Source: Methanotrichaceae archaeon (GTDB lineage: Archaea; Halobacteriota; Methanosarcinia; Methanotrichales; Methanotrichaceae). From it: a stretch of 64,000 nucleotides of DNA. This document shows positions 1 to 64,000 of this stretch, piece by piece (position 1 is the stretch's first letter; the number at the start of each line of letters is the position of its first letter). The notes under the pieces are model-generated. The model did no database searches, had not been told where the DNA came from, and worked only from the letters and a program-made list of their open reading frames with translations. Position numbers and translations under genes: made by a program. The stretch covers positions 23,966 to 87,965 of the forward strand of contig CAWDNX010000003.1 in NCBI GenBank assembly GCA_963803855.1. The letters run 5' to 3'.

Positions 1-1
1 T

Positions 2-1204
2 TTTATTGGCTACCAAGTGCCAGTAATAATGCTAAAAAAAGAAACGCCTCTTGAAGCTATTTGCCGAGTTTTCGAAAAGGTCAATACAAATAGAGTTGAA
101 TTGAATATCTTTGACTTATTGACCGCGAGATATGCGGCGTATAGATTTAATCTCAGAGACGATTGGAAGGATAGAGAAATTTATCTTAAAAAACATAAAA
201 TATATAATAATATTAGCAATATAGAGTTTCTTAAGACGGTAACCCTCTTGGCAACTTGGGACCGATTACAGATATATTCCACTAGCAGATCGTTAGAAAA
301 GTCTCCAGAAAATGCTCCCGCGATAAGTTGCAAGCGGAAAGATATGTTCAATTTATCCCTTAATGAATATAAAAAAAATGCACAATTTGCTGAAAGGGGA
401 TTTGAAAAGGCAGCTATCTTGCTGCATGAGTTAAAGATATTCAAAGAACAAGCTATTCCATATAGAACACAACTTATACCCTTAGCTGCTATATTAGGCG
501 TCCTGGGAGATGAAACTGATGAAGCAGGAGTTAGGGAAAAAATCAATCAATGGTATTGGTGTGGTGTCTTTGGTGAACTATACGGAAGCGCAGTTGAAAG
601 CAGGTTTGCTAAGGATCTGCCAGAAGTAGTAAAATGGATTCATGGTGGATCAGAGCCTAGTACTGTGGAAGAATCAAAGTTCATTCCATCACGTTTGCGC
701 AAATTAAAATATTTGCAGAGTGCTGCGTACAAAGGGGTACATACTCTTCTTATCAAATCTGGTTGCCAAGATTTCTTCAGAGGTGGGCCAATCAACGAAA
801 TTGTTTATTTCGAAGAGGAAATCGATATACATCACATATTTCCAAAAGAATGGTGCAATAATAATGGAATAGATCAGGATAGACGGGACTGTATAGTCAA
901 TAAGTCACCATTATCTAAGAAGTCACATAAAAAAATTGGCCGTAAACCACCAAGTGAATATTTGCGTGATATTAGAAAAGCTGCAAAAATTGCGAAACCA
1001 AAACGGATGAATGAAATTTTGGAATCCCACTTAATCGACCCCATAAAAATAGAATCTAATAATTTTAACGCATTCTTCGAAAAGAGGGAACGAAAAATAC
1101 TTGATCTTATTGAAGATGCAATGGGCAAGCCAGTGATAGGTGGGGTAGCTACACCGATTTATGAATCAATGGATGACGAAGTAGATTCTGAGGAATCAAT
1201 ATAG
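2..1204 (+). CDS. GmrSD-like DUF262/DUF1524(HNH) protein, 5'-truncated by window edge
   Basis: Frame open from base 2; YQVPVI..KET..EAIC.VFEKVNT (end of DUF262) and DIHHIFP...IVNKSPL HNH-like motif. Confidence 0.8.
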   Translation, partial: FIGYQVPVIMLKKETPLEAICRVFEKVNTNRVELNIFDLLTARYAAYRFNLRDDWKDREIYLKKHKIYNNISNIEFLKTVTLLATWDRLQIYSTSRSLEKSPENAPAISCKRKDMFNLSLNEYKKNAQFAERGFEKAAILLHELKIFKEQAIPYRTQLIPLAAILGVLGDETDEAGVREKINQWYWCGVFGELYGSAVESRFAKDLPEVVKWIHGGSEPSTVEESKFIPSRLRKLKYLQSAAYKGVHTLLIKSGCQDFFRGGPINEIVYFEEEIDIHHIFPKEWCNNNGIDQDRRDCIVNKSPLSKKSHKKIGRKPPSEYLRDIRKAAKIAKPKRMNEILESHLIDPIKIESNNFNAFFEKRERKILDLIEDAMGKPVIGGVATPIYESMDDEVDSEESI

Positions 1205-1233
1205 CTGTAAGGGTAATGCAAGTGTGATATGTA

Positions 1234-1683
1234 ATGATACCAAAACATTTGTTGATATTGCCATGCTCCAAAAGAAAAAAAAATGAGGAAAATGCCATAG
1301 CTTTGGACATGTATGATGGGCCATTTTATCGAATCCTAAGAAAATATAATTATAATGAAATAGATATAGTCATAATATCTGCCAAATATGGGTTAATCAA
1401 ATCTAACGAATTGATCTCCTATTACGATCAGAGGATGACGGCGGAGAGAGCAAAAGAGATCGCCAGTGAAACAAGATCGAGATTAGAAGTAGTCCTTTCC
1501 AGCAATAAATATAAAAGCATATTCATAAATCTTGGAAAAACTTATATGCTTGCGCTGGATGACAGTCAAGATGTGCTTGAGGGACATAATGCTTATTGGG
1601 TGAAGGGAAGAATTGGAGAGAGACTTCACCAACTCAAGAGTTGGTTATGTCTAATCAGATCTGAAGAGGTTCTTACCTCATGA
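1234..1683 (+). CDS. YaaA-like/DUF6884 small protein (DpdC-like candidate)
   Basis: LLILPCSKRK..A.DMYDGPFY..IISAKYGLI..YYDQRM motif; ATGA overlap with next gene. Confidence 0.7.
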   Translation: MIPKHLLILPCSKRKKNEENAIALDMYDGPFYRILRKYNYNEIDIVIISAKYGLIKSNELISYYDQRMTAERAKEIASETRSRLEVVLSSNKYKSIFINLGKTYMLALDDSQDVLEGHNAYWVKGRIGERLHQLKSWLCLIRSEEVLTS

Positions 1684-4016
1684 TCGATAATCTAGAATTT
1701 GTGAGAGCGGTCGATAATATATTGCATAGGGATATTAGCTTGGAAGGCAATCGCGAGCATAATATTCCTATATGTGCCCCTTCAAACCAATCGTTGTCTG
1801 TCGTCGCAGGGCCTGGAAGTGGTAAAACAACCGTAATTGTTTTAAAAGTTCTTAAGCTCATTCTCGTAGATAATATAGAGCCTTCACTTATATTAGTAAC
1901 TACATTTACTAGGAAAGCCGCATCTGAGTTGAGATCGAGAATTCTGGGATGGGGAGACAGATTAAGGCAGGCTCTTCTCGATGATGAACGATATTCAAGA
2001 ATTCATACAGCACTCGGAGATTTAGACTTTAATGGAATTAAAACAGGTACACTTGATAGTATCTTAGAAGAAGCGCTTAGCGATAATCGAGACCCAGGTA
2101 CCCCCCCACCTACTGTTATTGATGCTTTTGTATCAAACGCATTAATGTTAGATCCAGGAATTTTCAATGAGGGCAGATATAATAATCGAGATCTTCACAA
2201 TTATATATTATACTTGTGTGAGGGGAACTCGTTTGGACTTAATACACCCAAGAAATGTAAAATATTAAAAGATATAAATGACAGAATTCACCATGATCAA
2301 GTTGATATAGAACGATTAAGGCAAGATCATAGGCATGATGGTGCGCGTATCGCCTATGACGCCATTCATGATTATAACCAGGAGCTGGAAGAGAGGCTCC
2401 TTTTCGATTTTGCTGGCCTTGAAGCTGAGTTTCTAAGACAACTACGATTAAGAAGCTTAGATACATTTTTAAGAGACGTAAAATTTATTTTAATAGATGA
2501 ATATCAAGATACAAATCTGCTACAAGAGCAGATCTATTTTGAAATTGCCGAAGCAGCAATAAATAATGGTGGAAGTATTACCGTTGTAGGAGACGATGAT
2601 CAATCCCTTTATCGTTTCCGCGGGGCAACAGTAGATCTATTCCGAGATTTTCCGATGAGAATCTTCAATCAAAAGAGCATCCTTACACAGCTTACATATT
2701 TGACGCGTAACTATAGATCTACACCGAATATAGTATGTTTTTGCAACAATTTCATTTTGCTGGACAATATATTTCAAGAAGCGCGTGTTCAAGATAAGCC
2801 CAGAATAACCCCCTTTAGGCCTGGCGATTTCACAGATTACCCTGTATTAGGAATCTTTCGTGATAATATAAATATATTAGCTAGAGATATATCTAATTTC
2901 GTCCATAGAATCATCCATGGAGATGGTTATCAAATAGTTGATTCCAGAGGAAACCACATTACAATCAGAATTAATCCCATATCAGGCTCTGCTGCAGATA
3001 TTGCAATATTGTGTAGTTCCCCACAAGAGTTGAATTATAAGAACGAACCGAGGTTGCCCCGATTATTGCGCGATGCATTAAGCGAGTTAGATCCAACAAC
3101 CCTTGTTTTCAATCCCAGAGGACAAAACTTGGAACGGATTCCAGAGATTCAGTTACTCTGTGGATTAATATTAGAGTGTATCGATCCAAACGCGTCAGTC
3201 CAAAATAGCATTGATAGATTACCTCAAAATGTGGCTACGATTTTTTTTAATTGGAGATCTATTGCTCAAGATTATTCAGGCAGGAGGGGTAATGAAGACC
3301 TAACACGATTCATAAGGGCCTGGCAGACAAGGACACCCCTAAGAAGAGCAAGATGGGAAACAAGACAAATTGCTTTTATTGATTTAATATATAAATTAGT
3401 TACTTGGATACCCAGCATGCAAGATGATATCGAAGGTTTAGTATATCTTGAAGCACTAACAAGGACTGTAACTCAAGCGGCACTATTCTGCAGCTTTAGA
3501 GCTTCAGTCATTTGCGATCGGGATAACCAAGATTTAGAGCGGGCATCTATCCGGGAGGCAATTCGTAAAATCTTTGCTCCCATCGCAATGGGCGCTATAG
3601 AAATTAATGAAGATTTACTTGACACCTTGCCACGGGATAGAATAAATATTATGTCAACCCACCAAGCAAAGGGATTGGAATTTCCATTAGTTATCGTAGA
3701 TGTAGGTTCTGAATTCAAGATGAATCACCGTATGCAGGCATTCAAGCGCTTTCCAATTAGTGGAGGTGAGACTTGTGTGATGGAGGAAGATCTTAGGCGA
3801 TACTCCGCATTAGACTTGCCAACTCGATCAAATAGAGATAGAGCATTCGATGATTTGATACGACACTATTTTGTATCGTATAGCAGAGCCCAAGATCTCT
3901 TGGTATTGGTGGGATTAAACTCTAACCTGCGTGGCGGAATACCAAATATCGCAACCGGATGGGATAGGAGCGAAAATTGGCATTGGCAGGGATTAAATAA
4001 TATAACACTTCTCTAA
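1680..4016 (+). CDS. UvrD/REP superfamily 1 helicase
   Basis: AGPGSGKT, TFTRKAA, DEYQD, VGDDDQSLYRFRGA, NYRS, STHQAKGLEF, YFVSYSRA motifs. Confidence 0.92.
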   Translation: MIDNLEFVRAVDNILHRDISLEGNREHNIPICAPSNQSLSVVAGPGSGKTTVIVLKVLKLILVDNIEPSLILVTTFTRKAASELRSRILGWGDRLRQALLDDERYSRIHTALGDLDFNGIKTGTLDSILEEALSDNRDPGTPPPTVIDAFVSNALMLDPGIFNEGRYNNRDLHNYILYLCEGNSFGLNTPKKCKILKDINDRIHHDQVDIERLRQDHRHDGARIAYDAIHDYNQELEERLLFDFAGLEAEFLRQLRLRSLDTFLRDVKFILIDEYQDTNLLQEQIYFEIAEAAINNGGSITVVGDDDQSLYRFRGATVDLFRDFPMRIFNQKSILTQLTYLTRNYRSTPNIVCFCNNFILLDNIFQEARVQDKPRITPFRPGDFTDYPVLGIFRDNINILARDISNFVHRIIHGDGYQIVDSRGNHITIRINPISGSAADIAILCSSPQELNYKNEPRLPRLLRDALSELDPTTLVFNPRGQNLERIPEIQLLCGLILECIDPNASVQNSIDRLPQNVATIFFNWRSIAQDYSGRRGNEDLTRFIRAWQTRTPLRRARWETRQIAFIDLIYKLVTWIPSMQDDIEGLVYLEALTRTVTQAALFCSFRASVICDRDNQDLERASIREAIRKIFAPIAMGAIEINEDLLDTLPRDRINIMSTHQAKGLEFPLVIVDVGSEFKMNHRMQAFKRFPISGGETCVMEEDLRRYSALDLPTRSNRDRAFDDLIRHYFVSYSRAQDLLVLVGLNSNLRGGIPNIATGWDRSENWHWQGLNNITLL

Positions 4017-4034
4017 ACGCGAGGATAAAAATAT

Positions 4035-5225
4035 ATGCCGCTATCATCACGACCCACACCATATATAATTCCAGAATATAGTTTAACCGGTGATTTATTA
4101 TCATACCTTACCTGTGGTCTTCAATATAGATACCATAACAAAGGCTCGCTTCCGCCCTCTACTCCAGTCCAATTATGGTTTGGAGAGTTTATACATGGTG
4201 TAATGGAGGAAGCATACCGAGATTGGAATAATAATAAACGAAGATTTCCGTGGACCTGGAACCCGGAAATACGCAATATAGAGCTACAGATTGACAGGAG
4301 ATTAAGGGCAAGAGGGCTTAATCCTCCTCCCAGACTTTTTTGCCCATACAATGCAGGCGATACAAATCAAGGGGTTTGCCCTGACATCAATCACCCCCAT
4401 CAGCTTATTGCTAGTAGAAGAGCAGAATCAGCAATTAATACCTGGGGTTCACACTTATTTCCACTAATAGATGATTGGGAAGTTAGGCTAAAGGGCATAA
4501 GGCCAATGCCCAATTACGAAGAGGGAGTTAGTAGATCTAATTATTATGGGATAACAGGAATAATTGATGTAATAAGTTCTGTGAATCTTCAGAATGCTCC
4601 ATCAGGGAACTTAGTTCTTCATTACTTGCATAATAACTCACAAATACAAGACATCATAGGCAGCTTAACTACTCCTGAATATGAGATCATCATAGATTAC
4701 AAAGGTATGCGAAGGCCGCCATCTAATGATCCGAGTAATAGAACCTGGCAATATCATGAATGGCAAATATTGACCTATGCGTGGCTTCGCTCAAAACAGC
4801 CAGGAGCAAGGCGAGTGGTCGCAGGATTGCTTTTTTATTTCAACGAGCTTGTGCCCCTAAGAGATGATATAGCAAGTTTGAAAAAGGAAATAGTTAGAAA
4901 CCAAACTGATGTGATACCGACGGGATTAGATCTCAAGGCAATTCGCAATTGGAGAAGTAGCGCTCTGTTACCTAATCTTTCGACTACGCTAAAAGAACAA
5001 AGATCGATTAGAATCATTCCTGTCAATAATATTTCGATAGCCAGAAGCCTTGATAATTTTGATGGAGTAGTAGTGGATATCGAGAATTCCGTTTTGGGAG
5101 AATTAAGGGGGAGTCCAGTTAGAAATTGCTGGATAAGTACACCCGTTGAGCGGACATGTGATGCTTGTGATTTTAAGACATTTTGCCCCAACCCAGCCGG
5201 AAATTACGCACCAACGGTCCCATAA
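4035..5225 (+). CDS. PD-(D/E)XK nuclease, AddB/Cas4-like with 4-Cys Fe-S staple
   Basis: N-terminal Cys (YLTCGLQY), GIID..IIDYKG..WQILTY catalytic motifs, C-terminal CDAC...FCP. Confidence 0.85.
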   Translation: MPLSSRPTPYIIPEYSLTGDLLSYLTCGLQYRYHNKGSLPPSTPVQLWFGEFIHGVMEEAYRDWNNNKRRFPWTWNPEIRNIELQIDRRLRARGLNPPPRLFCPYNAGDTNQGVCPDINHPHQLIASRRAESAINTWGSHLFPLIDDWEVRLKGIRPMPNYEEGVSRSNYYGITGIIDVISSVNLQNAPSGNLVLHYLHNNSQIQDIIGSLTTPEYEIIIDYKGMRRPPSNDPSNRTWQYHEWQILTYAWLRSKQPGARRVVAGLLFYFNELVPLRDDIASLKKEIVRNQTDVIPTGLDLKAIRNWRSSALLPNLSTTLKEQRSIRIIPVNNISIARSLDNFDGVVVDIENSVLGELRGSPVRNCWISTPVERTCDACDFKTFCPNPAGNYAPTVP

Positions 5226-5228
5226 GAT

Positions 5229-6581
5229 ATGCAATTAAAATACTTTTTGCCAGATTGGGAAGATCGCCTGGATCCAGATTTTGATTTTATTAACGATAAG
5301 TATTCGATAGGACATATAAAAGACCCGTATGCTAACGATTCTTATGCGCACCAATTGCTGGATTATCCACCCTATGATGGATTGCTAATAAGCTTAAGCA
5401 TATTTGAATCGAAGTTAAAGCTCGTAAATCTGAATGATGCGCCTAAGATTAGGGACCGAGAAAATATTAGGACCTATCTCAAGATACCGAGAAATTCGAA
5501 ATTAAAAGTGATGGGCGATTGCGGAGCATTTAGCTATGTTGATAAAAAGGAACCACCGTTGCCATTTTATAGTGTAGAAAATATAGCCACTATTTATGAA
5601 AAACTAGGGTTCGATTACGGAGTATCGGTTGATCATTTAGTTATGGATTACATTCTCACGAAGGATAAAGAAACTGGTAAGAGAAAAAAAAGATTTCTCA
5701 GCGAAGAAGAAAAAAATGATAGGATTAAAATTACAATAAGAAATGCCGAAAAATTTAAGGTATTCTGTGAAGACAACAAGTACAATTTTGTACCAATTGG
5801 CGTGGCCCAAGGCTATGATACAAAGACATATATTGAATCAGTCAACTCCTTAATCAATTTGGGATATGCATATTTGGCAATTGGTGGACTGGTACAATAT
5901 AATTCTGAATTTATCCTAAATCTTTTAAAGGAATTGCGGCCTTTTATTAAAGAGAGAAAAGTGCATTTATTTGGAATTTTAAGGCCGAAGCATCTAAAGA
6001 CATTTGAAGAAATGGGGATTTCAAGTTTCGATAGCGCGTCCTTTTTTCGAAAGGCTTGGCTTAAGTCGGAACAAAATTATCTCTCTGCGGATGGGAAATG
6101 GTATTCTGCGATACGTGTCCCACAATCATCCAATCCCAGGCTTATGAAAAATGCGGACTTAAACGGATTCTCATCTGAGGATTTAAAGAAAATGGAAAAA
6201 AATGCGTTGCATGCTTTAATCCAGTATGAGGACGGAAAAATAGATATTAATTGTGCACTAAGCACCATTTTAGAATATGATAACCTACTTCTTCGGGGAA
6301 CAAGCGATGTTAAAAATTTAAGACCTCGATACATGCGTACCCTTTTAGATAAGCCTTGGAAATCCTGTAATTGCAGCTTATGTAAAAAGCTTGGAATTCA
6401 TATTGTAATATTCAGGGGATGTAATCGTAATAAACGAAGAGGTTTCCATAATGTCTGGGTATTTAGACAACTCTCACAGAGCGAAGAACAAAAAAATAAT
6501 TTGATTGACACCATGTTTGTAGAGTCTCCACACACCAAATCAGATGGATCGCAATTTCATGATGCTCACCATCGAGGATAA
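5229..6581 (+). CDS. dpdA: DpdA-type tRNA-guanine transglycosylase paralog (7-deazaguanine DNA insertion)
   Basis: YFLPDWED.LDP N-terminus, MGDCGAFSY, SVDH, AQG, IGGLV, HLFG, FDSAS, Zn site CxCxxC..RRGFHN. Confidence 0.82.
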   Translation: MQLKYFLPDWEDRLDPDFDFINDKYSIGHIKDPYANDSYAHQLLDYPPYDGLLISLSIFESKLKLVNLNDAPKIRDRENIRTYLKIPRNSKLKVMGDCGAFSYVDKKEPPLPFYSVENIATIYEKLGFDYGVSVDHLVMDYILTKDKETGKRKKRFLSEEEKNDRIKITIRNAEKFKVFCEDNKYNFVPIGVAQGYDTKTYIESVNSLINLGYAYLAIGGLVQYNSEFILNLLKELRPFIKERKVHLFGILRPKHLKTFEEMGISSFDSASFFRKAWLKSEQNYLSADGKWYSAIRVPQSSNPRLMKNADLNGFSSEDLKKMEKNALHALIQYEDGKIDINCALSTILEYDNLLLRGTSDVKNLRPRYMRTLLDKPWKSCNCSLCKKLGIHIVIFRGCNRNKRRGFHNVWVFRQLSQSEEQKNNLIDTMFVESPHTKSDGSQFHDAHHRG

Positions 6582-6641
6582 TGATAATAGTTTCATGGGT
6601 TAGCAGGTACCCCTAAGTTAAGATAGCTCCTGCATCATCTC

Positions 6642-7088
6642 TCACGTCCCGCAGCTCTCCCCCTCTTCGCCCTCGTGGCTCTCCTCCTTGACATCCTCCG
6701 GCTTGATCTTGCCGATCTTCACCCAGTAGTTCTTGATGGCCGCATGCAGCGCGTCAGCGCCCAGGTTAGAGCAGTGCATCTTCTGGGGCGGCAAGCCTCC
6801 CAGCTCGTCTGCCACATCCTTGCGGGTGATCAGCATGGCCTCGTCCAGGGTCTTGCCCTTGGCCATCTCTGTGACCATGCTGGAGACGGCTATGGCCGAG
6901 CCGCAGCCGAAGGTCCTGAATTTGATGTCGTCTATTTTGTCTTCCTTGACGGTGATGAATATCTCCATGAGATCGCCGCAGACGGGATTGCCCACCTGTC
7001 CGTATCCGTCCGGGTTCTCGATCACCCCCACATTCCGAGGGTTCATGAAGTGTTCCATAACTTCCTTGGAGTAACCAATCTGTGCCAT
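6642..7088 (-). CDS. iscU: Fe-S cluster scaffold IscU/NifU
   Basis: HFMNPRNVG, GNPVCGD, FGCGSAIA, KMHCSNL. Confidence 0.95.
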   Translation of the reverse strand: MAQIGYSKEVMEHFMNPRNVGVIENPDGYGQVGNPVCGDLMEIFITVKEDKIDDIKFRTFGCGSAIAVSSMVTEMAKGKTLDEAMLITRKDVADELGGLPPQKMHCSNLGADALHAAIKNYWVKIGKIKPEDVKEESHEGEEGESCGT

Positions 7089-7100
7089 TTCTTTTCACCT

Positions 7101-8256
7101 TTAAAGCGGAGAGAGAGCCCTCAGCCTTTCTACTGTCTTTTTCGTCGCATTGGCGATTGGCAGGTATCTGATCGGGATTGTTCTGCCTGCCCAGCGTCAT
7201 GATCATGGAGCCATGCGCCTGCTCATGTCTTAAGCCTATGGCCAGAAGCACATGAGAGGGCTCCAAAGTGCGTGAGGAGCAGGCCGAGCCCGTGGATACC
7301 TGAATGTTGAACATGGCATCCATGGTGAGGAGAATGCTCTCCCCCTCAATGCGGCTGAAGCGGAAGCTGGCGTGATGCGGGAGCCGCTTCGTGGGATGAC
7401 CGGTGAGGTACGACTCCTCGATCTTGAGGATCTCCTTGATCAGACCATCCCGGATGGCCTGCAGTCGCTGGCTTTCCTCTGCCTTCTCCAGCTTCGCCAG
7501 CCTTGCCGCCTCGCCAAATCCCGCCAGAGCATAGAGATTTTCGGTGCCGGGCACCAGACCCTTCTCCTGACCGCCGCCGAAAATTACCGGCTGAATGCGA
7601 ACGCCCGGTTTGACGTACAGCGCGCCCGCCCCCTGCGGACCGTAAAGATCGTTCGAGGAAAGGGTGAGCAGATCGATGCCGTCCTTTTGCACATCGATAG
7701 GGATCTTGCCCGCCGCGGCAGCGCCGTCCACGTGCAGAAACTGCCCTTTCTCGTGCACAAGATCGCTCACCTCTTTTATGGGCTGAATGGTTCCAATCTC
7801 GCTGTTGGCGTACATCACCGAGGTGAGGACGGTCTCCTTGCAAAGCAGTCCCTCCAGGACCGCCAGATCGATAATGCCCATGCCGTCCACCGGAACCAGG
7901 GCGAGGTCAAAGCCGCCCTTCTTCAAATCTTTCAGGGGATTAAGCACGGAGATGTGCTCAATTTGGCTAGCCAGCAGCTTCTTGCCTTTAGCGGCGCTTC
8001 GTAGAGCAGCTCCCCGAATGGCCAGGTTGTTGGCCTCGGTGACGCCTGCTGTGAAGACAATGCTCTCCGGGCTTTCTGCATTTATCAGCTCCGCCACTTT
8101 CGCCCGCGCCTCCTCCAGAGCCGCCTTTGCCGCCAGGCCCCGGGAATGCAGAGCCGAAGGATTGCCAAAATCATTGCTTAGATAGCGCTCTGCAAATTCG
8201 GTAACCCTGGGGTCCAGGGGAGACGCAGACTGGTAGTCTAGATAAATTCCGCACAT
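7101..8256 (-). CDS. iscS: Cysteine desulfurase IscS/NifS (one frameshift near 7160; true end ...LRALSPL* at 7101)
   Basis: IYLDY, FGNPSALH, VSTGSACSS; alternative frame restores the normal C-terminus. Confidence 0.9.
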
Positions 8257-8274
8257 ATCAGATCCCTAATATAT

Positions 8275-8655
8275 CTAGAAGCTGATCGTCGAGTCTGCAT
8301 CCAGCGCCAGGTCATTTAATGTTCCGGCTCCGGCAATTTTTGCCTCGGGTATGAAGTCGCCCCGGGCCATGCCAAGGAGCTGTGTGCTCTGCTCGCAGAT
8401 GTACATCTTCACACCGGAGGCGAGGGCCTGGTCGATAACCTCTTTGAGAGAAGGAAAGCTTCCTATCTTGATCTTCTCCGCCTCGCCGGTCTTCATGGCG
8501 GTTATGCCCTTGATCATGAAGAATATAGAGGCTTCCACATCCATCGCCTGAGCCGTCATGCCCAGGATAAAGGGCGCGTAAAGTCTTTCCGGCGTATCCA
8601 GGCCGCTGGTCTGAACGTATAGGATCTTGCTCATAATGATATCACCATCATTCAC
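8275..8655 (-). CDS. DsrE-family protein
   Basis: ERLYAPF..A.AMDVEASIFF..G, MYICEQS. Confidence 0.8.
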   Translation of the reverse strand: MNDGDIIMSKILYVQTSGLDTPERLYAPFILGMTAQAMDVEASIFFMIKGITAMKTGEAEKIKIGSFPSLKEVIDQALASGVKMYICEQSTQLLGMARGDFIPEAKIAGAGTLNDLALDADSTISF

Positions 8656-8669
8656 TATTTTCCGCGCTC

Positions 8670-8924
8670 TTACTTCTTCCTTCTTATCCAGAAGGTAATG
8701 ATATTTCCGGACTTCTCCATCCGGAGGACCTCATGGCCCGCTCGCTTGGCCCAGCGGGAGATGTCTTCCTCGGCAGCAGGGTCGTCCGCTTCTACTTTCA
8801 AGACTTGCCCCACTTCTATGTTCTCAATCTCTTCCTTGGTCTTCGCGATGGGCATGGGGCAAAAGAGGCCCACACAGTCCAGCTCAGCATCCGGTTTCAT
8901 CTCATCATTCATCTTGATTTGCAC
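8670..8924 (-). CDS. tusA: TusA/SirA sulfur carrier
   Basis: LDCVGLFCPMP, DDPAAEEDI. Confidence 0.9.
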   Translation of the reverse strand: MQIKMNDEMKPDAELDCVGLFCPMPIAKTKEEIENIEVGQVLKVEADDPAAEEDISRWAKRAGHEVLRMEKSGNIITFWIRRKK

Positions 8925-9073
8925 CTCGAATGGCTAATAGTATTGATATTGGTTTCTTCGGCCAAATATCTATTCCCTCAATGCTTTAAGATTGATCTAA
9001 AAGATGCAGCGTTGCAAGAGATAGTCTCCCGAAGTTTTTATAACTGATTATTACCATAATAAAAAGGACAAAC

Positions 9074-11671
9074 ATGATGACCGATTTTTCAACTCTTGTG
9101 GGCGGAATTGCCGGTGACGGCATAAATGAGGCAGGCCTTACAGTGGCTCGCCTCTTTTGCCGCCTTGGCTATCACATTTACATGTACTACGACTATCCCT
9201 CCCTCATCAGAGGCGGACATAATTTCTCAATAGTACGGGCTTCCAGACAAAAGATCGCCGCTCACATGGACCAGATCGATGTCCTGATAGCTCTTAACCA
9301 GGAGACTGTAGAAAAGCACACGAGCCGTCTCAAGGATAGCTCCTTTGTGATTTACGATGCAGATAAGGTAAAACTTGACGACACAATGCATAGGGGCTTT
9401 GGCCTTACTATTACCCAGATCCTTAAGGAGGCGAATGCGCCTGCGGTCATGAAGAATACCTGCATAATAGGCGGATACTGCAAGGTTGTGGGCATAGATT
9501 GGCCCATCCTGGAAGATGTCTTAAAGAAACATATCCCAAAGATGTTGGAGCTGAATATACAGGTGGCACGGCAGGGCTACGACCAGGCGACAGAGTTCTG
9601 TCACATAGATAGTCGTGCAGATCGTGAAGATAGTCATTTGGAAAAGCAAACCCAAGAACTTCATCCCATCATAACCGGCAACCAGGCCATCAGCCTGGGA
9701 CTGATCAAAGCCGGCCTTATGGCTTACGTGGCCTATCCCATGACACCTTCATCAAGCGTGCTGGACTTCATGGCAAAATTTGGTCCAGAGTTCGGCCTCA
9801 AGGTGATTCATCCGGAAAGTGAGATTGCAGTGATGCTCATGGCAGAAGGTTTCGCCTATGCCGGGGTTAAAGCGGCCGTCGGGACGTCGGGCGGCGGATT
9901 TTGCCTCATGACCGAGGGGCTCAGCCTGGCCGGCATGGCGGAGATGCCGGTGGTAGTGGTAATGGCCCAGAGAACGGGACCATCCACGGGTCTTCCCACC
10001 TACACGGCACAGGGTGATCTGCATTTCGTCCTCAACGCCGGTCAGGGAGAGTTTCCCAGGTTTATAGTCGCACCGGGAGACGCCGAGGAGGCTTATTACT
10101 GGGCGGGCGTGGCCCTGAATTTGGCCTGGAAGTATCAGGTGCAATCGTTCATTCTAACCGACAAGATCGTCAGCGAGAGCCAGTACAGCTTTGACATAGA
10201 TCTGGCAGGTGACTTGACCGGCGTGCTGGAAGGACAAACAGAACAGTTTCCCTTGCTCTGGGATGGACAGGGCAAGTACAAACGCTACCGTTACACGGAT
10301 ACGGGCGTCTCGCCTCTCGCCTTTCCCCCCCAAAAGGGGCAGGCGATTAAGACGGACAGCTACACTCACGACGAAGACGGCATAACCTCTGAGGACCCCC
10401 AAATAACCAGAGAGACCAGCGACAAACGCCAGAGAAAAGGCCAATTCCTGGCCGCGGATCTGGAGGGATACGAGACTGTGAAGGTCTTTGGAGACAAAAA
10501 GAGCAAGACCGCTCTGCTCTGCTGGGGTTCGAATAAAGGGGTATGCATGGAGGCGGCCCTAAAATTGGGAATTCGGATGATTCAGGTGCTGGTTCTTTCG
10601 CCCTTCCCGGAAAGAAAGCTAAAGGATGCCCTGCAAGGGGTAGAGCGGCTCCTGGCAGTAGAGTGCAACTCCACGGGTCAACTGGCCAGGCTGGCCGGCT
10701 TTTATGGCATCAAGATCCAGGAACATGACCGAATTTTGAAGTATGACGGCAGACCTTTTTCCGTGGAAGATCTTCTGGCACAGCTGGGGAGGGCTCTGGC
10801 GAATATGAATCCTAAAGATCTGGCTACCACTGCTAAGAACACCTGGTGCCCCGGCTGCGGCAACTTCTCCATCCTGAGCGCCATGAGAATGGTTCTGGCA
10901 GAACTGGACAGCGAAGGCTTTCCCGTAGAAAACGTCGTCCTGGTCTCCGGCATCGGCTGCCACGCCAAGATTGTGGACTACATGAATGTGAACAGCTTCT
11001 ATTCCATTCACGGCCGAACGATGCCTGCGGCTTCGGCCATAAAGATTGCCAATCCCGATTTAAAGGTGATCTGCTTTTCCGGAGATGGTGATAGCCTGGC
11101 GGAAGGACTTGATCATCTCATCTTCGCCGCCAAGAGGAACATCGATCTTACACTGATCCTGCACGACAACCGCGTCTACGGCCTGACCACCGGCCAGTAC
11201 ACGCCCACATCACCCCAGGGCTTCAAGGGCAAGTCCACGCCCGCTGGCACAAGGGAGCATCCCATGAACCCGCTCGATCTGATGCTGGTTCGCGGAGCGT
11301 CTTACATTGCCCGGGGCTACACGCACGGCATTGAGCAGCTGCAGACGCTCTTTAAGGAAGCGATACTGCACAAGGGTTTCTCCTTTGTGGATGTTCTCCA
11401 GGTCTGCGTCTCTTACAACAATCTATATGAGAGCTACAATAAATGGACCTACACCGTGCAGGGAAACGATGCCTCAAGCTTCGAGGAGGCGCAAAAGATC
11501 ATTCGCTCCTGGAACTATGACCGCTCCGAGGTTCCTATTCCCCTGGGCAAGTTCTACCAGATTGATGCAGAGCGTTTTGATCAGTCATTTCCAGCAATAT
11601 CGGCCAAATTTATCGGAAAGAGACGGCAAAATAAAGACGCTGCTGGAAAATTTCATCTAGAAGGTGAATGA
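9074..11671 (+). CDS. 2-oxoacid:ferredoxin oxidoreductase; gamma-alpha and beta subunits in one frame (C-terminal frameshift near 11590)
   Basis: [25 protein letters not shown]; beta motifs [25 protein letters not shown]. Confidence 0.88.
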
Positions 11672-11675
11672 AAAA

Positions 11676-11837
11676 ATGGATAAGTATGTTTGTAAGGTTT
11701 GCGGATACATCTACGATCCGGAAAAGGGAGATTCCACCTCCGGCATCGCTCCAGGAACGGCATTCGAGGACCTTCCCGATGATTGGATCTGTCCGGAATG
11801 CGGCGTGGGAAAAGAACAATTTGAGAAGGCAAATTAG
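11676..11837 (+). CDS. Rubredoxin (53 aa, below the ORF-track cutoff)
   Basis: Manual translation [19 protein letters not shown]...[21 protein letters not shown]. Confidence 0.95.
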
Positions 11838-11870
11838 AATGAATAGAATTGAGGACTAAGGTGCATTGCC

Positions 11871-12393
11871 ATGCTCAGCGAAAAGATGAATGAAGCTTTG
11901 AATGTTCAGGCGAATAGGGAATTGTACTCCTCCTATCTCTATCTCTCCATGTCCTATTATTTCGAGTCTATAAATATGAAGGGCTTTGCCCATTGGATGA
12001 GACTGCAGGCCGGCGAAGAGCTGGTTCATACCATGAAGATGCTCGACTACGTGGCAGGAAGAGGCGGCAGAGCAAAGATGCTGGCCGTGGAGGCTCCTCA
12101 GTTCACCTGGGACCTCGCCTCTGCAGGCCTTCCAGCATGTCTGGGATCATGAGCGCGTGGTGACCGGGCTCATTCAAACCCTTGTCAAGGTGGCCGAGAA
12201 GGAGTTGGACGAGGCGACGAAAGAGTTCTTGCAGTGGTACATCAAGGAGCAGGTGGAAGAGGAGGAGTCCTCGGACAATGTACTGAACAAAGTCAAAGCG
12301 GCGGGAAATGACAGGGTACTTTAGAGGCGGCGGATAGAGCTGCTGGGACAGAGAAGCTTCAAGTTCCCCAGGGGATTTGAGATATTTCCCTAA
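11871..12393 (+). CDS. ftnA: Ferritin (frameshifted near 12112 and 12335)
   Basis: LN.Q.NRELYSSYLYLSM, EELVH; other frame gives HERVVT, FLQWYIKEQVEEE. Confidence 0.88.
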
Positions 12394-12442
12394 AGTGGGT
12401 TCTATAGTCAGAAAGATTAGAAATTTACAGGAAATAAAAAGT

Positions 12443-13105
12443 ATGACAGAAATGAAGATAACTGTGAGCAAGAATGGTCCATATATCGTGACCGGCATTG
12501 TCCCCCTCACTACCTCGGAGATTTGCAACGATGATGAGGGCTACTGCCGGACCTGGCGGGAAGTTAAGAGATACCCCATGCAGGAAAAGTATGCACTCTG
12601 TCGGTGCGGCCACTCGAAGAATAAACCCTTCTGCGATGGGACTCATGCAAAGATCTCCTTTGAAGGAACCGAGGCCAGGAGACCATGTGCCCTTTGACGA
12701 AAACAGCAGAAATTAATCCGTGGTCCTGCACTGACATTGGCAGATAATGAGCATCTTTGCGTCCATGCCAGGTTCTGCATGCGAGCCGGTGGGATCTGGA
12801 ATCTGGTAAAGCATCCAGAAAACCAGGAAGATAGGGAGATTGCCATAGAAGAAGCATGCAACTGCCCCTCGGGTCGGCTGGTGATAACGGATAATGAAAG
12901 CGGGAAGACGATTGAGCCCGAATTGGATAAGTCCATTGTCGTTATCGAATACCCGCCAAGGGGTGAGCACGGGCCGCTCTGGGTGCGAGGAGGCATACCC
13001 ATCGAATCAGCGAACGGCAAACTGTACGAGATCCGAAACCGCGTCACCCTTTGCAGGTGCGGAAGATCGCAGAATAAACCGTTTTGTGACGGCAGCCATA
13101 TCTAA
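12443..13105 (+). CDS. CDGSH iron-sulfur domain protein with central ferredoxin-like domain (frameshifted near 12680)
   Basis: Two LCRCGxSxNKPFCDG(T/S)H motifs plus CVHARFC...CPSGRL. Confidence 0.88.
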
Positions 13106-13400
13106 GCTTTCGCCTTCTGCTGGCGGACAAAGTGGTCCCAATTGCAGCTGCTCCTCCAGCCGGTTTTGCCGGTCGAGCAGCCTGCTGACCACGCGCAGCA
13201 TGGGATCGGGCAGAAGGGCATAGTTCAGATCCGTTCCTGTGGCAGAGCACTAGGGCTCGGCAATTCTTCCCGGCACACCCACTACGGTGGCTCCGGCAGG
13301 GACGGGCCGAACCACCACGAAGCTTGCGCCGATCTTGGCACCTTTTCCCAGGAGGTTGAAGTGCTCAACCTTGGCCACCACGGGCAGACGCTACATCCGG
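13106..13400 (-). pseudogene. cysE: Remnant of serine O-acetyltransferase C-terminus joined to a short cysteine-synthase-like fragment
   Basis: Minus-strand translation VVAKVEHFN / GKGAKIGASFVVVRPVPAGATVVGVPGRIAEP*..LPDPMLRVV. Confidence 0.6.
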
Positions 13401-13412
13401 GCGCATTCTACC

Positions 13413-14620
13413 GTGACTTCCTCCCCACCCTAAAGGATGGGGCTTCCTGCTTCGACGAACCGGCGCTTACTTTGGGCATAGGCCAAAGCCGGAGGTCGGT
13501 TCTCCACAGGCTATCCCCCTCAGTCCGAGGGTTCTGATTATCATGCTTGCATTGAGATCTCTGCAGATTATTAGACCACACCGAGAGCAGATATGCACCC
13601 TATCTTTTAGCTTCTTGGGCACATTCTCACCACAAGCGGAACATCTTTGGCTAGTGTTATAGGGATTAGCCAATACCACGGTTTTGCCAGCTCTTTCAGC
13701 CTTGCTCACCGTGAAGCGTATTAGCTTTCCTCATGATGCAAAAACTCCTCGCGAAGGTTGGTTACCCTCTTTGCGATCCTGGCCAACTTTGTCTGGGCTT
13801 TCTTCCGGTTATTGGAACCGAGCTTCTTGCGGTGCAACGATTTATTGGCAGTTCGATTCTTCTTCTCAGCTTGGACATGGTACTTTGGATAGTCGAAGTA
13901 CTGACCGTCCGAAGTTACGGCTGCATGAGTGATGCCAAGGTCTACTCCGATCGCGGTCTTGGGCTTCAGCTTGGTTGGATTCTCAAGCTCGGTCGTAAAT
14001 ATGACATACCATGCATTTGTCTTATCTCGCTTGATGGAACAGGTTTTGATCCTGCCCACAATAGGCCTATGCTCAAAGGTTCTAATGCCGCCGGAAATTT
14101 TTGACAGTATCAGCCTGGTGCCGTTCAGCTTAAATCCTGACTGAGGATAGGTAATCGAGCTGTAACGGTTAATGGACTTGAACCGGGGGTAGCCTTTTTT
14201 TCGAGCCCCTTCGCGAACTCTTCGAAAGAAGTTATCAAAGGATTTCTGAAGCCTCCTCAAGACATCCTGTTCGACCTGAGAATGGACGGCATTGAGGTAT
14301 GGATTAGACTGTTTCTCAAAGACCAGCAAAGCTGCCTGATCTTCGTAAGATCGGGTTATGCCTTCGCGTTCCCAGGCATTTTTGCGATCTGCAAGTGCTT
14401 TATTCCAAAGGTGCCTGCAGGTATCCAGCGTTAAGGCCAATTGTGCTTCTTGTTGCCTGTTTGGGTATAGCCGGAACTTGTAGGCCGTTTTCATATTAAC
14501 TTAATGTGGTCGGTCCATGCTATATTAAGTCAATTAGTGCGCAGCGAAAGTAATCATGACAGGGGTACGATTCATCCCCAGCCTGAAGTCTGGGGTCTTC
14601 TCTACCCCTGTACCCCAACA
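13413..14620 (-). mobile_element. tnpB: IS200/IS605-family (IS1341-like) tnpB-only element; tnpB 13467-14494 internally deleted
   Basis: MKTAYKFRLYP, GVDLG, zinc finger, DLNAS; right-end hairpin ending in TCAC at 13413; left-end hairpin 14559-14611. Confidence 0.88.
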
Positions 14621-14650
14621 AGATAAATTATTGTTGCCCGAATGCATATT

Positions 14651-15405
14651 ATGTTCTTCATCTTGGAACAAGAGAGTGACAAGGCCAGGCGGGCCCGACT
14701 GCCAGGCTATCGCTCGGGGGCACAGGAGGCCGATCGGGCCTGAGATCCAGGTGGCGCATGCCTGCGGACTTTGCAGCTTTTCGGGGCGCTGGATTTTGGA
14801 AATGATAACGATTCGCGATTACTATTAGCGGTTAATTATAACCATACGACCAATGATCCCACCACAGAGGCTCAGAGCGCACAGAGACTTTTTTTAGCTG
14901 AGATCAAATGCAGTCCTCCGGCTTGACGATCCCTGCGCACTACCGGAAGCAGCGCCGGACAGCCGCAAGGGCGCGCTCTGCGCCGCTCGGGTCCCGGCTG
15001 CTGCTCGTGGCCGTCGCCCATGATCCGGGCCGTTCGGGCCTGGCGGCGCGGTCGTCGGGCCGGAGGCCAGTTGGGCCGAAGTGACTGGTGGAGAGGACTC
15101 CGGCTGAGGCAATTTTCAAGGTGCTGGGTTTTAGGAAGCTGTGGTGATTTGCGGTTACTATTAGACGATAATTATAGCCGAACAATTACGAATATTACCG
15201 CAGAGGCGCAGAGCACGCGGAGGACGAACGAACGGAGACGACTATTGCTCAGGAGCAGTGCACTTTTTAAAATGTGATTGCTGCCGATGCCCATGGTCCC
15301 GGCTGCCGCCCGTGGGCCCAGCCTGGGCGGCGATGTCATCAGGGCGGGATGGATTGCATGACAAGCGCTTGCATTAGGGGGCAGGGGTCCGGTTGGGCAT
15401 GACGC
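14651..15405 (+). repeat. Two tandem units of the modular repeat (cores at 14816-14844 and 15152-15180)
   Basis: GGAGGCCRRTCGGGCCTGAG motif, palindromic core and ACCRCAGAG triple repeat; homologous to later copies. Confidence 0.85.
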
Positions 15406-15496
15406 CTTTCGATGCAATTTGTCTTTTAGTTAACTTTTAATAGCATGCTGTACATAAATTAACGGGAACCGAATAATAATTACTATGGGGTTAATC

Positions 15497-15754
15497 ATGT
15501 CTGTAGAGGTTTCTGTAAGCTCGGCCAAAAAGAATCTCGAAGATATTCTAGCGAAGCTATCTCCCGGTGAGACAGCAACTCTTATCGGCCCTGAGGGCAG
15601 ACCCTTGGCTGTACTGGTTCCACTAAGATCTTCTGAGGATGAGGCAGCGGAAATTGACTGGGATGCAGAGTGGCAGGCCTTGGCCCATGAAATCGATTCC
15701 GCATGGAAGAGCGAGAAGAGCGCTTTGGAGATTCTTGCCGAGATGAGGAGATGA
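15497..15754 (+). CDS. Phd/YefM-like antitoxin
   Basis: VSVSSAKKNL..L..GE...GRPLAVLVP; ATGA overlap with the PIN gene. Confidence 0.7.
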   Translation: MSVEVSVSSAKKNLEDILAKLSPGETATLIGPEGRPLAVLVPLRSSEDEAAEIDWDAEWQALAHEIDSAWKSEKSALEILAEMRR

Positions 15755-16194
15755 AACTGACAATTGATGCCAGCGTCTTTGTCTCTGCAGCCCGACCTTC
15801 TGAAAAACAATACCCTCTGAGCTACAGGTTTCTGCATAGGGTGAAAGGATCAAAAATATTCTGCCCCACTCTTGTGCTTGCCGAGTGTGGGGCGGCTATT
15901 GCCAGGCCGACTGGAGACTCGCTTTTATCCGGGAGGCTGGTCAATCTCATAAAGCATTTCCCAGGGATGACACAGGTTCCTCTGGACCTGCCTCTTGCCC
16001 TTCGTGCAGCAGAGATTGCCATTGAAAATCGCCTTCGTGGCGCGGATGCCGTTTATGTTTCTGTTGCTGAGGATTTCGAGGCCGTTTTGGTTTCATGGGA
16101 TGGAGAGATGTTAGAACGCTGTCCGGAATCAGTGCTAGCGATGAGCCCTGAAAAATGGCTGGAAAACGCCCCAAGGACTGGAGGGCGGGAATAA
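15751..16194 (+). CDS. vapC: VapC PIN-domain toxin
   Basis: IDASVFV, LAE, LRGADAVY, LVSWD. Confidence 0.88.
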   Translation: MKLTIDASVFVSAARPSEKQYPLSYRFLHRVKGSKIFCPTLVLAECGAAIARPTGDSLLSGRLVNLIKHFPGMTQVPLDLPLALRAAEIAIENRLRGADAVYVSVAEDFEAVLVSWDGEMLERCPESVLAMSPEKWLENAPRTGGRE

Positions 16195-16235
16195 GATCAT
16201 TTCAGGGAGAATCTTCGGTTAAGCAATACTTGCAC

Positions 16236-16375
16236 GCTACCGGCAGCAACGCCGGGCAGCCGCAGGGCCGCGCTCTGTGCCGCTCGGGTCCCGGCTGCTG
16301 CTCGTGGCTAGCCGCCGAGGGGCCGTCCAGCCAGGTTGCGCGATCGTCTGGGCGAGCTGGCTTGTCTGACAAGAA
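16236..16375 (+). repeat. Partial repeat unit (GC-rich distal part only)
   Basis: CTACCGGCAGC..GCCGCAGGGCCGCGCTCTG..CGCTCGGGTCCCGGCTGCTGCTCGTGGC matches 14940-15011 and 18625-18697. Confidence 0.8.
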
Positions 16376-16429
16376 CCCTCGGTAGGTTGACTGTCAAGGC
16401 CGAGGCCGCCAGAATGATGGTGAACCGTC

Positions 16430-16645
16430 CTATTTTATGAGCCTGCAAAAATCATCTTCAGTTATTCCCAATTGCTTGAGAATTTCGTAGAAAAGCCAGC
16501 TTCCAATCTCGCTATTGCCATGTATTGGAATCGTAGTCGCTCGGCCATTGGGATGCTTCCATCTGGCGTGGCTGCCTTTTTGCCTCACCATCTGGAACCC
16601 GAGCTTCTTGGCCGCTTTCTGCAGGTCCTTAGCTTTGGCAGGCAT
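16430..16645 (-). CDS. hicA: HicA mRNA interferase toxin
   Basis: LGF..VRQKGSH..HP.G..TTIPIH. Confidence 0.92.
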   Translation of the reverse strand: MPAKAKDLQKAAKKLGFQMVRQKGSHARWKHPNGRATTIPIHGNSEIGSWLFYEILKQLGITEDDFCRLIK

Positions 16646-16856
16646 GAGTAGCTTTTACTTCTACATCTGATGGAAGCATGCGCCCTTCTTCTCTGTACTC
16701 TTCCTCGATCATTTCGAAGACGTTTATCAACTCGGTTTGTGCCTCCTCGGAAGTTTGGCCCAAGGCATGACAGCCCGGAATTGCAGGTACGTAGGCCACG
16801 AATGTACCATTGTCTTCGGGACGAAGTATTACCGTGTAGTCATAAAGACGTTTCAT
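16629..16856 (-). CDS. hicB: HicB antitoxin (short form, upstream of hicA)
   Basis: YTVIL..EDNG.FVAYVPAIPGCHALGQT.EEA. Confidence 0.9.
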   Translation of the reverse strand: MKRLYDYTVILRPEDNGTFVAYVPAIPGCHALGQTSEEAQTELINVFEMIEEEYREEGRMLPSDVEVKATHACQS

Positions 16857-16974
16857 TGGAAATCACTTAATCCCTATTTGCATATAATACTACCCAATGG
16901 TGAAGTGTACCCACTGTGGTGATTAAACGTTGCACTTCTAGGCGGGCCCCGGTCTTCCCAGAGGAAAGCCGCCC

Positions 16975-17565
16975 GTGGGCCATCCGAACTTGTGATGCGG
17001 TCGTCCGGGCGGGCTGGCTATCCTGGCAAGCGCTCGGACAAGGGGGCAGGGGGCCGGTCGGGCCTGAGAGCCATGTGTGCTGGCCTCCGGCAAGGGGCGT
17101 TTTCCGGGGCACAGGATTGGGGAAACAATGGCCGTTTGTTAATAATATTTGCAGATAATTATAACCATACAACTAATAATCCCACCACAGAGGCACAGAG
17201 CGCACGGAGGACGAACGGACGGAGACGACTATTGCTCTGAAGCAAGTGCACTTTTTTGAATGTGGTTGCTTTCGGCTCTCGGCTACGTTCGTGGCTCGCT
17301 GCCATCGAGCCGGACTGGCTTGCAGCGATTTTGTCAGGGCGGGCTGGAGGCCAGTCGGGCCTGAGGGCCAGGAGGAGCTGGAGGAGCTGGACTCCGGCTG
17401 AGGCAATTTTCAGGGTGCTGGGTTTTGGGAAGCTGTGGTGATTTGCGGTTACGATTAGACGATAATTGTAGCCGAACAATTGCGAATATAACCGCAGAGG
17501 CGCAGAGCACGCGTAGGACGAGCGAACGGAGACGACTATTGCTCAGAAGCAGTGCGCTTTTTTTA
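16975..17565 (+). repeat. Two tandem repeat units (cores at 17139-17167 and 17446-17474)
   Basis: 17390-17560 nearly identical to 15095-15268 and 19365-19540. Confidence 0.88.
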
Positions 17566-17660
17566 TGGATCTGCAGACTGCTTGACTGAAGAGATCTTCA
17601 ACCTAGCCAAAGCTTAATGAATGATCTCTGCTATTATTATGAAATGGAGCATGAATCTAA

Positions 17661-17921
17661 ATGAGCGCTAGGACTCTGAAGATCCCGGAAGAGATTGTCA
17701 ATGCTCTTCGGGTTCCACCTGATGATATAGAATCTGAGCTTTACAAAGAGTTAGCTCTGGCACTTTACCTGCGAGGGATGCTTTCTTCTGGAAAAGCCTC
17801 TGCTCTCAGTGGCCTGACTCGTCTTCAGTTCGAAGATCTTCTCGGTCAGCGTAAAGTCAAGCGGCACTACGGGGAAGAAGAGCTGCAAGAGGATCTAAGA
17901 TATGCCGGGTGCAATCAGTGA
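17661..17921 (+). CDS. UPF0175-family antitoxin-like protein
   Basis: ELALALY..G.LSSGKA..L.GLTR..F..LL...YGEEELQED. Confidence 0.85.
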   Translation: MSARTLKIPEEIVNALRVPPDDIESELYKELALALYLRGMLSSGKASALSGLTRLQFEDLLGQRKVKRHYGEEELQEDLRYAGCNQ

Positions 17922-18408
17922 TTCTTCAACGCTGATTCATCTGGCAAAGATCGGGCATCTGCACCTCTTGCGTGAGTTTCATAAAAAGATTTTCATAGCA
18001 CCGGCCGTTTGGAAAGAGGTAGTGCAGGAAGGTCGAGAATGGCCAGGCTCCTCTGAGGTAGATCAGGGAAGGCAAGCTGGATGGATAGAAGTCATTGATC
18101 CGGCAAATCGACCTCTTATCAATCTTCTACAAAAGGATTTGCATGAAGGCGAATCCGAGACCATAGCTCTCGCTGTTCAGCTAACTGCAGATGTTGTATT
18201 TCTGGACGAGAGCGAGGCTAGAAGGACAGCCAGAGTCTATGGATTGAACATAACCGGCGTGATTGGTATCTTGATCAGAGCCAGGCGAGAAGGAAGAATA
18301 CCATCTCTCCGAGAAGAACTTGATAGGCTAAGAAATGATGCCGGTTTCTGGATAGGGGATGATGTCTACAAAAAGGCCTTGCACGCTTCTGGAGAGGATA
18401 AAGACTGA
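17902..18408 (+). CDS. DUF3368 PIN-like protein
   Basis: ISDSSTLIHL, GESETIALA, LDE..AR, TGVIGIL. Confidence 0.88.
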   Translation: MPGAISDSSTLIHLAKIGHLHLLREFHKKIFIAPAVWKEVVQEGREWPGSSEVDQGRQAGWIEVIDPANRPLINLLQKDLHEGESETIALAVQLTADVVFLDESEARRTARVYGLNITGVIGILIRARREGRIPSLREELDRLRNDAGFWIGDDVYKKALHASGEDKD

Positions 18409-18439
18409 AAAGAATAAGCCAATCGACCGTGGTTGATGC

Positions 18440-18740
18440 CGGCGCTCGTGCAAAGGGGGGCAGGAGGCCGGTCGGGCCTAAGAGCTAGGTGTGCTGGCCT
18501 TCGGTTCGCTATTACTATTAACGGATAATCATATCCAGCAACTACGGACCAAACCACAAAGGCACGAAGGCACAAAGGACGCACAAAGATTCGATGCATT
18601 CTACAGCTTTGCGATTCTTGCAGGCCACCGGCAGCAGCGCCGGGCAGCCGCAAGGCCGCGCTCTGAGACACTCGGGTTCCGGCTGCTGCTTGTGGCCGCC
18701 GCCCGTGGGCCGGGCCGGTCGGGCCTGGTTTCGGGTGGCG
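18440..18740 (+). repeat. Repeat unit, CAAAG subtype (core at 18509-18537)
   Basis: 18500-18588 nearly identical to 19709-19798. Confidence 0.85.
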
Positions 18741-18833
18741 CTTTCGTTCGGATAAGGAGATTTTTCGGCGCCGGCTAAGAGCTAGGAAACCAGAAACCGC
18801 TAAAAGGACGAATCTGAATTATTTAAATCAAAC

Positions 18834-19070
18834 TGCGTGCGGCCACCCCACCCTAAAGGGATGGGGTATGCTTCGGGCCGCACGCACGCCCGGTTAGCTG
18901 GAGATCAGAAACCATCGAGTCTTCTTTGCCTGGTCTCCCTGATCTGTGCAATTGAAACGCTGCTTTCGAATTCCAGCTTATCGGTTTAAGTGAGCACAAA
19001 TAACGTGCGAGGGTTCACTTCATCCCCAACCTGAAGGTCGGGGTATTCGTGACCCTCCGCACTCCCGATG
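18834..19070. mobile_element. Non-autonomous IS200/IS605-derived palindromic element (PATE/MITE-like)
   Basis: Hairpin with CCCCACCCTAAAGGGATGGGG (as at 13423-13442) and hairpin TTCATCCCCAACCTGAAGGTCGGGGT (as at 14571-14596); no ORF between them. Confidence 0.7.
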
Positions 19071-19250
19071 TAATCATATTCTATTGAATCTTCAAGATTG
19101 GTTTTATTGGCAAATGCTTCCTTTGAATCAACCTTCTCTTTGGTCACCGATTGTGGATACGGTTTGGATTGGCTGACTGACATGAATGGCCTCTCTATTT
19201 ATGGCATGTTGCTTCTTAGAATATATCCCTTTGCCAGGAATAAAATTTTT

Positions 19251-19920
19251 ATGTTCTTCATCTTGGGACAGGCAGTAGCAAGGCCAGGCGGGCCAGCATG
19301 CACGCGCGCAGGCTCGCCCTCGGGGACGCAGGAGGCCGGTCGGGCCTGAGGGCCAGGTGGAGCTGGACTCCGGCTGAGGCAATTTTCAGGTTGCTGGGTT
19401 TTAGGAAGCTGTGGTGATTTGCGGTTACTATTATACGATAACTATAGCCGAACAATTGCGAATATAACCGCAGAGGCGCAGAGCACGCGGAGGACGAACG
19501 AACGGAGACGACTATTGCTCAGAAGCAGTGCGCTTTTTTGAATGTGGTTGCTGCCGGCACTCGGGTCCCGGCTGCGCTCGTGGCCACCGCCTGTGGGCCG
19601 GGCCGTCCGGGCTTGCGGCGATGTCGTCAGGGCGGGCTGGATTGCCTGACAAGCGCTCGCACTCGGGAGCAGGGGCCGGTCGGGCCTGAGAACCAGGTGG
19701 CGCATGCCTTCGGCTCGCTATTACTATTAGCTGATAATTATATCCAGCAACTACGGACCAAACCACAAAGGCACGAAGGCACAAAGGACGCACAAAGACG
19801 CTTAAAAATAATCTCTGTGACAGATCCCATATCATCAATTGTTGCGGCCCTTTCGCCAGGCGGGCCCGCATGCACTAGGCGCTCGTGCTCGGGCACGCAG
19901 GAGGCCGGTCGGGCCTGAGG
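19251..19920 (+). repeat. Leader copy plus two tandem repeat units (cores at 19422-19450 and 19718-19746)
   Basis: Starts with ATGTTCTTCATCTTGG as at 14651; same modular order. Confidence 0.88.
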
Positions 19921-19974
19921 AACAAGAGCAGGCTCAGCCTGGATGAGGTAAATTATTCAATGAGTTAAATAAAC

Positions 19975-20202
19975 CTAGGCTGCAACGTACTGCCGGATCT
20001 CGACTTGTGCTCCTGTGTTTGCTCTTTCCTCAGCATCCTTAAGCAGCTCGGCTGTAACCGCCTCACTGATATACGCCTCTCCGCAATTGGGGCAGACTTG
20101 AGCAGGAACGCATTTTACTACCATTGTCAAACAATCTCGCTCAAAGGTAATTGTGGTTGTTCCGGGCTTAGTGGATGCCTTTTTACAGATAACGCATTTC
20201 AT
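19975..20202 (-). CDS. YgiT/MqsA-type zinc-finger antitoxin
   Basis: MKCVIC...VPAQVCPNCGEAY; TAATG coupling to the upstream gene. Confidence 0.88.
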   Translation of the reverse strand: MKCVICKKASTKPGTTTITFERDCLTMVVKCVPAQVCPNCGEAYISEAVTAELLKDAEERANTGAQVEIRQYVAA

Positions 20203-20483
20203 TAAATCCTCTTCCTGCATTCCAGGTCCCATTCCGAGGGATCGGGCTCGTAGACTGTGATTACTATTATCTCCTCGTCGAGGCAATTGTTGGCTGCTAC
20301 TACATGAATCAGGCGACCCTTATAACTTCCCAGGATCAGGCAACTTGGGTAGGGTGTGTCATCTGGATATTCTTCAATCACCTCTCCGGTCTCCAGCACA
20401 TATCGAACTTCTTCTGCGATGACTTTCCGCTCGAACATCCGCTGGACAGCGTGAAGACGATAGGTGATTTTTTCGTTACTCAT
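20202..20483 (-). CDS. DUF4258 (RelE/MqsR-like) toxin
   Basis: HAVQRMFER, GEVIEEYPDD.PYPSCLILG, HVV, ITVYEP. Confidence 0.88.
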   Translation of the reverse strand: MSNEKITYRLHAVQRMFERKVIAEEVRYVLETGEVIEEYPDDTPYPSCLILGSYKGRLIHVVAANNCLDEEIIVITVYEPDPSEWDLECRKRI

Positions 20484-20569
20484 AGCCAGGCCATCATTAA
20501 TTTTAGCTGTCGTCTCATCCCATAAACTTTCCTGTCTAGAAATCACTTGACTGCTGCTCCTCGTAACTC

Positions 20570-21125
20570 GCCGCTCGTGGGCCCAGCCAGGGCGGCGATG
20601 TTGTCAGGACGGACTGGCTTGCCTGGTAAGCGCTCGTGCCCGGAGGCATGGGGCTGGTCGGGCCAAGATCACGGGTTCACGCGAAGGCGCATAGGCGCGA
20701 AGTTCCGATGAGAAAGGATAATTTTTGCCTGAGCCCTCGGGCCGCGTCGGTGGAGCCGTTTCTAGGCAAAGGCCATCCGGGGCCACAGCCGCCGTCCGCC
20801 AGGCGGGCCCGCATGCACGCAGGTGCTCGCACTCGGGATCGTGAGGCCGGTCGGGCCTGAGGGCCAGGAGAGCCTGCCTCCGACAAGAGCAGTTCTCCTG
20901 GCGCGGGATTTTTGGAAACAGTGGCCGTTTGTTAATAATATTAGCTGATAATTATAACCAGACAACTAACGATCCCACCACAGAGACACAGAGCGCACGG
21001 AGGACGCACAGAGACTTTTTAGCAGAGAGATCCGATGCAGTCCTCCGGCTTTACGATCCTTGCTGGCTACCGGCAGCAGCTCCGAGCAGCCACAGGGGCC
21101 GTGGTTGCTGCCAGCGATAGGGTCC
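20570..21125 (+). repeat. Variant unit (CGCGAAG triple at 20678) plus a full unit (core at 20932-20960)
   Basis: 20912-21060 matches 17121-17215 and 14834-14930. Confidence 0.85.
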
Positions 21126-21182
21126 AAGGCTCTTGCTCCTGGTCGCTGCCTGTTGGCCGAGCGGTCTGAGCTCAAGCAGACA

Positions 21183-23276
21183 TCAGCCAGGCTTGACCCG
21201 TGCGCACGATCTGGCCCAATATTCGAGATTTGTTTGTGATTTTGGCGTTTCGTGATTCGGAGCCAGAACCTTAAATCCAATATTCTTGAGACGATCTAGT
21301 TGAGCTTCTTCCTTCTCAGACGGATTAGGGATAGCCCATATAATCAGCCTCCTGGGACGGGAACTTGCGACATACGCTAGTCGAGCTGCTTCGGAAGCGG
21401 GATCATCAAGCCACTGTGTCCAATAACCGTCATTTGTTCCGCTCTTATTACGAGATGAGACTAGCATCAGTGCTTCCAATGTTTCCCCTTTTACGTTGTG
21501 AATTGTCGTTATCCGCAAAGGTGTTTGAGCAGAGGAATAAGATAACAAACCACTCAAAACTTGATCTTTGCTTTTACCCTTTGGAGCGGGAAAGTCACTC
21601 GCAACCAACTGATGAAAAACACAATCTGACAAAGATGCTCCGAAAGTGTTGGCGCTAGTGCTTAGGTATTGATGTAATCTGTTCCTAGTGATTTTTGTCC
21701 AATTGGTCCAAGTTTGCTCTAAGTCCGAGAGTATCTCATCTTGGCAACATTCGCTCAAGACTGCAGCCAAAAACAGGCGCCATATCATGGCAGAATTCAC
21801 AGACTCAGGCCGATAGTAACTCCGAGAATTGGTCGATTCCCTAAGGAAGAATTTTTCAGAGACAAAGCGTCCAAATAATTTGAGCGCTTCCCTTGTCGCT
21901 TGTCGACACCCCGTCTTCCAAAGGTGGATGGCCATTGCCAGTCTTTCTTGATAATTCTCGATTTGCCCGCGGTCTGCAGGTCTCATCCTGGAAACGTTTG
22001 CCCGACTCCTGGTTACGACAGTAGAACATTTTTTGTCGATTCCTAATTGTTCCAGATAGTCACAAAACCAATCCGGCGATTTCATCAAATTTTTTTTCTC
22101 GAAAGATATGCAGACACATGGGCTCTCTAGTTGTTTGCTTTCGTGTATAGACTTGACGTTGTCTTTTTTGCCAACTAGAGCGTCACACAGGTCGGCAATC
22201 GGTTGACAGTTCCGATAGTTGTTCGACAGGGATTGGGTGCCGAATTTCCGTTCCTGCGTGTATTCCTCCACTTTTTCGGGTGCGACTTTTTTGAATTCAT
22301 AGATGGCCTGATTGAGATCACCAACGAAGTGTAGTGCAGTTCCATGCGATCGCATTTTGTCCAGTATCTGCATCTGTATCCAAGAAAGGTCCTGGCACTC
22401 GTCCACAATGATAAGAGGAAAACGAAGAGAAAGGAATCTTGCAAGCCCGGGTCTCTTTGACAGGAGTTTGTGGCAAATACACTCAATATCTTGATAAGTG
22501 GCAAAACCATTACTCAGGAATGCATTCTTCTTTTCTGAAAAGCCTTTGCGCATGTAATCCAATGTGAGCCATTCTTTATCTCGCCGAAATTGAGCAAATG
22601 CAGGATAATCATAATAGTCACTATCTGGTAATGGTGCGCTTCGTGGACCAGGAATAATAATATCCCATCTCTGTTCTTCAGGATCCCATTGGATATTATT
22701 CACGTATAGTGGCATTGATGCGCCATTACCATGCAAAAATGATGTATCCAGCTTGTATGCATTTAGCCAGCCATCTATTGAAGTTGTGTCAACGAGTCGA
22801 ATAGAGCGATCTTGATCCTTCCCATCGTAACCTGTTATAATGTGGGCAAAAGGATGTGCGATATATCCATGCAACCAACGATCAATGGTTCCAATGAAAT
22901 GTGGAAATCCAATCTTCGCAACTTCACCGAATTGACTTACGCGTTTCTCGATGACCTCGGCTGCATTATTGGTGAACGTCAGAACGGCGATGCCTCCTGG
23001 TGTCTTAGCCCACTTCGACATTTCGTAAGCAGCCTTCATCCCGATAACTTCTGTTTTGCCGCTGCCAGGACACGCTTTGAGAAAAACGCAATCCTCTATT
23101 GATGACAGTACATAGTCCAGTTGCTCGTTTGAGTTCCGCGCAATTCGGCAGGTTTCACACTCGTTGCACAATGGATTGGTCGCCCCATTAGTGGCACGGC
23201 ATTCCGATGGCGATATCGCAGGTGATTTGCCACAGATAGAATGAGCAAGAACTTCTATTTTTTCATCACGATTCAT
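21183..23276 (-). CDS. gajB: UvrD-like helicase, GajB-like
   Basis: ACPGSGKT, TFTNNAA, DECQD, VGDLNQAIYEF, TIHNVKGET, YVASSR; likely start MNRDEK overlaps the gajA stop. Confidence 0.8.
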   Translation of the reverse strand: MNRDEKIEVLAHSICGKSPAISPSECRATNGATNPLCNECETCRIARNSNEQLDYVLSSIEDCVFLKACPGSGKTEVIGMKAAYEMSKWAKTPGGIAVLTFTNNAAEVIEKRVSQFGEVAKIGFPHFIGTIDRWLHGYIAHPFAHIITGYDGKDQDRSIRLVDTTSIDGWLNAYKLDTSFLHGNGASMPLYVNNIQWDPEEQRWDIIIPGPRSAPLPDSDYYDYPAFAQFRRDKEWLTLDYMRKGFSEKKNAFLSNGFATYQDIECICHKLLSKRPGLARFLSLRFPLIIVDECQDLSWIQMQILDKMRSHGTALHFVGDLNQAIYEFKKVAPEKVEEYTQERKFGTQSLSNNYRNCQPIADLCDALVGKKDNVKSIHESKQLESPCVCISFEKKNLMKSPDWFCDYLEQLGIDKKCSTVVTRSRANVSRMRPADRGQIENYQERLAMAIHLWKTGCRQATREALKLFGRFVSEKFFLRESTNSRSYYRPESVNSAMIWRLFLAAVLSECCQDEILSDLEQTWTNWTKITRNRLHQYLSTSANTFGASLSDCVFHQLVASDFPAPKGKSKDQVLSGLLSYSSAQTPLRITTIHNVKGETLEALMLVSSRNKSGTNDGYWTQWLDDPASEAARLAYVASSRPRRLIIWAIPNPSEKEEAQLDRLKNIGFKVLAPNHETPKSQTNLEYWARSCARVKPG

Positions 23277-25095
23277 CCGGGTTGCCCCCACAAGCCCAAA
23301 TGATTGCTTTGCATATGTACCATGGAACAACAATAATTTCTTCATGCGAAGCCAGTCGGGCAGCCAACGCTTGTGCAAACTCGCCTTTGTCAATATGTTC
23401 GAGCAAATACATTGATGCATCCGCACGATTGCCTTCCTCTGCGATGTTCCAGTCTTTCAGGTTGAATTCTTCATAGCTACTTCGGATAGGTCCATTGGTA
23501 TCCACAAGTGACAATGCCACAGGGATCAACACTTTCAAGTTGCTTCCTTCCATGGCAAGATCATATTCGAAGGTCTTAAGCGAGCCTGAATACAACCTAG
23601 ACCACTTTGATTTTTTTACGATCTCCTTAAGTTTAAGCGCAGGGTTCGTCCCAGGCACGGGATTAGATGGGGTCGGCTTTGAATCTGTTAAAGGATCGTT
23701 GTCCGTAATTCCTGCACAACGCACTGGAATGCTCTCAGAACCATTTTCGTCAAGGTCAGCAAATAGCTGCATAAAATGCTCAAAGTATATGCCATTCATA
23801 TTGATGACCGACACCCCGCAATCCTCCAAAGTTTCCGGCAGTTCATCGTATTTATCCAGCACAATCTTCGCAAGTTCAGGCAATAGCATAGCCTCCGCAA
23901 TACCCTCAACGAGAATAATCCCTTTGGCAAATAGCAAGGTAGACTTCGTGGTGTCGAGCCATCGATTCAGAAATGCCTTGCTGTGATCGTTTAGACCACA
24001 AGAACACAATGCAATAGCCTTTGGCGTCTTCTTATCCATGACACATAGCTGGATTACGGTATCTAGGGAAACTGATGAGGCGAGAACGGGAGAATGAGTT
24101 GTGACGATGACTTGGACATTTCCATTTCGGGCGGTACTTTCAAGGTACTTGAGTAAACGAATTTGGAGTTGAGGGTGCAAGTGGGCCTCAGGTTCTTCAA
24201 TCAGAAGCACACTAAAATAATCTTCTCCTGTATCAGAGAGTTCGGCGAGGACAGTGGCTAGATAGAGCAGGTTGTTATAGCCAAGACTGTTTTCCACGAG
24301 CGTCCTGAAATCTTCTGAAGAAGCAACGTTAATGTCTGGGAAAAAAAGCAGCCTAAGGCTTTCCGCGATCCTGTTGAAATTAACTTCGCTGAATTGGATA
24401 TGTGTATCCTGGCCGAAGATTGGACCAAAAGATTCGCGCAGTCGTGCCCGAATCAGCCCGTTTGCCTTGGCGATTACTCCATCCTCATCTTCTGAAAGTT
24501 TCCTATTAAAGTCGCGAACATTCTCTTCAATCGGGAGAAGCTCGCCTTTTTTCTTTGCCTCCTGAATTGCTTGACGGTGAAGGTTTTTCAGGAGTCTTGC
24601 CAACCTGGAAGACCTTCCTTCAGATAGTCTGGCTTCTGCATCGCGAAGAGGTGGAAGGTAAACGCAGTTGATCGAATCGAACAATTCCCACTCGAACATG
24701 CTTGCTTGCGAGACTCCGCCCCAAAGTGTTCGTTTGTAGTGACCTCGATGATTCTGTTTGTTATCCACAAGCAATGTCAGCGAGGCATCTCCATTCTCAT
24801 CCGACCAGGGCAAGAAAGCGACATGCTCCTTATCAGACAAGTCGGCGAATCCTGCTCGAAGACGAAAGGGTTGCGCCGATTTTAGAGAGCGATCAAAGGG
24901 ACGGTGGAAATCAGATTCGTTGACTGGTGTGTGGCCAAATTCATCCTCTCTGAGAAGAAGGCGAATAGCGTCAATGATAGCAGTTTTACCCGACGCGTTT
25001 TCTCCCACAATCACGTTCAAGCCTTTTTGTAAGGAAACGGAAAATGGTTCCCGAAACCCCTTATAGCCCTCAATATGGAGTTCACGAAGATACAT
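23266..25095 (-). CDS. gajA: OLD-family ABC-ATPase/TOPRIM nuclease, GajA-like
   Basis: GENASGKT, SLGYNN, IEEPEAHLHPQ, TTHSP, ILVEGIAE, ITDND. Confidence 0.88.
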   Translation of the reverse strand: MYLRELHIEGYKGFREPFSVSLQKGLNVIVGENASGKTAIIDAIRLLLREDEFGHTPVNESDFHRPFDRSLKSAQPFRLRAGFADLSDKEHVAFLPWSDENGDASLTLLVDNKQNHRGHYKRTLWGGVSQASMFEWELFDSINCVYLPPLRDAEARLSEGRSSRLARLLKNLHRQAIQEAKKKGELLPIEENVRDFNRKLSEDEDGVIAKANGLIRARLRESFGPIFGQDTHIQFSEVNFNRIAESLRLLFFPDINVASSEDFRTLVENSLGYNNLLYLATVLAELSDTGEDYFSVLLIEEPEAHLHPQLQIRLLKYLESTARNGNVQVIVTTHSPVLASSVSLDTVIQLCVMDKKTPKAIALCSCGLNDHSKAFLNRWLDTTKSTLLFAKGIILVEGIAEAMLLPELAKIVLDKYDELPETLEDCGVSVINMNGIYFEHFMQLFADLDENGSESIPVRCAGITDNDPLTDSKPTPSNPVPGTNPALKLKEIVKKSKWSRLYSGSLKTFEYDLAMEGSNLKVLIPVALSLVDTNGPIRSSYEEFNLKDWNIAEEGNRADASMYLLEHIDKGEFAQALAARLASHEEIIVVPWYICKAIIWACGGNPDES

Positions 25096-25199
25096 TTGGA
25101 ATCTCCTTTTATTCTATGCTCTCACCAGTTGCTCCGCTGATACAAGCGTGAGGTTAAAGAGAAAAGGATTATGCTGTCCATCTCATGGATCACTCCTGT

Positions 25200-25232
25200 G
25201 CCGTTCTCTGCGCTTCGTGCCCTTCGTGGTGA
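25200..25232 (-). repeat. Inverted copy of the triple short repeat (CACCACGAAGGGCACGAAGCGCAGAG)
   Basis: Reverse complement resembles 18553-18580 and 15197-15223. Confidence 0.6.
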
Positions 25233-25316
25233 AAGTCCGCAAATCGCAGGTTTAAAACTCGTTGTGATCTACTCTGCAAATTGCCCTTTGGCTCGGGCTC
25301 GACTGCAAGAGTTAGC

Positions 25317-25604
25317 TCATCCCCATCGAGTGTCTGCCACGCTGGGGCTTTGAATGCCATTCTCTCCCGCCGCCAGTGGCTTTGCCAGCAGCTTTCCCGC
25401 GAAGAAGTCCTTCATTATCACATCGATCTCTCTTGATATCTCCAGCGTGTATTCGACCTCGCCGCAGGCATCGCAGATAAGAGCCGGAACATCTTTGATA
25501 ACTACGATCTCATTTCCAACCCTGGCCATAAAATCATGCCTGCCTTCACGCATCTTGCCTGAGCAACGGCAGCAATCATGGGCATCCGAATTCATCTGCA
25601 CCAC
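25317..25604 (-). CDS. Orphan YgiT-type zinc-finger protein
   Basis: CCRC...IVVIKDVPALICDACGE; paralog of 56446-56727. Confidence 0.8.
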   Translation of the reverse strand: MVQMNSDAHDCCRCSGKMREGRHDFMARVGNEIVVIKDVPALICDACGEVEYTLEISREIDVIMKDFFAGKLLAKPLAAGENGIQSPSVADTRWG

Positions 25605-25639
25605 CTCATTCAGATATATGATAAAATATCGCTAAAGGA

Positions 25640-26296
25640 TCAATATGATCTCTTTAGAAACTCAATGACACCATTCAATTTTCTGTCCAAATATAAATAT
25701 AGATTATCAACATTAATACGAATAAAATGCTTTTCGGATTTAAATGGATCGTGCTCCAATCTTTTTATATTATCTATATCTAAAAAACTAAAATAATCCT
25801 CCGCAATCTCTCTATAGCTTCCATCATGTTTGATGAGTTCATGAGGTCTCCATTGTTTGAAGGCCCATGTACTTGGTGCTTCTAGTATTTGATATATTAT
25901 AAGCGAAAAAATAAAAATAGGTGCAATCAAGACAAAAAGACTAAAAGGTATCCTCTCATTTAGCAAAATAAGAGATATATAAATTAAAACAAAGGATGAT
26001 ATAAAAAATAGATATAGTAAAGCTCTAAGAAACCTGTTAAAGCGTATCCGATTCCACTGGTCGGTATATATTTTTATCCAGAACTTGGTTTCTTTATAAT
26101 TTAATTCTTTATTTGCAATTTTTATAATAAGATTATCTAATATATTTGAAGCTTGATTTATTTTTCTATCTATTAAAAATAATAAAATCGAGGCAACAAT
26201 ACCCACTAATGCAAGTACCCCACCAAATACGTAGGAAAAGAGATCTGAATAGTCCTTATCCTCGCATAATATAAATTCAATCATATAAATCAACAA
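25640..26296 (-). CDS. AT-rich hypothetical membrane protein (about 3 TM segments)
   Basis: Three hydrophobic stretches; 11 bp downstream of the dcd-like gene. Confidence 0.65.
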   Translation of the reverse strand: MLIYMIEFILCEDKDYSDLFSYVFGGVLALVGIVASILLFLIDRKINQASNILDNLIIKIANKELNYKETKFWIKIYTDQWNRIRFNRFLRALLYLFFISSFVLIYISLILLNERIPFSLFVLIAPIFIFSLIIYQILEAPSTWAFKQWRPHELIKHDGSYREIAEDYFSFLDIDNIKRLEHDPFKSEKHFIRINVDNLYLYLDRKLNGVIEFLKRSY

Positions 26297-26307
26297 AAAA
26301 GGAAGCT

Positions 26308-26772
26308 CTATCTAAGCCATGTAGCCGAATCGTACAAGCTTTCTACTTTTCCATCAGTTTTCGCAAAGGCTACATATGCTAATGTGGCATTTTTTTCAAT
26401 CTTTTTTTTCCCGCTTAAACATATTGCATGCATAATTAAATGTCCTTGCCAGCCAGGATGAATAAAACCTGGGAAAACCATGATGCCCCTTGATGCGAAG
26501 TCCTGCGATCCAAATAATACCCCTATAATATCGTGGTCACAATCGCTGTTTGGGACACGTTTGAGATCAACTTCTTCCTTAGACCAAAATGTAATATGAG
26601 CAGGATAATCAAATCCACCAATAAAGCCACCTTCATAGTACTTAGCTACATTGAAATCAGTTTGCCCCTCTTCATATTTTTTTGCGATATGCAATTTCAT
26701 AGTATTTGCTTTTAACTCGTAATCAGGTCTAAAAAATCTCAGTTCCTTTATTTGCGTGTCAGTCAAAAACAT
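26308..26772 (-). CDS. Divergent dCTP deaminase/dUTPase-fold protein
   Basis: MFLTD.QIK N-terminus; G....ASRGI..FPGFIHPGWQGHL. Confidence 0.65.
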   Translation of the reverse strand: MFLTDTQIKELRFFRPDYELKANTMKLHIAKKYEEGQTDFNVAKYYEGGFIGGFDYPAHITFWSKEEVDLKRVPNSDCDHDIIGVLFGSQDFASRGIMVFPGFIHPGWQGHLIMHAICLSGKKKIEKNATLAYVAFAKTDGKVESLYDSATWLR

Positions 26773-27002
26773 AATACAACCCTTTGATGACTTTATTATA
26801 TGGGCTTTTGGGCTTGTTATTACTTAAATTTTACTGAAAATCTCCTTGTCAGGTATTCCAAGAAACCTCATCTAATTAATGACGACCACGAAATCTCACA
26901 GCTACGAACCCAATCGAAAGTTGCAGGTATTCGAATCAAAACCAGAGAACTACTAGTGCGGATCTTCCAGAATAACGCTGTAGATCTGCATTTTTCGCTA
27001 AA

Positions 27003-27058
27003 TTCACTAGATATAAATCGCTGGCCTCCCCGGCCCCGCCTGGCGGCTCTCGCCCTTG
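27003..27058 (-). repeat. Imperfect duplicate of the leuS 3' end
   Basis: Matches 27212-27267 with about 7 mismatches in 56 bp; encodes KGESRQAGPGRPAIYI*. Confidence 0.85.
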
Positions 27059-27111
27059 TTCCGCCCCCGGCTCATTCGCCTTGCAGCAGCTTTCCCGCGC
27101 TATTTAAACCG

Positions 27112-27157
27112 CCGTCTCCGTGTTCGTTCTCTGTGCGCTTCTCTCGCCTCTGTGGTT
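27112..27157 (-). repeat. Inverted copy of the ACCACAGAG...GAACACGGAGACG repeat segment
   Basis: Reverse complement aligns with 17184-17229. Confidence 0.75.
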
Positions 27158-27212
27158 TTATTCCGTCGGCCCCAGGTACAGCACCCGAGGCCAACAGTCT
27201 TCAGCCATCTCT

Positions 27213-30065
27213 TCACTCGATATAAATCGCCGGTCTCCCCGGTTCCGCCTGGCGGCTTTTGCCCTTGGGGTCCTCTCCCGCCTCGTCTGCCGAGCAGATC
27301 TCCACCGGCACGCCCATGGCCAAAGCCAAGTACGCCTTCTCCCTGGAAAGCGTCTCGAACTCGTCCAGCCCCAGCGCCTCTGCCGAGAGCGAGTGAGCCG
27401 CCTTGGCCAGCTTCATGGCATATTTGGGCATGTCCTTCTTGTGCGGTGCGATCAGCGGGGATGACATGGCTTCTTTCATGAAAGGCCCCATGTCTGCTTT
27501 CTTGGACTCTAGAAAGTCCAGGAACATCCTTAGCATCTCCTTCTTCCAGGCTGGCGAAGTGTAGAGCGTGATCTTCGCAGGCGTGGCTTTGGTGACGCTC
27601 ACAATCTCCTGCACGTCCTTCAAGGTGCGCTCCAGCAGATCCTCCGCCTTCTCCGCCTGCGGATCGATGAGAGCCGCATCCGCCACCGGCCACTGGGCCA
27701 ACGATGCGTAGCCCTCTCCCAGGCCCGCCGCCCACAGCTCCTCGCAGACGTGGGGCGTGAAGGGCGACATCATGCGCACCCAGGCCGACAGGACCGCGCG
27801 AAGCTGGCTCTTGCCCCCGCGCCTCTGGTACCAGCGCAGATCATTGAAGAGCAGGTAGAAGGCGTTCTGCAGCGCCCTTCTGGTCTGGATGTTTTCCAGT
27901 GCCTCTGTGGCCTCGGCGATGCGCCTTTGCAGCCGGGAGAGCATCCAGCGATCGATGAGCGTTTTCTCCGCGCATTCGTCGATGCTGCTGTCGGCCAAAA
28001 TCTCCCGTGCTAAATTGTAGAACCTCTCCATATGGGCATAGGTGGCCTCTACTGCATCATTTCTCCAGTCCACGTCCGCCGTCCCTTCCGCATTGCCCAG
28101 GATGTAGAGCCGCGTCACATCCGCCCCGTTTTCAGCGACGGCCTGGCGCAAAGTGAGAATCGGCCCCTTGGACTTGGACATCTTCTTGCCCTCCAGGGAG
28201 ACGAAGCCGTTGACGGCAATGGCCTGGGGCCAGAGCCTCTCCGGGAAGATGGCCACATGATGGTAGAGGAAGAAGAGCAGGTGGTTGGCGACCAGGTCCT
28301 TACCAGAGGTACGCAGATCTACCGGATACCAGTAACCGAAGTCGTCGTGTATCTTCTGCACCGTCTCCTGCGGGATGCCCGTCCGGGCTGCAATGCTGGC
28401 GGCGTCGCCGTTATTCATGAAGACGTACTCGAAGAACTCAGCAGGGAGCTGATCTATCTTCATCCCGGCGTTCACATACTTGGCCAGAATGTAGTAGGCC
28501 ATGTAAATGGTGCTGTCACCCAGCGACTCGATGAGCCATTCCTTGTCCCAGGGAAGATGAGTGCCGAGTCCCTTCCTGCGGGCGCAGGCCTTGTCCTTGA
28601 GCCAGTCCACCTTGTTTATGAACTCCACCCGAAACTCCTCAGGTATGATCTTCATGCCTGCCAGGCAGCGCAGCACATTGGCCTTCCACTCCACATCGGA
28701 GTACTCCAGGAACCACTGGTCTCGCACCATCATGATGACGCAGCGCGTGCCGCAGCGGCAGATGACCGGCATCTCGGAAAACTCGTAGAAGATCTCGGCC
28801 ATGCCCTGCTCCATCAGATCGGCCAGGAGAACGTCCTTGATTTTGGAGACGGCGATTCCGGCGTACTTGCCCGTGTTGGCCTTGAGAACGCCGTTATGAA
28901 ACTCGCGCCGGTAGACCATTTTAGTGGCATCCTCTGCCTTGGGGTCGTTCTGGTCTAAGACCCTCAGCTCGTTCACGGCTTCAACCGCGGGCAGCTCTCC
29001 ATATCCGGGCGACTCAATCAGGGAGATGAATTTGATGGCCCGCAGGTCCTCGGTGATGCCGTAATTGCTCAGGTCTTTGCCGTACAGATCCTTGAGCGCC
29101 AGATAATCGTAAGGTGCATGAGCCGGAACGGACATGACGATTCCTGAGCCGTTGTCCGGTTCCACGAATCCTGCGGGCAGCACGAGAACCTCGGTGCCCG
29201 TCAGCGGATTAGTGACCCTCTTGCCGATCAATTCCTTTCCCGAGATCTCCCCGATCAAAGCTACGGTCCGGTCTGTGAAGGTCAGCTTTTCGTAGGCCTC
29301 TTTGGATACCACCCAGGTCTCCTCGTTCACTTTGGCCAGGACATAATTAACATCCGGGTTGAGCCAGAGGTTGACCACTCCGAAAACAGTCTCCGGACGC
29401 AGTGTGGCGCAGGGCAGGATTTTGTCGCCCATTCGGAACTTGATCAGGGAAAAGTCCATGATGGTGGCATCCTCGCCCTTGAGAATGTCGTGATCCTCCA
29501 CCGGGTTTCGATCATGCGGGCACCAGCGCACGGGATGGCTGCCCTTGACCACATAATCCAGGCGGCGCAAAATTCCGTACTGCCACTCGATGAACTTGCT
29601 GTAAGCCGGATCGGTGGTGGTAAACTCCCGCCTCCAGTCGATGGAGTAGCCGATGGACTGCATGGCCGCCTTCGCCTGGCGACGGAAGTAGAGCACAATC
29701 TTCTCCGGCGTGTTTAATGAGGAGAGCTCCTCTTCAGGAATGCCGTGCAGCTTGGTGTAAACGTCCCAGATCAGTGGATCGCGTTTGGCAATGAGCTCGG
29801 ACAGACCGACTATGGGCGTTCCCGTGGCATGAAAGGCCATGGGAAAGAGAACGTTCTTGCCCTGCATGCGCTTGAAGCGCGCCACGGCGTCGCCAATGGT
29901 GAAGGTGCGCGTATGCCCGGCATGCAAATTTCCATTGAGATAAGGATAAGGAATGGTTAAAAAGAACTTCGTTCTGGAGTCGGGCTCGGGCTGAAAGACC
30001 GCTTTGTCCTCCCAGGTCTTCTGCCACTTGGCCTCGATCTCCTTAGCAGAATAATTTTCCAGCAA
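27213..30065 (-). CDS. leuS: Leucine--tRNA ligase (archaeal type)
   Basis: PYPYLNGNLHAGH, KMSKS, editing domain, C-terminal PGRPAIYIE. Confidence 0.97.
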   Translation of the reverse strand: MLENYSAKEIEAKWQKTWEDKAVFQPEPDSRTKFFLTIPYPYLNGNLHAGHTRTFTIGDAVARFKRMQGKNVLFPMAFHATGTPIVGLSELIAKRDPLIWDVYTKLHGIPEEELSSLNTPEKIVLYFRRQAKAAMQSIGYSIDWRREFTTTDPAYSKFIEWQYGILRRLDYVVKGSHPVRWCPHDRNPVEDHDILKGEDATIMDFSLIKFRMGDKILPCATLRPETVFGVVNLWLNPDVNYVLAKVNEETWVVSKEAYEKLTFTDRTVALIGEISGKELIGKRVTNPLTGTEVLVLPAGFVEPDNGSGIVMSVPAHAPYDYLALKDLYGKDLSNYGITEDLRAIKFISLIESPGYGELPAVEAVNELRVLDQNDPKAEDATKMVYRREFHNGVLKANTGKYAGIAVSKIKDVLLADLMEQGMAEIFYEFSEMPVICRCGTRCVIMMVRDQWFLEYSDVEWKANVLRCLAGMKIIPEEFRVEFINKVDWLKDKACARRKGLGTHLPWDKEWLIESLGDSTIYMAYYILAKYVNAGMKIDQLPAEFFEYVFMNNGDAASIAARTGIPQETVQKIHDDFGYWYPVDLRTSGKDLVANHLLFFLYHHVAIFPERLWPQAIAVNGFVSLEGKKMSKSKGPILTLRQAVAENGADVTRLYILGNAEGTADVDWRNDAVEATYAHMERFYNLAREILADSSIDECAEKTLIDRWMLSRLQRRIAEATEALENIQTRRALQNAFYLLFNDLRWYQRRGGKSQLRAVLSAWVRMMSPFTPHVCEELWAAGLGEGYASLAQWPVADAALIDPQAEKAEDLLERTLKDVQEIVSVTKATPAKITLYTSPAWKKEMLRMFLDFLESKKADMGPFMKEAMSSPLIAPHKKDMPKYAMKLAKAAHSLSAEALGLDEFETLSREKAYLALAMGVPVEICSADEAGEDPKGKSRQAEPGRPAIYIE

Positions 30066-30109
30066 CTTGAATTCCCTCCGGAATATATGTATAATAATCC
30101 AGTGACCCC

Positions 30110-31261
30110 TCACTCGCCCATTCTCTCCAGCCGCACCACGGCCTCTTCTATCCGCGGCGTAGGTTGAGTGATGGAAAACCTGACGTAGCCCTCGCCATAC
30201 TGGCCGAAGCCCACTCCGGGCGTGGCCACGATGCCCGTCTTATCTAAGAGACGCCCGGCATATTCGATGGAGCTCCCTCCTACAAAGGCCCAGAGGTAGA
30301 GCGTGGCGCGCGGCTTTTCCAATTGCAGTCCCTGGTTCCTGAGGGCCTTGTAGAGAATATCAATTCGGTGCTGGTAGACCTTCCTGATATCGTCCACAAT
30401 CTCCTTCGGGCTATTTAAGGCCACAATTCCCGCATCCTGCACTGCCCCAAAAGTTCCCGAGTCGATGTTGCTCTTGATCTTGCCTATGCCGGCCACAACA
30501 TCGCTGTTCCCCACCACCGAGCCGATCCTCCAGCCGGTCATGTTGTATGTTTTGGAGAGCGAATGAAACTCCACCGCCACATCCCTCGCGCCCTCTAATT
30601 CCAGAAGGGACAGCGACCTTTCTCCATCGTAGTAGGTCTCAGAGTAGGGATTATCGTGCATGACGATGATATGGTAGTCGTTAGCGAAATCGATTACCTT
30701 CTTGAAGAAGCTCCTGTCCGCCGAAGCGCCGATGGGATTGTTGGGGTAGTTGAGAAACATGATCTTAGCCCGCCGGGCGTCAGCGGGAGCGATGGCCTCC
30801 AGGTCGGGCAGAAATTTGTTCTCCCGAAGAAGCGGCATGAGCACTGGTTCGCCTCCGGCAAAGACGGTGGCCGTATGGTAAACCGGATAGGCGGGATCGG
30901 GCACCAAGGCCGCGTCTCCAGGATTGATGAAGGCCAGGGGCGCATGAGCAATGCCCTCCTTGGAGCCGATCAAAGTGAGAACCTCCTTTGTCGGGTCCAG
31001 GTCGACGTTAAATGTCCGCTTGTACCAGTCCGCCACAGCTCTTCGGAAGGCTAGCTTGCCCTCGTAGGAGGGATACTGGTGATTGGATGGGTCACTGGCC
31101 GCCTTATTCAGGGCTTTGACGATGTGCTCAGGCGTCGGCAAATCGGGGTCGCCCACGCTCAGGTCGATTACATCCACGCCTCTTGCTCGTGCTTCTTGTT
31201 TTGCTTTGTCGATGGCGGCAAAGAGATATGGCGGGAGATTTTTTATCCGATCGGCATACAT
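30110..31261 (-). CDS. dapL: LL-diaminopimelate aminotransferase (class I/II PLP)
   Basis: LPPYLFA, GDPD, NYPNNP, SLSKTYNMTGWRIG. Confidence 0.85.
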   Translation of the reverse strand: MYADRIKNLPPYLFAAIDKAKQEARARGVDVIDLSVGDPDLPTPEHIVKALNKAASDPSNHQYPSYEGKLAFRRAVADWYKRTFNVDLDPTKEVLTLIGSKEGIAHAPLAFINPGDAALVPDPAYPVYHTATVFAGGEPVLMPLLRENKFLPDLEAIAPADARRAKIMFLNYPNNPIGASADRSFFKKVIDFANDYHIIVMHDNPYSETYYDGERSLSLLELEGARDVAVEFHSLSKTYNMTGWRIGSVVGNSDVVAGIGKIKSNIDSGTFGAVQDAGIVALNSPKEIVDDIRKVYQHRIDILYKALRNQGLQLEKPRATLYLWAFVGGSSIEYAGRLLDKTGIVATPGVGFGQYGEGYVRFSITQPTPRIEEAVVRLERMGE

Positions 31262-31333
31262 TAGTTTCTCTCCATGGATGATGCATTTATATGATTGTGA
31301 CTACTTTCACGTAGTATTTAAGATTAGAGGAGC

Positions 31334-33511
31334 ATGGAGACACAGATGCTGGAGATAAAGGACCTTGCCTCATGGCTTTCCCCGGAGGCCGTCAAGCTTT
31401 ATGAGGAGCGTGGCTATAAAGAGCTCTATCCGCCTCAGGCCGAAGCTCTGGAAAGGGGCCTTCTCGATGGCAAGAGCATGCTACTGGCCATGTCCACCGC
31501 CTCCGGCAAGACCCTGCTGGCAGAACTTGCCATGCTCAAAGCCGCCCTGCAAGGCCGCCGCTCCCTTTACATAGTCCCTCTGCGCGCCCTGGCCACGGAG
31601 AAGTATGATTCTTTTAAAAAGTTCAGGACTCTGGGTGTCTCTGTCGGCATCAGCACTGGCGACTTTGACAAGAGAGACGAGCGCCTGGGTAAAAATCTGA
31701 TTATAATCGCCACCTCCGAGAAGGCCGACTCTCTCATGAGAAACGGGGCCTCCTGGGTGCGAGACCTGTCCGTCCTGGTAGTGGATGAGATACACCTGCT
31801 TAATGACGTGGGTCGCGGCCCCACCCTGGAGATGACCATCACTAAGCTAATCCACTGCAATCCCAATTTGCAGGTCATTGGCCTATCCGCCACCGTGGCC
31901 AACGGCCGGGAGATAGCTGCCTGGCTGAAGGCGGATTTGGTAAGCAGCGACTGGCGTCCCATTCGCTTGCGAGAGGGCGTTATCTGCAATGGATCGCAGG
32001 TCTTCTCTGATGGCATAGTCCCCCTGTTGGCTATGAAGGATGAGGCCCTGGCTCTGGTTAAGGATACCCTCTCCCAGTCGGCCCAGATCCTCATCTTCGA
32101 GAATTCCAGGAAGAATGCCGAAGCTGCCGCTTCGCGGCTCTGCAGCCTGATCTCTGCCGATGCGGCCACTGAGAGTCTTTCTTTGAGCATTCTTGCCACA
32201 GGCGAGAGCGAGACAGCAGTGCGCCTCGCCTCCTGTGTCTCTCGCGGCGTTGCCTTCCACCACGCCGGCCTCCTGTCCGAGCAACGGCGACTGGTGGAGC
32301 AGGGCTTTCGTGAAAACAAGATTAAGGTCATAGCCAGTACTCCCACCCTGGCCGCGGGCCTGAACCTGCCTGCCAGAAGAGTGCTCATCAAGAGCTACAA
32401 GAGATATGAGTACGGCAGGGGAATGACGCCCATTTCCGTCATCGAGTACCGCCAGATGGCCGGGCGTGCCGGTCGTCCCGGGCTTGATCCTTATGGCGAA
32501 TCCTTTCTGATGGCCAAGAGTGTTTCCGAGATGCAGGAGCTCTTGGAGCACTACATCCACGGCACCCCGGAAGAGATCTGGTCGAAGCTGGCCAGCGAGA
32601 GCGCTCTTAGGACCCATCTGCTCTCCACATTTGCCGCCGGTTTCGCCAAAAATGAACCGGAGCTAAAAGCCTTCATCGCCACCACATTTTATGCCCATCA
32701 GCAGGATCCCTGGCATCTGGATGTCACACTGGAAAAGGTACTCGACTTTTTGTTGGATAACGGCATGATCCAGGGCAGAGATGAGGGCGATCTCCTGCCC
32801 ACCAGGCTCGGCTCTCTGGTCTCCAAGCTCTACATCGATCCTATGAGCGCCGTTATCATGATGGAAAATCTGGGGAAACATAGAGCAATCGATAATTTGG
32901 ACAAATTCACCAGTGCCTTAGAACAGTACCTGGCGGAACGGAAAAGGCCTTGTGACCTTGGCCTCATTCACCTCATTACCATGACTCCTGATATGAATCT
33001 GCTCTATATCCAGGCCGCAGACGTATGGGTGGAGGAGTTCATCGATCAGCACCAGTTGGAGCTATATGATGAGGACAACTACGACTATCTGCTCCGCGAG
33101 GCCAAGACGTCATCCATGCTCATGGACTGGATCGGCGAGGTGCATGAGGAGCAGATTGCTAGCAGATATCACATAGGACCGGGAGACATTCACCGCTCGG
33201 CTGAGACGGCGGAGTGGCTCATGCATTCTTTAGCCGAGCTTTCCAAGCATCTTGAATTGGGCATAACCTTCAAAGCAGAGCAACTGGCAGAGCGCATTCA
33301 CTATGGTGCCGGCAGGGATCTTCTGGCTTTGCTAAACCTGAAAGGAATAGGCCGCGTCCGGGCCAGGAAGCTCTATTTGTCGGGCATAACCAGCATAGAA
33401 AAGCTGTTGGCCGCGAGCCCTACCGAGGTGGTCCGCCTCCTCGGCCCCAAGATTGCCGAGAAAGTCATCTCTCAGCTCAAAAAAGAAGGAAATGAGGAGA
33501 TACAGCCTTGA
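31334..33511 (+). CDS. hel308: Hel308/Ski2-like DNA helicase
   Basis: TASGKT, DEIH, LSAT, FHHAGL, QMAGRAGRPG, C-terminal HhH. Confidence 0.93.
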   Translation: METQMLEIKDLASWLSPEAVKLYEERGYKELYPPQAEALERGLLDGKSMLLAMSTASGKTLLAELAMLKAALQGRRSLYIVPLRALATEKYDSFKKFRTLGVSVGISTGDFDKRDERLGKNLIIIATSEKADSLMRNGASWVRDLSVLVVDEIHLLNDVGRGPTLEMTITKLIHCNPNLQVIGLSATVANGREIAAWLKADLVSSDWRPIRLREGVICNGSQVFSDGIVPLLAMKDEALALVKDTLSQSAQILIFENSRKNAEAAASRLCSLISADAATESLSLSILATGESETAVRLASCVSRGVAFHHAGLLSEQRRLVEQGFRENKIKVIASTPTLAAGLNLPARRVLIKSYKRYEYGRGMTPISVIEYRQMAGRAGRPGLDPYGESFLMAKSVSEMQELLEHYIHGTPEEIWSKLASESALRTHLLSTFAAGFAKNEPELKAFIATTFYAHQQDPWHLDVTLEKVLDFLLDNGMIQGRDEGDLLPTRLGSLVSKLYIDPMSAVIMMENLGKHRAIDNLDKFTSALEQYLAERKRPCDLGLIHLITMTPDMNLLYIQAADVWVEEFIDQHQLELYDEDNYDYLLREAKTSSMLMDWIGEVHEEQIASRYHIGPGDIHRSAETAEWLMHSLAELSKHLELGITFKAEQLAERIHYGAGRDLLALLNLKGIGRVRARKLYLSGITSIEKLLAASPTEVVRLLGPKIAEKVISQLKKEGNEEIQP

Positions 33512-34785
33512 AGTGGCTCAAAAATATTTTTGGGAATAAGCTGGCCAAAGAAGAATCGGCCATCCTGCAGCTTGCAAAAATTAATTCCTGGCTGGAAGAG
33601 AGAGAGAAGGAATCCGATTTTACCATGCGTTGCAAAGAGATCTATGGCCGTATGGATGATGTGGCGAAGGTCCTTTCTAAAGACATATCCGCCCTGGAAT
33701 CGGCCAGTGCGAATGAGGACACGCCGCCCAAGCTTCTGCGGGCGGGCCTGGCAGCAAGAAGCGAGGTCGTAAAGCAGCTTGAAACGCTTTCTGAGAAGCT
33801 GATGCCGCCCAAAAAAAAGGATCCGGATTCTGCTTTTCAGCATCATTGGGCGCTTGTCAAAGGACTGGAGAGGACGGTGACCACCTTCGGCAGAGCGCAG
33901 AGTTATGTAGCAGCTCTCTTTCCCAGGAACATCGAATGCATCAAATCAGACCTGACACAAATCAGCCGGTTGCTGGTTGATTTGGAGACGGAAATTTGCA
34001 AAAAGAGAACGCTGGCAGAGGAGAGTTGGTACTCCCGAGAGCTGGCTGAAAGGCTGCAAAAAGAGCTATCGGGCATCGATGATCTGAAAAAGAAAACCCT
34101 GCATAATGAAGCGACGCATTCGGAGATAACCCTCCGGTTATCCGGCCTGGAAGAGGTGACAAAGAAACTGGAGGCAAGTGATGTTGGGAAAAAGACGGAA
34201 GAGCTGAAGAGAATCTTGGAGAAGAAGAAAGAGGAAAAATCTCAGCTAGAGGATGAATTGAATGATCTTATTGCACCTCTAACCAAAGCACTGGCCAGAA
34301 TGATGAAGCAAGGATCAAGTGATAGAATCAATCTGCAACATAAAAACGTCTTTGAGCAACTCTGTGTGTCACCCTCCATCGTGCAAGATAAGGACATTAC
34401 CGGATCTCTAAAGGAACTGCAAAGCCATCTGGCAACTTTAGGTCTGAAGGACAAAAAGAAGGAAAAGATTCTCGATCATATCGACCTGCTCATAAAGAGA
34501 AGGTCGCTGGAAAATGCCAGGGCCAGGCTGCAAGGAATCGTTGAGGAGATCTTGGAGAATGAGTCTCAGATTAAAGACCAGAGCCGCGAGGGTCATCGTC
34601 TGAAAGAGGAGATGAGCCAGGCCAGAAAAAGCAAAAAGAGCCTGGAGTTGGCCTTAGATCAAGCCAAAAAAGATCTGGCTTCATTAGAGAAAAAGGCCGC
34701 CTCAGATGAGTTAGAGCTGGAAGAGAGGCTGACCAGGATTAGAGGTGGGCCGATAAAACTTGATATTTCCCCTGGACGGAAATGA
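33508..34785 (+). CDS. Coiled-coil hypothetical protein
   Basis: Long K/E/L-rich ORF overlapping both neighbours by 4 bp. Confidence 0.75.
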   Translation: MKWLKNIFGNKLAKEESAILQLAKINSWLEEREKESDFTMRCKEIYGRMDDVAKVLSKDISALESASANEDTPPKLLRAGLAARSEVVKQLETLSEKLMPPKKKDPDSAFQHHWALVKGLERTVTTFGRAQSYVAALFPRNIECIKSDLTQISRLLVDLETEICKKRTLAEESWYSRELAERLQKELSGIDDLKKKTLHNEATHSEITLRLSGLEEVTKKLEASDVGKKTEELKRILEKKKEEKSQLEDELNDLIAPLTKALARMMKQGSSDRINLQHKNVFEQLCVSPSIVQDKDITGSLKELQSHLATLGLKDKKKEKILDHIDLLIKRRSLENARARLQGIVEEILENESQIKDQSREGHRLKEEMSQARKSKKSLELALDQAKKDLASLEKKAASDELELEERLTRIRGGPIKLDISPGRK

Positions 34786-35636
34786 AGGTCAATTTCGGGG
34801 GGATTGTTCCTCTTTCCACAGTCGATTGGCTGGGGCGCGCCGCAATGGTCGTATTCTTGCGAGGCTGCCCCTTGCGCTGCCCCCATTGCCACAACCAGAT
34901 GCTACAGACTGGAGAACGCGTTGTCGCTCTTCATACGATTGCGTCTCGCATTGTATCTGAGGTCAAGGGCTTTCCAGCGGCCCGCTGGGCCTGGATTAGG
35001 ATCGACGCCCATCCTATGCAGATCAACCTTGAAGATGCATCACAACGGGCCAGCAGCAAGCCGTTCGTTAATGCCCTTGTCTTATCCGGAGGCGAGCCGC
35101 TCCTCCAGCCGCAAGCCTGCGCCGGGCTCTTTCGCCTGGCCAGGAGCCTGCATCTGGCCACGGGCCTGGAGACCTCGGGCTGCTTTCCGGTTCATCTGGA
35201 AACATTGCTGGCAAAAGGACTGGTGGATAAGGTATTCCTCGATCTCAAGACTGCTCTTCTGGAGCCGGATTACGAAAAGGCCACAGGCAGAGCCGGCATG
35301 GCGATGCAGGTGGCAGAGAGCCTTGAGATATGCTTTAAAATGGGGGTGGAACTGGATGTGCGCAGCACGATCTTTCCAAATATGCCGTCCTCTTCCCAGT
35401 TGGTGAAGATTGCCGACACGCTCTGCTACTTGTTGGCGCGATATCCGGAAAATCGCCTGGAAAGCATGATCTTGCAACAGGGATTGCCGCGAGAGGAGGA
35501 GGCCAGGTTTGAGCCGGTCTCGATAGAGGCTTTAGAAGAGATGGCCAAAGCTTGCGAGATTGCCTGCGGGGCAGAGCTTAAGGTCCGGATTCGAGCCGCT
35601 CCCAAGATAACCTGGAAAATAATAAATGGTGAATAA
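34782..35636 (+). CDS. Radical SAM anaerobic RNR-activating-like protein
   Basis: STVDW.G....VFLRGCPLRCPHCHN, SGGEP. Confidence 0.85.
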   Translation: MKVNFGGIVPLSTVDWLGRAAMVVFLRGCPLRCPHCHNQMLQTGERVVALHTIASRIVSEVKGFPAARWAWIRIDAHPMQINLEDASQRASSKPFVNALVLSGGEPLLQPQACAGLFRLARSLHLATGLETSGCFPVHLETLLAKGLVDKVFLDLKTALLEPDYEKATGRAGMAMQVAESLEICFKMGVELDVRSTIFPNMPSSSQLVKIADTLCYLLARYPENRLESMILQQGLPREEEARFEPVSIEALEEMAKACEIACGAELKVRIRAAPKITWKIINGE

Positions 35637-36306
35637 GATGAAGATCATCGGTTTTGTGGGCCTGCCTGGTTCAGGCAAGGGGGAAGCTTCTCAGATTGCC
35701 AGGCAGCATGGTTTGGCGGTAGTGGTCATGGGAGACGTCATCCGCCAGGAAGCGGTCAGGCAGGGCCTGGAGCCTACCGACCAAAATTTGGGCCGCATCG
35801 GCAATGCCTTGCGAGCCTCTCATGGCCCGGATGCTGTGGCCAAAATTACTTTTGAGAGGGCAATAGCTACGGGAAAGGATTTAGTAGTGGTAGATGGTCT
35901 GCGCTCCCGAGAGGAGGCGGACTTCTTTCGCTTAAATGCCGATGAGTTTCACCTGGTAGAGGTCTGTGCACCGGTGGAAGCGCGGCTGAAATGGCTGACG
36001 GCGCGGGGCCGACCCGACGATCCGGGTAAGAGCCCGGCAAACGATGGCAAGGAGACAGACGAGGATGTGAAGATCATCTCCTCTTGTGGGGAGCCGGACA
36101 GCCTGGCGGCCGACGCTCTCGAGCAGAGGGAATGCCGGGAGATGGGATGGGGCATGAGCGAGGCCATGAAGATCGCCGACCTGAAGCTTACAAATGACGG
36201 CAACCTGGATGATTTTCGTGAAGATGTAAAGAGACTGCTGGGCCTTTTAGTGGCAGATACTTCTCATAATTCGCTCCTCCGCGAAAAATCCGGAGCTGAA
36301 AGATAA
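35626..36306 (+). CDS. Archaeal nucleotide/dephospho-CoA kinase-like P-loop protein
   Basis: GLPGSGKG, MGDVIR, VVDGLRS. Confidence 0.8.
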   Translation: MVNKMKIIGFVGLPGSGKGEASQIARQHGLAVVVMGDVIRQEAVRQGLEPTDQNLGRIGNALRASHGPDAVAKITFERAIATGKDLVVVDGLRSREEADFFRLNADEFHLVEVCAPVEARLKWLTARGRPDDPGKSPANDGKETDEDVKIISSCGEPDSLAADALEQRECREMGWGMSEAMKIADLKLTNDGNLDDFREDVKRLLGLLVADTSHNSLLREKSGAER

Positions 36307-36345
36307 AAATGACAAACCTCGCTAAATTCGGTGAGTAATTACCAT

Positions 36346-37005
36346 TCAGCGATCTTTCCCATTCGCTTCGTTTTCCATCTCCATCCTGGCATCTTTCAGT
36401 TTTCTGATGCTGATGTAGTACTGAGCCAGCAGGACTAAACCCGTCAGAGCCAGGATGGCCAAAATAATCATCAATGCCTGGGGGGCACTTCTCCGGTAAT
36501 AGTTGACCTCGATGTACGAAATTTGCGTGGTATTATTCCAGGTGAGAATGCTGCCGGAATTATCCTCCACGAATTCGTCCGGCGCCGGCCTGGCTATGCC
36601 CAGGCTCCGTTCTCCCGTTGTGAAGCCCTCCGGCAGAATTATGCGTAGCGGGACATGATCTCTAATGGGAAGAATGAACTGCTGGCCCGGCAGATGCATG
36701 GTGTAGATCAGCCTTCCTTTGATTGGCCTTGCAAAGGTCAGGCTGTAGATATGGTCTCCCCGCATGAATCGATAGCTGCTGTTGAAGGTGACGTTCTTGC
36801 CCGATTCGTCAAAAAGCGTCATATTCTCCGTCTTCTCAAACAGAGTGAGATTTATTTGGCTGGAATTGATGGGCACAGTGATCAATGCCTCTTTCTCCCC
36901 CAGATGATAGGTAGTGCCGTTAAACTGTGCGCCGGAAGATATCATGCATATGGCCGTCAGGGCGAGCAGGGCCCAGGTGCCCAATTTAAGAAGATAATCG
37001 TACAT
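36346..37005 (-). CDS. Membrane-anchored hypothetical protein (DUF5803-like)
   Basis: Signal peptide, LPEGF..G...LG...P, C-terminal TM. Confidence 0.65.
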   Translation of the reverse strand: MYDYLLKLGTWALLALTAICMISSGAQFNGTTYHLGEKEALITVPINSSQINLTLFEKTENMTLFDESGKNVTFNSSYRFMRGDHIYSLTFARPIKGRLIYTMHLPGQQFILPIRDHVPLRIILPEGFTTGERSLGIARPAPDEFVEDNSGSILTWNNTTQISYIEVNYYRRSAPQALMIILAILALTGLVLLAQYYISIRKLKDARMEMENEANGKDR

Positions 37006-37138
37006 CGTTTGCGGCTGCTATGCACTACAGCTATTTGAATTTTCACCAGGGCCAGGGATACCGCTGTTCCCGCCAGGCACATCTACACATCACCCCTGGC
37101 CGCCACTAAAACGTTTTTTGGGCACAAAAGTTAATTAA

Positions 37139-37618
37139 TTGCACACCATAAGGAGGGAAGAGGTTTTTGATTTGAAGAGATTTGATGCCATACTGGAAAA
37201 AGATATATCCGGTTATGATGGCGAATTTTCCCAGCTAATTCACCAGGCTCCGGCCCTCTACAAAATGATGACCAGGCTCCTGGATGACCGGGCTCTTCCC
37301 AGGTCGATGTCGCCGCTGGTTATTGCTGCTATTGCATATTTTATCCTTCCTGAGGACATCATCCCTGAGGAGAAATACGGCCCAATCGGCTATGTGGATG
37401 ATATCTACCTTTGCGCGTTTGTTGCCAATGAGGTTGCCAAGGAATCAGCCTCGACTGACATCCTGGCCAGAAATTGGGAGGGAAAGTTGCCGGTCGCCAC
37501 ACTGGTAAAAGAGATACTCGATCGCGAGAAAGAGCTGATAGGAGACAAGAAAGATCGTATAATGCAGTACATAGGCTACGATCAACTGGGATTGTCCCAA
37601 ACCGATAGCATCGATTAG
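37139..37618 (+). CDS. YkvA/DUF1232 family protein
   Basis: AAIAYFILPEDIIPE...GYVDD. Confidence 0.85.
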   Translation: MHTIRREEVFDLKRFDAILEKDISGYDGEFSQLIHQAPALYKMMTRLLDDRALPRSMSPLVIAAIAYFILPEDIIPEEKYGPIGYVDDIYLCAFVANEVAKESASTDILARNWEGKLPVATLVKEILDREKELIGDKKDRIMQYIGYDQLGLSQTDSID

Positions 37619-37639
37619 TCTTGGCCGGTACTTTCCGGG

Positions 37640-37957
37640 CTAACCCTTCCCGGAGGACCGGTACGGGCGCCTCATCTGTTCGCCGCATAATAGGCAGGTG
37701 GTGGTCAGGACGCCTTCGCGAAGCCTAACCCTCGTCGCTGCCGGTGAGAGAAAGCTGCCGCAGTGTCTGCAAAAGAGCCTTTTCAGCGGGCGGGGCATTC
37801 TTACTCTGGTGCGGGTGCAAATCTTCCTGGCGATCTGCACATATCTGTCGCTCCTCTCCGGGTGGGCGGCATGCGCTACCGCTGCCAGCTCAAAAAGTCT
37901 CTCCATACGCTGTAAGGCCAGATCTCTGGTTTTGTGGCTGTCCTTTCTCCGTCTCAC
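37640..37957 (-). CDS. rnp4: Ribonuclease P protein component 4 (Rpp21)
   Basis: A.QRM..LF..A, RYV..AR, FCRHC..TCLLCG..RRPY. Confidence 0.9.
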   Translation of the reverse strand: MRRRKDSHKTRDLALQRMERLFELAAVAHAAHPERSDRYVQIARKICTRTRVRMPRPLKRLFCRHCGSFLSPAATRVRLREGVLTTTCLLCGEQMRRPYRSSGKG

Positions 37958-38040
37958 GGGCTATTCCTTGCAGAGAAGGGTATTATTAAACTATTTGATC
38001 GGCTGATATCCGGCCTGCTATCCAAAATCCCTGCAAAATA

Positions 38041-38116
38041 GCTTCGTGCGTTCGTCCTCTGTGCGCTCTGCGACTCTGCGGTTCAATTCCTTAACCGCTG
38101 GTTATAATTATCAGGC
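38041..38116 (-). repeat. Solitary copy of the repeat (right core arm plus triple CAGAG)
   Basis: Reverse complement CTGATAATTATAACCA-16bp-ACCGCAGAGTCGCAGAGCGCACAGAGGACGAACG. Confidence 0.8.
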
Positions 38117-38168
38117 TCTAAGTGTTTTGGAAAACTTATTTCTATATGCGTGAGAGATCTGCCATTGA

Positions 38169-38429
38169 ATGCCCGCCAAACCCCTTTCCCTCAAGATCAC
38201 CCCGGAGATGGAGGAGTACATCCTCGCCCGCTCTACTGATCTACGCGTCGCCACCACCTGTGAAGGGCCACTGATGTTTTCCATCAGAATCAGCCCCCCT
38301 AAGGCGACAGATCACGTAATATTAGTAGGAGAGCGTAAGATCTATGTTTCTGCCGTCCAGGCGCCCCATATCAAATCCATCGACGACAAGATGCTGCCCC
38401 GCTGCGCCCTGGAGAAGAAACGGCAGTGA
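38169..38429 (+). CDS. Small conserved hypothetical protein
   Basis: Clean 86-aa ORF with a TATA-like element upstream. Confidence 0.6.
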   Translation: MPAKPLSLKITPEMEEYILARSTDLRVATTCEGPLMFSIRISPPKATDHVILVGERKIYVSAVQAPHIKSIDDKMLPRCALEKKRQ

Positions 38430-38463
38430 ATCTTGAGTTCATTTTGGCAATATGAAATAAAGT

Positions 38464-38997
38464 TTAGCGGCTGTCCAGCCACTTTCTTAGAGCCCTCATG
38501 GAGCCGGCGCGGTGGGAGATTCTGTTCTTCTCCGCAATCTCCATCTCCCCCAAACTCACGTCGCCCACATAAAAGATGGGATCATAGCCAAAGCCCTTCT
38601 TGCCCCGCGCCTCAAAGCCAATCTGCCCCTGCACCTCTCCTGAGAACATTACTGTCTCCATGCCCGGCTCAGCGTAGGCGACCACCGATTTGAAGTAAGC
38701 TGATCGATTCTCCAGGGCCCCCATGAGCCGCAGTATCCCGGCGTTGCCTATGGTCTTTTGCACATACGCGGAATAAACGCCCGGAAATCCTTGCAGAGCA
38801 TCTACGAAAAGGCCCGCATCCTCGAGCATCACCGCCCCCTCTAAGCGGGCTGCGACCTCTAACATGCCATAAAGAGCCACCTCTTCCAAAGTGTCTGCCT
38901 GAATTTCGGCGTAGCCGATATCCCTTTGCTCGAGATCCCCGAATATTGCCTGCGCCTCAGCGTACTTTCCCTTGTTGCTGGTCACAAAATAGATCAT
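38464..38997 (-). CDS. rdgB: Non-canonical purine NTP pyrophosphatase (HAM1/RdgB)
   Basis: TSNKGK, EDAGL, FPGVYS, FGYDPIF, SHR. Confidence 0.95.
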   Translation of the reverse strand: MIYFVTSNKGKYAEAQAIFGDLEQRDIGYAEIQADTLEEVALYGMLEVAARLEGAVMLEDAGLFVDALQGFPGVYSAYVQKTIGNAGILRLMGALENRSAYFKSVVAYAEPGMETVMFSGEVQGQIGFEARGKKGFGYDPIFYVGDVSLGEMEIAEKNRISHRAGSMRALRKWLDSR

Positions 38998-39008
38998 TTC
39001 TAATCCCG

Positions 39009-39812
39009 CTAACTTTTCCTCATGTTCTTTTCGGCTTCCACTTCCAGCCTTACCATCCCGACATGAACATTTCCCTCGTCATCGAGAGGATGTACCCGGA
39101 TATACCGATCAACCACTTCGCTGATAAAATCCATTCGCAAACCCTCTGGTATTTTTTCAATGTATGGCAGCCATGTAGCCTTGAACCAGGAGATCAAACC
39201 CTCTCGTCCCCTCTGGACCATATCCTTTGCTACCAGCTCCACCCTCAAGACGCTCAGGCCGGCACGTTCAAGCCAGGTCCGATACTCGTCAGGGCAAAAG
39301 AAGCCATAAGGAAACCTGAAACCTTCGAAGTACCCGGACCATTTCTCCTCAGAAATGAGCCCATTTACAACCTCCAGGATCGCGGCGGCATTGCCCCTGC
39401 CTCCAAACTGCATTAGGACCTTACCATCATTCTTGAGGCTGCGTTTGATCCCTTCCAGAACCGGTCCATGATCCAGCACCCAATGGAGGCATGCAAAAGA
39501 GAGAACGAGATCGAACTCATCTTCATACTTTAATTCCGAAGCGTCTCCATATTGAAAGGATAGGTTAGGCTGGATCAAAGGCGGAAACCGAAGCCTGGCG
39601 AAGCCAAGCATCTCCACGGAGTTGTCGAGGCCCATGACAGATCCCCTGGGGACGAGGAGTGCCATCTCCGCTGTGATTTTGCCATCTCCACATCCGATAT
39701 CGAGAATCCGTTCATCTCCTCTGATAGAGATTTTGGATAGAAGTTCCTGTGCCCATTTCTGCTGGGCAGAGGAACTCTTCTCATATACTTTAGGGTCCCA
39801 TCTGTGCATCAC
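39009..39812 (-). CDS. Class I SAM methyltransferase (trans-aconitate methyltransferase-like)
   Basis: WDP..Y, ILDIGCGDG, LHWV. Confidence 0.88.
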   Translation of the reverse strand: MMHRWDPKVYEKSSSAQQKWAQELLSKISIRGDERILDIGCGDGKITAEMALLVPRGSVMGLDNSVEMLGFARLRFPPLIQPNLSFQYGDASELKYEDEFDLVLSFACLHWVLDHGPVLEGIKRSLKNDGKVLMQFGGRGNAAAILEVVNGLISEEKWSGYFEGFRFPYGFFCPDEYRTWLERAGLSVLRVELVAKDMVQRGREGLISWFKATWLPYIEKIPEGLRMDFISEVVDRYIRVHPLDDEGNVHVGMVRLEVEAEKNMRKS

Positions 39813-39971
39813 TAACCTCCTCTACAGTTTTGCTTCTTCTTGAGATAAAGGCTTAACCGATGAAGATTTGGCCGAACCGCTTATCTAACGCGATCTATTT
39901 AACTCAAGGGCAACGTTTTTAGATGCCTAGCATAAAGTAGCAGTGGTAAATGCGAATCTGGTGAGATAAAA

Positions 39972-41219
39972 ATGGATCTGGGTGACAGAATCTCCGTTAA
40001 GAGGGACGGCACATCCTTCGAGGGCGTGCTTATGCCTTCCCGACGCGAAGGATACTTGGTTATAAAGCTGGACAACGGCTACAATATCGGCCTATGTACC
40101 GCTAAGTGTGAGCTACAGCTCCTGCAAAAGCGCCCGGAAAGTTTGCCACAACAGAAGATCAGGCCTTTGCCGGTGAGAGAGGGCCTTCCCCAGGTTTCCA
40201 TTCTATCCACAGGAGGAACGATTGCCAGCAAGGTCGATTACCGCACGGGAGCCGTCACCAGCCAGTTCTCCGCCGGCGAGATCATATCCGCCATCCCGGA
40301 GCTGGAGGAGATCGCCAACTACCGAGCCCGCGTCATCTATCAGATCTTGAGCGAGAACATGCGCGCCGAATACTGGATAAAGCTCGCACAATCTGTGGCA
40401 GAGGAGATATCTGCAGGCGCACAGGGCGTGATCATAACCCACGGCACAGATACCATGATGTATACCGCTGCGGCGCTCTCCTTTATGCTCCGAACGCCCG
40501 TGCCCGTAGTCATCGTCGGCTCGCAGAGGAGCTCCGACCGGCCCAGCAGCGATGCCTCCATGAATGCCGTCTGTGCGGCAAGCGTTGCCATCAGCGACAT
40601 TGCCGAGGTCTGTGTGGTGATGCACGGCACAACCAGCGACGATTACTGCACCATCCACCGCGGCACACGTGTCCGGAAGATGCACACCTCTCGCCGGGAC
40701 GCCTTCCAGAGCATAAACCAGGCGCCTCTTGGAAAGGTAGACTACCTCACCAGAAAGATCCAGACCTTCCAGCCCTACCGCCGGAGGGGCGAGGTGAAGC
40801 TGGAGGTTATGGACAAGCTTGAGCCCCAATGCGCCCTGGTCAAGTACACGCCGGGATCTTCGCCGGAGATCATGAACTACTACATCGATAAGGGCTATCG
40901 CGGCATCGTCCTCGAGGGCACGGGCTTAGGTCATGTGGCATCCGACTGGATAGACAGCATTAAGAGGGCCACAGAGGAGAATATCCCCGTGGTGGTAACC
41001 TCACAATGCCTGCGGGGCAGGATATGCGATCGGGTATACGATACAGGACGCGACATGCTGGACGGCGGAGCAATTGAGGGCGAAGATATGCTGCCCGAGG
41101 TGGCCCTGGTCAAACTCATGTGGACCGTCGCAAATGCAAAAAGTCTGGAAGATATCCGCACGCTCATGAAGAGGCCTCTGGCCAAAGAGATGTCTTTCTC
41201 CACGCCCATCACGGTGTAA
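39972..41219 (+). CDS. gatD: Glutamyl-tRNA(Gln) amidotransferase subunit D
   Basis: [36 protein letters not shown]. Confidence 0.96.
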
Positions 41220-41296
41220 GGGCGGCAGCCAAGGCCAAACCTTATAAGCAAGGTGCATAGTAGCACCAATCTCAGGATTATCGGAGGAATTTCGTT

Positions 41297-41812
41297 TTGA
41301 CACGCAAGCCAGCAAGCATGTATAGAAGGAGGGAACGGCCCTACACGCGCAGAAAATACATGGGCGGCGTTCCTGGAAGCAAAGTAGTGCACTATGATAT
41401 GGGAAATTTGACTGAAGATTTTCCCATCCAGATCACTTTAGTGGTCAAGGAACCCTGCCAGATCAGGCATACCGCTCTTGAAGCAGCCAGAGTTGCAGCC
41501 AACCGTTTCCTTATGAAAACGGCAGGCAGAACCAGCTTCCACCTCAAGTTGCGTACTTATCCCCACCATGTCATCCGAGAAAATAAGCAGGCTACGGGTG
41601 CAGGCGCCGACCGTGTCTCCAGCGGCATGAGGATGGCTTTCGGCAAGGCTGTGGGAACTGCAGCCAGGGTCGAGGCAGGCCAGAAGCTCTTTACCGTGGG
41701 AGTACCCCTTACATACCTTAACGACGCCAAGGTGGCATTGACAAGAGCCGGGCATAAATTGCCGACACCGATTCAGATCATAATAGAGTCGGGTCAAGAG
41801 TTGATAAAATAA
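41297..41812 (+). CDS. rpl10e: 50S ribosomal protein uL16 (L10e)
   Basis: [37 protein letters not shown]. Confidence 0.97.
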
Positions 41813-41825
41813 TTAAGGTATCTGG

Positions 41826-42455
41826 ATGGATGACTATTTAGCGGGCCTGGATCGGGCCATGAAGAAGATGCCGGCCACTCGGGTGTCCAAAGAGCGGTTC
41901 GTCATACCTTCCGTCAAGGTCTTTTACGAAGGCAAGACCACCGTACTGGAGAACTTCGGGGCCATCGCGGACACACTAAATCGCGAACCTGAGCACCTCA
42001 TGAAATATCTGCTCCAGGAGATGGGCACAGCGGGCAAGATCGAAGGGCAGCGCGGCGTCTTTCAGGGAAAGTTCGGCGAGACTGCCATCGCCCGCCAGAT
42101 AGAGTCCTACTTCGAGGAGTATGTAGTCTGCACAGAGTGCAGGCTGCCCGACACTCACCTTCTCAAGAGCGATCGTGTTCTGACGCTCAAGTGCGATGCC
42201 TGCGGCGCTCACCGACCGGTGAGAAAGAGAAAGGCTGCCACGATCGTGCAGAAGGATGTCATCGAAGAGGGTGAGACTTATGAGCTACGCATTGAGTCCG
42301 TGGGCAACAAGGGCGACGGCATAGCCAAGGTGGACAAGTATCTCATATTCGTGCCCAGTGCCGTCAAAGGCGAGATCGTCAAGGCCAAGATCAAGAAGAT
42401 CAGCGGAACTTTGGCCTTCGCCGAGGTTGTGGAGCGAACCGGCAAGGTGCCTTAG
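41826..42455 (+). CDS. eif2b: Translation initiation factor 2 beta with TRAM domain
   Basis: ERF.IP, LNR.P.H, C..C.LPDT...C.ACG, TRAM GDGIAK. Confidence 0.93.
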
Positions 42456-42689
42456 ATGGAAGAGAAGATCACCCTCACTTTTACGGAGGAGAACAAGTAT
42501 CTGCTTGATTTCTCCCCGCCGGCCTTCTGGATGGAATATGCTAGTGGCTATGGTGGTCTTCCCTGGACTGAGATCAGTGAGGAGAGGACGGCGATTGTCG
42601 CCGTGAACTACTCCTATCTACTTGATCTCCTGGTTCAGGCCAGGCTCTACCGCCTCAGCAAGATGCCTTTTGACGAGCGATTTCAATAG
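42456..42689 (+). CDS. Small hypothetical protein
   Basis: Abuts eif2b and cofE within an operon. Confidence 0.6.
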   Translation: MEEKITLTFTEENKYLLDFSPPAFWMEYASGYGGLPWTEISEERTAIVAVNYSYLLDLLVQARLYRLSKMPFDERFQ

Positions 42690-42690
42690 A

Positions 42691-43422
42691 ATGCCATCAA
42701 TGCAAGGCTACGTCATTCGTGGCCTACCAATCATCAAGGAAGGCGACGATATTGCCTTGCTGGTCAAATCTCTTTTTGATTTTCAAGATGGTGATGTGCT
42801 CTGTCTGGCCAGTACCGTCGTGGCCAAGTCGGAGGGCCGTTTCCGGGAGCTGGAAAGCTATCATCCCACGGTAAGAGCCGCCCTGATTGCCGGAAAAGTC
42901 GGCAAAGACCCCAGATTCGTGCAGGCGGTCCTGGACGAATCGGTGGAGGTCTTGCTCGACCAACCCTTTCTGCTGGCAGTGACCCGTTTTGGTCATGTGG
43001 GCGTTAACGCCGGGATTGATCAGTCCAACGTAGGAGACGCCCGGATACTGCTGCTGCCCGAAAACCCCCGCGCCAGTGCGGTGCGGCTGCGCAAAGAGTT
43101 AGGAAAGGACTGCGCCGTAATCATCACTGATACCTGCGGCCGGCCCTTTCGCGCGGGCGTGGCGGGTGTGGCTGTGGGCTGGGCAGGGATCGCAGCTCTT
43201 CGCGACTGGCGTGGGGTGCAAGACCTGCACGGCAAGGCCCTGGAGATCACCTTAGAAGCCATTGTAGACGAGATCGCAGCAATGGCCAATCTGCTCATGG
43301 GCGAGGCAGGAGACGGGACACCGGCTGTTGTTTTTCGTGGATTGAAGTACCCTCGCGGCGGCGACGGCTCGGTCTTCATGGATGAGGACAAAGATGTGAT
43401 CCGGCCTCGCCTGAAGAGTTAA
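42691..43422 (+). CDS. cofE: Coenzyme F420-0:L-glutamate ligase
   Basis: GLPII..GDD, VAKSEG, NAGIDQSN, DTCGRPFR, GEAGDGTP. Confidence 0.93.
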   Translation: MPSMQGYVIRGLPIIKEGDDIALLVKSLFDFQDGDVLCLASTVVAKSEGRFRELESYHPTVRAALIAGKVGKDPRFVQAVLDESVEVLLDQPFLLAVTRFGHVGVNAGIDQSNVGDARILLLPENPRASAVRLRKELGKDCAVIITDTCGRPFRAGVAGVAVGWAGIAALRDWRGVQDLHGKALEITLEAIVDEIAAMANLLMGEAGDGTPAVVFRGLKYPRGGDGSVFMDEDKDVIRPRLKS

Positions 43423-43455
43423 GGTTTTATCAGAGCTTGTTAGAGATGTTCTTTC

Positions 43456-44112
43456 GTGGGACAGCCAATACACATGGTAATTCCTTTCAAGAACCAGGGG
43501 GCAAAGAGCAGGCTGGCGTCTGTTCTCACACCCCAAGAGCGGCAGCTCTTGTCATTTGCCATGCTGAAGGATGTCTTGCATGCAGTTTTGGGCCTGGGCT
43601 GGGCGACGGTCCTCTCCCGACCTAGGCTGGACGCCGCGAAGGTCGGCTACGATGTTGAGATTGTAGAATCCGAACTGGATCTGAATGATGCCCTCAATGC
43701 ATTTATCGCCGATGAGGCTATGCAAGGATGGCCATCGGACATTCTGATCGTCATGGCCGATCTGGCTCTTTTGACACAAAAAGACGTAGCGGGTATTCTG
43801 AGCTGTCCGGGCGATGTGGTACTCTGTCCGGGACGGGGGGGGGGCACCAATATGATCCTAATCAGGGCCCCCGGGTTTCGCACCTGCTACCAGGGGCTGA
43901 GTTTTCCCAAGCATCTGGCCTGCGCCCAGCAGGCGGGCCTTGAGGTATCCGTCTTCGAGTCCTTCCGGGCGGGATCTGACATCGATTGCCCGGAGGATCT
44001 GGCCGAGGTGCTGCTGCATGGTCGAGGGGAGGCGAGAGTGCTTCTGGAGAAGATGGGATTTTCCGTTTACGAAAAAAGGAGAGGTGGTGGCGGAGGCATT
44101 GGAAGGATCTAA
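43456..44112 (+). CDS. cofC: 2-phospho-L-lactate/PEP guanylyltransferase
   Basis: IPFK...KSRL, MADL, GGGTN, DIDCPEDL. Confidence 0.92.
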   Translation: MGQPIHMVIPFKNQGAKSRLASVLTPQERQLLSFAMLKDVLHAVLGLGWATVLSRPRLDAAKVGYDVEIVESELDLNDALNAFIADEAMQGWPSDILIVMADLALLTQKDVAGILSCPGDVVLCPGRGGGTNMILIRAPGFRTCYQGLSFPKHLACAQQAGLEVSVFESFRAGSDIDCPEDLAEVLLHGRGEARVLLEKMGFSVYEKRRGGGGGIGRI

Positions 44113-44140
44113 TTGCTTCATCAATCGCCAAATCGTTATC

Positions 44141-44917
44141 TTACTCTTTTTGGGCAACGATGATGATAGAGTAAGAGCCGTCCACATCCTCGACCGTAGG
44201 ATAGGCCGCGACATAAGAGAGCCATCGCATCATTTCCAGCGAATGCATGCTCGGCTCATCACCAAGCTTTCGCATGATTCGCTTGGCATTGGACAGTTGC
44301 TGTTCTCTTCGGAAGAGCGCTTTGGACCAGGACTGGCCCAGCCGGTAGATCACCTGCATTTCGTTTTGTGCCACCAGCCGGGAGAGCGAGGCGAAATTAA
44401 ACCATTGTTTGTGGGACTTGTTTCTGGGAAGACCGCTACTGTCGCCGGACTCGGAAAGGACATTGGGGACCGAGCAGATAAAAAAACCGCCCGGCTGCAG
44501 GATTTTGGAGAACTGGGCTATCGTCCGAAAGGGATCGAGCAGATGCTCCAGGGTCTCGAAGCTGACCACAGCCGCAGCGCTGCCCTCTTCTATTTCGGGA
44601 GACAACTCTTCTTCATCCAGGTCTTTATGGAGAAAATGCAGGTTTGGCATTTTATGCCTCTGGCGGGCCGATTCCATCAGAGTCCGATTCTTGTCAACGC
44701 CAACAACCTTCCCCGCCACACTGCATAACTGTGCAGTTCCGTATCCCAGGCCGCAGGAGATATCGGCCACAAGATCCGGCTTATGCGATCTTAAAAAATC
44801 AGTGGCAAAGAGGTAGCGACCCAGGTACTCGGCTTTGCGCCAGAGGTTGGAGTCGTTGGCATCAAAAGGATCTATCTGATCAAGACCGCTTCCGCTATAC
44901 GCCGAATATGAGGACAT
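44141..44917 (-). CDS. Class I SAM methyltransferase
   Basis: RY.FA, DISCGLGYG, SFETLEH. Confidence 0.85.
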   Translation of the reverse strand: MSSYSAYSGSGLDQIDPFDANDSNLWRKAEYLGRYLFATDFLRSHKPDLVADISCGLGYGTAQLCSVAGKVVGVDKNRTLMESARQRHKMPNLHFLHKDLDEEELSPEIEEGSAAAVVSFETLEHLLDPFRTIAQFSKILQPGGFFICSVPNVLSESGDSSGLPRNKSHKQWFNFASLSRLVAQNEMQVIYRLGQSWSKALFRREQQLSNAKRIMRKLGDEPSMHSLEMMRWLSYVAAYPTVEDVDGSYSIIIVAQKE

Positions 44918-44956
44918 ACGATCATTATTTATTGATTGAGCCTAAAAAACGTTTTC

Positions 44957-45655
44957 ATGAAGGTTCTTGCAATAAACGGCAGCCCTCACATGGATGAGGG
45001 AAATACGGCTATGATCCTCAATCCCTTTCTGGATGGTATGAAGGAAGCAGGCAGCGAAGTGGAAGTTTTCTACACCAGGAAGCTGAAGATCGGAGCCTGC
45101 AATGGAGACATGAGCTGCTGGTTTGTAAACCCCGGTACCTGTGGCCAGAAGGATGACATGCAGATGCTGCTGCCCAAGATTAAAGAAGCGGATGTCATCG
45201 TCTGGGCCAGCCCAGTTTACTATGCAGGCGTGACCGGTCCCCTGAAAAACCTGATAGACAGGCAACTGTCCATCCATGATATGGGAGGCCTGAGTGCAAA
45301 GAAGCAGAAGATCGTTCTCGTTTCCACCTGCGGCGCCTGGGAGCTGTCCATGTTCGACCCAATGCTCCTGCAGATGAAGGCCATCTACACCAGGCCGGAC
45401 GAAAGCAGTGACTTCGCGGGAGCTTTGCTGCGCCCCATGGCAGAAGGTGTAAAAGAGATGGTAAAGGCGGGGGAGACGGGATTGGTGGACGGAATTTTTC
45501 GGGCTGCTAAAGAAGCAGGCCGCCAGCTAGTGAAAGAAGGCATTATCTCCGAGGAACTGCAAAAACAGGTGAGCCGGGAGCTGATGCCTCGCGATGCCTA
45601 CTACAAAGCGGCCCAGATGATGATGGAGCAGGCGCAAAAAGCCATAAAAAAATAG
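44957..45655 (+). CDS. Iron-sulfur flavoprotein/flavodoxin family protein
   Basis: NGSP...GNT, CNGDMSCW......C, ASPVY. Confidence 0.88.
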   Translation: MKVLAINGSPHMDEGNTAMILNPFLDGMKEAGSEVEVFYTRKLKIGACNGDMSCWFVNPGTCGQKDDMQMLLPKIKEADVIVWASPVYYAGVTGPLKNLIDRQLSIHDMGGLSAKKQKIVLVSTCGAWELSMFDPMLLQMKAIYTRPDESSDFAGALLRPMAEGVKEMVKAGETGLVDGIFRAAKEAGRQLVKEGIISEELQKQVSRELMPRDAYYKAAQMMMEQAQKAIKK

Positions 45656-45683
45656 GAAGGACGGAGCTGAAAAACCTTTTTCT

Positions 45684-46619
45684 TCAGCTCTTCTTGGGAC
45701 GGACCACCATCACAGGGCTTAATGCCTGGCGGGCCACATCAAAGGTAGTGCTTCCTACGCGAATCTGCCGGCTCCAGCTCTTACCCACAGAGCCCATCAT
45801 AATCAGGGAGACATCCTGGCTTTTGGCCAAATTCAGGATCTCCTCTGCAGGGTGGCCCATTAGGACATGCACAGTGATCTTTTTGCCCTGGCCTGCCAAC
45901 TCAACACGTAGCAGGTTCAGCCTCTTTGCCGCCTCATCGAAATCATTTTCTTTGGAGATCACATGCACCAGCAAGATCTCCCGGACGCCCGGCAGATCCC
46001 TGGCCAGAGATATTGCCTGCTGCCCTGCATCGGAGAAGTCGGAGGTGAGCATCACTTTAGAAAATATGTCCCGGCAGAACATCTCATGCTCACCGTCTTT
46101 GCCGCCCTCCAGGATCTTGTGGCGGATGATGAGCAGATCGGTTTGGCCCTTTCTCAGCACCTCGGTGGAGACGGACCCCAGGAGCATGCCCTCTACCAGC
46201 CCTTTGCCCTGCGCGCCCATGCAGATGAGTGAGGCCTTCTCCTCCGCTGCCGTCTTAATAATGGCCTCGCCCACACTGCCTCCTTCTATCAGATCCAGGC
46301 CCGATTTGGGCAGCAGCCTCTTCATATCCACCCCGTCCGCGCCGCTCATCGGTTCCACGATGATCCTCAAAAGCGGCCGGACAGAGAGGCCTTTCTCGCC
46401 CAGATGGGAAAGGTGATCGGCCTGCTCGGCAAGCCTGGTATCTGCCTCATCGATAAGAGAGTCGTAGCTCCATCCTTTCTTCTCCAGGTTCATGGGATTG
46501 CCGCCGTCCACGACATTAAGAAGCACGACCTCTTCTATGCCCGGCATGTCCGCCAGGCACTCTTGCATCTTGTGGGCATAGCTGGAGAAGTCGGTGGGAA
46601 CGAGAACTTTTTTGAACAT
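45684..46619 (-). CDS. Universal stress protein (two USP domains)
   Basis: VLVPTDFS, MGAQG...LGSVS, VGSTT. Confidence 0.92.
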   Translation of the reverse strand: MFKKVLVPTDFSSYAHKMQECLADMPGIEEVVLLNVVDGGNPMNLEKKGWSYDSLIDEADTRLAEQADHLSHLGEKGLSVRPLLRIIVEPMSGADGVDMKRLLPKSGLDLIEGGSVGEAIIKTAAEEKASLICMGAQGKGLVEGMLLGSVSTEVLRKGQTDLLIIRHKILEGGKDGEHEMFCRDIFSKVMLTSDFSDAGQQAISLARDLPGVREILLVHVISKENDFDEAAKRLNLLRVELAGQGKKITVHVLMGHPAEEILNLAKSQDVSLIMMGSVGKSWSRQIRVGSTTFDVARQALSPVMVVRPKKS

Positions 46620-46673
46620 AGTCTTTCCTCTCTTCTCTCTTCAACTACAAAATATATCAATTTGGTGATGTTT

Positions 46674-47576
46674 TTAGATTTTCAGCCCCCCCTTTGCGTA
46701 GAGGTCCTCAGCCACCTGCAAGAGGCCGTCTCCCAATACCTCTCCCCCGTAGTCAGGCAGGATTGTAATGCGCTTTTCCCGGTAGCGGTCCCTTAGCTCC
46801 TGGATGTAAGCGGTCTGGGATGCCTTCTTCTCCCGGCAAAAGCGGCAGTCGCAGTCCTTGATCACGTGGTTGATGATAATGGAAGAGACAGAAACTCCGT
46901 GCGACTCTACCGTCTCAATCAGGCGTCGGCTCTCCTCCACAGCCGCTTTCTCGGGGATGGTAACAATAGTGATGCTGGCTGTCTCCGGATCGAGCAGGAC
47001 ATTACGCATGGTCTCGGCTTTCTGGCGCATGGTCCGAACTTCAGAAAGTATGCTGTCGCCAAACCCCGGCTGCAGAAGGTCGAGCACCCCCATCCATCTA
47101 TTTCTCATGCCCAGCACTTTTGTGACAAATCCGGTGGTGATGGAGGGCAGTTGCAGCAAAGGCAGGACCATGGCGGTTGGCGCCGAGTCTATGACCACAA
47201 AGTCGTACTGCTTCTCCACGTAGATGTCGTTTAATTTGTCCATGAAGATCAGTTCGGAGACGCCGGGCATGTTCCCGAAGTCTTCCGGTTTTACCTCCAC
47301 CTCGAAGAGGCCGAAGAGAGCTGTGAAGATGTTCTTGTACCTGCGAAAGAAGCCTCGCGCCTCCTCGGCCAGATCGGGCTCATAGGCATAGAGATGCTCG
47401 CGGATCTTTCTTGGCTTGCTGCCCAGATCGATGTCGAAGATGTCCGAGAGCGAGTGGGCCGGGTCCATGGAGAAGACCAGGGTATCCTTGCCCTGATGCG
47501 CTTTCCAGATGCCGGAAGCTGCCGAGCAGACGCTTTTGCCCACGCCTCCTTTGCCGGCCACATAAATCAGTTTCAT
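46674..47576 (-). CDS. ArsA/GET3-family ATPase
   Basis: GKGGVGKS, SMDPAHSLSD, DSAPT, CxxC. Confidence 0.92.
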   Translation of the reverse strand: MKLIYVAGKGGVGKSVCSAASGIWKAHQGKDTLVFSMDPAHSLSDIFDIDLGSKPRKIREHLYAYEPDLAEEARGFFRRYKNIFTALFGLFEVEVKPEDFGNMPGVSELIFMDKLNDIYVEKQYDFVVIDSAPTAMVLPLLQLPSITTGFVTKVLGMRNRWMGVLDLLQPGFGDSILSEVRTMRQKAETMRNVLLDPETASITIVTIPEKAAVEESRRLIETVESHGVSVSSIIINHVIKDCDCRFCREKKASQTAYIQELRDRYREKRITILPDYGGEVLGDGLLQVAEDLYAKGGLKI

Positions 47577-47683
47577 CGGGTCCCCAATCTTCCCGGGGGG
47601 ATTTAATGTTTTGCGCTGCAACAAAAGGTTTTTCTACTTTCACTACATTTTATTAGACTTAATTATAAAAGGGGGCGAAAGGT

Positions 47684-48051
47684 TTGAGAGAGCAAATTAT
47701 TCTGATCAGCATACTTATCCTGTGGGCATCTGCAGCACATAGGCGCGCGTAAGCGATCAGGCGACCGGCCTGGACATCCTGGGAAGCCGGGCGAACAATA
47801 CTACGATCATAGCACCGGACGGCATGCCGGTCGAAGTGAATATCATCGGCAGCACAGCCAGCAACATCCAGATCGGCTACCCGGCAGAAGTGGTCAACAA
47901 GAAATTGGAAAAGAGTGCGGTCCATGCGGCGAGGAAAAATGCTATGAAACCCCATGGGACGACTTCAAGAGGCCGCTATGCTACCCATGGAGTTCGTATA
48001 TTCCCACCAGATATAACCGGCCGCTCATTAAAAAAGATCCGGCATACATAA
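47684..48051 (+). CDS. Secreted hypothetical protein (frameshifted)
   Basis: Signal-peptide-like MREQIILISILILWASA; VEVNIIGS motif shared with the next gene. Confidence 0.4.
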
Positions 48052-48312
48052 GCACGCGCCAAAGATCCTCACCTTGGGGAGTGTGACAACAAAAGCATAA
48101 GTTTAAAAGTATTATTTTTATCTTCTTTTTATACATTTTCCCATGACAGTCTCGGATTTATTCCCGGCAATTGCCATCATTTAATCAAATTTTTTTCTAA
48201 TAATGCTCTGAGGAATACGAGACTTATCGACCCGAAAGATATTTCTACTTCCTGTATATATAAAACATAGGTTAAATATGTTTAGCTCAAATGAGAAATT
48301 TGCTGGAGGGGA

Positions 48313-48723
48313 ATGGTGTTGAGGAAATCAATTCTATTGGCTTTAGCGCTGATGCTATCGGCTTGCAGTGCCTATGCATTTGGCGGTCCAGGATCTATAG
48401 TTGTGGATATCGTGGGAAGCGTAACCGATAATACAAAGATCACGTCATCCGGCATGGAAAAAGTGGAGCTGGAGATCATCGGAAGCGAGGCAAATAATAC
48501 AATTATCTCTCCACCTGAGAAGGTTGTAATATGCCCAAAACATATCTGCCCTGACACAATTTATCCTGAGTGTGAAAAGACGAAAACAAGGAGAAACGTT
48601 ATCCCTGGGAGAATATGCATCTGGGAGTCGATGCCTGGTATGGCACTTTCTGGTACACAGATATCAATATGCCGAAGTGGCCCCAATTCTAGATCGGGAA
48701 ACCTGAAGCATCATGTCATTTAA
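48313..48723 (+). CDS. Secreted hypothetical protein
   Basis: RBS GGAGG, signal peptide, repeated V.(V/L).I(V/I)GS...N..I motif. Confidence 0.6.
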   Translation: MVLRKSILLALALMLSACSAYAFGGPGSIVVDIVGSVTDNTKITSSGMEKVELEIIGSEANNTIISPPEKVVICPKHICPDTIYPECEKTKTRRNVIPGRICIWESMPGMALSGTQISICRSGPNSRSGNLKHHVI

Positions 48724-49009
48724 AACCAAATTAACTTTTTTAATAATAACTTTCTAAATTCTATCCCATGAAGAGTTGAGGGAATAAAACGGCCCAGGGT
48801 GAGGGGATGGCTAAGGGTAGCAGAAAAGCCCTGGAGCCGTTTCATTGTCTTGGTTTTGTTCTTACATAATATTAATAATAACAATGTAATCATCATAGTA
48901 TTTAACTCTTTCGATATTCAAATTCAGTTATCTTTTGATGGCATAGCACTCATCGATTTAGGCCAATGAAAGTGATTAAATACACCCTGGATTTACCTCA
49001 AATAGATCC

Positions 49010-50942
49010 ATGCATAATTCCAGCAAGACATTCTCTCCCGGCAAGAGCGAGCTATTCTGGTGCGAAAATTGCAGCATTCCCCTTCTGGCGGAAAGATGCT
49101 CCACCTGCCATAGCTTTGGCCGCAAAATAGAGCTCGCGCCGCCAGGCGACATCCGTCTCTGTTCCAGGGCGGCAAAAGAGCTTCTCTCTTTGCTTTTCAC
49201 TCAAAATTACGGCTATGCAGATTTCCTGGAAGGCAGGATAATCTTGCTCAATAAGATTGCCGGATTGGACCGTCGCGATCAGGTGATCCTGGAAGGTCGC
49301 CACATCGCAACGCTCTGGTTTGATGTCACAGCCGGCTGCCACAAGCTGGATTTAGAGACTTCTGGCGCAGCCCTGCTTTCCGAGCAGAGCAAAGAAAGGC
49401 CTGGTTGTATGTGACGACTCAATATTAAGAGGCCACATAAAGGGCAAGTGGCTGGCAGAGGAGAAGATCATAAGCGGGCCATCTGCCCGGGAAGAAGGCC
49501 AAAACGTCGTCCTGAAAATAGGAAAATTTTCCGGCGTGGGCGTGGTTAGCAAAAAGGCAGACGGCTCTCCGTCCATTCGCATCAAGGATGTGACGAAGAG
49601 TGATTTTACCCTTCAGCGAAAAGAGGCCATCCCTGCAGGATATAGTCTCCGCCAATGAGCAGAACTCTAAAAGACCTGGAGAAGGCGGCAATAAGTGAGA
49701 TCAAGAAATATCTGTCCAAAAACCGGCTTCCTGTAAACGTCTCCTTCAGCGGGGGAAAAGACAGCCTGGCCTGCCTTTGCCTTGCCCAAAAAATACTCTC
49801 CCGGCCAGAGGTTCTCTTCATCAACACCGGTCTGGAATTTCCCGAGACCGTGGAATATGTGCATAAGCTGTGCGCTGCCCAGAAGCTGCGGCTGCAAGAG
49901 ATCAAAGGAGAGAGCGACTTTTTTGAGCAGGTGAAGAGCTTCGGCCCCCCTGCCAAAGATTTTCGCTGGTGCTGCAAGACCAACAAGCTGGGACCAATGA
50001 CTGCTTTTCTTAAAGAGCACTACCCCAGGGGCTGCGTGACAATTGATGGGCGGCGCATCTACGAATCCTTCAACCGTTCTACCATCAAGGCCGTGGAGAG
50101 AAATCCCTACGTTCCCAGCCAAACCACGCTGGCGCCCATTAGAAATTGGCGGGCGCTGGAGGTCATGCTCTACATCTACTGGAATAAGATGCAGCCAAAT
50201 CCGCTTTATGAGGAGGACTTCGAGCGCATAGGCTGCTGGCTGTGCCCAGCCGCGCTGCAATCTGAGTTTGCCAGCCTGAAAGTAACGCATCCCCAGCTTT
50301 ATGACCGGTGGACGGCCTCTCTAAAGGAATGGGCGGACGAGAATAAGCTGGATAAGAGATACATCGATTGGGGTTTTTGGCGCTGGAAGAGGCATCCTCC
50401 CAAGATGCTGGAGATGGCAAAGGAGCACAATATAAACCTTCAAGTCAGGTGCTGCCGGGAAAGAAAAAATCACTTTGCAGGCACTGCGAGGCCGATCGCC
50501 CTGCGGTCTGGAGTACTCCATCGAAGCGACTCTATGCGCTCCCCAGAATCATCCCTTTTCCTACGTTGCCGCGGCCCTTAATATTTTGGGCGAGGTGAAA
50601 TATGAGGAAGATCTGGGGGCAGCGGTGATAAAGACCGAAAAAGGAAGGGTCACCGTCTTTGCCAACGGACACATCATGATCATTGCCGGCAAAGAGCAGG
50701 CGGAGGAGCTGCTGCGAGATGTCTGCGAGACGGTCCTTCGCGCCCAGATGTGCACGAGATGCAAGATCTGCGAGAAGAACTGCCCTCGAGGGGCAATTAC
50801 CGTGGCAGAGACCATAACAATTGATGTGAAATTGTGCAATCACTGCAAAAAGTGCGCCAAAGGCTGCATTGCTGCCGACCGGGCCGCGAAGATCTATGCC
50901 AGGCTTGCCGGAGCAGAGACGATATCCCGGATTTCCTCTTGA
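49010..50942 (+). CDS. PAPS-reductase-family protein with N-terminal Zn ribbon and C-terminal 4Fe-4S ferredoxin (split by frameshifts)
   Basis: WCENC..C..C, SFSGGKDS, RWCCKTNK, RIGCWLCP, two CxxCxxCxxxC motifs. Confidence 0.85.
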
Positions 50943-51009
50943 TTTCGGGAGTGATTTATGCCCATTTACCAGTACGACTTGGAACCCATCTGCTTGAACC
51001 AACCAGTGC

Positions 51010-51086
51010 GACTATATCTATCTCGGCATCGAGTGACCACCTGCTAAAGCTGTGCCTCAGCAGATGCAGCGTGATCCTCTTTCGCT
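51010..51086 (-). pseudogene. Tyrosine recombinase C-terminal remnant
   Basis: Minus-strand RKRITLHLLRHSFSRWSLDAEIDI carries the HxLRH motif. Confidence 0.5.
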
Positions 51087-51436
51087 ATAAGATGTGGAAT
51101 GCCCGCCAGAGAGATCGGCGAGCGATATTCATCTATATCTTGCCGCGTTTTGGCTTCTGGTTTTTTTCTCCATCAAGCTTCTTCGCTTTCTGATCCTTCT
51201 TGCTCACTTTTTCTCTCTCAATTCCGTCACCTTGTTGCATATTTTATGTCACCTCACTTGATCCTTTAGTCATTTCAGCCAATACGATAAATGCCAGTTG
51301 TAGCCAAGGATGCATGACCCAGCTGATCCTGGAGATCCCCCCACAGGTACACCGCGATCAAGGCTCCAGACCGCCTTCGAGGCAGCAACCTATGAGACAC
51401 GTAGCTATGCCCTTGAAAAAATAAAACTTCAGGGCT

Positions 51437-52008
51437 TCATAAGCTCTCTTCCCAGGGAGAAAGCTTTGCCAATGAATCTTCCCACGCCATTATATTTGCG
51501 CCCCTCCGGAGAAAACAGAACTGGTCGAATCTTCTCAATATCCGGCAGACCATCGGCTCCCAGACACGACTCGTCAGCCTTGACATCCAGGATCTCGCCG
51601 ATGAACTCGGTGTGGAGACCGATTTCAACGAAGCGATGCAGCTTGCACTCAATAGCTACCGGAAATTCCTTTACCAGCGGCGCATCTACTCAGTTCGCTT
51701 TTTAGCGGTGTCAAACCACTTGCTGCAAACTTATCCACGTCTCTACCTGAGACCAAGCCGAAATAGTCCGCATGCTTGGCGTAATCCTCTGAGGGTAGGC
51801 ATACGGTGAATGCCTTGCGATTCATGATGTTGCCATAGGTATAGGTAGCTTTCCGAAGAGAAACGGCAATGCATGGTGGACTGGAGCAGCAGATACCAAC
51901 CCATGCAGCCGTCATTACATTTGGCTTTCCGGTAGGGTCATAGGTCCCAATCACGCATAGTGGCGTGGGATAAAGAAGGGTCTTCGCCCCCAGCGACTTT
52001 TTCATCAT
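51437..52008 (-). CDS. Flavin reductase-like protein (frameshift near 51680)
   Basis: [31 protein letters not shown]; other frame gives [13 protein letters not shown]. Confidence 0.85.
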
Positions 52009-52198
52009 TACCATCTCCATGGACTTGTTAGGGTTTCTATGAAATAGCAAGTCAGCTATCCCCACTAAAGAATTGACAGAAACTATAAATCTTCTGGCGT
52101 ACTCTATTAGTTTCGCCACTTTGCGAAGTGTTCCCGGTTTTAGATTTCGGTGGGACAAAACCCCAGTCGCGGAACTGGAACAGGAGGACATACGAGGG

Positions 52199-52837
52199 AT
52201 GCTGACAGAACTGGAAGATAAGAGAGGCAAACTCAGGCAGGAGTCCCTTGCCTTCAAGGATCGAAGAAGCCAACTGAACGCTGAAGCAAGCAAATGGGCC
52301 GCCAAGCGAAATGAGCTCAACAAGGCCACCCAAGAGCTGATTGACAAGGCCTATGAGTTCAAGAAGCTGAGGGACGAGAGCAACAAGAATGTGGCACAGT
52401 CCAAAAAGAAGAGGGATGAGTCCAACGAGAAAATCAACCAGCTCTCTGCAAAGATAGACGATATCCGAAAGAAGCACAACCTCACCGGTGAGCGCTCCAT
52501 TAGAGATCCGCGCGGCGAGATAGATCTTCTGGAGTTTCGGCAACAAACGGAGGTTTTAAGCCCGGATAAAGAGAAGCAGCTGGTCGATAAAATTGCTGCT
52601 CTGCGTGCAGAGTTAAAAGGAAGAAAAGAGCAGCTTGAGAAGAACGAAGAGCTGAGGAAGCTTCTCGATGAAGAGCAAGCCTTGAGAGATCAGGCATCTA
52701 GTTACCACGATCAAGTAATCAAGTTCGCGGAAATGGCCCAGGAATACCACGATCAGATGATTGGTGCCTTCAAAGAAGCCGATCAGACTCGTGCCGAAGC
52801 CGATGCCGCTCAAAAGGAGTTCTTGAAGGCTCAGTGA
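52199..52837 (+). CDS. Archaeal coiled-coil protein (possibly 3'-truncated)
   Basis: [23 protein letters not shown] repeats. Confidence 0.75.
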
Positions 52838-52866
52838 CTTATCATCGATATTTTTTGTACATCAGT

Positions 52867-55061
52867 ATGTCTATAAACACAATCAACGAACTATCCGGTA
52901 TTCCTGCTATCCATCTTCAAATTAAAAAGCTGGCTTTGCAGTTATCCCTGGGCGAGAGAGAGGTTTTAGCCACAGTAGAGTTGCTGGACAGCGGCGCAAC
53001 GCTTCCCTTCATTGCCAGATACCGAAAAGAGGCCACAGGAAATCTGGATGAGGTGGCAATTGCCAGGATTCGTGATCAACTCTATAAAAATCGACAGCTC
53101 GAAGAGAGACGGGACGCCATCTTGCATTCTCTGGCCAAACGGGAGCTGCTCACAGCGGATCTGCAAGCCAAGCTGCAGGCAGCCGACACTCTGGCCCGTC
53201 TGGAGGACATTTACCTTCCCTTCCGGCCCAAGAGGAAGACCCGGGCCACTGTGGCGAAAGAGCGCGGCCTGGAGCCGCTGGCTAAGAGGATCTTCGCTCA
53301 GGACCAGAGCCGCCAGGACCCGGAGAAAGCTGGCATTATCCTTTGTGGATGCCGAGAAGGGTGTCGCCTCGGCAAAAGAGGCCCTGGCCGGGGCAAGGGA
53401 CATCATGGCCGAGTGGATGAGCGAGGATGCAGAGGCGCGACTTCGCATGAGGGCCCTCTATCAATCGCAGGGCTGTCCTCCGGTCCGTGGCAGTTGCCGG
53501 AAAGAGGAGAATCGTCTGATGCGAAAGACGACGCAAAATTCAGGGACTATCTGGACTATTCCGAAGCCCTCACCAGGGCAAGCCCGCACAGGCTCCTGGC
53601 CATGCTGCGAGGAGCGCGGGCGGGCGCGCTCAGCCTGCATGTAGCTCCGGCTGAGGAGGACGGGCCTGGCGGTTTTAGAGGAACTCTTCATAAAGGGAAG
53701 CGGTCCGGCCTCAGATCAGGTGATGCAGGCAGCAGAGGACGGCTACCGGCGGCTCCTTGCCCCCTCCATGGAAAATGAGACGCTAGCGGCGGCACGCGCC
53801 CATGCCGAGGAGAAAGCCATCGAGGTCTTTTCCGAAAACCTGCGCCAGGTTCTCCTGGATCCCCCTCTGGGACAAAAGTGCGTCCTGGCCGTTGATCCGG
53901 GACTACGTACGGGCTGCAAGCTGGCTGTGCTCGATCGCCTGGGCCGGCTGCAAGAGAGCCATGTGATTTACCCCCATGACACTCAGAAGAAGAGGGAGGA
54001 AGCGGCAGCCCTGGTGGGTGCGATCTGCAAGAAGAAAGGCATCGAGGTGATTGCCGTGGGCAACGGCACGGCGGGCAGAGAGACGCAGGCCTTCTTGCAG
54101 AGCCTGCGGCTGGAGCCGCCAATCATGATGGTCAACGAATCGGGGGCATCGGTTTATTCTACGTCGGATGTGGCCCGGCAGGAGTTTCCCCATGAGGATG
54201 CCACTGTGCGCGGCACGGTCTCCATTGGGCGGCGGCTCATGGACCCGCTGGCAGAACTGGTCAAGATCGAGCCCAAGGCCATAGGCGTCGGCCAGTACCA
54301 GCATGACGTGGACCAGCCGGCGCTGCGGCGCGCTTTGGACGATGTGGTCTCTTCCTGCTGTAAACCTGGTGGGAGTGGATGTGAATGCCGCCAGCCGGGA
54401 GCTTCTGGCTTACGTCTCCGGTCTGGGGCCCAAGCTGGCCGAGGCGGTGGTGAAGTACAGAAATGAGCATGGCCTCTTTGGCTCGCGCCAGGATCTGCAC
54501 AAAGTGCCGCGCCTGGGGCCCAAGGCCTTCGAGCAGGCAGCGGGATTTTTGCGCATTCGTGATAGCAACAATCCCCTGGACGGCACGGCGGTGCATCCGG
54601 AGAGCTACCCTCTGGTGGAGCGGATGGCGGGCGATTTGGGCGTCACCGTCAAAGAGCTGATGCAAAATGAGAGCCTCCTGAAAAAGCTGGACCCAAAGAA
54701 ATACATCAGCGAGAAAGCGGGCGCTGCCACGCTGCAGGACATTTTGGAGGAGCTGTCCCGGCCGGGCCGCGATCCCAGAGCGGAGTTTGAGGCCTTTAGC
54801 TTTGCTCCGGGAATTGAGAAGATGGAGGATCTCAAGGTGGGCATGAAGCTGCCGGGCATTGTGACCAATGTCACCGCCTTCGGGGCCTTCGTGGACATTG
54901 GCGTGCATCAGGACGGGCTGGTGCATATCAGCCAGCTTCGGGATGGCTACGTGAAGAATCCCACCGACGTGGTGAAGGCCAGGCAGAAGGTCACGGTCAG
55001 GGTGCTGGATGTGGATCTGGAGAGGAAGAGGATATCGCTTTCGATGAAAAAATCAGACTGA
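52867..55061 (+). CDS. tex: Tex-family S1 RNA-binding protein (multiple frameshifts)
   Basis: PFIARYRKEATG, DPGLRTGCK, SIGRRLMDPLAELVKI, FGAFVDIGVHQDGLVHIS. Confidence 0.92.
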
Positions 55062-55136
55062 GGCGAAATCCTTAAATATCGGCGAACGATTACAGTCTAA
55101 TTCGGCAAAAGTCGAAGACCATCATTTATATCCCTC

Positions 55137-56037
55137 CTACACTAAGACTTTTGCCTCCCTCCTATTCATCGCGGCATCAGATCTCTTGCGCTTCTCTCTC
55201 GCCCACATTCCAGCATAATCTCCTGCGCCCTTGGCAAAGGCTGCATCTGCCTCGGCCTCTCTGCCCAACGCCATGAGAGCAAGGCCCTTGCTGTTCCAGG
55301 CCCTGGCATGCCTGGCATCGATCTCAATGGCCCTATCAATATCCTCGATAGCTTCTGCGTACCGGCTCAGGCGCCGCAGAGCCTCGCCCCGGCTGACCCA
55401 GGCATCGGCATTTAGCGGATCGATCTGAAGCGCCCGGTCGAAATGCGCTACAGCCTCATCGTATCTGTGCAGCTTGGCCAGAGCTGCGCCTTTGTTGTTC
55501 CAGAACTCGCCTCTCTCCGGCTGCAAGGCGATGGACCGGTCAAAGCAATCCAGGGCCGCTTCGTAGTCGCCCATATTTCCCAGAGCTGCGCCTCGATTGC
55601 TCCATACCCTGGCACCATTGGGATTCAGCTCAAGGGCTTCTATCATAATAATCGACGGCCTCCTGATACCTTCCCAGCCTGTCCAGAATTACGCCTTTGT
55701 TGTACCAGGCTCTCACGTAGCTGGGATCTGTCCTGATGATGGCGTCAAAATATGCTAGGGCCTCCGCGTATCTCTTTTGTTTGTAGAAAACAACGCCTTT
55801 GTTGTTCTGTGCATCAGTGTAATGTGGATCTATCTCAAGGGCAGCATCAAAGGATAGAATGGCCTCCTCATGCCGGCCCAGTCGGCATAAGGCCAGACCC
55901 CTGCGGTTCCATAGCGTTGCGTCTTTTGCATCTGTCTCTATGGCTTTATCATAAAATGAGAGGGCTTCATCGAATTTGCCTTTCTGGTATAGAACATCTG
56001 CTTTTTCTGCCAGGGAAACATCATCCATGATAAGCAC
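55137..56037 (-). CDS. TPR-repeat protein (frameshift near 55640)
   Basis: Repeated W.NKG..L..LGRY.EA...FD.AL. Confidence 0.85.
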
Positions 56038-56445
56038 CGCCAGATTGATGTGAGAAGATAACTCCTCGTGGGTGAACTTAGTTTAATGGTTCAACATGGA
56101 TTATCTTCCCATGGGATACGGGCCATTAGAACTTAATTGGATGGGACTGATAAATCCGTTGCGCTTCTCTAAGTTGTCGCTTCTGCTGCGGTGTGACGGA
56201 GTAGGTTTCCTCGCTCTGCAAAAATACTTTTGCGTCCTCTTCGCTCAGAGTTAAACCGAGCCGTAGTGCCTTGGCCATATTGCGCACATCTCCTTTGTCC
56301 ATATTATCTTGGTATTAGGTATTACCAGGCACTTGAGCCGTCGAAGATTAATCACTCTTCCGAGGAAATCCGCTACAGGATAATTTGTTTAGAATACCCT
56401 GCAACTCTGCTGTGGGGGGTGCGCAGCCACAATTTGATTTATGCG

Positions 56446-56727
56446 TTACGCACTCATGGTCAGCTCTACCTGTCCGGCTGCAATCGGCTTGGACAGAAGT
56501 CGTCCGGCTCGGAATGAGGCTATGATCACGTCGATCTTCTCAGAGACCGCCGGGGTAATGTATGACTCATCGCAAAGATCGCACATCCATGCCGGAACAT
56601 TCCTGATAACGATTACTTCATTGTCGATCTCCACAATATGCTTTGTGAAGCCTTTCTGCAATTTCCCTCGCCCGCATGAGCATGTATCAGGGATCAGTTC
56701 GATTTCCTCGTCTTGTGGTCTATCCAT
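56446..56727 (-). CDS. YgiT-type zinc-finger protein
   Basis: CSCG..VIVIRNVPAWMCDLCDE. Confidence 0.8.
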   Translation of the reverse strand: MDRPQDEEIELIPDTCSCGRGKLQKGFTKHIVEIDNEVIVIRNVPAWMCDLCDESYITPAVSEKIDVIIASFRAGRLLSKPIAAGQVELTMSA

Positions 56728-56882
56728 TTTTCCTCATCCGGCCAGTACACGGTAATTATTCTCGCGTGATTCTTGCAGAGAGCGACTACGGCGTGACAGT
56801 GACAATCCGCCACAGTGCCTAATATCAAAGCTGATGGACACGGCTCGCTGTCCGGGTATTCCTCGATTATATCGATCGCCAA
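56694..56882 (-). pseudogene. 5'-truncated DUF4258 toxin
   Basis: IIEEYPD..P.PSALILG..HAVVA..IITVYWPD..W. Confidence 0.7.
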
Positions 56883-56935
56883 GAGCCTTCTTTTTTATAC
56901 TCTGCCGTCCATATATCCCGGAGGGAAGAATTGTT

Positions 56936-57785
56936 ATGACTATCACTACGAGGCTCTTTGGAAAGTCGGGCCCGCCCGTCACTCAGGTGGGCCTGGGCGG
57001 GGAGGGCGTGCTGCGCACCCACGGGCGCGAGCCGGAGGCCAAAGCCGTGATCGAGCAGGCTGCCGCCCAAGGCATAACCTACTTCGACTCGGCCCAGGCC
57101 TACGCAGGCAGCCAGGGCTACTATGGCAATTTTTGGCGCAGCCACCAGGAGCTGCGCTCCGGCATCTTTCAGACCAGCAAGTCCGCCGCCCGAGACTATC
57201 AGGGGCGCCAAGGCCGATCTGGCAGAGTCCCTGGAGATCATGGGCCTGGATCGCCTGGACCTGTGGCAGATTCACGATCTACGGACCCGCCAGGATATCG
57301 AGGAGATCGAGGGGCCGGGCGGTGCCTTGCGGGCGTTTGTGGAGGCCAGAGACGCCGGACTGGTGCGCTTTTTGGGCGTCACCGGCCACCATGCCCCCAA
57401 AATCCTGGAGCACGCTGTGAAAAACTGGCCGGTGGACAGCGTTCTCATGCCCGTCAACCCAGCGGAAGCCGTCCTGGGCGGATTTCTGGACAGGGTCATG
57501 GCCGCTGCCCAGGATCGTGGCCTCGCCGTTATCGGCATGAAGGTGCTGGGCGGCTCACACTACATCTCCCCAGAGGACGGGGTGACGGCGGAGCTGCTCC
57601 TGCGCTTTGCCCTTTCCCGGGAGATCAGCACGGCAATTGTGGGCTGCAAAAGCGCCAGGGAGGTGCAGGCGCTGGCCCAGGTGGGCAGCGAGTTTCAGCC
57701 CCTGGCGGCAGAGGAGGAGAAGAAGCTGCTGGAGCTGTTCCGGCCCCATGCCAGGAGACTGGCGTACTACCGGGGGGTGATTTAG
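56936..57785 (+). CDS. Aldo/keto reductase (frameshift near 57205)
   Basis: GLGGEG, YFDSAQAY, DLWQIHD, GVTGH, GMKVLGG. Confidence 0.88.
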
Positions 57786-57840
57786 GAGAAGAAGGCACTT
57801 GAGATTATTTGCTATTTTATCGATTCGTGTTAACTTCCTA

Positions 57841-58930
57841 GTACGTGTTTAGCTCCCGATAAATCATTCCTAAATTTACCACAAAATGTTTTTAGACCAG
57901 AAAAATTAAATAATATGAAGATAATACATATTCATTAGGAGTATGCACGAAGAAGAGACAATTAAGCAACCTCAAGAGCGGATCAAACAATTAGAGCTTG
58001 AGAATGAGTTGCTTAAGGCAAGATTAGGTGAGATTGAGCCGCTTAAGGCTAAGATCTGCGAGCTTGTATTATCGAGGAAATCCCTGAACCTCAACCGATC
58101 ATTGTCACTGAATACAAAATTGCGCATTACAGATGTCCCTGCTGCCGGAAAGAAGTTGTTGCAAGCGATCCTGGCTGTCCGCATGAAGGCAAATTCGGAA
58201 AACAACGTAATTGCGCATGCGACAATGTTAAAATATGATGGTAGAATGCCTCACAGAAAGATACACGACGCAATGATGAGACTATTCGGTCTGAAAATAA
58301 GTCCTGCTACGATACTTGATTTAACCCGTCGCGCTGCTGATGCGGTTCAATCAGAATATGATGCGATTCTAAAGAAGATTCGAGGCGCTCCGATCCTGTA
58401 TGTGGATGAAACGTCAATTCATGTCCAGGGAGAAAGACATTGGATCTGGACCTTTTCCACACCATCGGAGTCTTTTTTCGTGATTCGGAAGAGCCGAGGC
58501 ATGAAGGTTCTGACGGAAGTCTTAACTCGGAAATTCAAGGGAATAATCGTATGCGACGGTTGGAAACCTTATGCCAGGTTCACAAATCGCATTCAGCGAT
58601 GTTGGGCACATCTTCTTCGAGAGTCAAAAGAGATTTCAGAGAAGTTCGAGGAAGCTATTCCGCTACATAACATGCTCAAAGAGCTCTACGAGATACTAAC
58701 CGAGGCTTTGGAAAACGATCCACCGCCAAAAGTCAGAAAGAATTTATGGAAATTGGCGCGAAAAGTGCTTCGGCAATGGATCAGGAAAGAGTATTCTGTC
58801 GAGAAAGTCCGGAAATTCATCGGGAAAATCAACAATGGGTTTGACTACTGGTTCACTTTTATTATCAATCCGGATGTAGAGCCGACCAATAATCGAGCAG
58901 AGAGAGCGTTGCGACCCCATGATTGGCAAA
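57841..58930 (+). mobile_element. IS66-family transposase, deleted/degenerate (ORF 57943-59001)
   Basis: YVDET, CDGWKPY, QRCWAHLLR, EPTNNRAERALR. Confidence 0.85.
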
Positions 58931-58997
58931 GAGATGACTTCCAGAATGGACCGCAGGTTGATCTTTTCAATCACAAAGCCTCCTCCACTTGGCGAAT

Positions 58998-59501
58998 CTA
59001 GCCGAGCTCTGGTTTGGTAAATCTTAGCACACATCTCCCCTCTCCCCGGCAGATCCTCTCCTCCCGCTCGAATCCGATCTCCCAGACCACTCCTTCCGCA
59101 AACTCGCTCGCCCACACCGAGTTTTCCACCATGCAGATGAGATCGCTCACCTTCTCCGAAAGATTCCCGCGCCCCGACTTTACCATCAGATCATGCCAGG
59201 GGCACCTCTTGACGATCACGGCAAAGCCCTCACTTCGCGGCTCTATCTCATACTCGAAGCCCTCCAGGGCCAGGCGGACGGAGAGAGCCTGCTCCAGCCC
59301 CTCAAGGCCCCCAGGCAGTTGCATCATGCCCTTGAGGGTACGGGCCTGAATCTTGGGCAGAACCTTCCAGACGGCCTCGTCCAGCCGCAAGGCCTCATCA
59401 AAGCCCAGCCTCTCCTCGACCTTCATAAACCACAGCCCATCCACAGCCGTGTAGGACCGCCGGAAGTACTCCGCCTTCTGCTCCTCTGTCAAGCGGGTCA
59501 T
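58998..59501 (-). CDS. DUF6125-family protein
   Basis: SYTAVDGLWF..VEE..G, RCPW, IC.G...C. Confidence 0.75.
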   Translation of the reverse strand: MTRLTEEQKAEYFRRSYTAVDGLWFMKVEERLGFDEALRLDEAVWKVLPKIQARTLKGMMQLPGGLEGLEQALSVRLALEGFEYEIEPRSEGFAVIVKRCPWHDLMVKSGRGNLSEKVSDLICMVENSVWASEFAEGVVWEIGFEREERICRGEGRCVLRFTKPELG

Positions 59502-61477
59502 GCTCCCTGCCTCCCATCCGGTCTCCCATCCGGCCTCTCCTGCGGCGCTGCCGCTCCAGCCTTCCGTCCCGCCTTGAAGATGGCCTTGCACGATTGCATG
59601 GAGCGGTGGCATTTTTCCGCCTTCTCTCGCATCTCATGGGCGCCTGGATCGCCCTCTCTCTCCAGCTCTTCCGACCTGGCCCTGTAAATCTTAAAGGCCT
59701 TCTTGTAAGCCTTGAGCGCCTTCTTGCTGCATTCCTCTTTATCCAACACCTCCGAAAAAGTTACATAAGCAAAGGCCAAGTCCCTGAGAATATCGGCGTG
59801 CTCCAGGGTGGCCGTTTCCAGCGTGTAATATTCTAGGGCACGCTCGTAGACATCGATGGCTTTTTGGCAGTTTTCCGCCCTGTCCTCCATCTCAGCTAAA
59901 GTGATGAAGCTGTAGCCCAGATTCTTGAGAGCATCGGCGTGATCTGCCGGGCTCGTTCGTTCATAGATTCTGATGGCGGCCTGGCAGGCCTGTATTGCCC
60001 GCCGGCAGTTCTCCTGTCTTTCCTCGACCTCGGCCAGAGCCGAATAAGCTGCCCAGAGCAAGATCTGCACCTCAGCAGACTCCTCTGGATAGCGGGACAC
60101 TTTATAGATCTGCAAAGCTTCGAGAGCGGCAGATACGGCCTTCTTGCAGTCTTCCGCTTTGGCTTCGTCTGAGATTTCCATATCCGCCAGCATTATGGCC
60201 GTCATGGCCAGATCCTGGCAGCAGGAAGCAATTTGCAGGGGCTGGGCGGCCCAGATCCTGTAAGAATGCAGCCTCTCCTCACAGGCCTGCAGAGCCAGAG
60301 CGCAGTTCTCGGCCCGATACTCGATATCGGCTAAGGTAAGATAGGCCAGCCAGAGGCTGCCTTTGGCTTCGCCATAATCCTCGGGAGAGTCTTCCAGAGA
60401 AAAGACAGAGATAGCCTTTTGAGCTGCCAGGATGGCCTTCATGCAGTTAACGGTTTTATCCACTCTCTGCCCCTCTGTAAGATAGACATTGGCCAGATTA
60501 TTTTGAACTGTTGCATAAAGCCGGGGGAACTCTTCCAGAGAATAGATCTGCAGAGCATTGCGGTAAGCCTCCAGTGCTCGCCGGCAGTTCTCCAGGCACC
60601 CTTGCTCGCCACATTCTTCTGCCACTTCATCTTCTTCGGCCAGGGCGAGGTAAGCATTACCGAGATTGTTCTCCGAAGCGGCGTAGGCCTGCGGCTGCTC
60701 CTCCTTTGTTCTGTAGAGCAGTGCCTCTTTGCAGGCAGCAAGAGCCAGCCGGCAGTTTCCGGCCTTGTCCTCGGTCTCGGAAAGGGAGAGATAGGCTATG
60801 GCCAGATTGTTTTTCATAGCTGCATATTGCAAGGGACTATGGTCCGGAGAATAAACCAGGATGGCTTCCTGATAAGCTAGAATGGCTTTTTTGCAGCTTC
60901 TTGCATGATCGGCAGCATTTGCAGCCTGGGCCAGCGTCAGATGGCAGCTTCCCAGGTTGGCCATCGTTGCCGCAAATTGCAGGGGGCTATCTTTGAGATT
61001 GTAGACGCGTAGCGCAGCTATGCAGGCCTCTAATGCCCTTTTGCCGTTTTCTGGCCGGCTCTCCAGCTCCGCCAGTTTTCGGTAGGCTCCACCTAGATCT
61101 TTTTGAATAGAAGCATGCTCTTCTGGAAAGGCGGTTAAAGAAAAGAAGGGCAGGGATTCTTCCCAGCAAATGGTAGACTGCTTGAGGTTTTGGGCTCGAT
61201 TTTCGATGTCTGCCAAAGCGGTATAGGCGAAGCCGAGGCCTCTCATGACTTTGGCGCGAGGAATTGGGTAGCGCTCCAGAGTATAAACGAGCAGAGCTTT
61301 TTCATAGGCGGCAATGGCGCATTCGCAGATCAACAAATCATTTTTTTGCTTGATTATTTCCAGGCAATTGTCGCCGATCTTTCTTTGTATGTTGCTCTGC
61401 TGCACATGGTCCATCTCGAAGGCCAGCATCTTCTCGTATACGATCAGGGCCTTTTCATATTCTGAATTGAGATGCAT
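59498..61477 (-). CDS. Long TPR-like repeat protein
   Basis: Repeated P..YA...NNL..AY..L...ENC..A..A...AL. Confidence 0.85.
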   Translation of the reverse strand: MHLNSEYEKALIVYEKMLAFEMDHVQQSNIQRKIGDNCLEIIKQKNDLLICECAIAAYEKALLVYTLERYPIPRAKVMRGLGFAYTALADIENRAQNLKQSTICWEESLPFFSLTAFPEEHASIQKDLGGAYRKLAELESRPENGKRALEACIAALRVYNLKDSPLQFAATMANLGSCHLTLAQAANAADHARSCKKAILAYQEAILVYSPDHSPLQYAAMKNNLAIAYLSLSETEDKAGNCRLALAACKEALLYRTKEEQPQAYAASENNLGNAYLALAEEDEVAEECGEQGCLENCRRALEAYRNALQIYSLEEFPRLYATVQNNLANVYLTEGQRVDKTVNCMKAILAAQKAISVFSLEDSPEDYGEAKGSLWLAYLTLADIEYRAENCALALQACEERLHSYRIWAAQPLQIASCCQDLAMTAIMLADMEISDEAKAEDCKKAVSAALEALQIYKVSRYPEESAEVQILLWAAYSALAEVEERQENCRRAIQACQAAIRIYERTSPADHADALKNLGYSFITLAEMEDRAENCQKAIDVYERALEYYTLETATLEHADILRDLAFAYVTFSEVLDKEECSKKALKAYKKAFKIYRARSEELEREGDPGAHEMREKAEKCHRSMQSCKAIFKAGRKAGAAAPQERPDGRPDGRQGA

Positions 61478-61912
61478 TTTTTGCTCTGCAATGGCGAATC
61501 GCCTCCTTTTGTTTTTCCCGGTGGATACAAATCCAGATGGATATCGCCGCTACTTCTAATCTTCGCCCACTAACTTATTTAAAATACAGAAAGTGTTAAA
61601 TCAGATGAGATTAGATAGTGTAGTAGAAAAGATTATTATCATTAACGATGATGTTGATAAGAGTTCTGCCAAAACCAAAACCGGAGAGTTCAGGTCCTAA
61701 ACCTCCTTCCTGAACCTCTCCCACCTCATTATATTCCTTAAATCATCTAATTACCACGACATCCAGGAGGAGCAAGATAGCTCCCAAAAAACCTACTATG
61801 GTGATTATCGTCTCAGTATTTATCTCTGGGTTATGCACGGGCCATGCGCTAAGCAGATCTAGGATATATAGGTTTCCGGAGATGAGGGCTTTTTAGGCAC
61901 CTAACAGATCTC

Positions 61913-62911
61913 GGTCGTGTACTCGTATCATTGAATTGGTATCCTGAATGCCATTAGCTCCTTGATAGTCCATACATGATCAGTCAGTCCTTCTGCCATC
62001 GCAGGTGTTCTTTGCATCCATTTCTTCCTTCCTTGATCAATTCTTCGCCGAAGTGACTTATGTGGCTTGACAAAGTTGTACCAGGCTTGGAAAAAGTCCA
62101 GGGCATGAGTATGCCGCCCCAAGATCTTGCTGCAATTCATGCTCTTGCGTATGAATCGAGCCAATGAATTGCGAATTGTGAGATTCAGCCGCTCAATATA
62201 TGCCGTATTGATCTTTCCTCCAGAATCGGCACCAAGTAACTGCATTACCTCTTTCGGATCACCATAAACAACACGTTGTATTACCTCAACGAGTCGTCCT
62301 TTCTCTCTTTTCTTGCATACCTTTGCGTACTTCAGGTTTGGGTAAGGAACCAGTATAGGATCAGGCTTTCTTCCGATTCCGCAGTAAGGCGGCGTCTCAA
62401 GAAAACCATAAACATTGAGAAGCCCTTCCTCGAAAAGATCCCAGTTATCTGAAGTAAATACAGGAATAGGCGAATCAATTGCGCGACGTCTTTCAATATC
62501 GCCAAATAATTCGATACAATCCTCTGCAGTGCTTGCCAGCGAGATCAACCCACTTACATATTGTGCCCTTATCATGCCCCGAAATCCGCGCAGCTCCACG
62601 AATGCTTCCTTTCTCTGGAATCATAGCTAGTGTTCGGCAGACCTCATCAATCGGAGTGTTAAGGCCGAAGAACGGCGTTCCATGAGTCTCGCTAAAACAA
62701 TGGCCGCAGGTTCTGCATTTGAGAAGCGCTCTGTTGTCCTTCCCGTATCGTTCTTTCAAAACTATGTTTTCTGCACCCTTTTTTCCGAAGTCAGGACAAT
62801 CCTTCTGCCAGCACTAAAATAGCGAAACATCAAGATTCGAATTCATCGCTACCCCAACGTATTAATTGATGAGGTAATATTAAAATCTTTCAGTTAAGAA
62901 AGTACACGACC
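61913..62911 (-). mobile_element. IS1-family element, degenerate transposase
   Basis: Perfect 11-bp terminal IRs GGTCGTGTACT/AGTACACGACC; Zn finger, SDNW, INTAYIERLNLTIR, RTPAMAEG. Confidence 0.88.
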
Positions 62912-63434
62912 CATGACTGGAATCCGTTGTTATTGGCTTGAATCTCTTCTTTTTGCACAGAAGGTTATCTTGTCGCATCAGTTTCAGAACCCGCTTGCGG
63001 TTAACCTCAAAGCCGCGATTTTGGAGTTCTGCCGTTATCCTCCTGTAACCGTACCCAGTAAATTCTAGAGCGATCTCTTGAATCTGATTTTTTAGATCCA
63101 TATTCACAAGGCTTTTTTTAAAAGCTCGATCTCGGCATGAGCTTGGCCGAGCAGCCTCTCAAGTTCTGCAATCCTTGCCTGGTCCTTATACTGATTTCCA
63201 TTACCGCTAAACGCTTTTTCGGGATTCTCGGCCAGCTCTTCTCTCCACCGAGAGGGCAGGCCTGGATGGATGCTATGCTCGCGGGCGATCTGAGCCAGAG
63301 GTTTGCCACTCTCAAGTTCAGCTACTACTGATATCTTGAATGCTCGGTCGTAGCGCCGCCTCGTCTTTTTCATGTACTTCCCTCCATGAGTTGATGTTGC
63401 TTAACTCATTGTCCACTCGGAGGGGTTCACTCCA
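62912..63434 (-). mobile_element. IS3-family element (orfA 63104-63373; orfB truncated by IS1)
   Basis: 5'-TGGAGTGAACCCC end, RRRYDRAFK HTH orfA, A7G slippery site, YGYRRITAEL..VNRKRV. Confidence 0.85.
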
Positions 63435-63495
63435 TCCTTTGCCTCTGCTTCTGCCTAACAATAACTATTTGAGCTCATAATACAATCATCTATTA

Positions 63496-64000
63496 ATGCT
63501 TAAAACGTATCGCTACAGGCTCAAACCTACAAAATCTCAGGTTACTATCTTAGAACGGCAACTTGAGCTTTGCAGATTTGTCTATAATGATACGCTTGCA
63601 TATCGAAAGAATGCGTGGGAATTTAAGCAAAGAACGGTTAAACGATTTGAGACTCAGGATAGATTACCTCAACTGAAGCTGGAGGTACCCGAACTCAGGG
63701 ATGTCCATTCACTGGTTCTTCAGAATGTAGCTCTCAGGGTGGAACTGGCGTTCAAAGCGTTCTTCCGAAGAGTCAAGGCAGGAGAAGAACCAGGGTTTCC
63801 AAGGTTCAAAGGAAAGAGTAGATACGATAGCATCACGTACTCCCAATCCGGTTTTGAGTTGGATTCTGAAATGCTCCATCTCTCCAAGATTGGAGATATC
63901 AAGATCAAGCTGCATAGGCCAATTGTTGGTAAGATTAAGAGCTGTACTATTCGCAGAATGCCAACTGGCAAATGGTTCGCTTGCTTCTCTGTCGAGATGG
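63496..64000 (+). CDS. tnpB: TnpB (IS200/IS605), running off the window
   Basis: MLKTYRYRLKP..CRFVYN..AFKAFFRRVK.GE.PGFPRFK; no stop before the edge. Confidence 0.9.
   Translation, partial: MLKTYRYRLKPTKSQVTILERQLELCRFVYNDTLAYRKNAWEFKQRTVKRFETQDRLPQLKLEVPELRDVHSLVLQNVALRVELAFKAFFRRVKAGEEPGFPRFKGKSRYDSITYSQSGFELDSEMLHLSKIGDIKIKLHRPIVGKIKSCTIRRMPTGKWFACFSVEM

Follow-up and report, generated by a model that had tools for sequence, protein, structure and literature searches.

The window, a 64,000-nucleotide stretch of a Methanotrichaceae genome, carries an array of small toxin–antitoxin (TA) and defence cassettes set between copies of a non-coding repeat. Such a cassette platform is real in Methanothrix, given that the cassette families keep their orientation yet follow one another in near-random order at several sites, and that one locus shows the exact loss of a single cassette. 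This major acetate-using methanogen genus keeps several arrays that share one reshuffled cassette pool, apparently without the parts of integrons or Xer/dif modules. The array is not an integron and probably not a pdif system: searches for IntI, attC sites and a conserved hairpin gave nothing, and the arrays have no linked recombinase. On balance, we lean towards host homologous recombination between co-oriented repeats as the driver of cassette exchange, with addictive TA modules surviving. No paper on the array itself was found.

A reading of the sequence alone had drawn the repeat-delimited array from 14651 to 27267. This stands for 14,651–21,170, where all boxes and AT-rich cores lie on one strand, between TA gene pairs and gene-less units; the full repeats end at about 21,170, and 21,183–27,267 is cargo without them. 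A 20-mer of the repeat occurs there in eight copies at ≤3 mismatches, all on the plus strand, against none in 100 shuffles. Its 13-bp core, GGCCGGTCGGGCC, marks 12 A-type boxes in the window, as many as had been proposed for the first repeat module; these were selected by context out of 24 plus-strand core matches, the remainder being mostly degenerate versions within the GC-rich chain. The array also holds the expected eight AT-rich cores and the triple CAGAG/CAAAG repeat, with nine CAGAG-type triplets, while the palindromy ascribed to the AT core is weak (mean best 11-bp arm match 7.35 versus 6.1 shuffled). The repeat itself, described earlier as one modular element, has two components: the CAGAG/AT part is a separate element with 110 copies genome-wide, and the GC-rich box has 43 copies in this genome.

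Each unit runs from an A box through a linker and a payload into a GC-rich D-E (or F) chain and the next A box. Units carry one of two payloads, a gene pair or a gene-less AT-core/CAGAG element; most gene-less units contain this element, and several gene cassettes sit where it would be. Gene-less units of ~300 bp in several subtypes, some in tandem, were mapped as predicted. Overall, units measure 250–500 bp, are 60–90% alike and are spaced irregularly, in agreement with the earlier view that this is no CRISPR array. The A box is an imperfect palindrome with GGCC arms and a directional (asymmetric) 5-bp spacer, and each of its positions shows ~90% conservation or higher. That one spacer is found at 28 of the 231 GGCC-N5-GGCC sites in the genome, and the F, E and D-end motifs resemble degenerate copies of the box. 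A G-quadruplex hotspot was rejected (score 1.23, versus 1.23 shuffled). By eye, the GC chain was also dismissed as a degenerate reading frame, since 1-bp indels are frequent. An Rfam scan of 13000–28000 returned no RNA family at gathering score.

At the left edge lies a passenger, an IS605-family insertion (13218–14627, minus strand; tnpB remnant 13721–14494) that is absent from the closest relative, G062; positions 14623–14763 are identical to that genome. The first repeat unit (14651–15061, plus) contains the tail of an f11-type cassette, an F box at 14683, an A box at 14728, an AT core at 14831, CAGAG at 14863 and a GC-rich D chain. It is followed by a gene-less unit (15062–15383, plus; A box 15065, AT core, CAGAG, D/E chain) and by cassette 1 (15384–16380, plus), in which a degenerate A box (15387) precedes a Phd-like antitoxin (15485–15754, weak Pfam match), a PIN/VapC toxin (15751–16194) and a D-E chain; this family occurs seven times, always on the plus strand. 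Cassette 2 (16381–17048, minus) encodes HicB (16629–16856) and HicA (16430–16645) ahead of an E chain, and is 99% identical to the G062 copy, the one that is missing in the deletion described below. Two tandem gene-less units (17049–17563, plus; A boxes 17052 and 17349, AT cores, CAGAG) lead to cassette 3 (17564–18462, plus; UPF0175 17661–17921, DUF3368/PIN 17902–18408) and to another gene-less unit (18463–18709, plus; A box 18466, AT core, CAAAG type, D).

From the A box at 18713 extends the relic of a two-gene f11/f12 cassette without Pfam match (18710–19330, minus), interrupted by a multi-copy MITE (18825–19074) that we take, from its hairpin ends as judged by eye, to be IS605-type; the f11 gene is lost. 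This broken seventh cassette (18,713–19,360) had been missed in the sequence-only reading, whose gene calls otherwise held (Phd-PIN, HicA-HicB, UPF0175-DUF3368, MqsA/YgiT-DUF4258, GajA/GajB and YgiT, with a weak dCTP-deaminase match). Two gene-less units (19331–19899, plus; A boxes 19334 and 19674, F box 19854) include a complete D-E-A chain of 75% GC at 19545–19690. Cassette 5 (19900–20648, minus; A box 19903, YgiT/MqsA-like 19975–20205, DUF4258 20202–20486, D/E chain) is 97% identical to its G062 copy, and two final gene-less units (20649–21170, plus; A boxes 20652 and 20845) close with the last D chain.

The GC-rich repeat is restricted to the genome's own genus, Methanothrix by named database hits, where it was found in 39 of 58 other genomes, and the same ~20 cassette families recur over 25–28 genomes at several chromosomal sites (7 of 17 families at at least two of five labelled sites). 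Across 45 stretches from 28 genomes, A boxes are oriented 168 forward to 2 reverse, D motifs 66 to 0 and E motifs 124 to 0; since 20 stretches were oriented by their own A majority, what carries information is how few copies point the other way. Cassettes keep a single orientation in families f0 (26/26), f3 (12/12), f4 (11/11), f6 and f7 (10/10 each), and f9 and f10 (9/9 each). An MNT-HEPN family found in both orientations (6/6) counts against host recombination as the driver. Cassette order is near-random, with 89 distinct neighbour pairs of 114 versus 92.8±3.3 when shuffled, and TA-like genes make up 31 of the 63 genes within 1 kb of a GC chain. Polarity, order, movement between chromosomal sites, exact cassette loss and TA enrichment thus bear out the platform proposed from the sequence. 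The repeats are not scattered at random, TA genes are enriched beside them and breakpoints lie inside them, three points on which that proposal had staked itself beforehand.

Genes to the left of leuS arrays vary among genomes, as recombination between arrays would predict. In 126 comparisons of cassette with core-gene identity, the cassette was the closer by more than 5 points in 43 and the more distant in 7; this is no more than a hint of transfer between species, because the core-gene comparator is mostly the leuS tail adjoining the array. Contigs from four runs contain other cassette neighbours, although contigs are unable to reveal circles. Two exact-pattern scans of viral contigs and one plasmid BLAST gave 0 matches for viral or plasmid carriage, which is weak evidence of absence.

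The clearest event comes from metagenome contigs L138/L139, which are 99.9% identical to a relative's locus (L034) minus exactly one cassette, HicBA. Relative to L034, the switch from copy-1 to copy-2 alleles occurs within +25 to +185 relative to the A core, inside a 161-bp tract of perfect identity outside the conserved 13-bp box. The crossover window takes in the AT core and CAGAG element, so the event also fits a nuclease trigger, and the apparent deletion may reflect collapse of the 161-bp repeat during assembly. Elsewhere, repeats are mosaic at every module: whichever of six anchors is used, 0 pairs stay homologous for 200 bp to either side, and homology breaks at B, C, D, E and F as well as at A. 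Of the one-sided pairs, 36 of 47 and 17 of 24 stop no more than 30 bp from the A core, and homology resumes past A in 0 of 49 upstream and 3 of 24 downstream. Tracts often span the entire chain to the right of a cassette and end just after A, which uniform recombination would not predict. Core variants follow neither neighbour (3 shared versus 69 discordant; 0 versus 24), and payload-specific sequence starts immediately after A in most families. A column-wise linkage test of 78 aligned junctions (21 and 20 pairs) was too noisy to place a crossover.

The TA and defence cassette arrays of integrons and Xer/dif modules require a site-specific recombinase, and the sequence-only reading had supposed one acting in trans. 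The searches and the one mappable crossover, outside the conserved box, lend this no support. IntI (TIGR02249) scored above cut-off in none of 59 genus genomes, and searches for a tyrosine recombinase came up empty in this genome (G000, 76% complete), the array-rich G080 (97%) and G205. Of 24 other genus genomes checked, 23 do have Xer-type tyrosine recombinases, located away from arrays. Among 44 recombinase stretches checked, representing 42 distinct loci, the box occurs at one, a tRNA-island-type integrase beside a tRNA-like remnant; a XerA-like recombinase beside arrays was rejected on this count and because its folded site is absent. Serine resolvase was found in none of five genomes, and IS110 occurs in four of five and is absent from G080. 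A diversity-generating or other retroelement was dismissed, with reverse transcriptase in 4 of 59 genomes and A and T positions varying alike between near-identical copies (0.15 and 0.13), against DGR-like mutagenesis. As most genus genomes are incomplete MAGs, an array enzyme may be unbinned. RadA is present.

The core sites of attC follow RYYYAAC...GTTRRRY; on either strand of 14630–21200 we found 0 such pairs 40–150 bp apart. There is likewise no conserved single-strand hairpin (z −1.15 to +0.30 for 10 strands), and the consensus fold of 44 copies reaches −0.34 kcal/mol with 0 of 6 pairs compensatory, on the top strand only. These results uphold the earlier contrast with attC. Sedentary chromosomal integrons and CALINs, archaeal ones included, resemble the Methanothrix arrays in their tandem cassettes between repeated co-oriented sites and their TA and defence cargo, and CALINs also in lacking an adjacent integrase (10.1101/2022.02.06.479319). 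Like integrons, Methanothrix arrays combine tandem cassettes, fixed polarity and variable order. Unlike them, they have no attC core motifs, conserved hairpin or IntI in the genus, their 150–300 bp scaffold is mosaic with crossovers not at one base, and several arrays per genome draw on one cassette pool. Acinetobacter pdif modules are small accessory modules, TA pairs included, that lie between repeated sites in differing arrangements, a further likeness (PMC6449649). However, Methanothrix arrays are chromosomal, and two array-rich genomes have no Xer-type recombinase. A pdif-type 28-bp 11-6-11 site is not established in Methanothrix, the AT core being weakly palindromic; arm matches of at least 9/11 occur in 14 of 117 AT cores versus 0 shuffled, with similar excess for spacers of 3–8 bp.

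Host recombination swaps cassettes of fixed polarity, via shared homology blocks, in polymorphic toxin loci and in silent-cassette antigenic variation. There the homology is coding and a protein tip changes, whereas in Methanothrix it is non-coding and whole TA operons move among several sites. REP/RAYT systems offer a further likeness, with GxxExxY genes lying among AT-core/CAGAG copies in this genome, but here that element is a gene-less payload inside a larger GC-rich, genus-restricted scaffold, and genomes with the nuclease do not coincide with those that have arrays.

Under host recombination, the repeats would serve as a scaffold of uniform direction that separates small TA and defence cassettes, and RadA-type recombination with gene conversion would excise, re-insert and swap cassettes between arrays with no dedicated integrase. 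Recombination of co-oriented, 70–100% similar copies could pop out circles or exchange repeat-flanked fragments, preserving polarity while scrambling order, and addiction would favour TA pairs among the survivors. The A box would be the homology start for most cassettes and may be a hotspot; capture of a new gene would resemble a rare, one-off replacement of the CAGAG payload. Polarity, shuffled order, multi-site families, mosaic repeats, a crossover outside the box and the lack of a linked recombinase all favour host recombination; the concentration of breaks at A, the failure of homology to resume beyond it and the conserved box stand against it. In other genera, Methanococcus maripaludis is reported to carry out gene conversion efficiently and Methanosarcina acetivorans to be oligoploid (PMC10536925).

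A bolder idea, an integron analogue from new parts in which a dedicated or GxxExxY-type enzyme cuts the box or CAGAG and captures and reshuffles cassettes across arrays and species, has a smaller though appreciable chance. In one specific form, which we regard as unlikely, a GxxExxY (PD-(D/E)XK) nuclease cuts the AT-core/CAGAG element, the breaks triggering inter-unit repair and occasional capture of a foreign gene that replaces the element. The element's presence in most gene-less units, the cassettes at its payload position, the crossover window of the clean event and four GxxExxY copies among CAGAG repeats in this genome would fit, as would flanking direct repeats at 10 of 133 CAGAG clusters versus 0 of 357 control sites, several of them the array repeats themselves. 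Yet GxxExxY is limited to 14 of the 58 genus genomes; the box turns up in 9 of these 14 and in 22 of the 44 others, and the array-rich G082, G056, G015 and G109 lack the nuclease gene. Of 86 TA-like ORFs, just 3 have a CAGAG copy without a GC chain within 1 kb.

Somewhat more doubtful still is a putative site-specific enzyme recombining at the 13-bp A box, a true integron analogue later blurred by homologous recombination. Payload sequence starting directly after A, breaks accumulating there from both sides, the shared spacer and the box-like F, E and D-end motifs speak for it, but searches for IntI, tyrosine recombinase, resolvase, reverse transcriptase and IS110 gave no candidate, the clean deletion crosses over outside A, and core variants track neither side. 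That ordinary MITE- or REP-like repeats pile up with TA genes in permissive islands, with no role in gene movement, is very improbable and already largely refuted. It would accommodate the dispersed CAGAG part, the IS elements and MITE inserted in the array and the 52 of 86 TA-like ORFs in the genome lying more than 1 kb from any repeat, but not the strict co-orientation (168:2 rather than random), the fixed cassette polarity across sites, the family-specific junctions into the repeat chain, the exact cassette loss between repeats or the share of TA-like genes beside the GC chain. A MITE identity of the unit was also rejected because no inverted unit-end pair occurs among the 25 longest of 43 inverted repeats, matching the earlier remark that IS-type terminal inverted repeats are lacking.

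Should host recombination be enough, an integron-like platform can arise from addiction together with a scaffold of non-coding repeats, and attC- or integrase-based tools would miss such platforms. The arrays may also be breakpoints for chromosome rearrangement. They mark sites of unknown defence genes, among them Gabija, SIR2-domain and STAND genes and unannotated pairs such as f11/f12.

In the window, Gabija is terminal cargo (21183–25095, minus; GajA 23266–25095, GajB 21183–23273), and it also follows the D-E chain in G024 and G082. In the interval from Gabija to leuS, repeat sequence is limited to CAGAG remnants in reverse orientation and to a 56-bp duplicate of the 3' end of leuS. Within it, 25190–26772 (minus) comprises a reversed CAGAG remnant, a lone YgiT-type gene (25317–25595), an AT-rich membrane-protein gene (32% GC) and a dCTP-deaminase-like gene with a weak match, without full repeats at its borders; in one contig of run X2, 25621 and 27213 are linked by 353 other letters. 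The leuS duplicate (27003–27058 and 27212–27267, no strand assigned) forms the right boundary at 27003–27267 and flanks a reversed CAGAG element, a layout shared with G062 and G024.

The repeats of the window array are genuine, as the sequence-only reading had it, with counts far beyond shuffle expectation. The 20-mer containing the A box has eight plus-strand matches in the window (≤3 mismatches) versus none in 100 shuffles, and 28 matches genome-wide versus none after block shuffling. The A box, the 13-bp core of this 20-mer (GGCC-GGTCG-GGCC), occurs 12 times from 14,728 to 20,845, together with eight AT-rich cores and nine CAGAG-type triplets. The gene content given in that reading was also confirmed, and the seventh cassette is a relic interrupted by a MITE. 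The array had been drawn as far as 27,267; full repeats run up to ~21,170, and past that point lies terminal cargo (Gabija, a lone YgiT gene, and an AT-rich gene pair). At the right edge (27003–27267) a reversed CAGAG element stands between two copies of the final 56 bp of leuS, likewise in the closest relative (G062) and in G024. An IS605 tnpB gene starts both large arrays of the source genome G000 (window 13218–14627; C3:278433–279407), and G062 is without it at the same sites. The end of the IS605 element (window 13400–13534) gives a weak Rfam HgcC match (E 0.014, under the gathering score).

We compared 45 stretches from 28 genomes, 20 oriented by their own A majority and the others by leuS or by hand. 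Repeat orientation was nearly uniform (forward:reverse 168:2 for A, 66:0 for D, and 124:0 for E, the latter two being GC-rich chain motifs). Cargo families, called with a purpose-built dicodon caller that missed some genes, are mostly one-way (e.g., 26/26, 12/12, 11/11), but an MNT-HEPN family (6:6) departs from this, as does, near leuS, the YgiT gene (8:2). Cassette order is close to random, with 89 distinct pairs among 114 neighbour pairs versus 92.8 ± 3.3 in 2000 shuffles (152 cassette copies, 20 families, 39 of the 45 stretches), and, of 17 families, seven turn up at more than one of the five labelled chromosomal sites. With co-oriented repeats, shuffled order, and families shared among sites, the proposed cassette platform is real and genus-wide, a new variant of cassette arrays; that it amounts to a mere clustering of MITEs is highly improbable. 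In G000, array polarity inverts near C1:221–223 kb.

Many of the 60 cargo proteins scanned are HicA/HicB, PIN, MNT-HEPN, DUF4258/MqsA, MazF, TumE, SIR2, or STAND, and 25 have no Pfam match. In G000, 31 of 86 TA-like ORFs lie ≤1 kb from a GC-rich chain, versus 63 of 2,685 called genes, an enrichment biased upward by seeds drawn from arrays; in unbiased Pfam sets, matched by hand, the shares are 5/22 for PIN and 3/17 for HicB. Most TA genes of G000 therefore lie outside arrays. Large terminal cargo by leuS or ilvC differs among stretches (L033, L041, L010, L042, L034), comprising Gabija, SIR2-domain proteins, an nSTAND3 NTPase, a TPR protein, and an 862-aa protein without a match; these are candidate defence genes.

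At the window locus, G062 has the same left flank (95–98% identity) and leuS to the right. The first box, HicBA (99%), and DUF4258 (97%) are common to both genomes; the other five modules are absent from G062. The G062 leuS tail is only ~86% identical, versus 95–98% for the far flank. In contigs from one public run, Phd-VapC and DUF3368 have different neighbours. In G024 (L008) the leuS array starts ~1 kb downstream of rpa-radA, and left neighbours differ in other genomes, which may point to rearrangement at arrays. A lone HicBA cassette sits between two A boxes by fdh (G000:C1:523900–524800, L075), where G062 has ~4 kb extra; it looks like a collapsed array whose deletion extends into the adjoining ABC-transporter gene. 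At G000:C1:224400–227600 (L002), repeat units lie between an acylphosphatase-domain gene and its partial split copy.

Payload-specific sequence begins directly past the A box in most families. A-site pairs from different stretches sharing at least 200 bp numbered 47 on the right, 24 on the left, and none on both sides. The break fell ≤30 bp from the core in 36 of 47 right-sharing and 17 of 24 left-sharing pairs (43/58 and 17/25 with same-stretch pairs included), counts that are descriptive rather than a test since the pairs are non-independent. Homology resumed beyond the break in 0/49 cases upstream (control 24/24) and 3/24 downstream (control 49/49), which rules out local mutation as the source of the breaks and indicates exchanges. 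A control pointed the opposite way from the clustering at A: anchoring on each of the other five motifs also gave no two-sided pairs, with breaks at other modules.

The clearest case emerged from a metagenome scan that matched three contigs (L138, L139, and L140). L138 and L139 match the G062 locus at 99.9% identity, except that precisely 1,039 bp are missing, corresponding to the HicBA cassette. In their hybrid unit the alleles are those of copy 1 through the A box as far as +24 and those of copy 2 from +186 onward, placing the crossover within 161 bp of perfect identity outside the box, although assembly collapse of this repeat would give the same picture and the two contigs may not be independent. 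The crossover window covers the linker, AT core, and CAGAG. In L140, the allele at +186 is that of copy 1.

On balance, host homologous recombination between co-oriented repeats probably shuffles the cassettes. Repeats in the same direction would recombine, scrambling order and keeping polarity, and addictive modules would survive, giving the TA bias. Such recombination would account for fixed polarity, random order, inter-site exchange, empty units, and the mosaic make-up of the repeats, as well as for the mapped deletion and the lack of a recombinase; RadA is present. The sequence-only reading had invoked a recombinase in trans, and searches turned up no array-linked enzyme: IntI was absent from 59 genomes, resolvase from five, and tyrosine recombinase from G000 (76% complete), G080 (97% complete, 16 boxes), and G205. 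Most other genomes of the genus carry some tyrosine recombinase, and a box lies near such a gene at one locus, beside a tRNA-like remnant (44 fetched stretches, 42 loci). Reverse transcriptase occurs in 4 of 59 genomes and IS110 in 4 of 5.

Host recombination leaves the preference for breaks at the A box and its strong conservation unexplained, so some probability stays with two alternatives. An enzyme acting specifically at the box would fit both features, but the L138/L139 crossover lies outside the box and variants inside the core track neither neighbour, and we consider it distinctly unlikely. A GxxExxY nuclease triggering exchange at the CAGAG element is also unlikely: the gene occurs in 14 of 58 genomes, and its presence does not track the box (9/14 genomes with it versus 22/44 without). 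A dedicated new enzyme system behind the arrays, taken generally, is a tentative possibility.

The AT-core/CAGAG part and the GC-rich chain are two elements, not one. The former is dispersed in the genome (110 profile matches, frequently in head-to-head pairs), with four GxxExxY nuclease genes or remnants among its copies in G000. The chain with its A box is less frequent (43 and 24 matches), clusters in arrays at several sites of G000, and is lineage-restricted. The 20-mer is present in 31/58 other genomes of the genus, 1/46 of the family, and 0/196 in other families; the complete D-E-A chain matches in 39/58 and 1/46. Among 185,579 species genomes, a 23-mer has 23 exact matches, labelled Methanothrix (17), Methanotrichaceae (2), and uncultured Methanosarcinales (4), and from these labels we infer that the source genome is Methanothrix. 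Neither a conserved fold, attC cores, nor a G-quadruplex excess was found in the chain.

The arrays behave like sedentary integron arrays and like pdif modules (PMC6449649), but lack the tested defining features of both. The main text of Ghaly et al. (10.1101/2022.02.06.479319) mentions neither Methanothrix nor Methanosaeta. The literature considered also included PMC10536925, PMC12614218, and 10.1101/2021.01.26.428298. No published description of such arrays or their parts was found in the literature searched, whose coverage mostly excluded subscription papers.

The GC chain (window 19545–19690 and homologues) is 70–75% GC in a 51% GC genome, with 8% A on the top strand. Its A/T positions change at roughly double the rate of its G/C positions, a pattern predicted for GC-biased gene conversion. 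Dense CAGAG-only clusters occupy a glycosylation gene region (G000:C1:256000–265000 and C1:294000–316000; L005, L006). GxxExxY genes or their remnants and TA fragments also lie there, as do tandem partial copies of glycosyltransferase 5′ ends with CAGAG pairs between them. A lone A-linker-CAGAG unit overlaps a chromosomal gene at its stop codon, identically placed in two genomes (G000:C1:250396, L078; L093), and is a possible seed of a new array. Two further repeat families in the window (55437–55807 and 59983–61315), with ~102-bp and irregular spacing, are probably TPR-type coding repeats.
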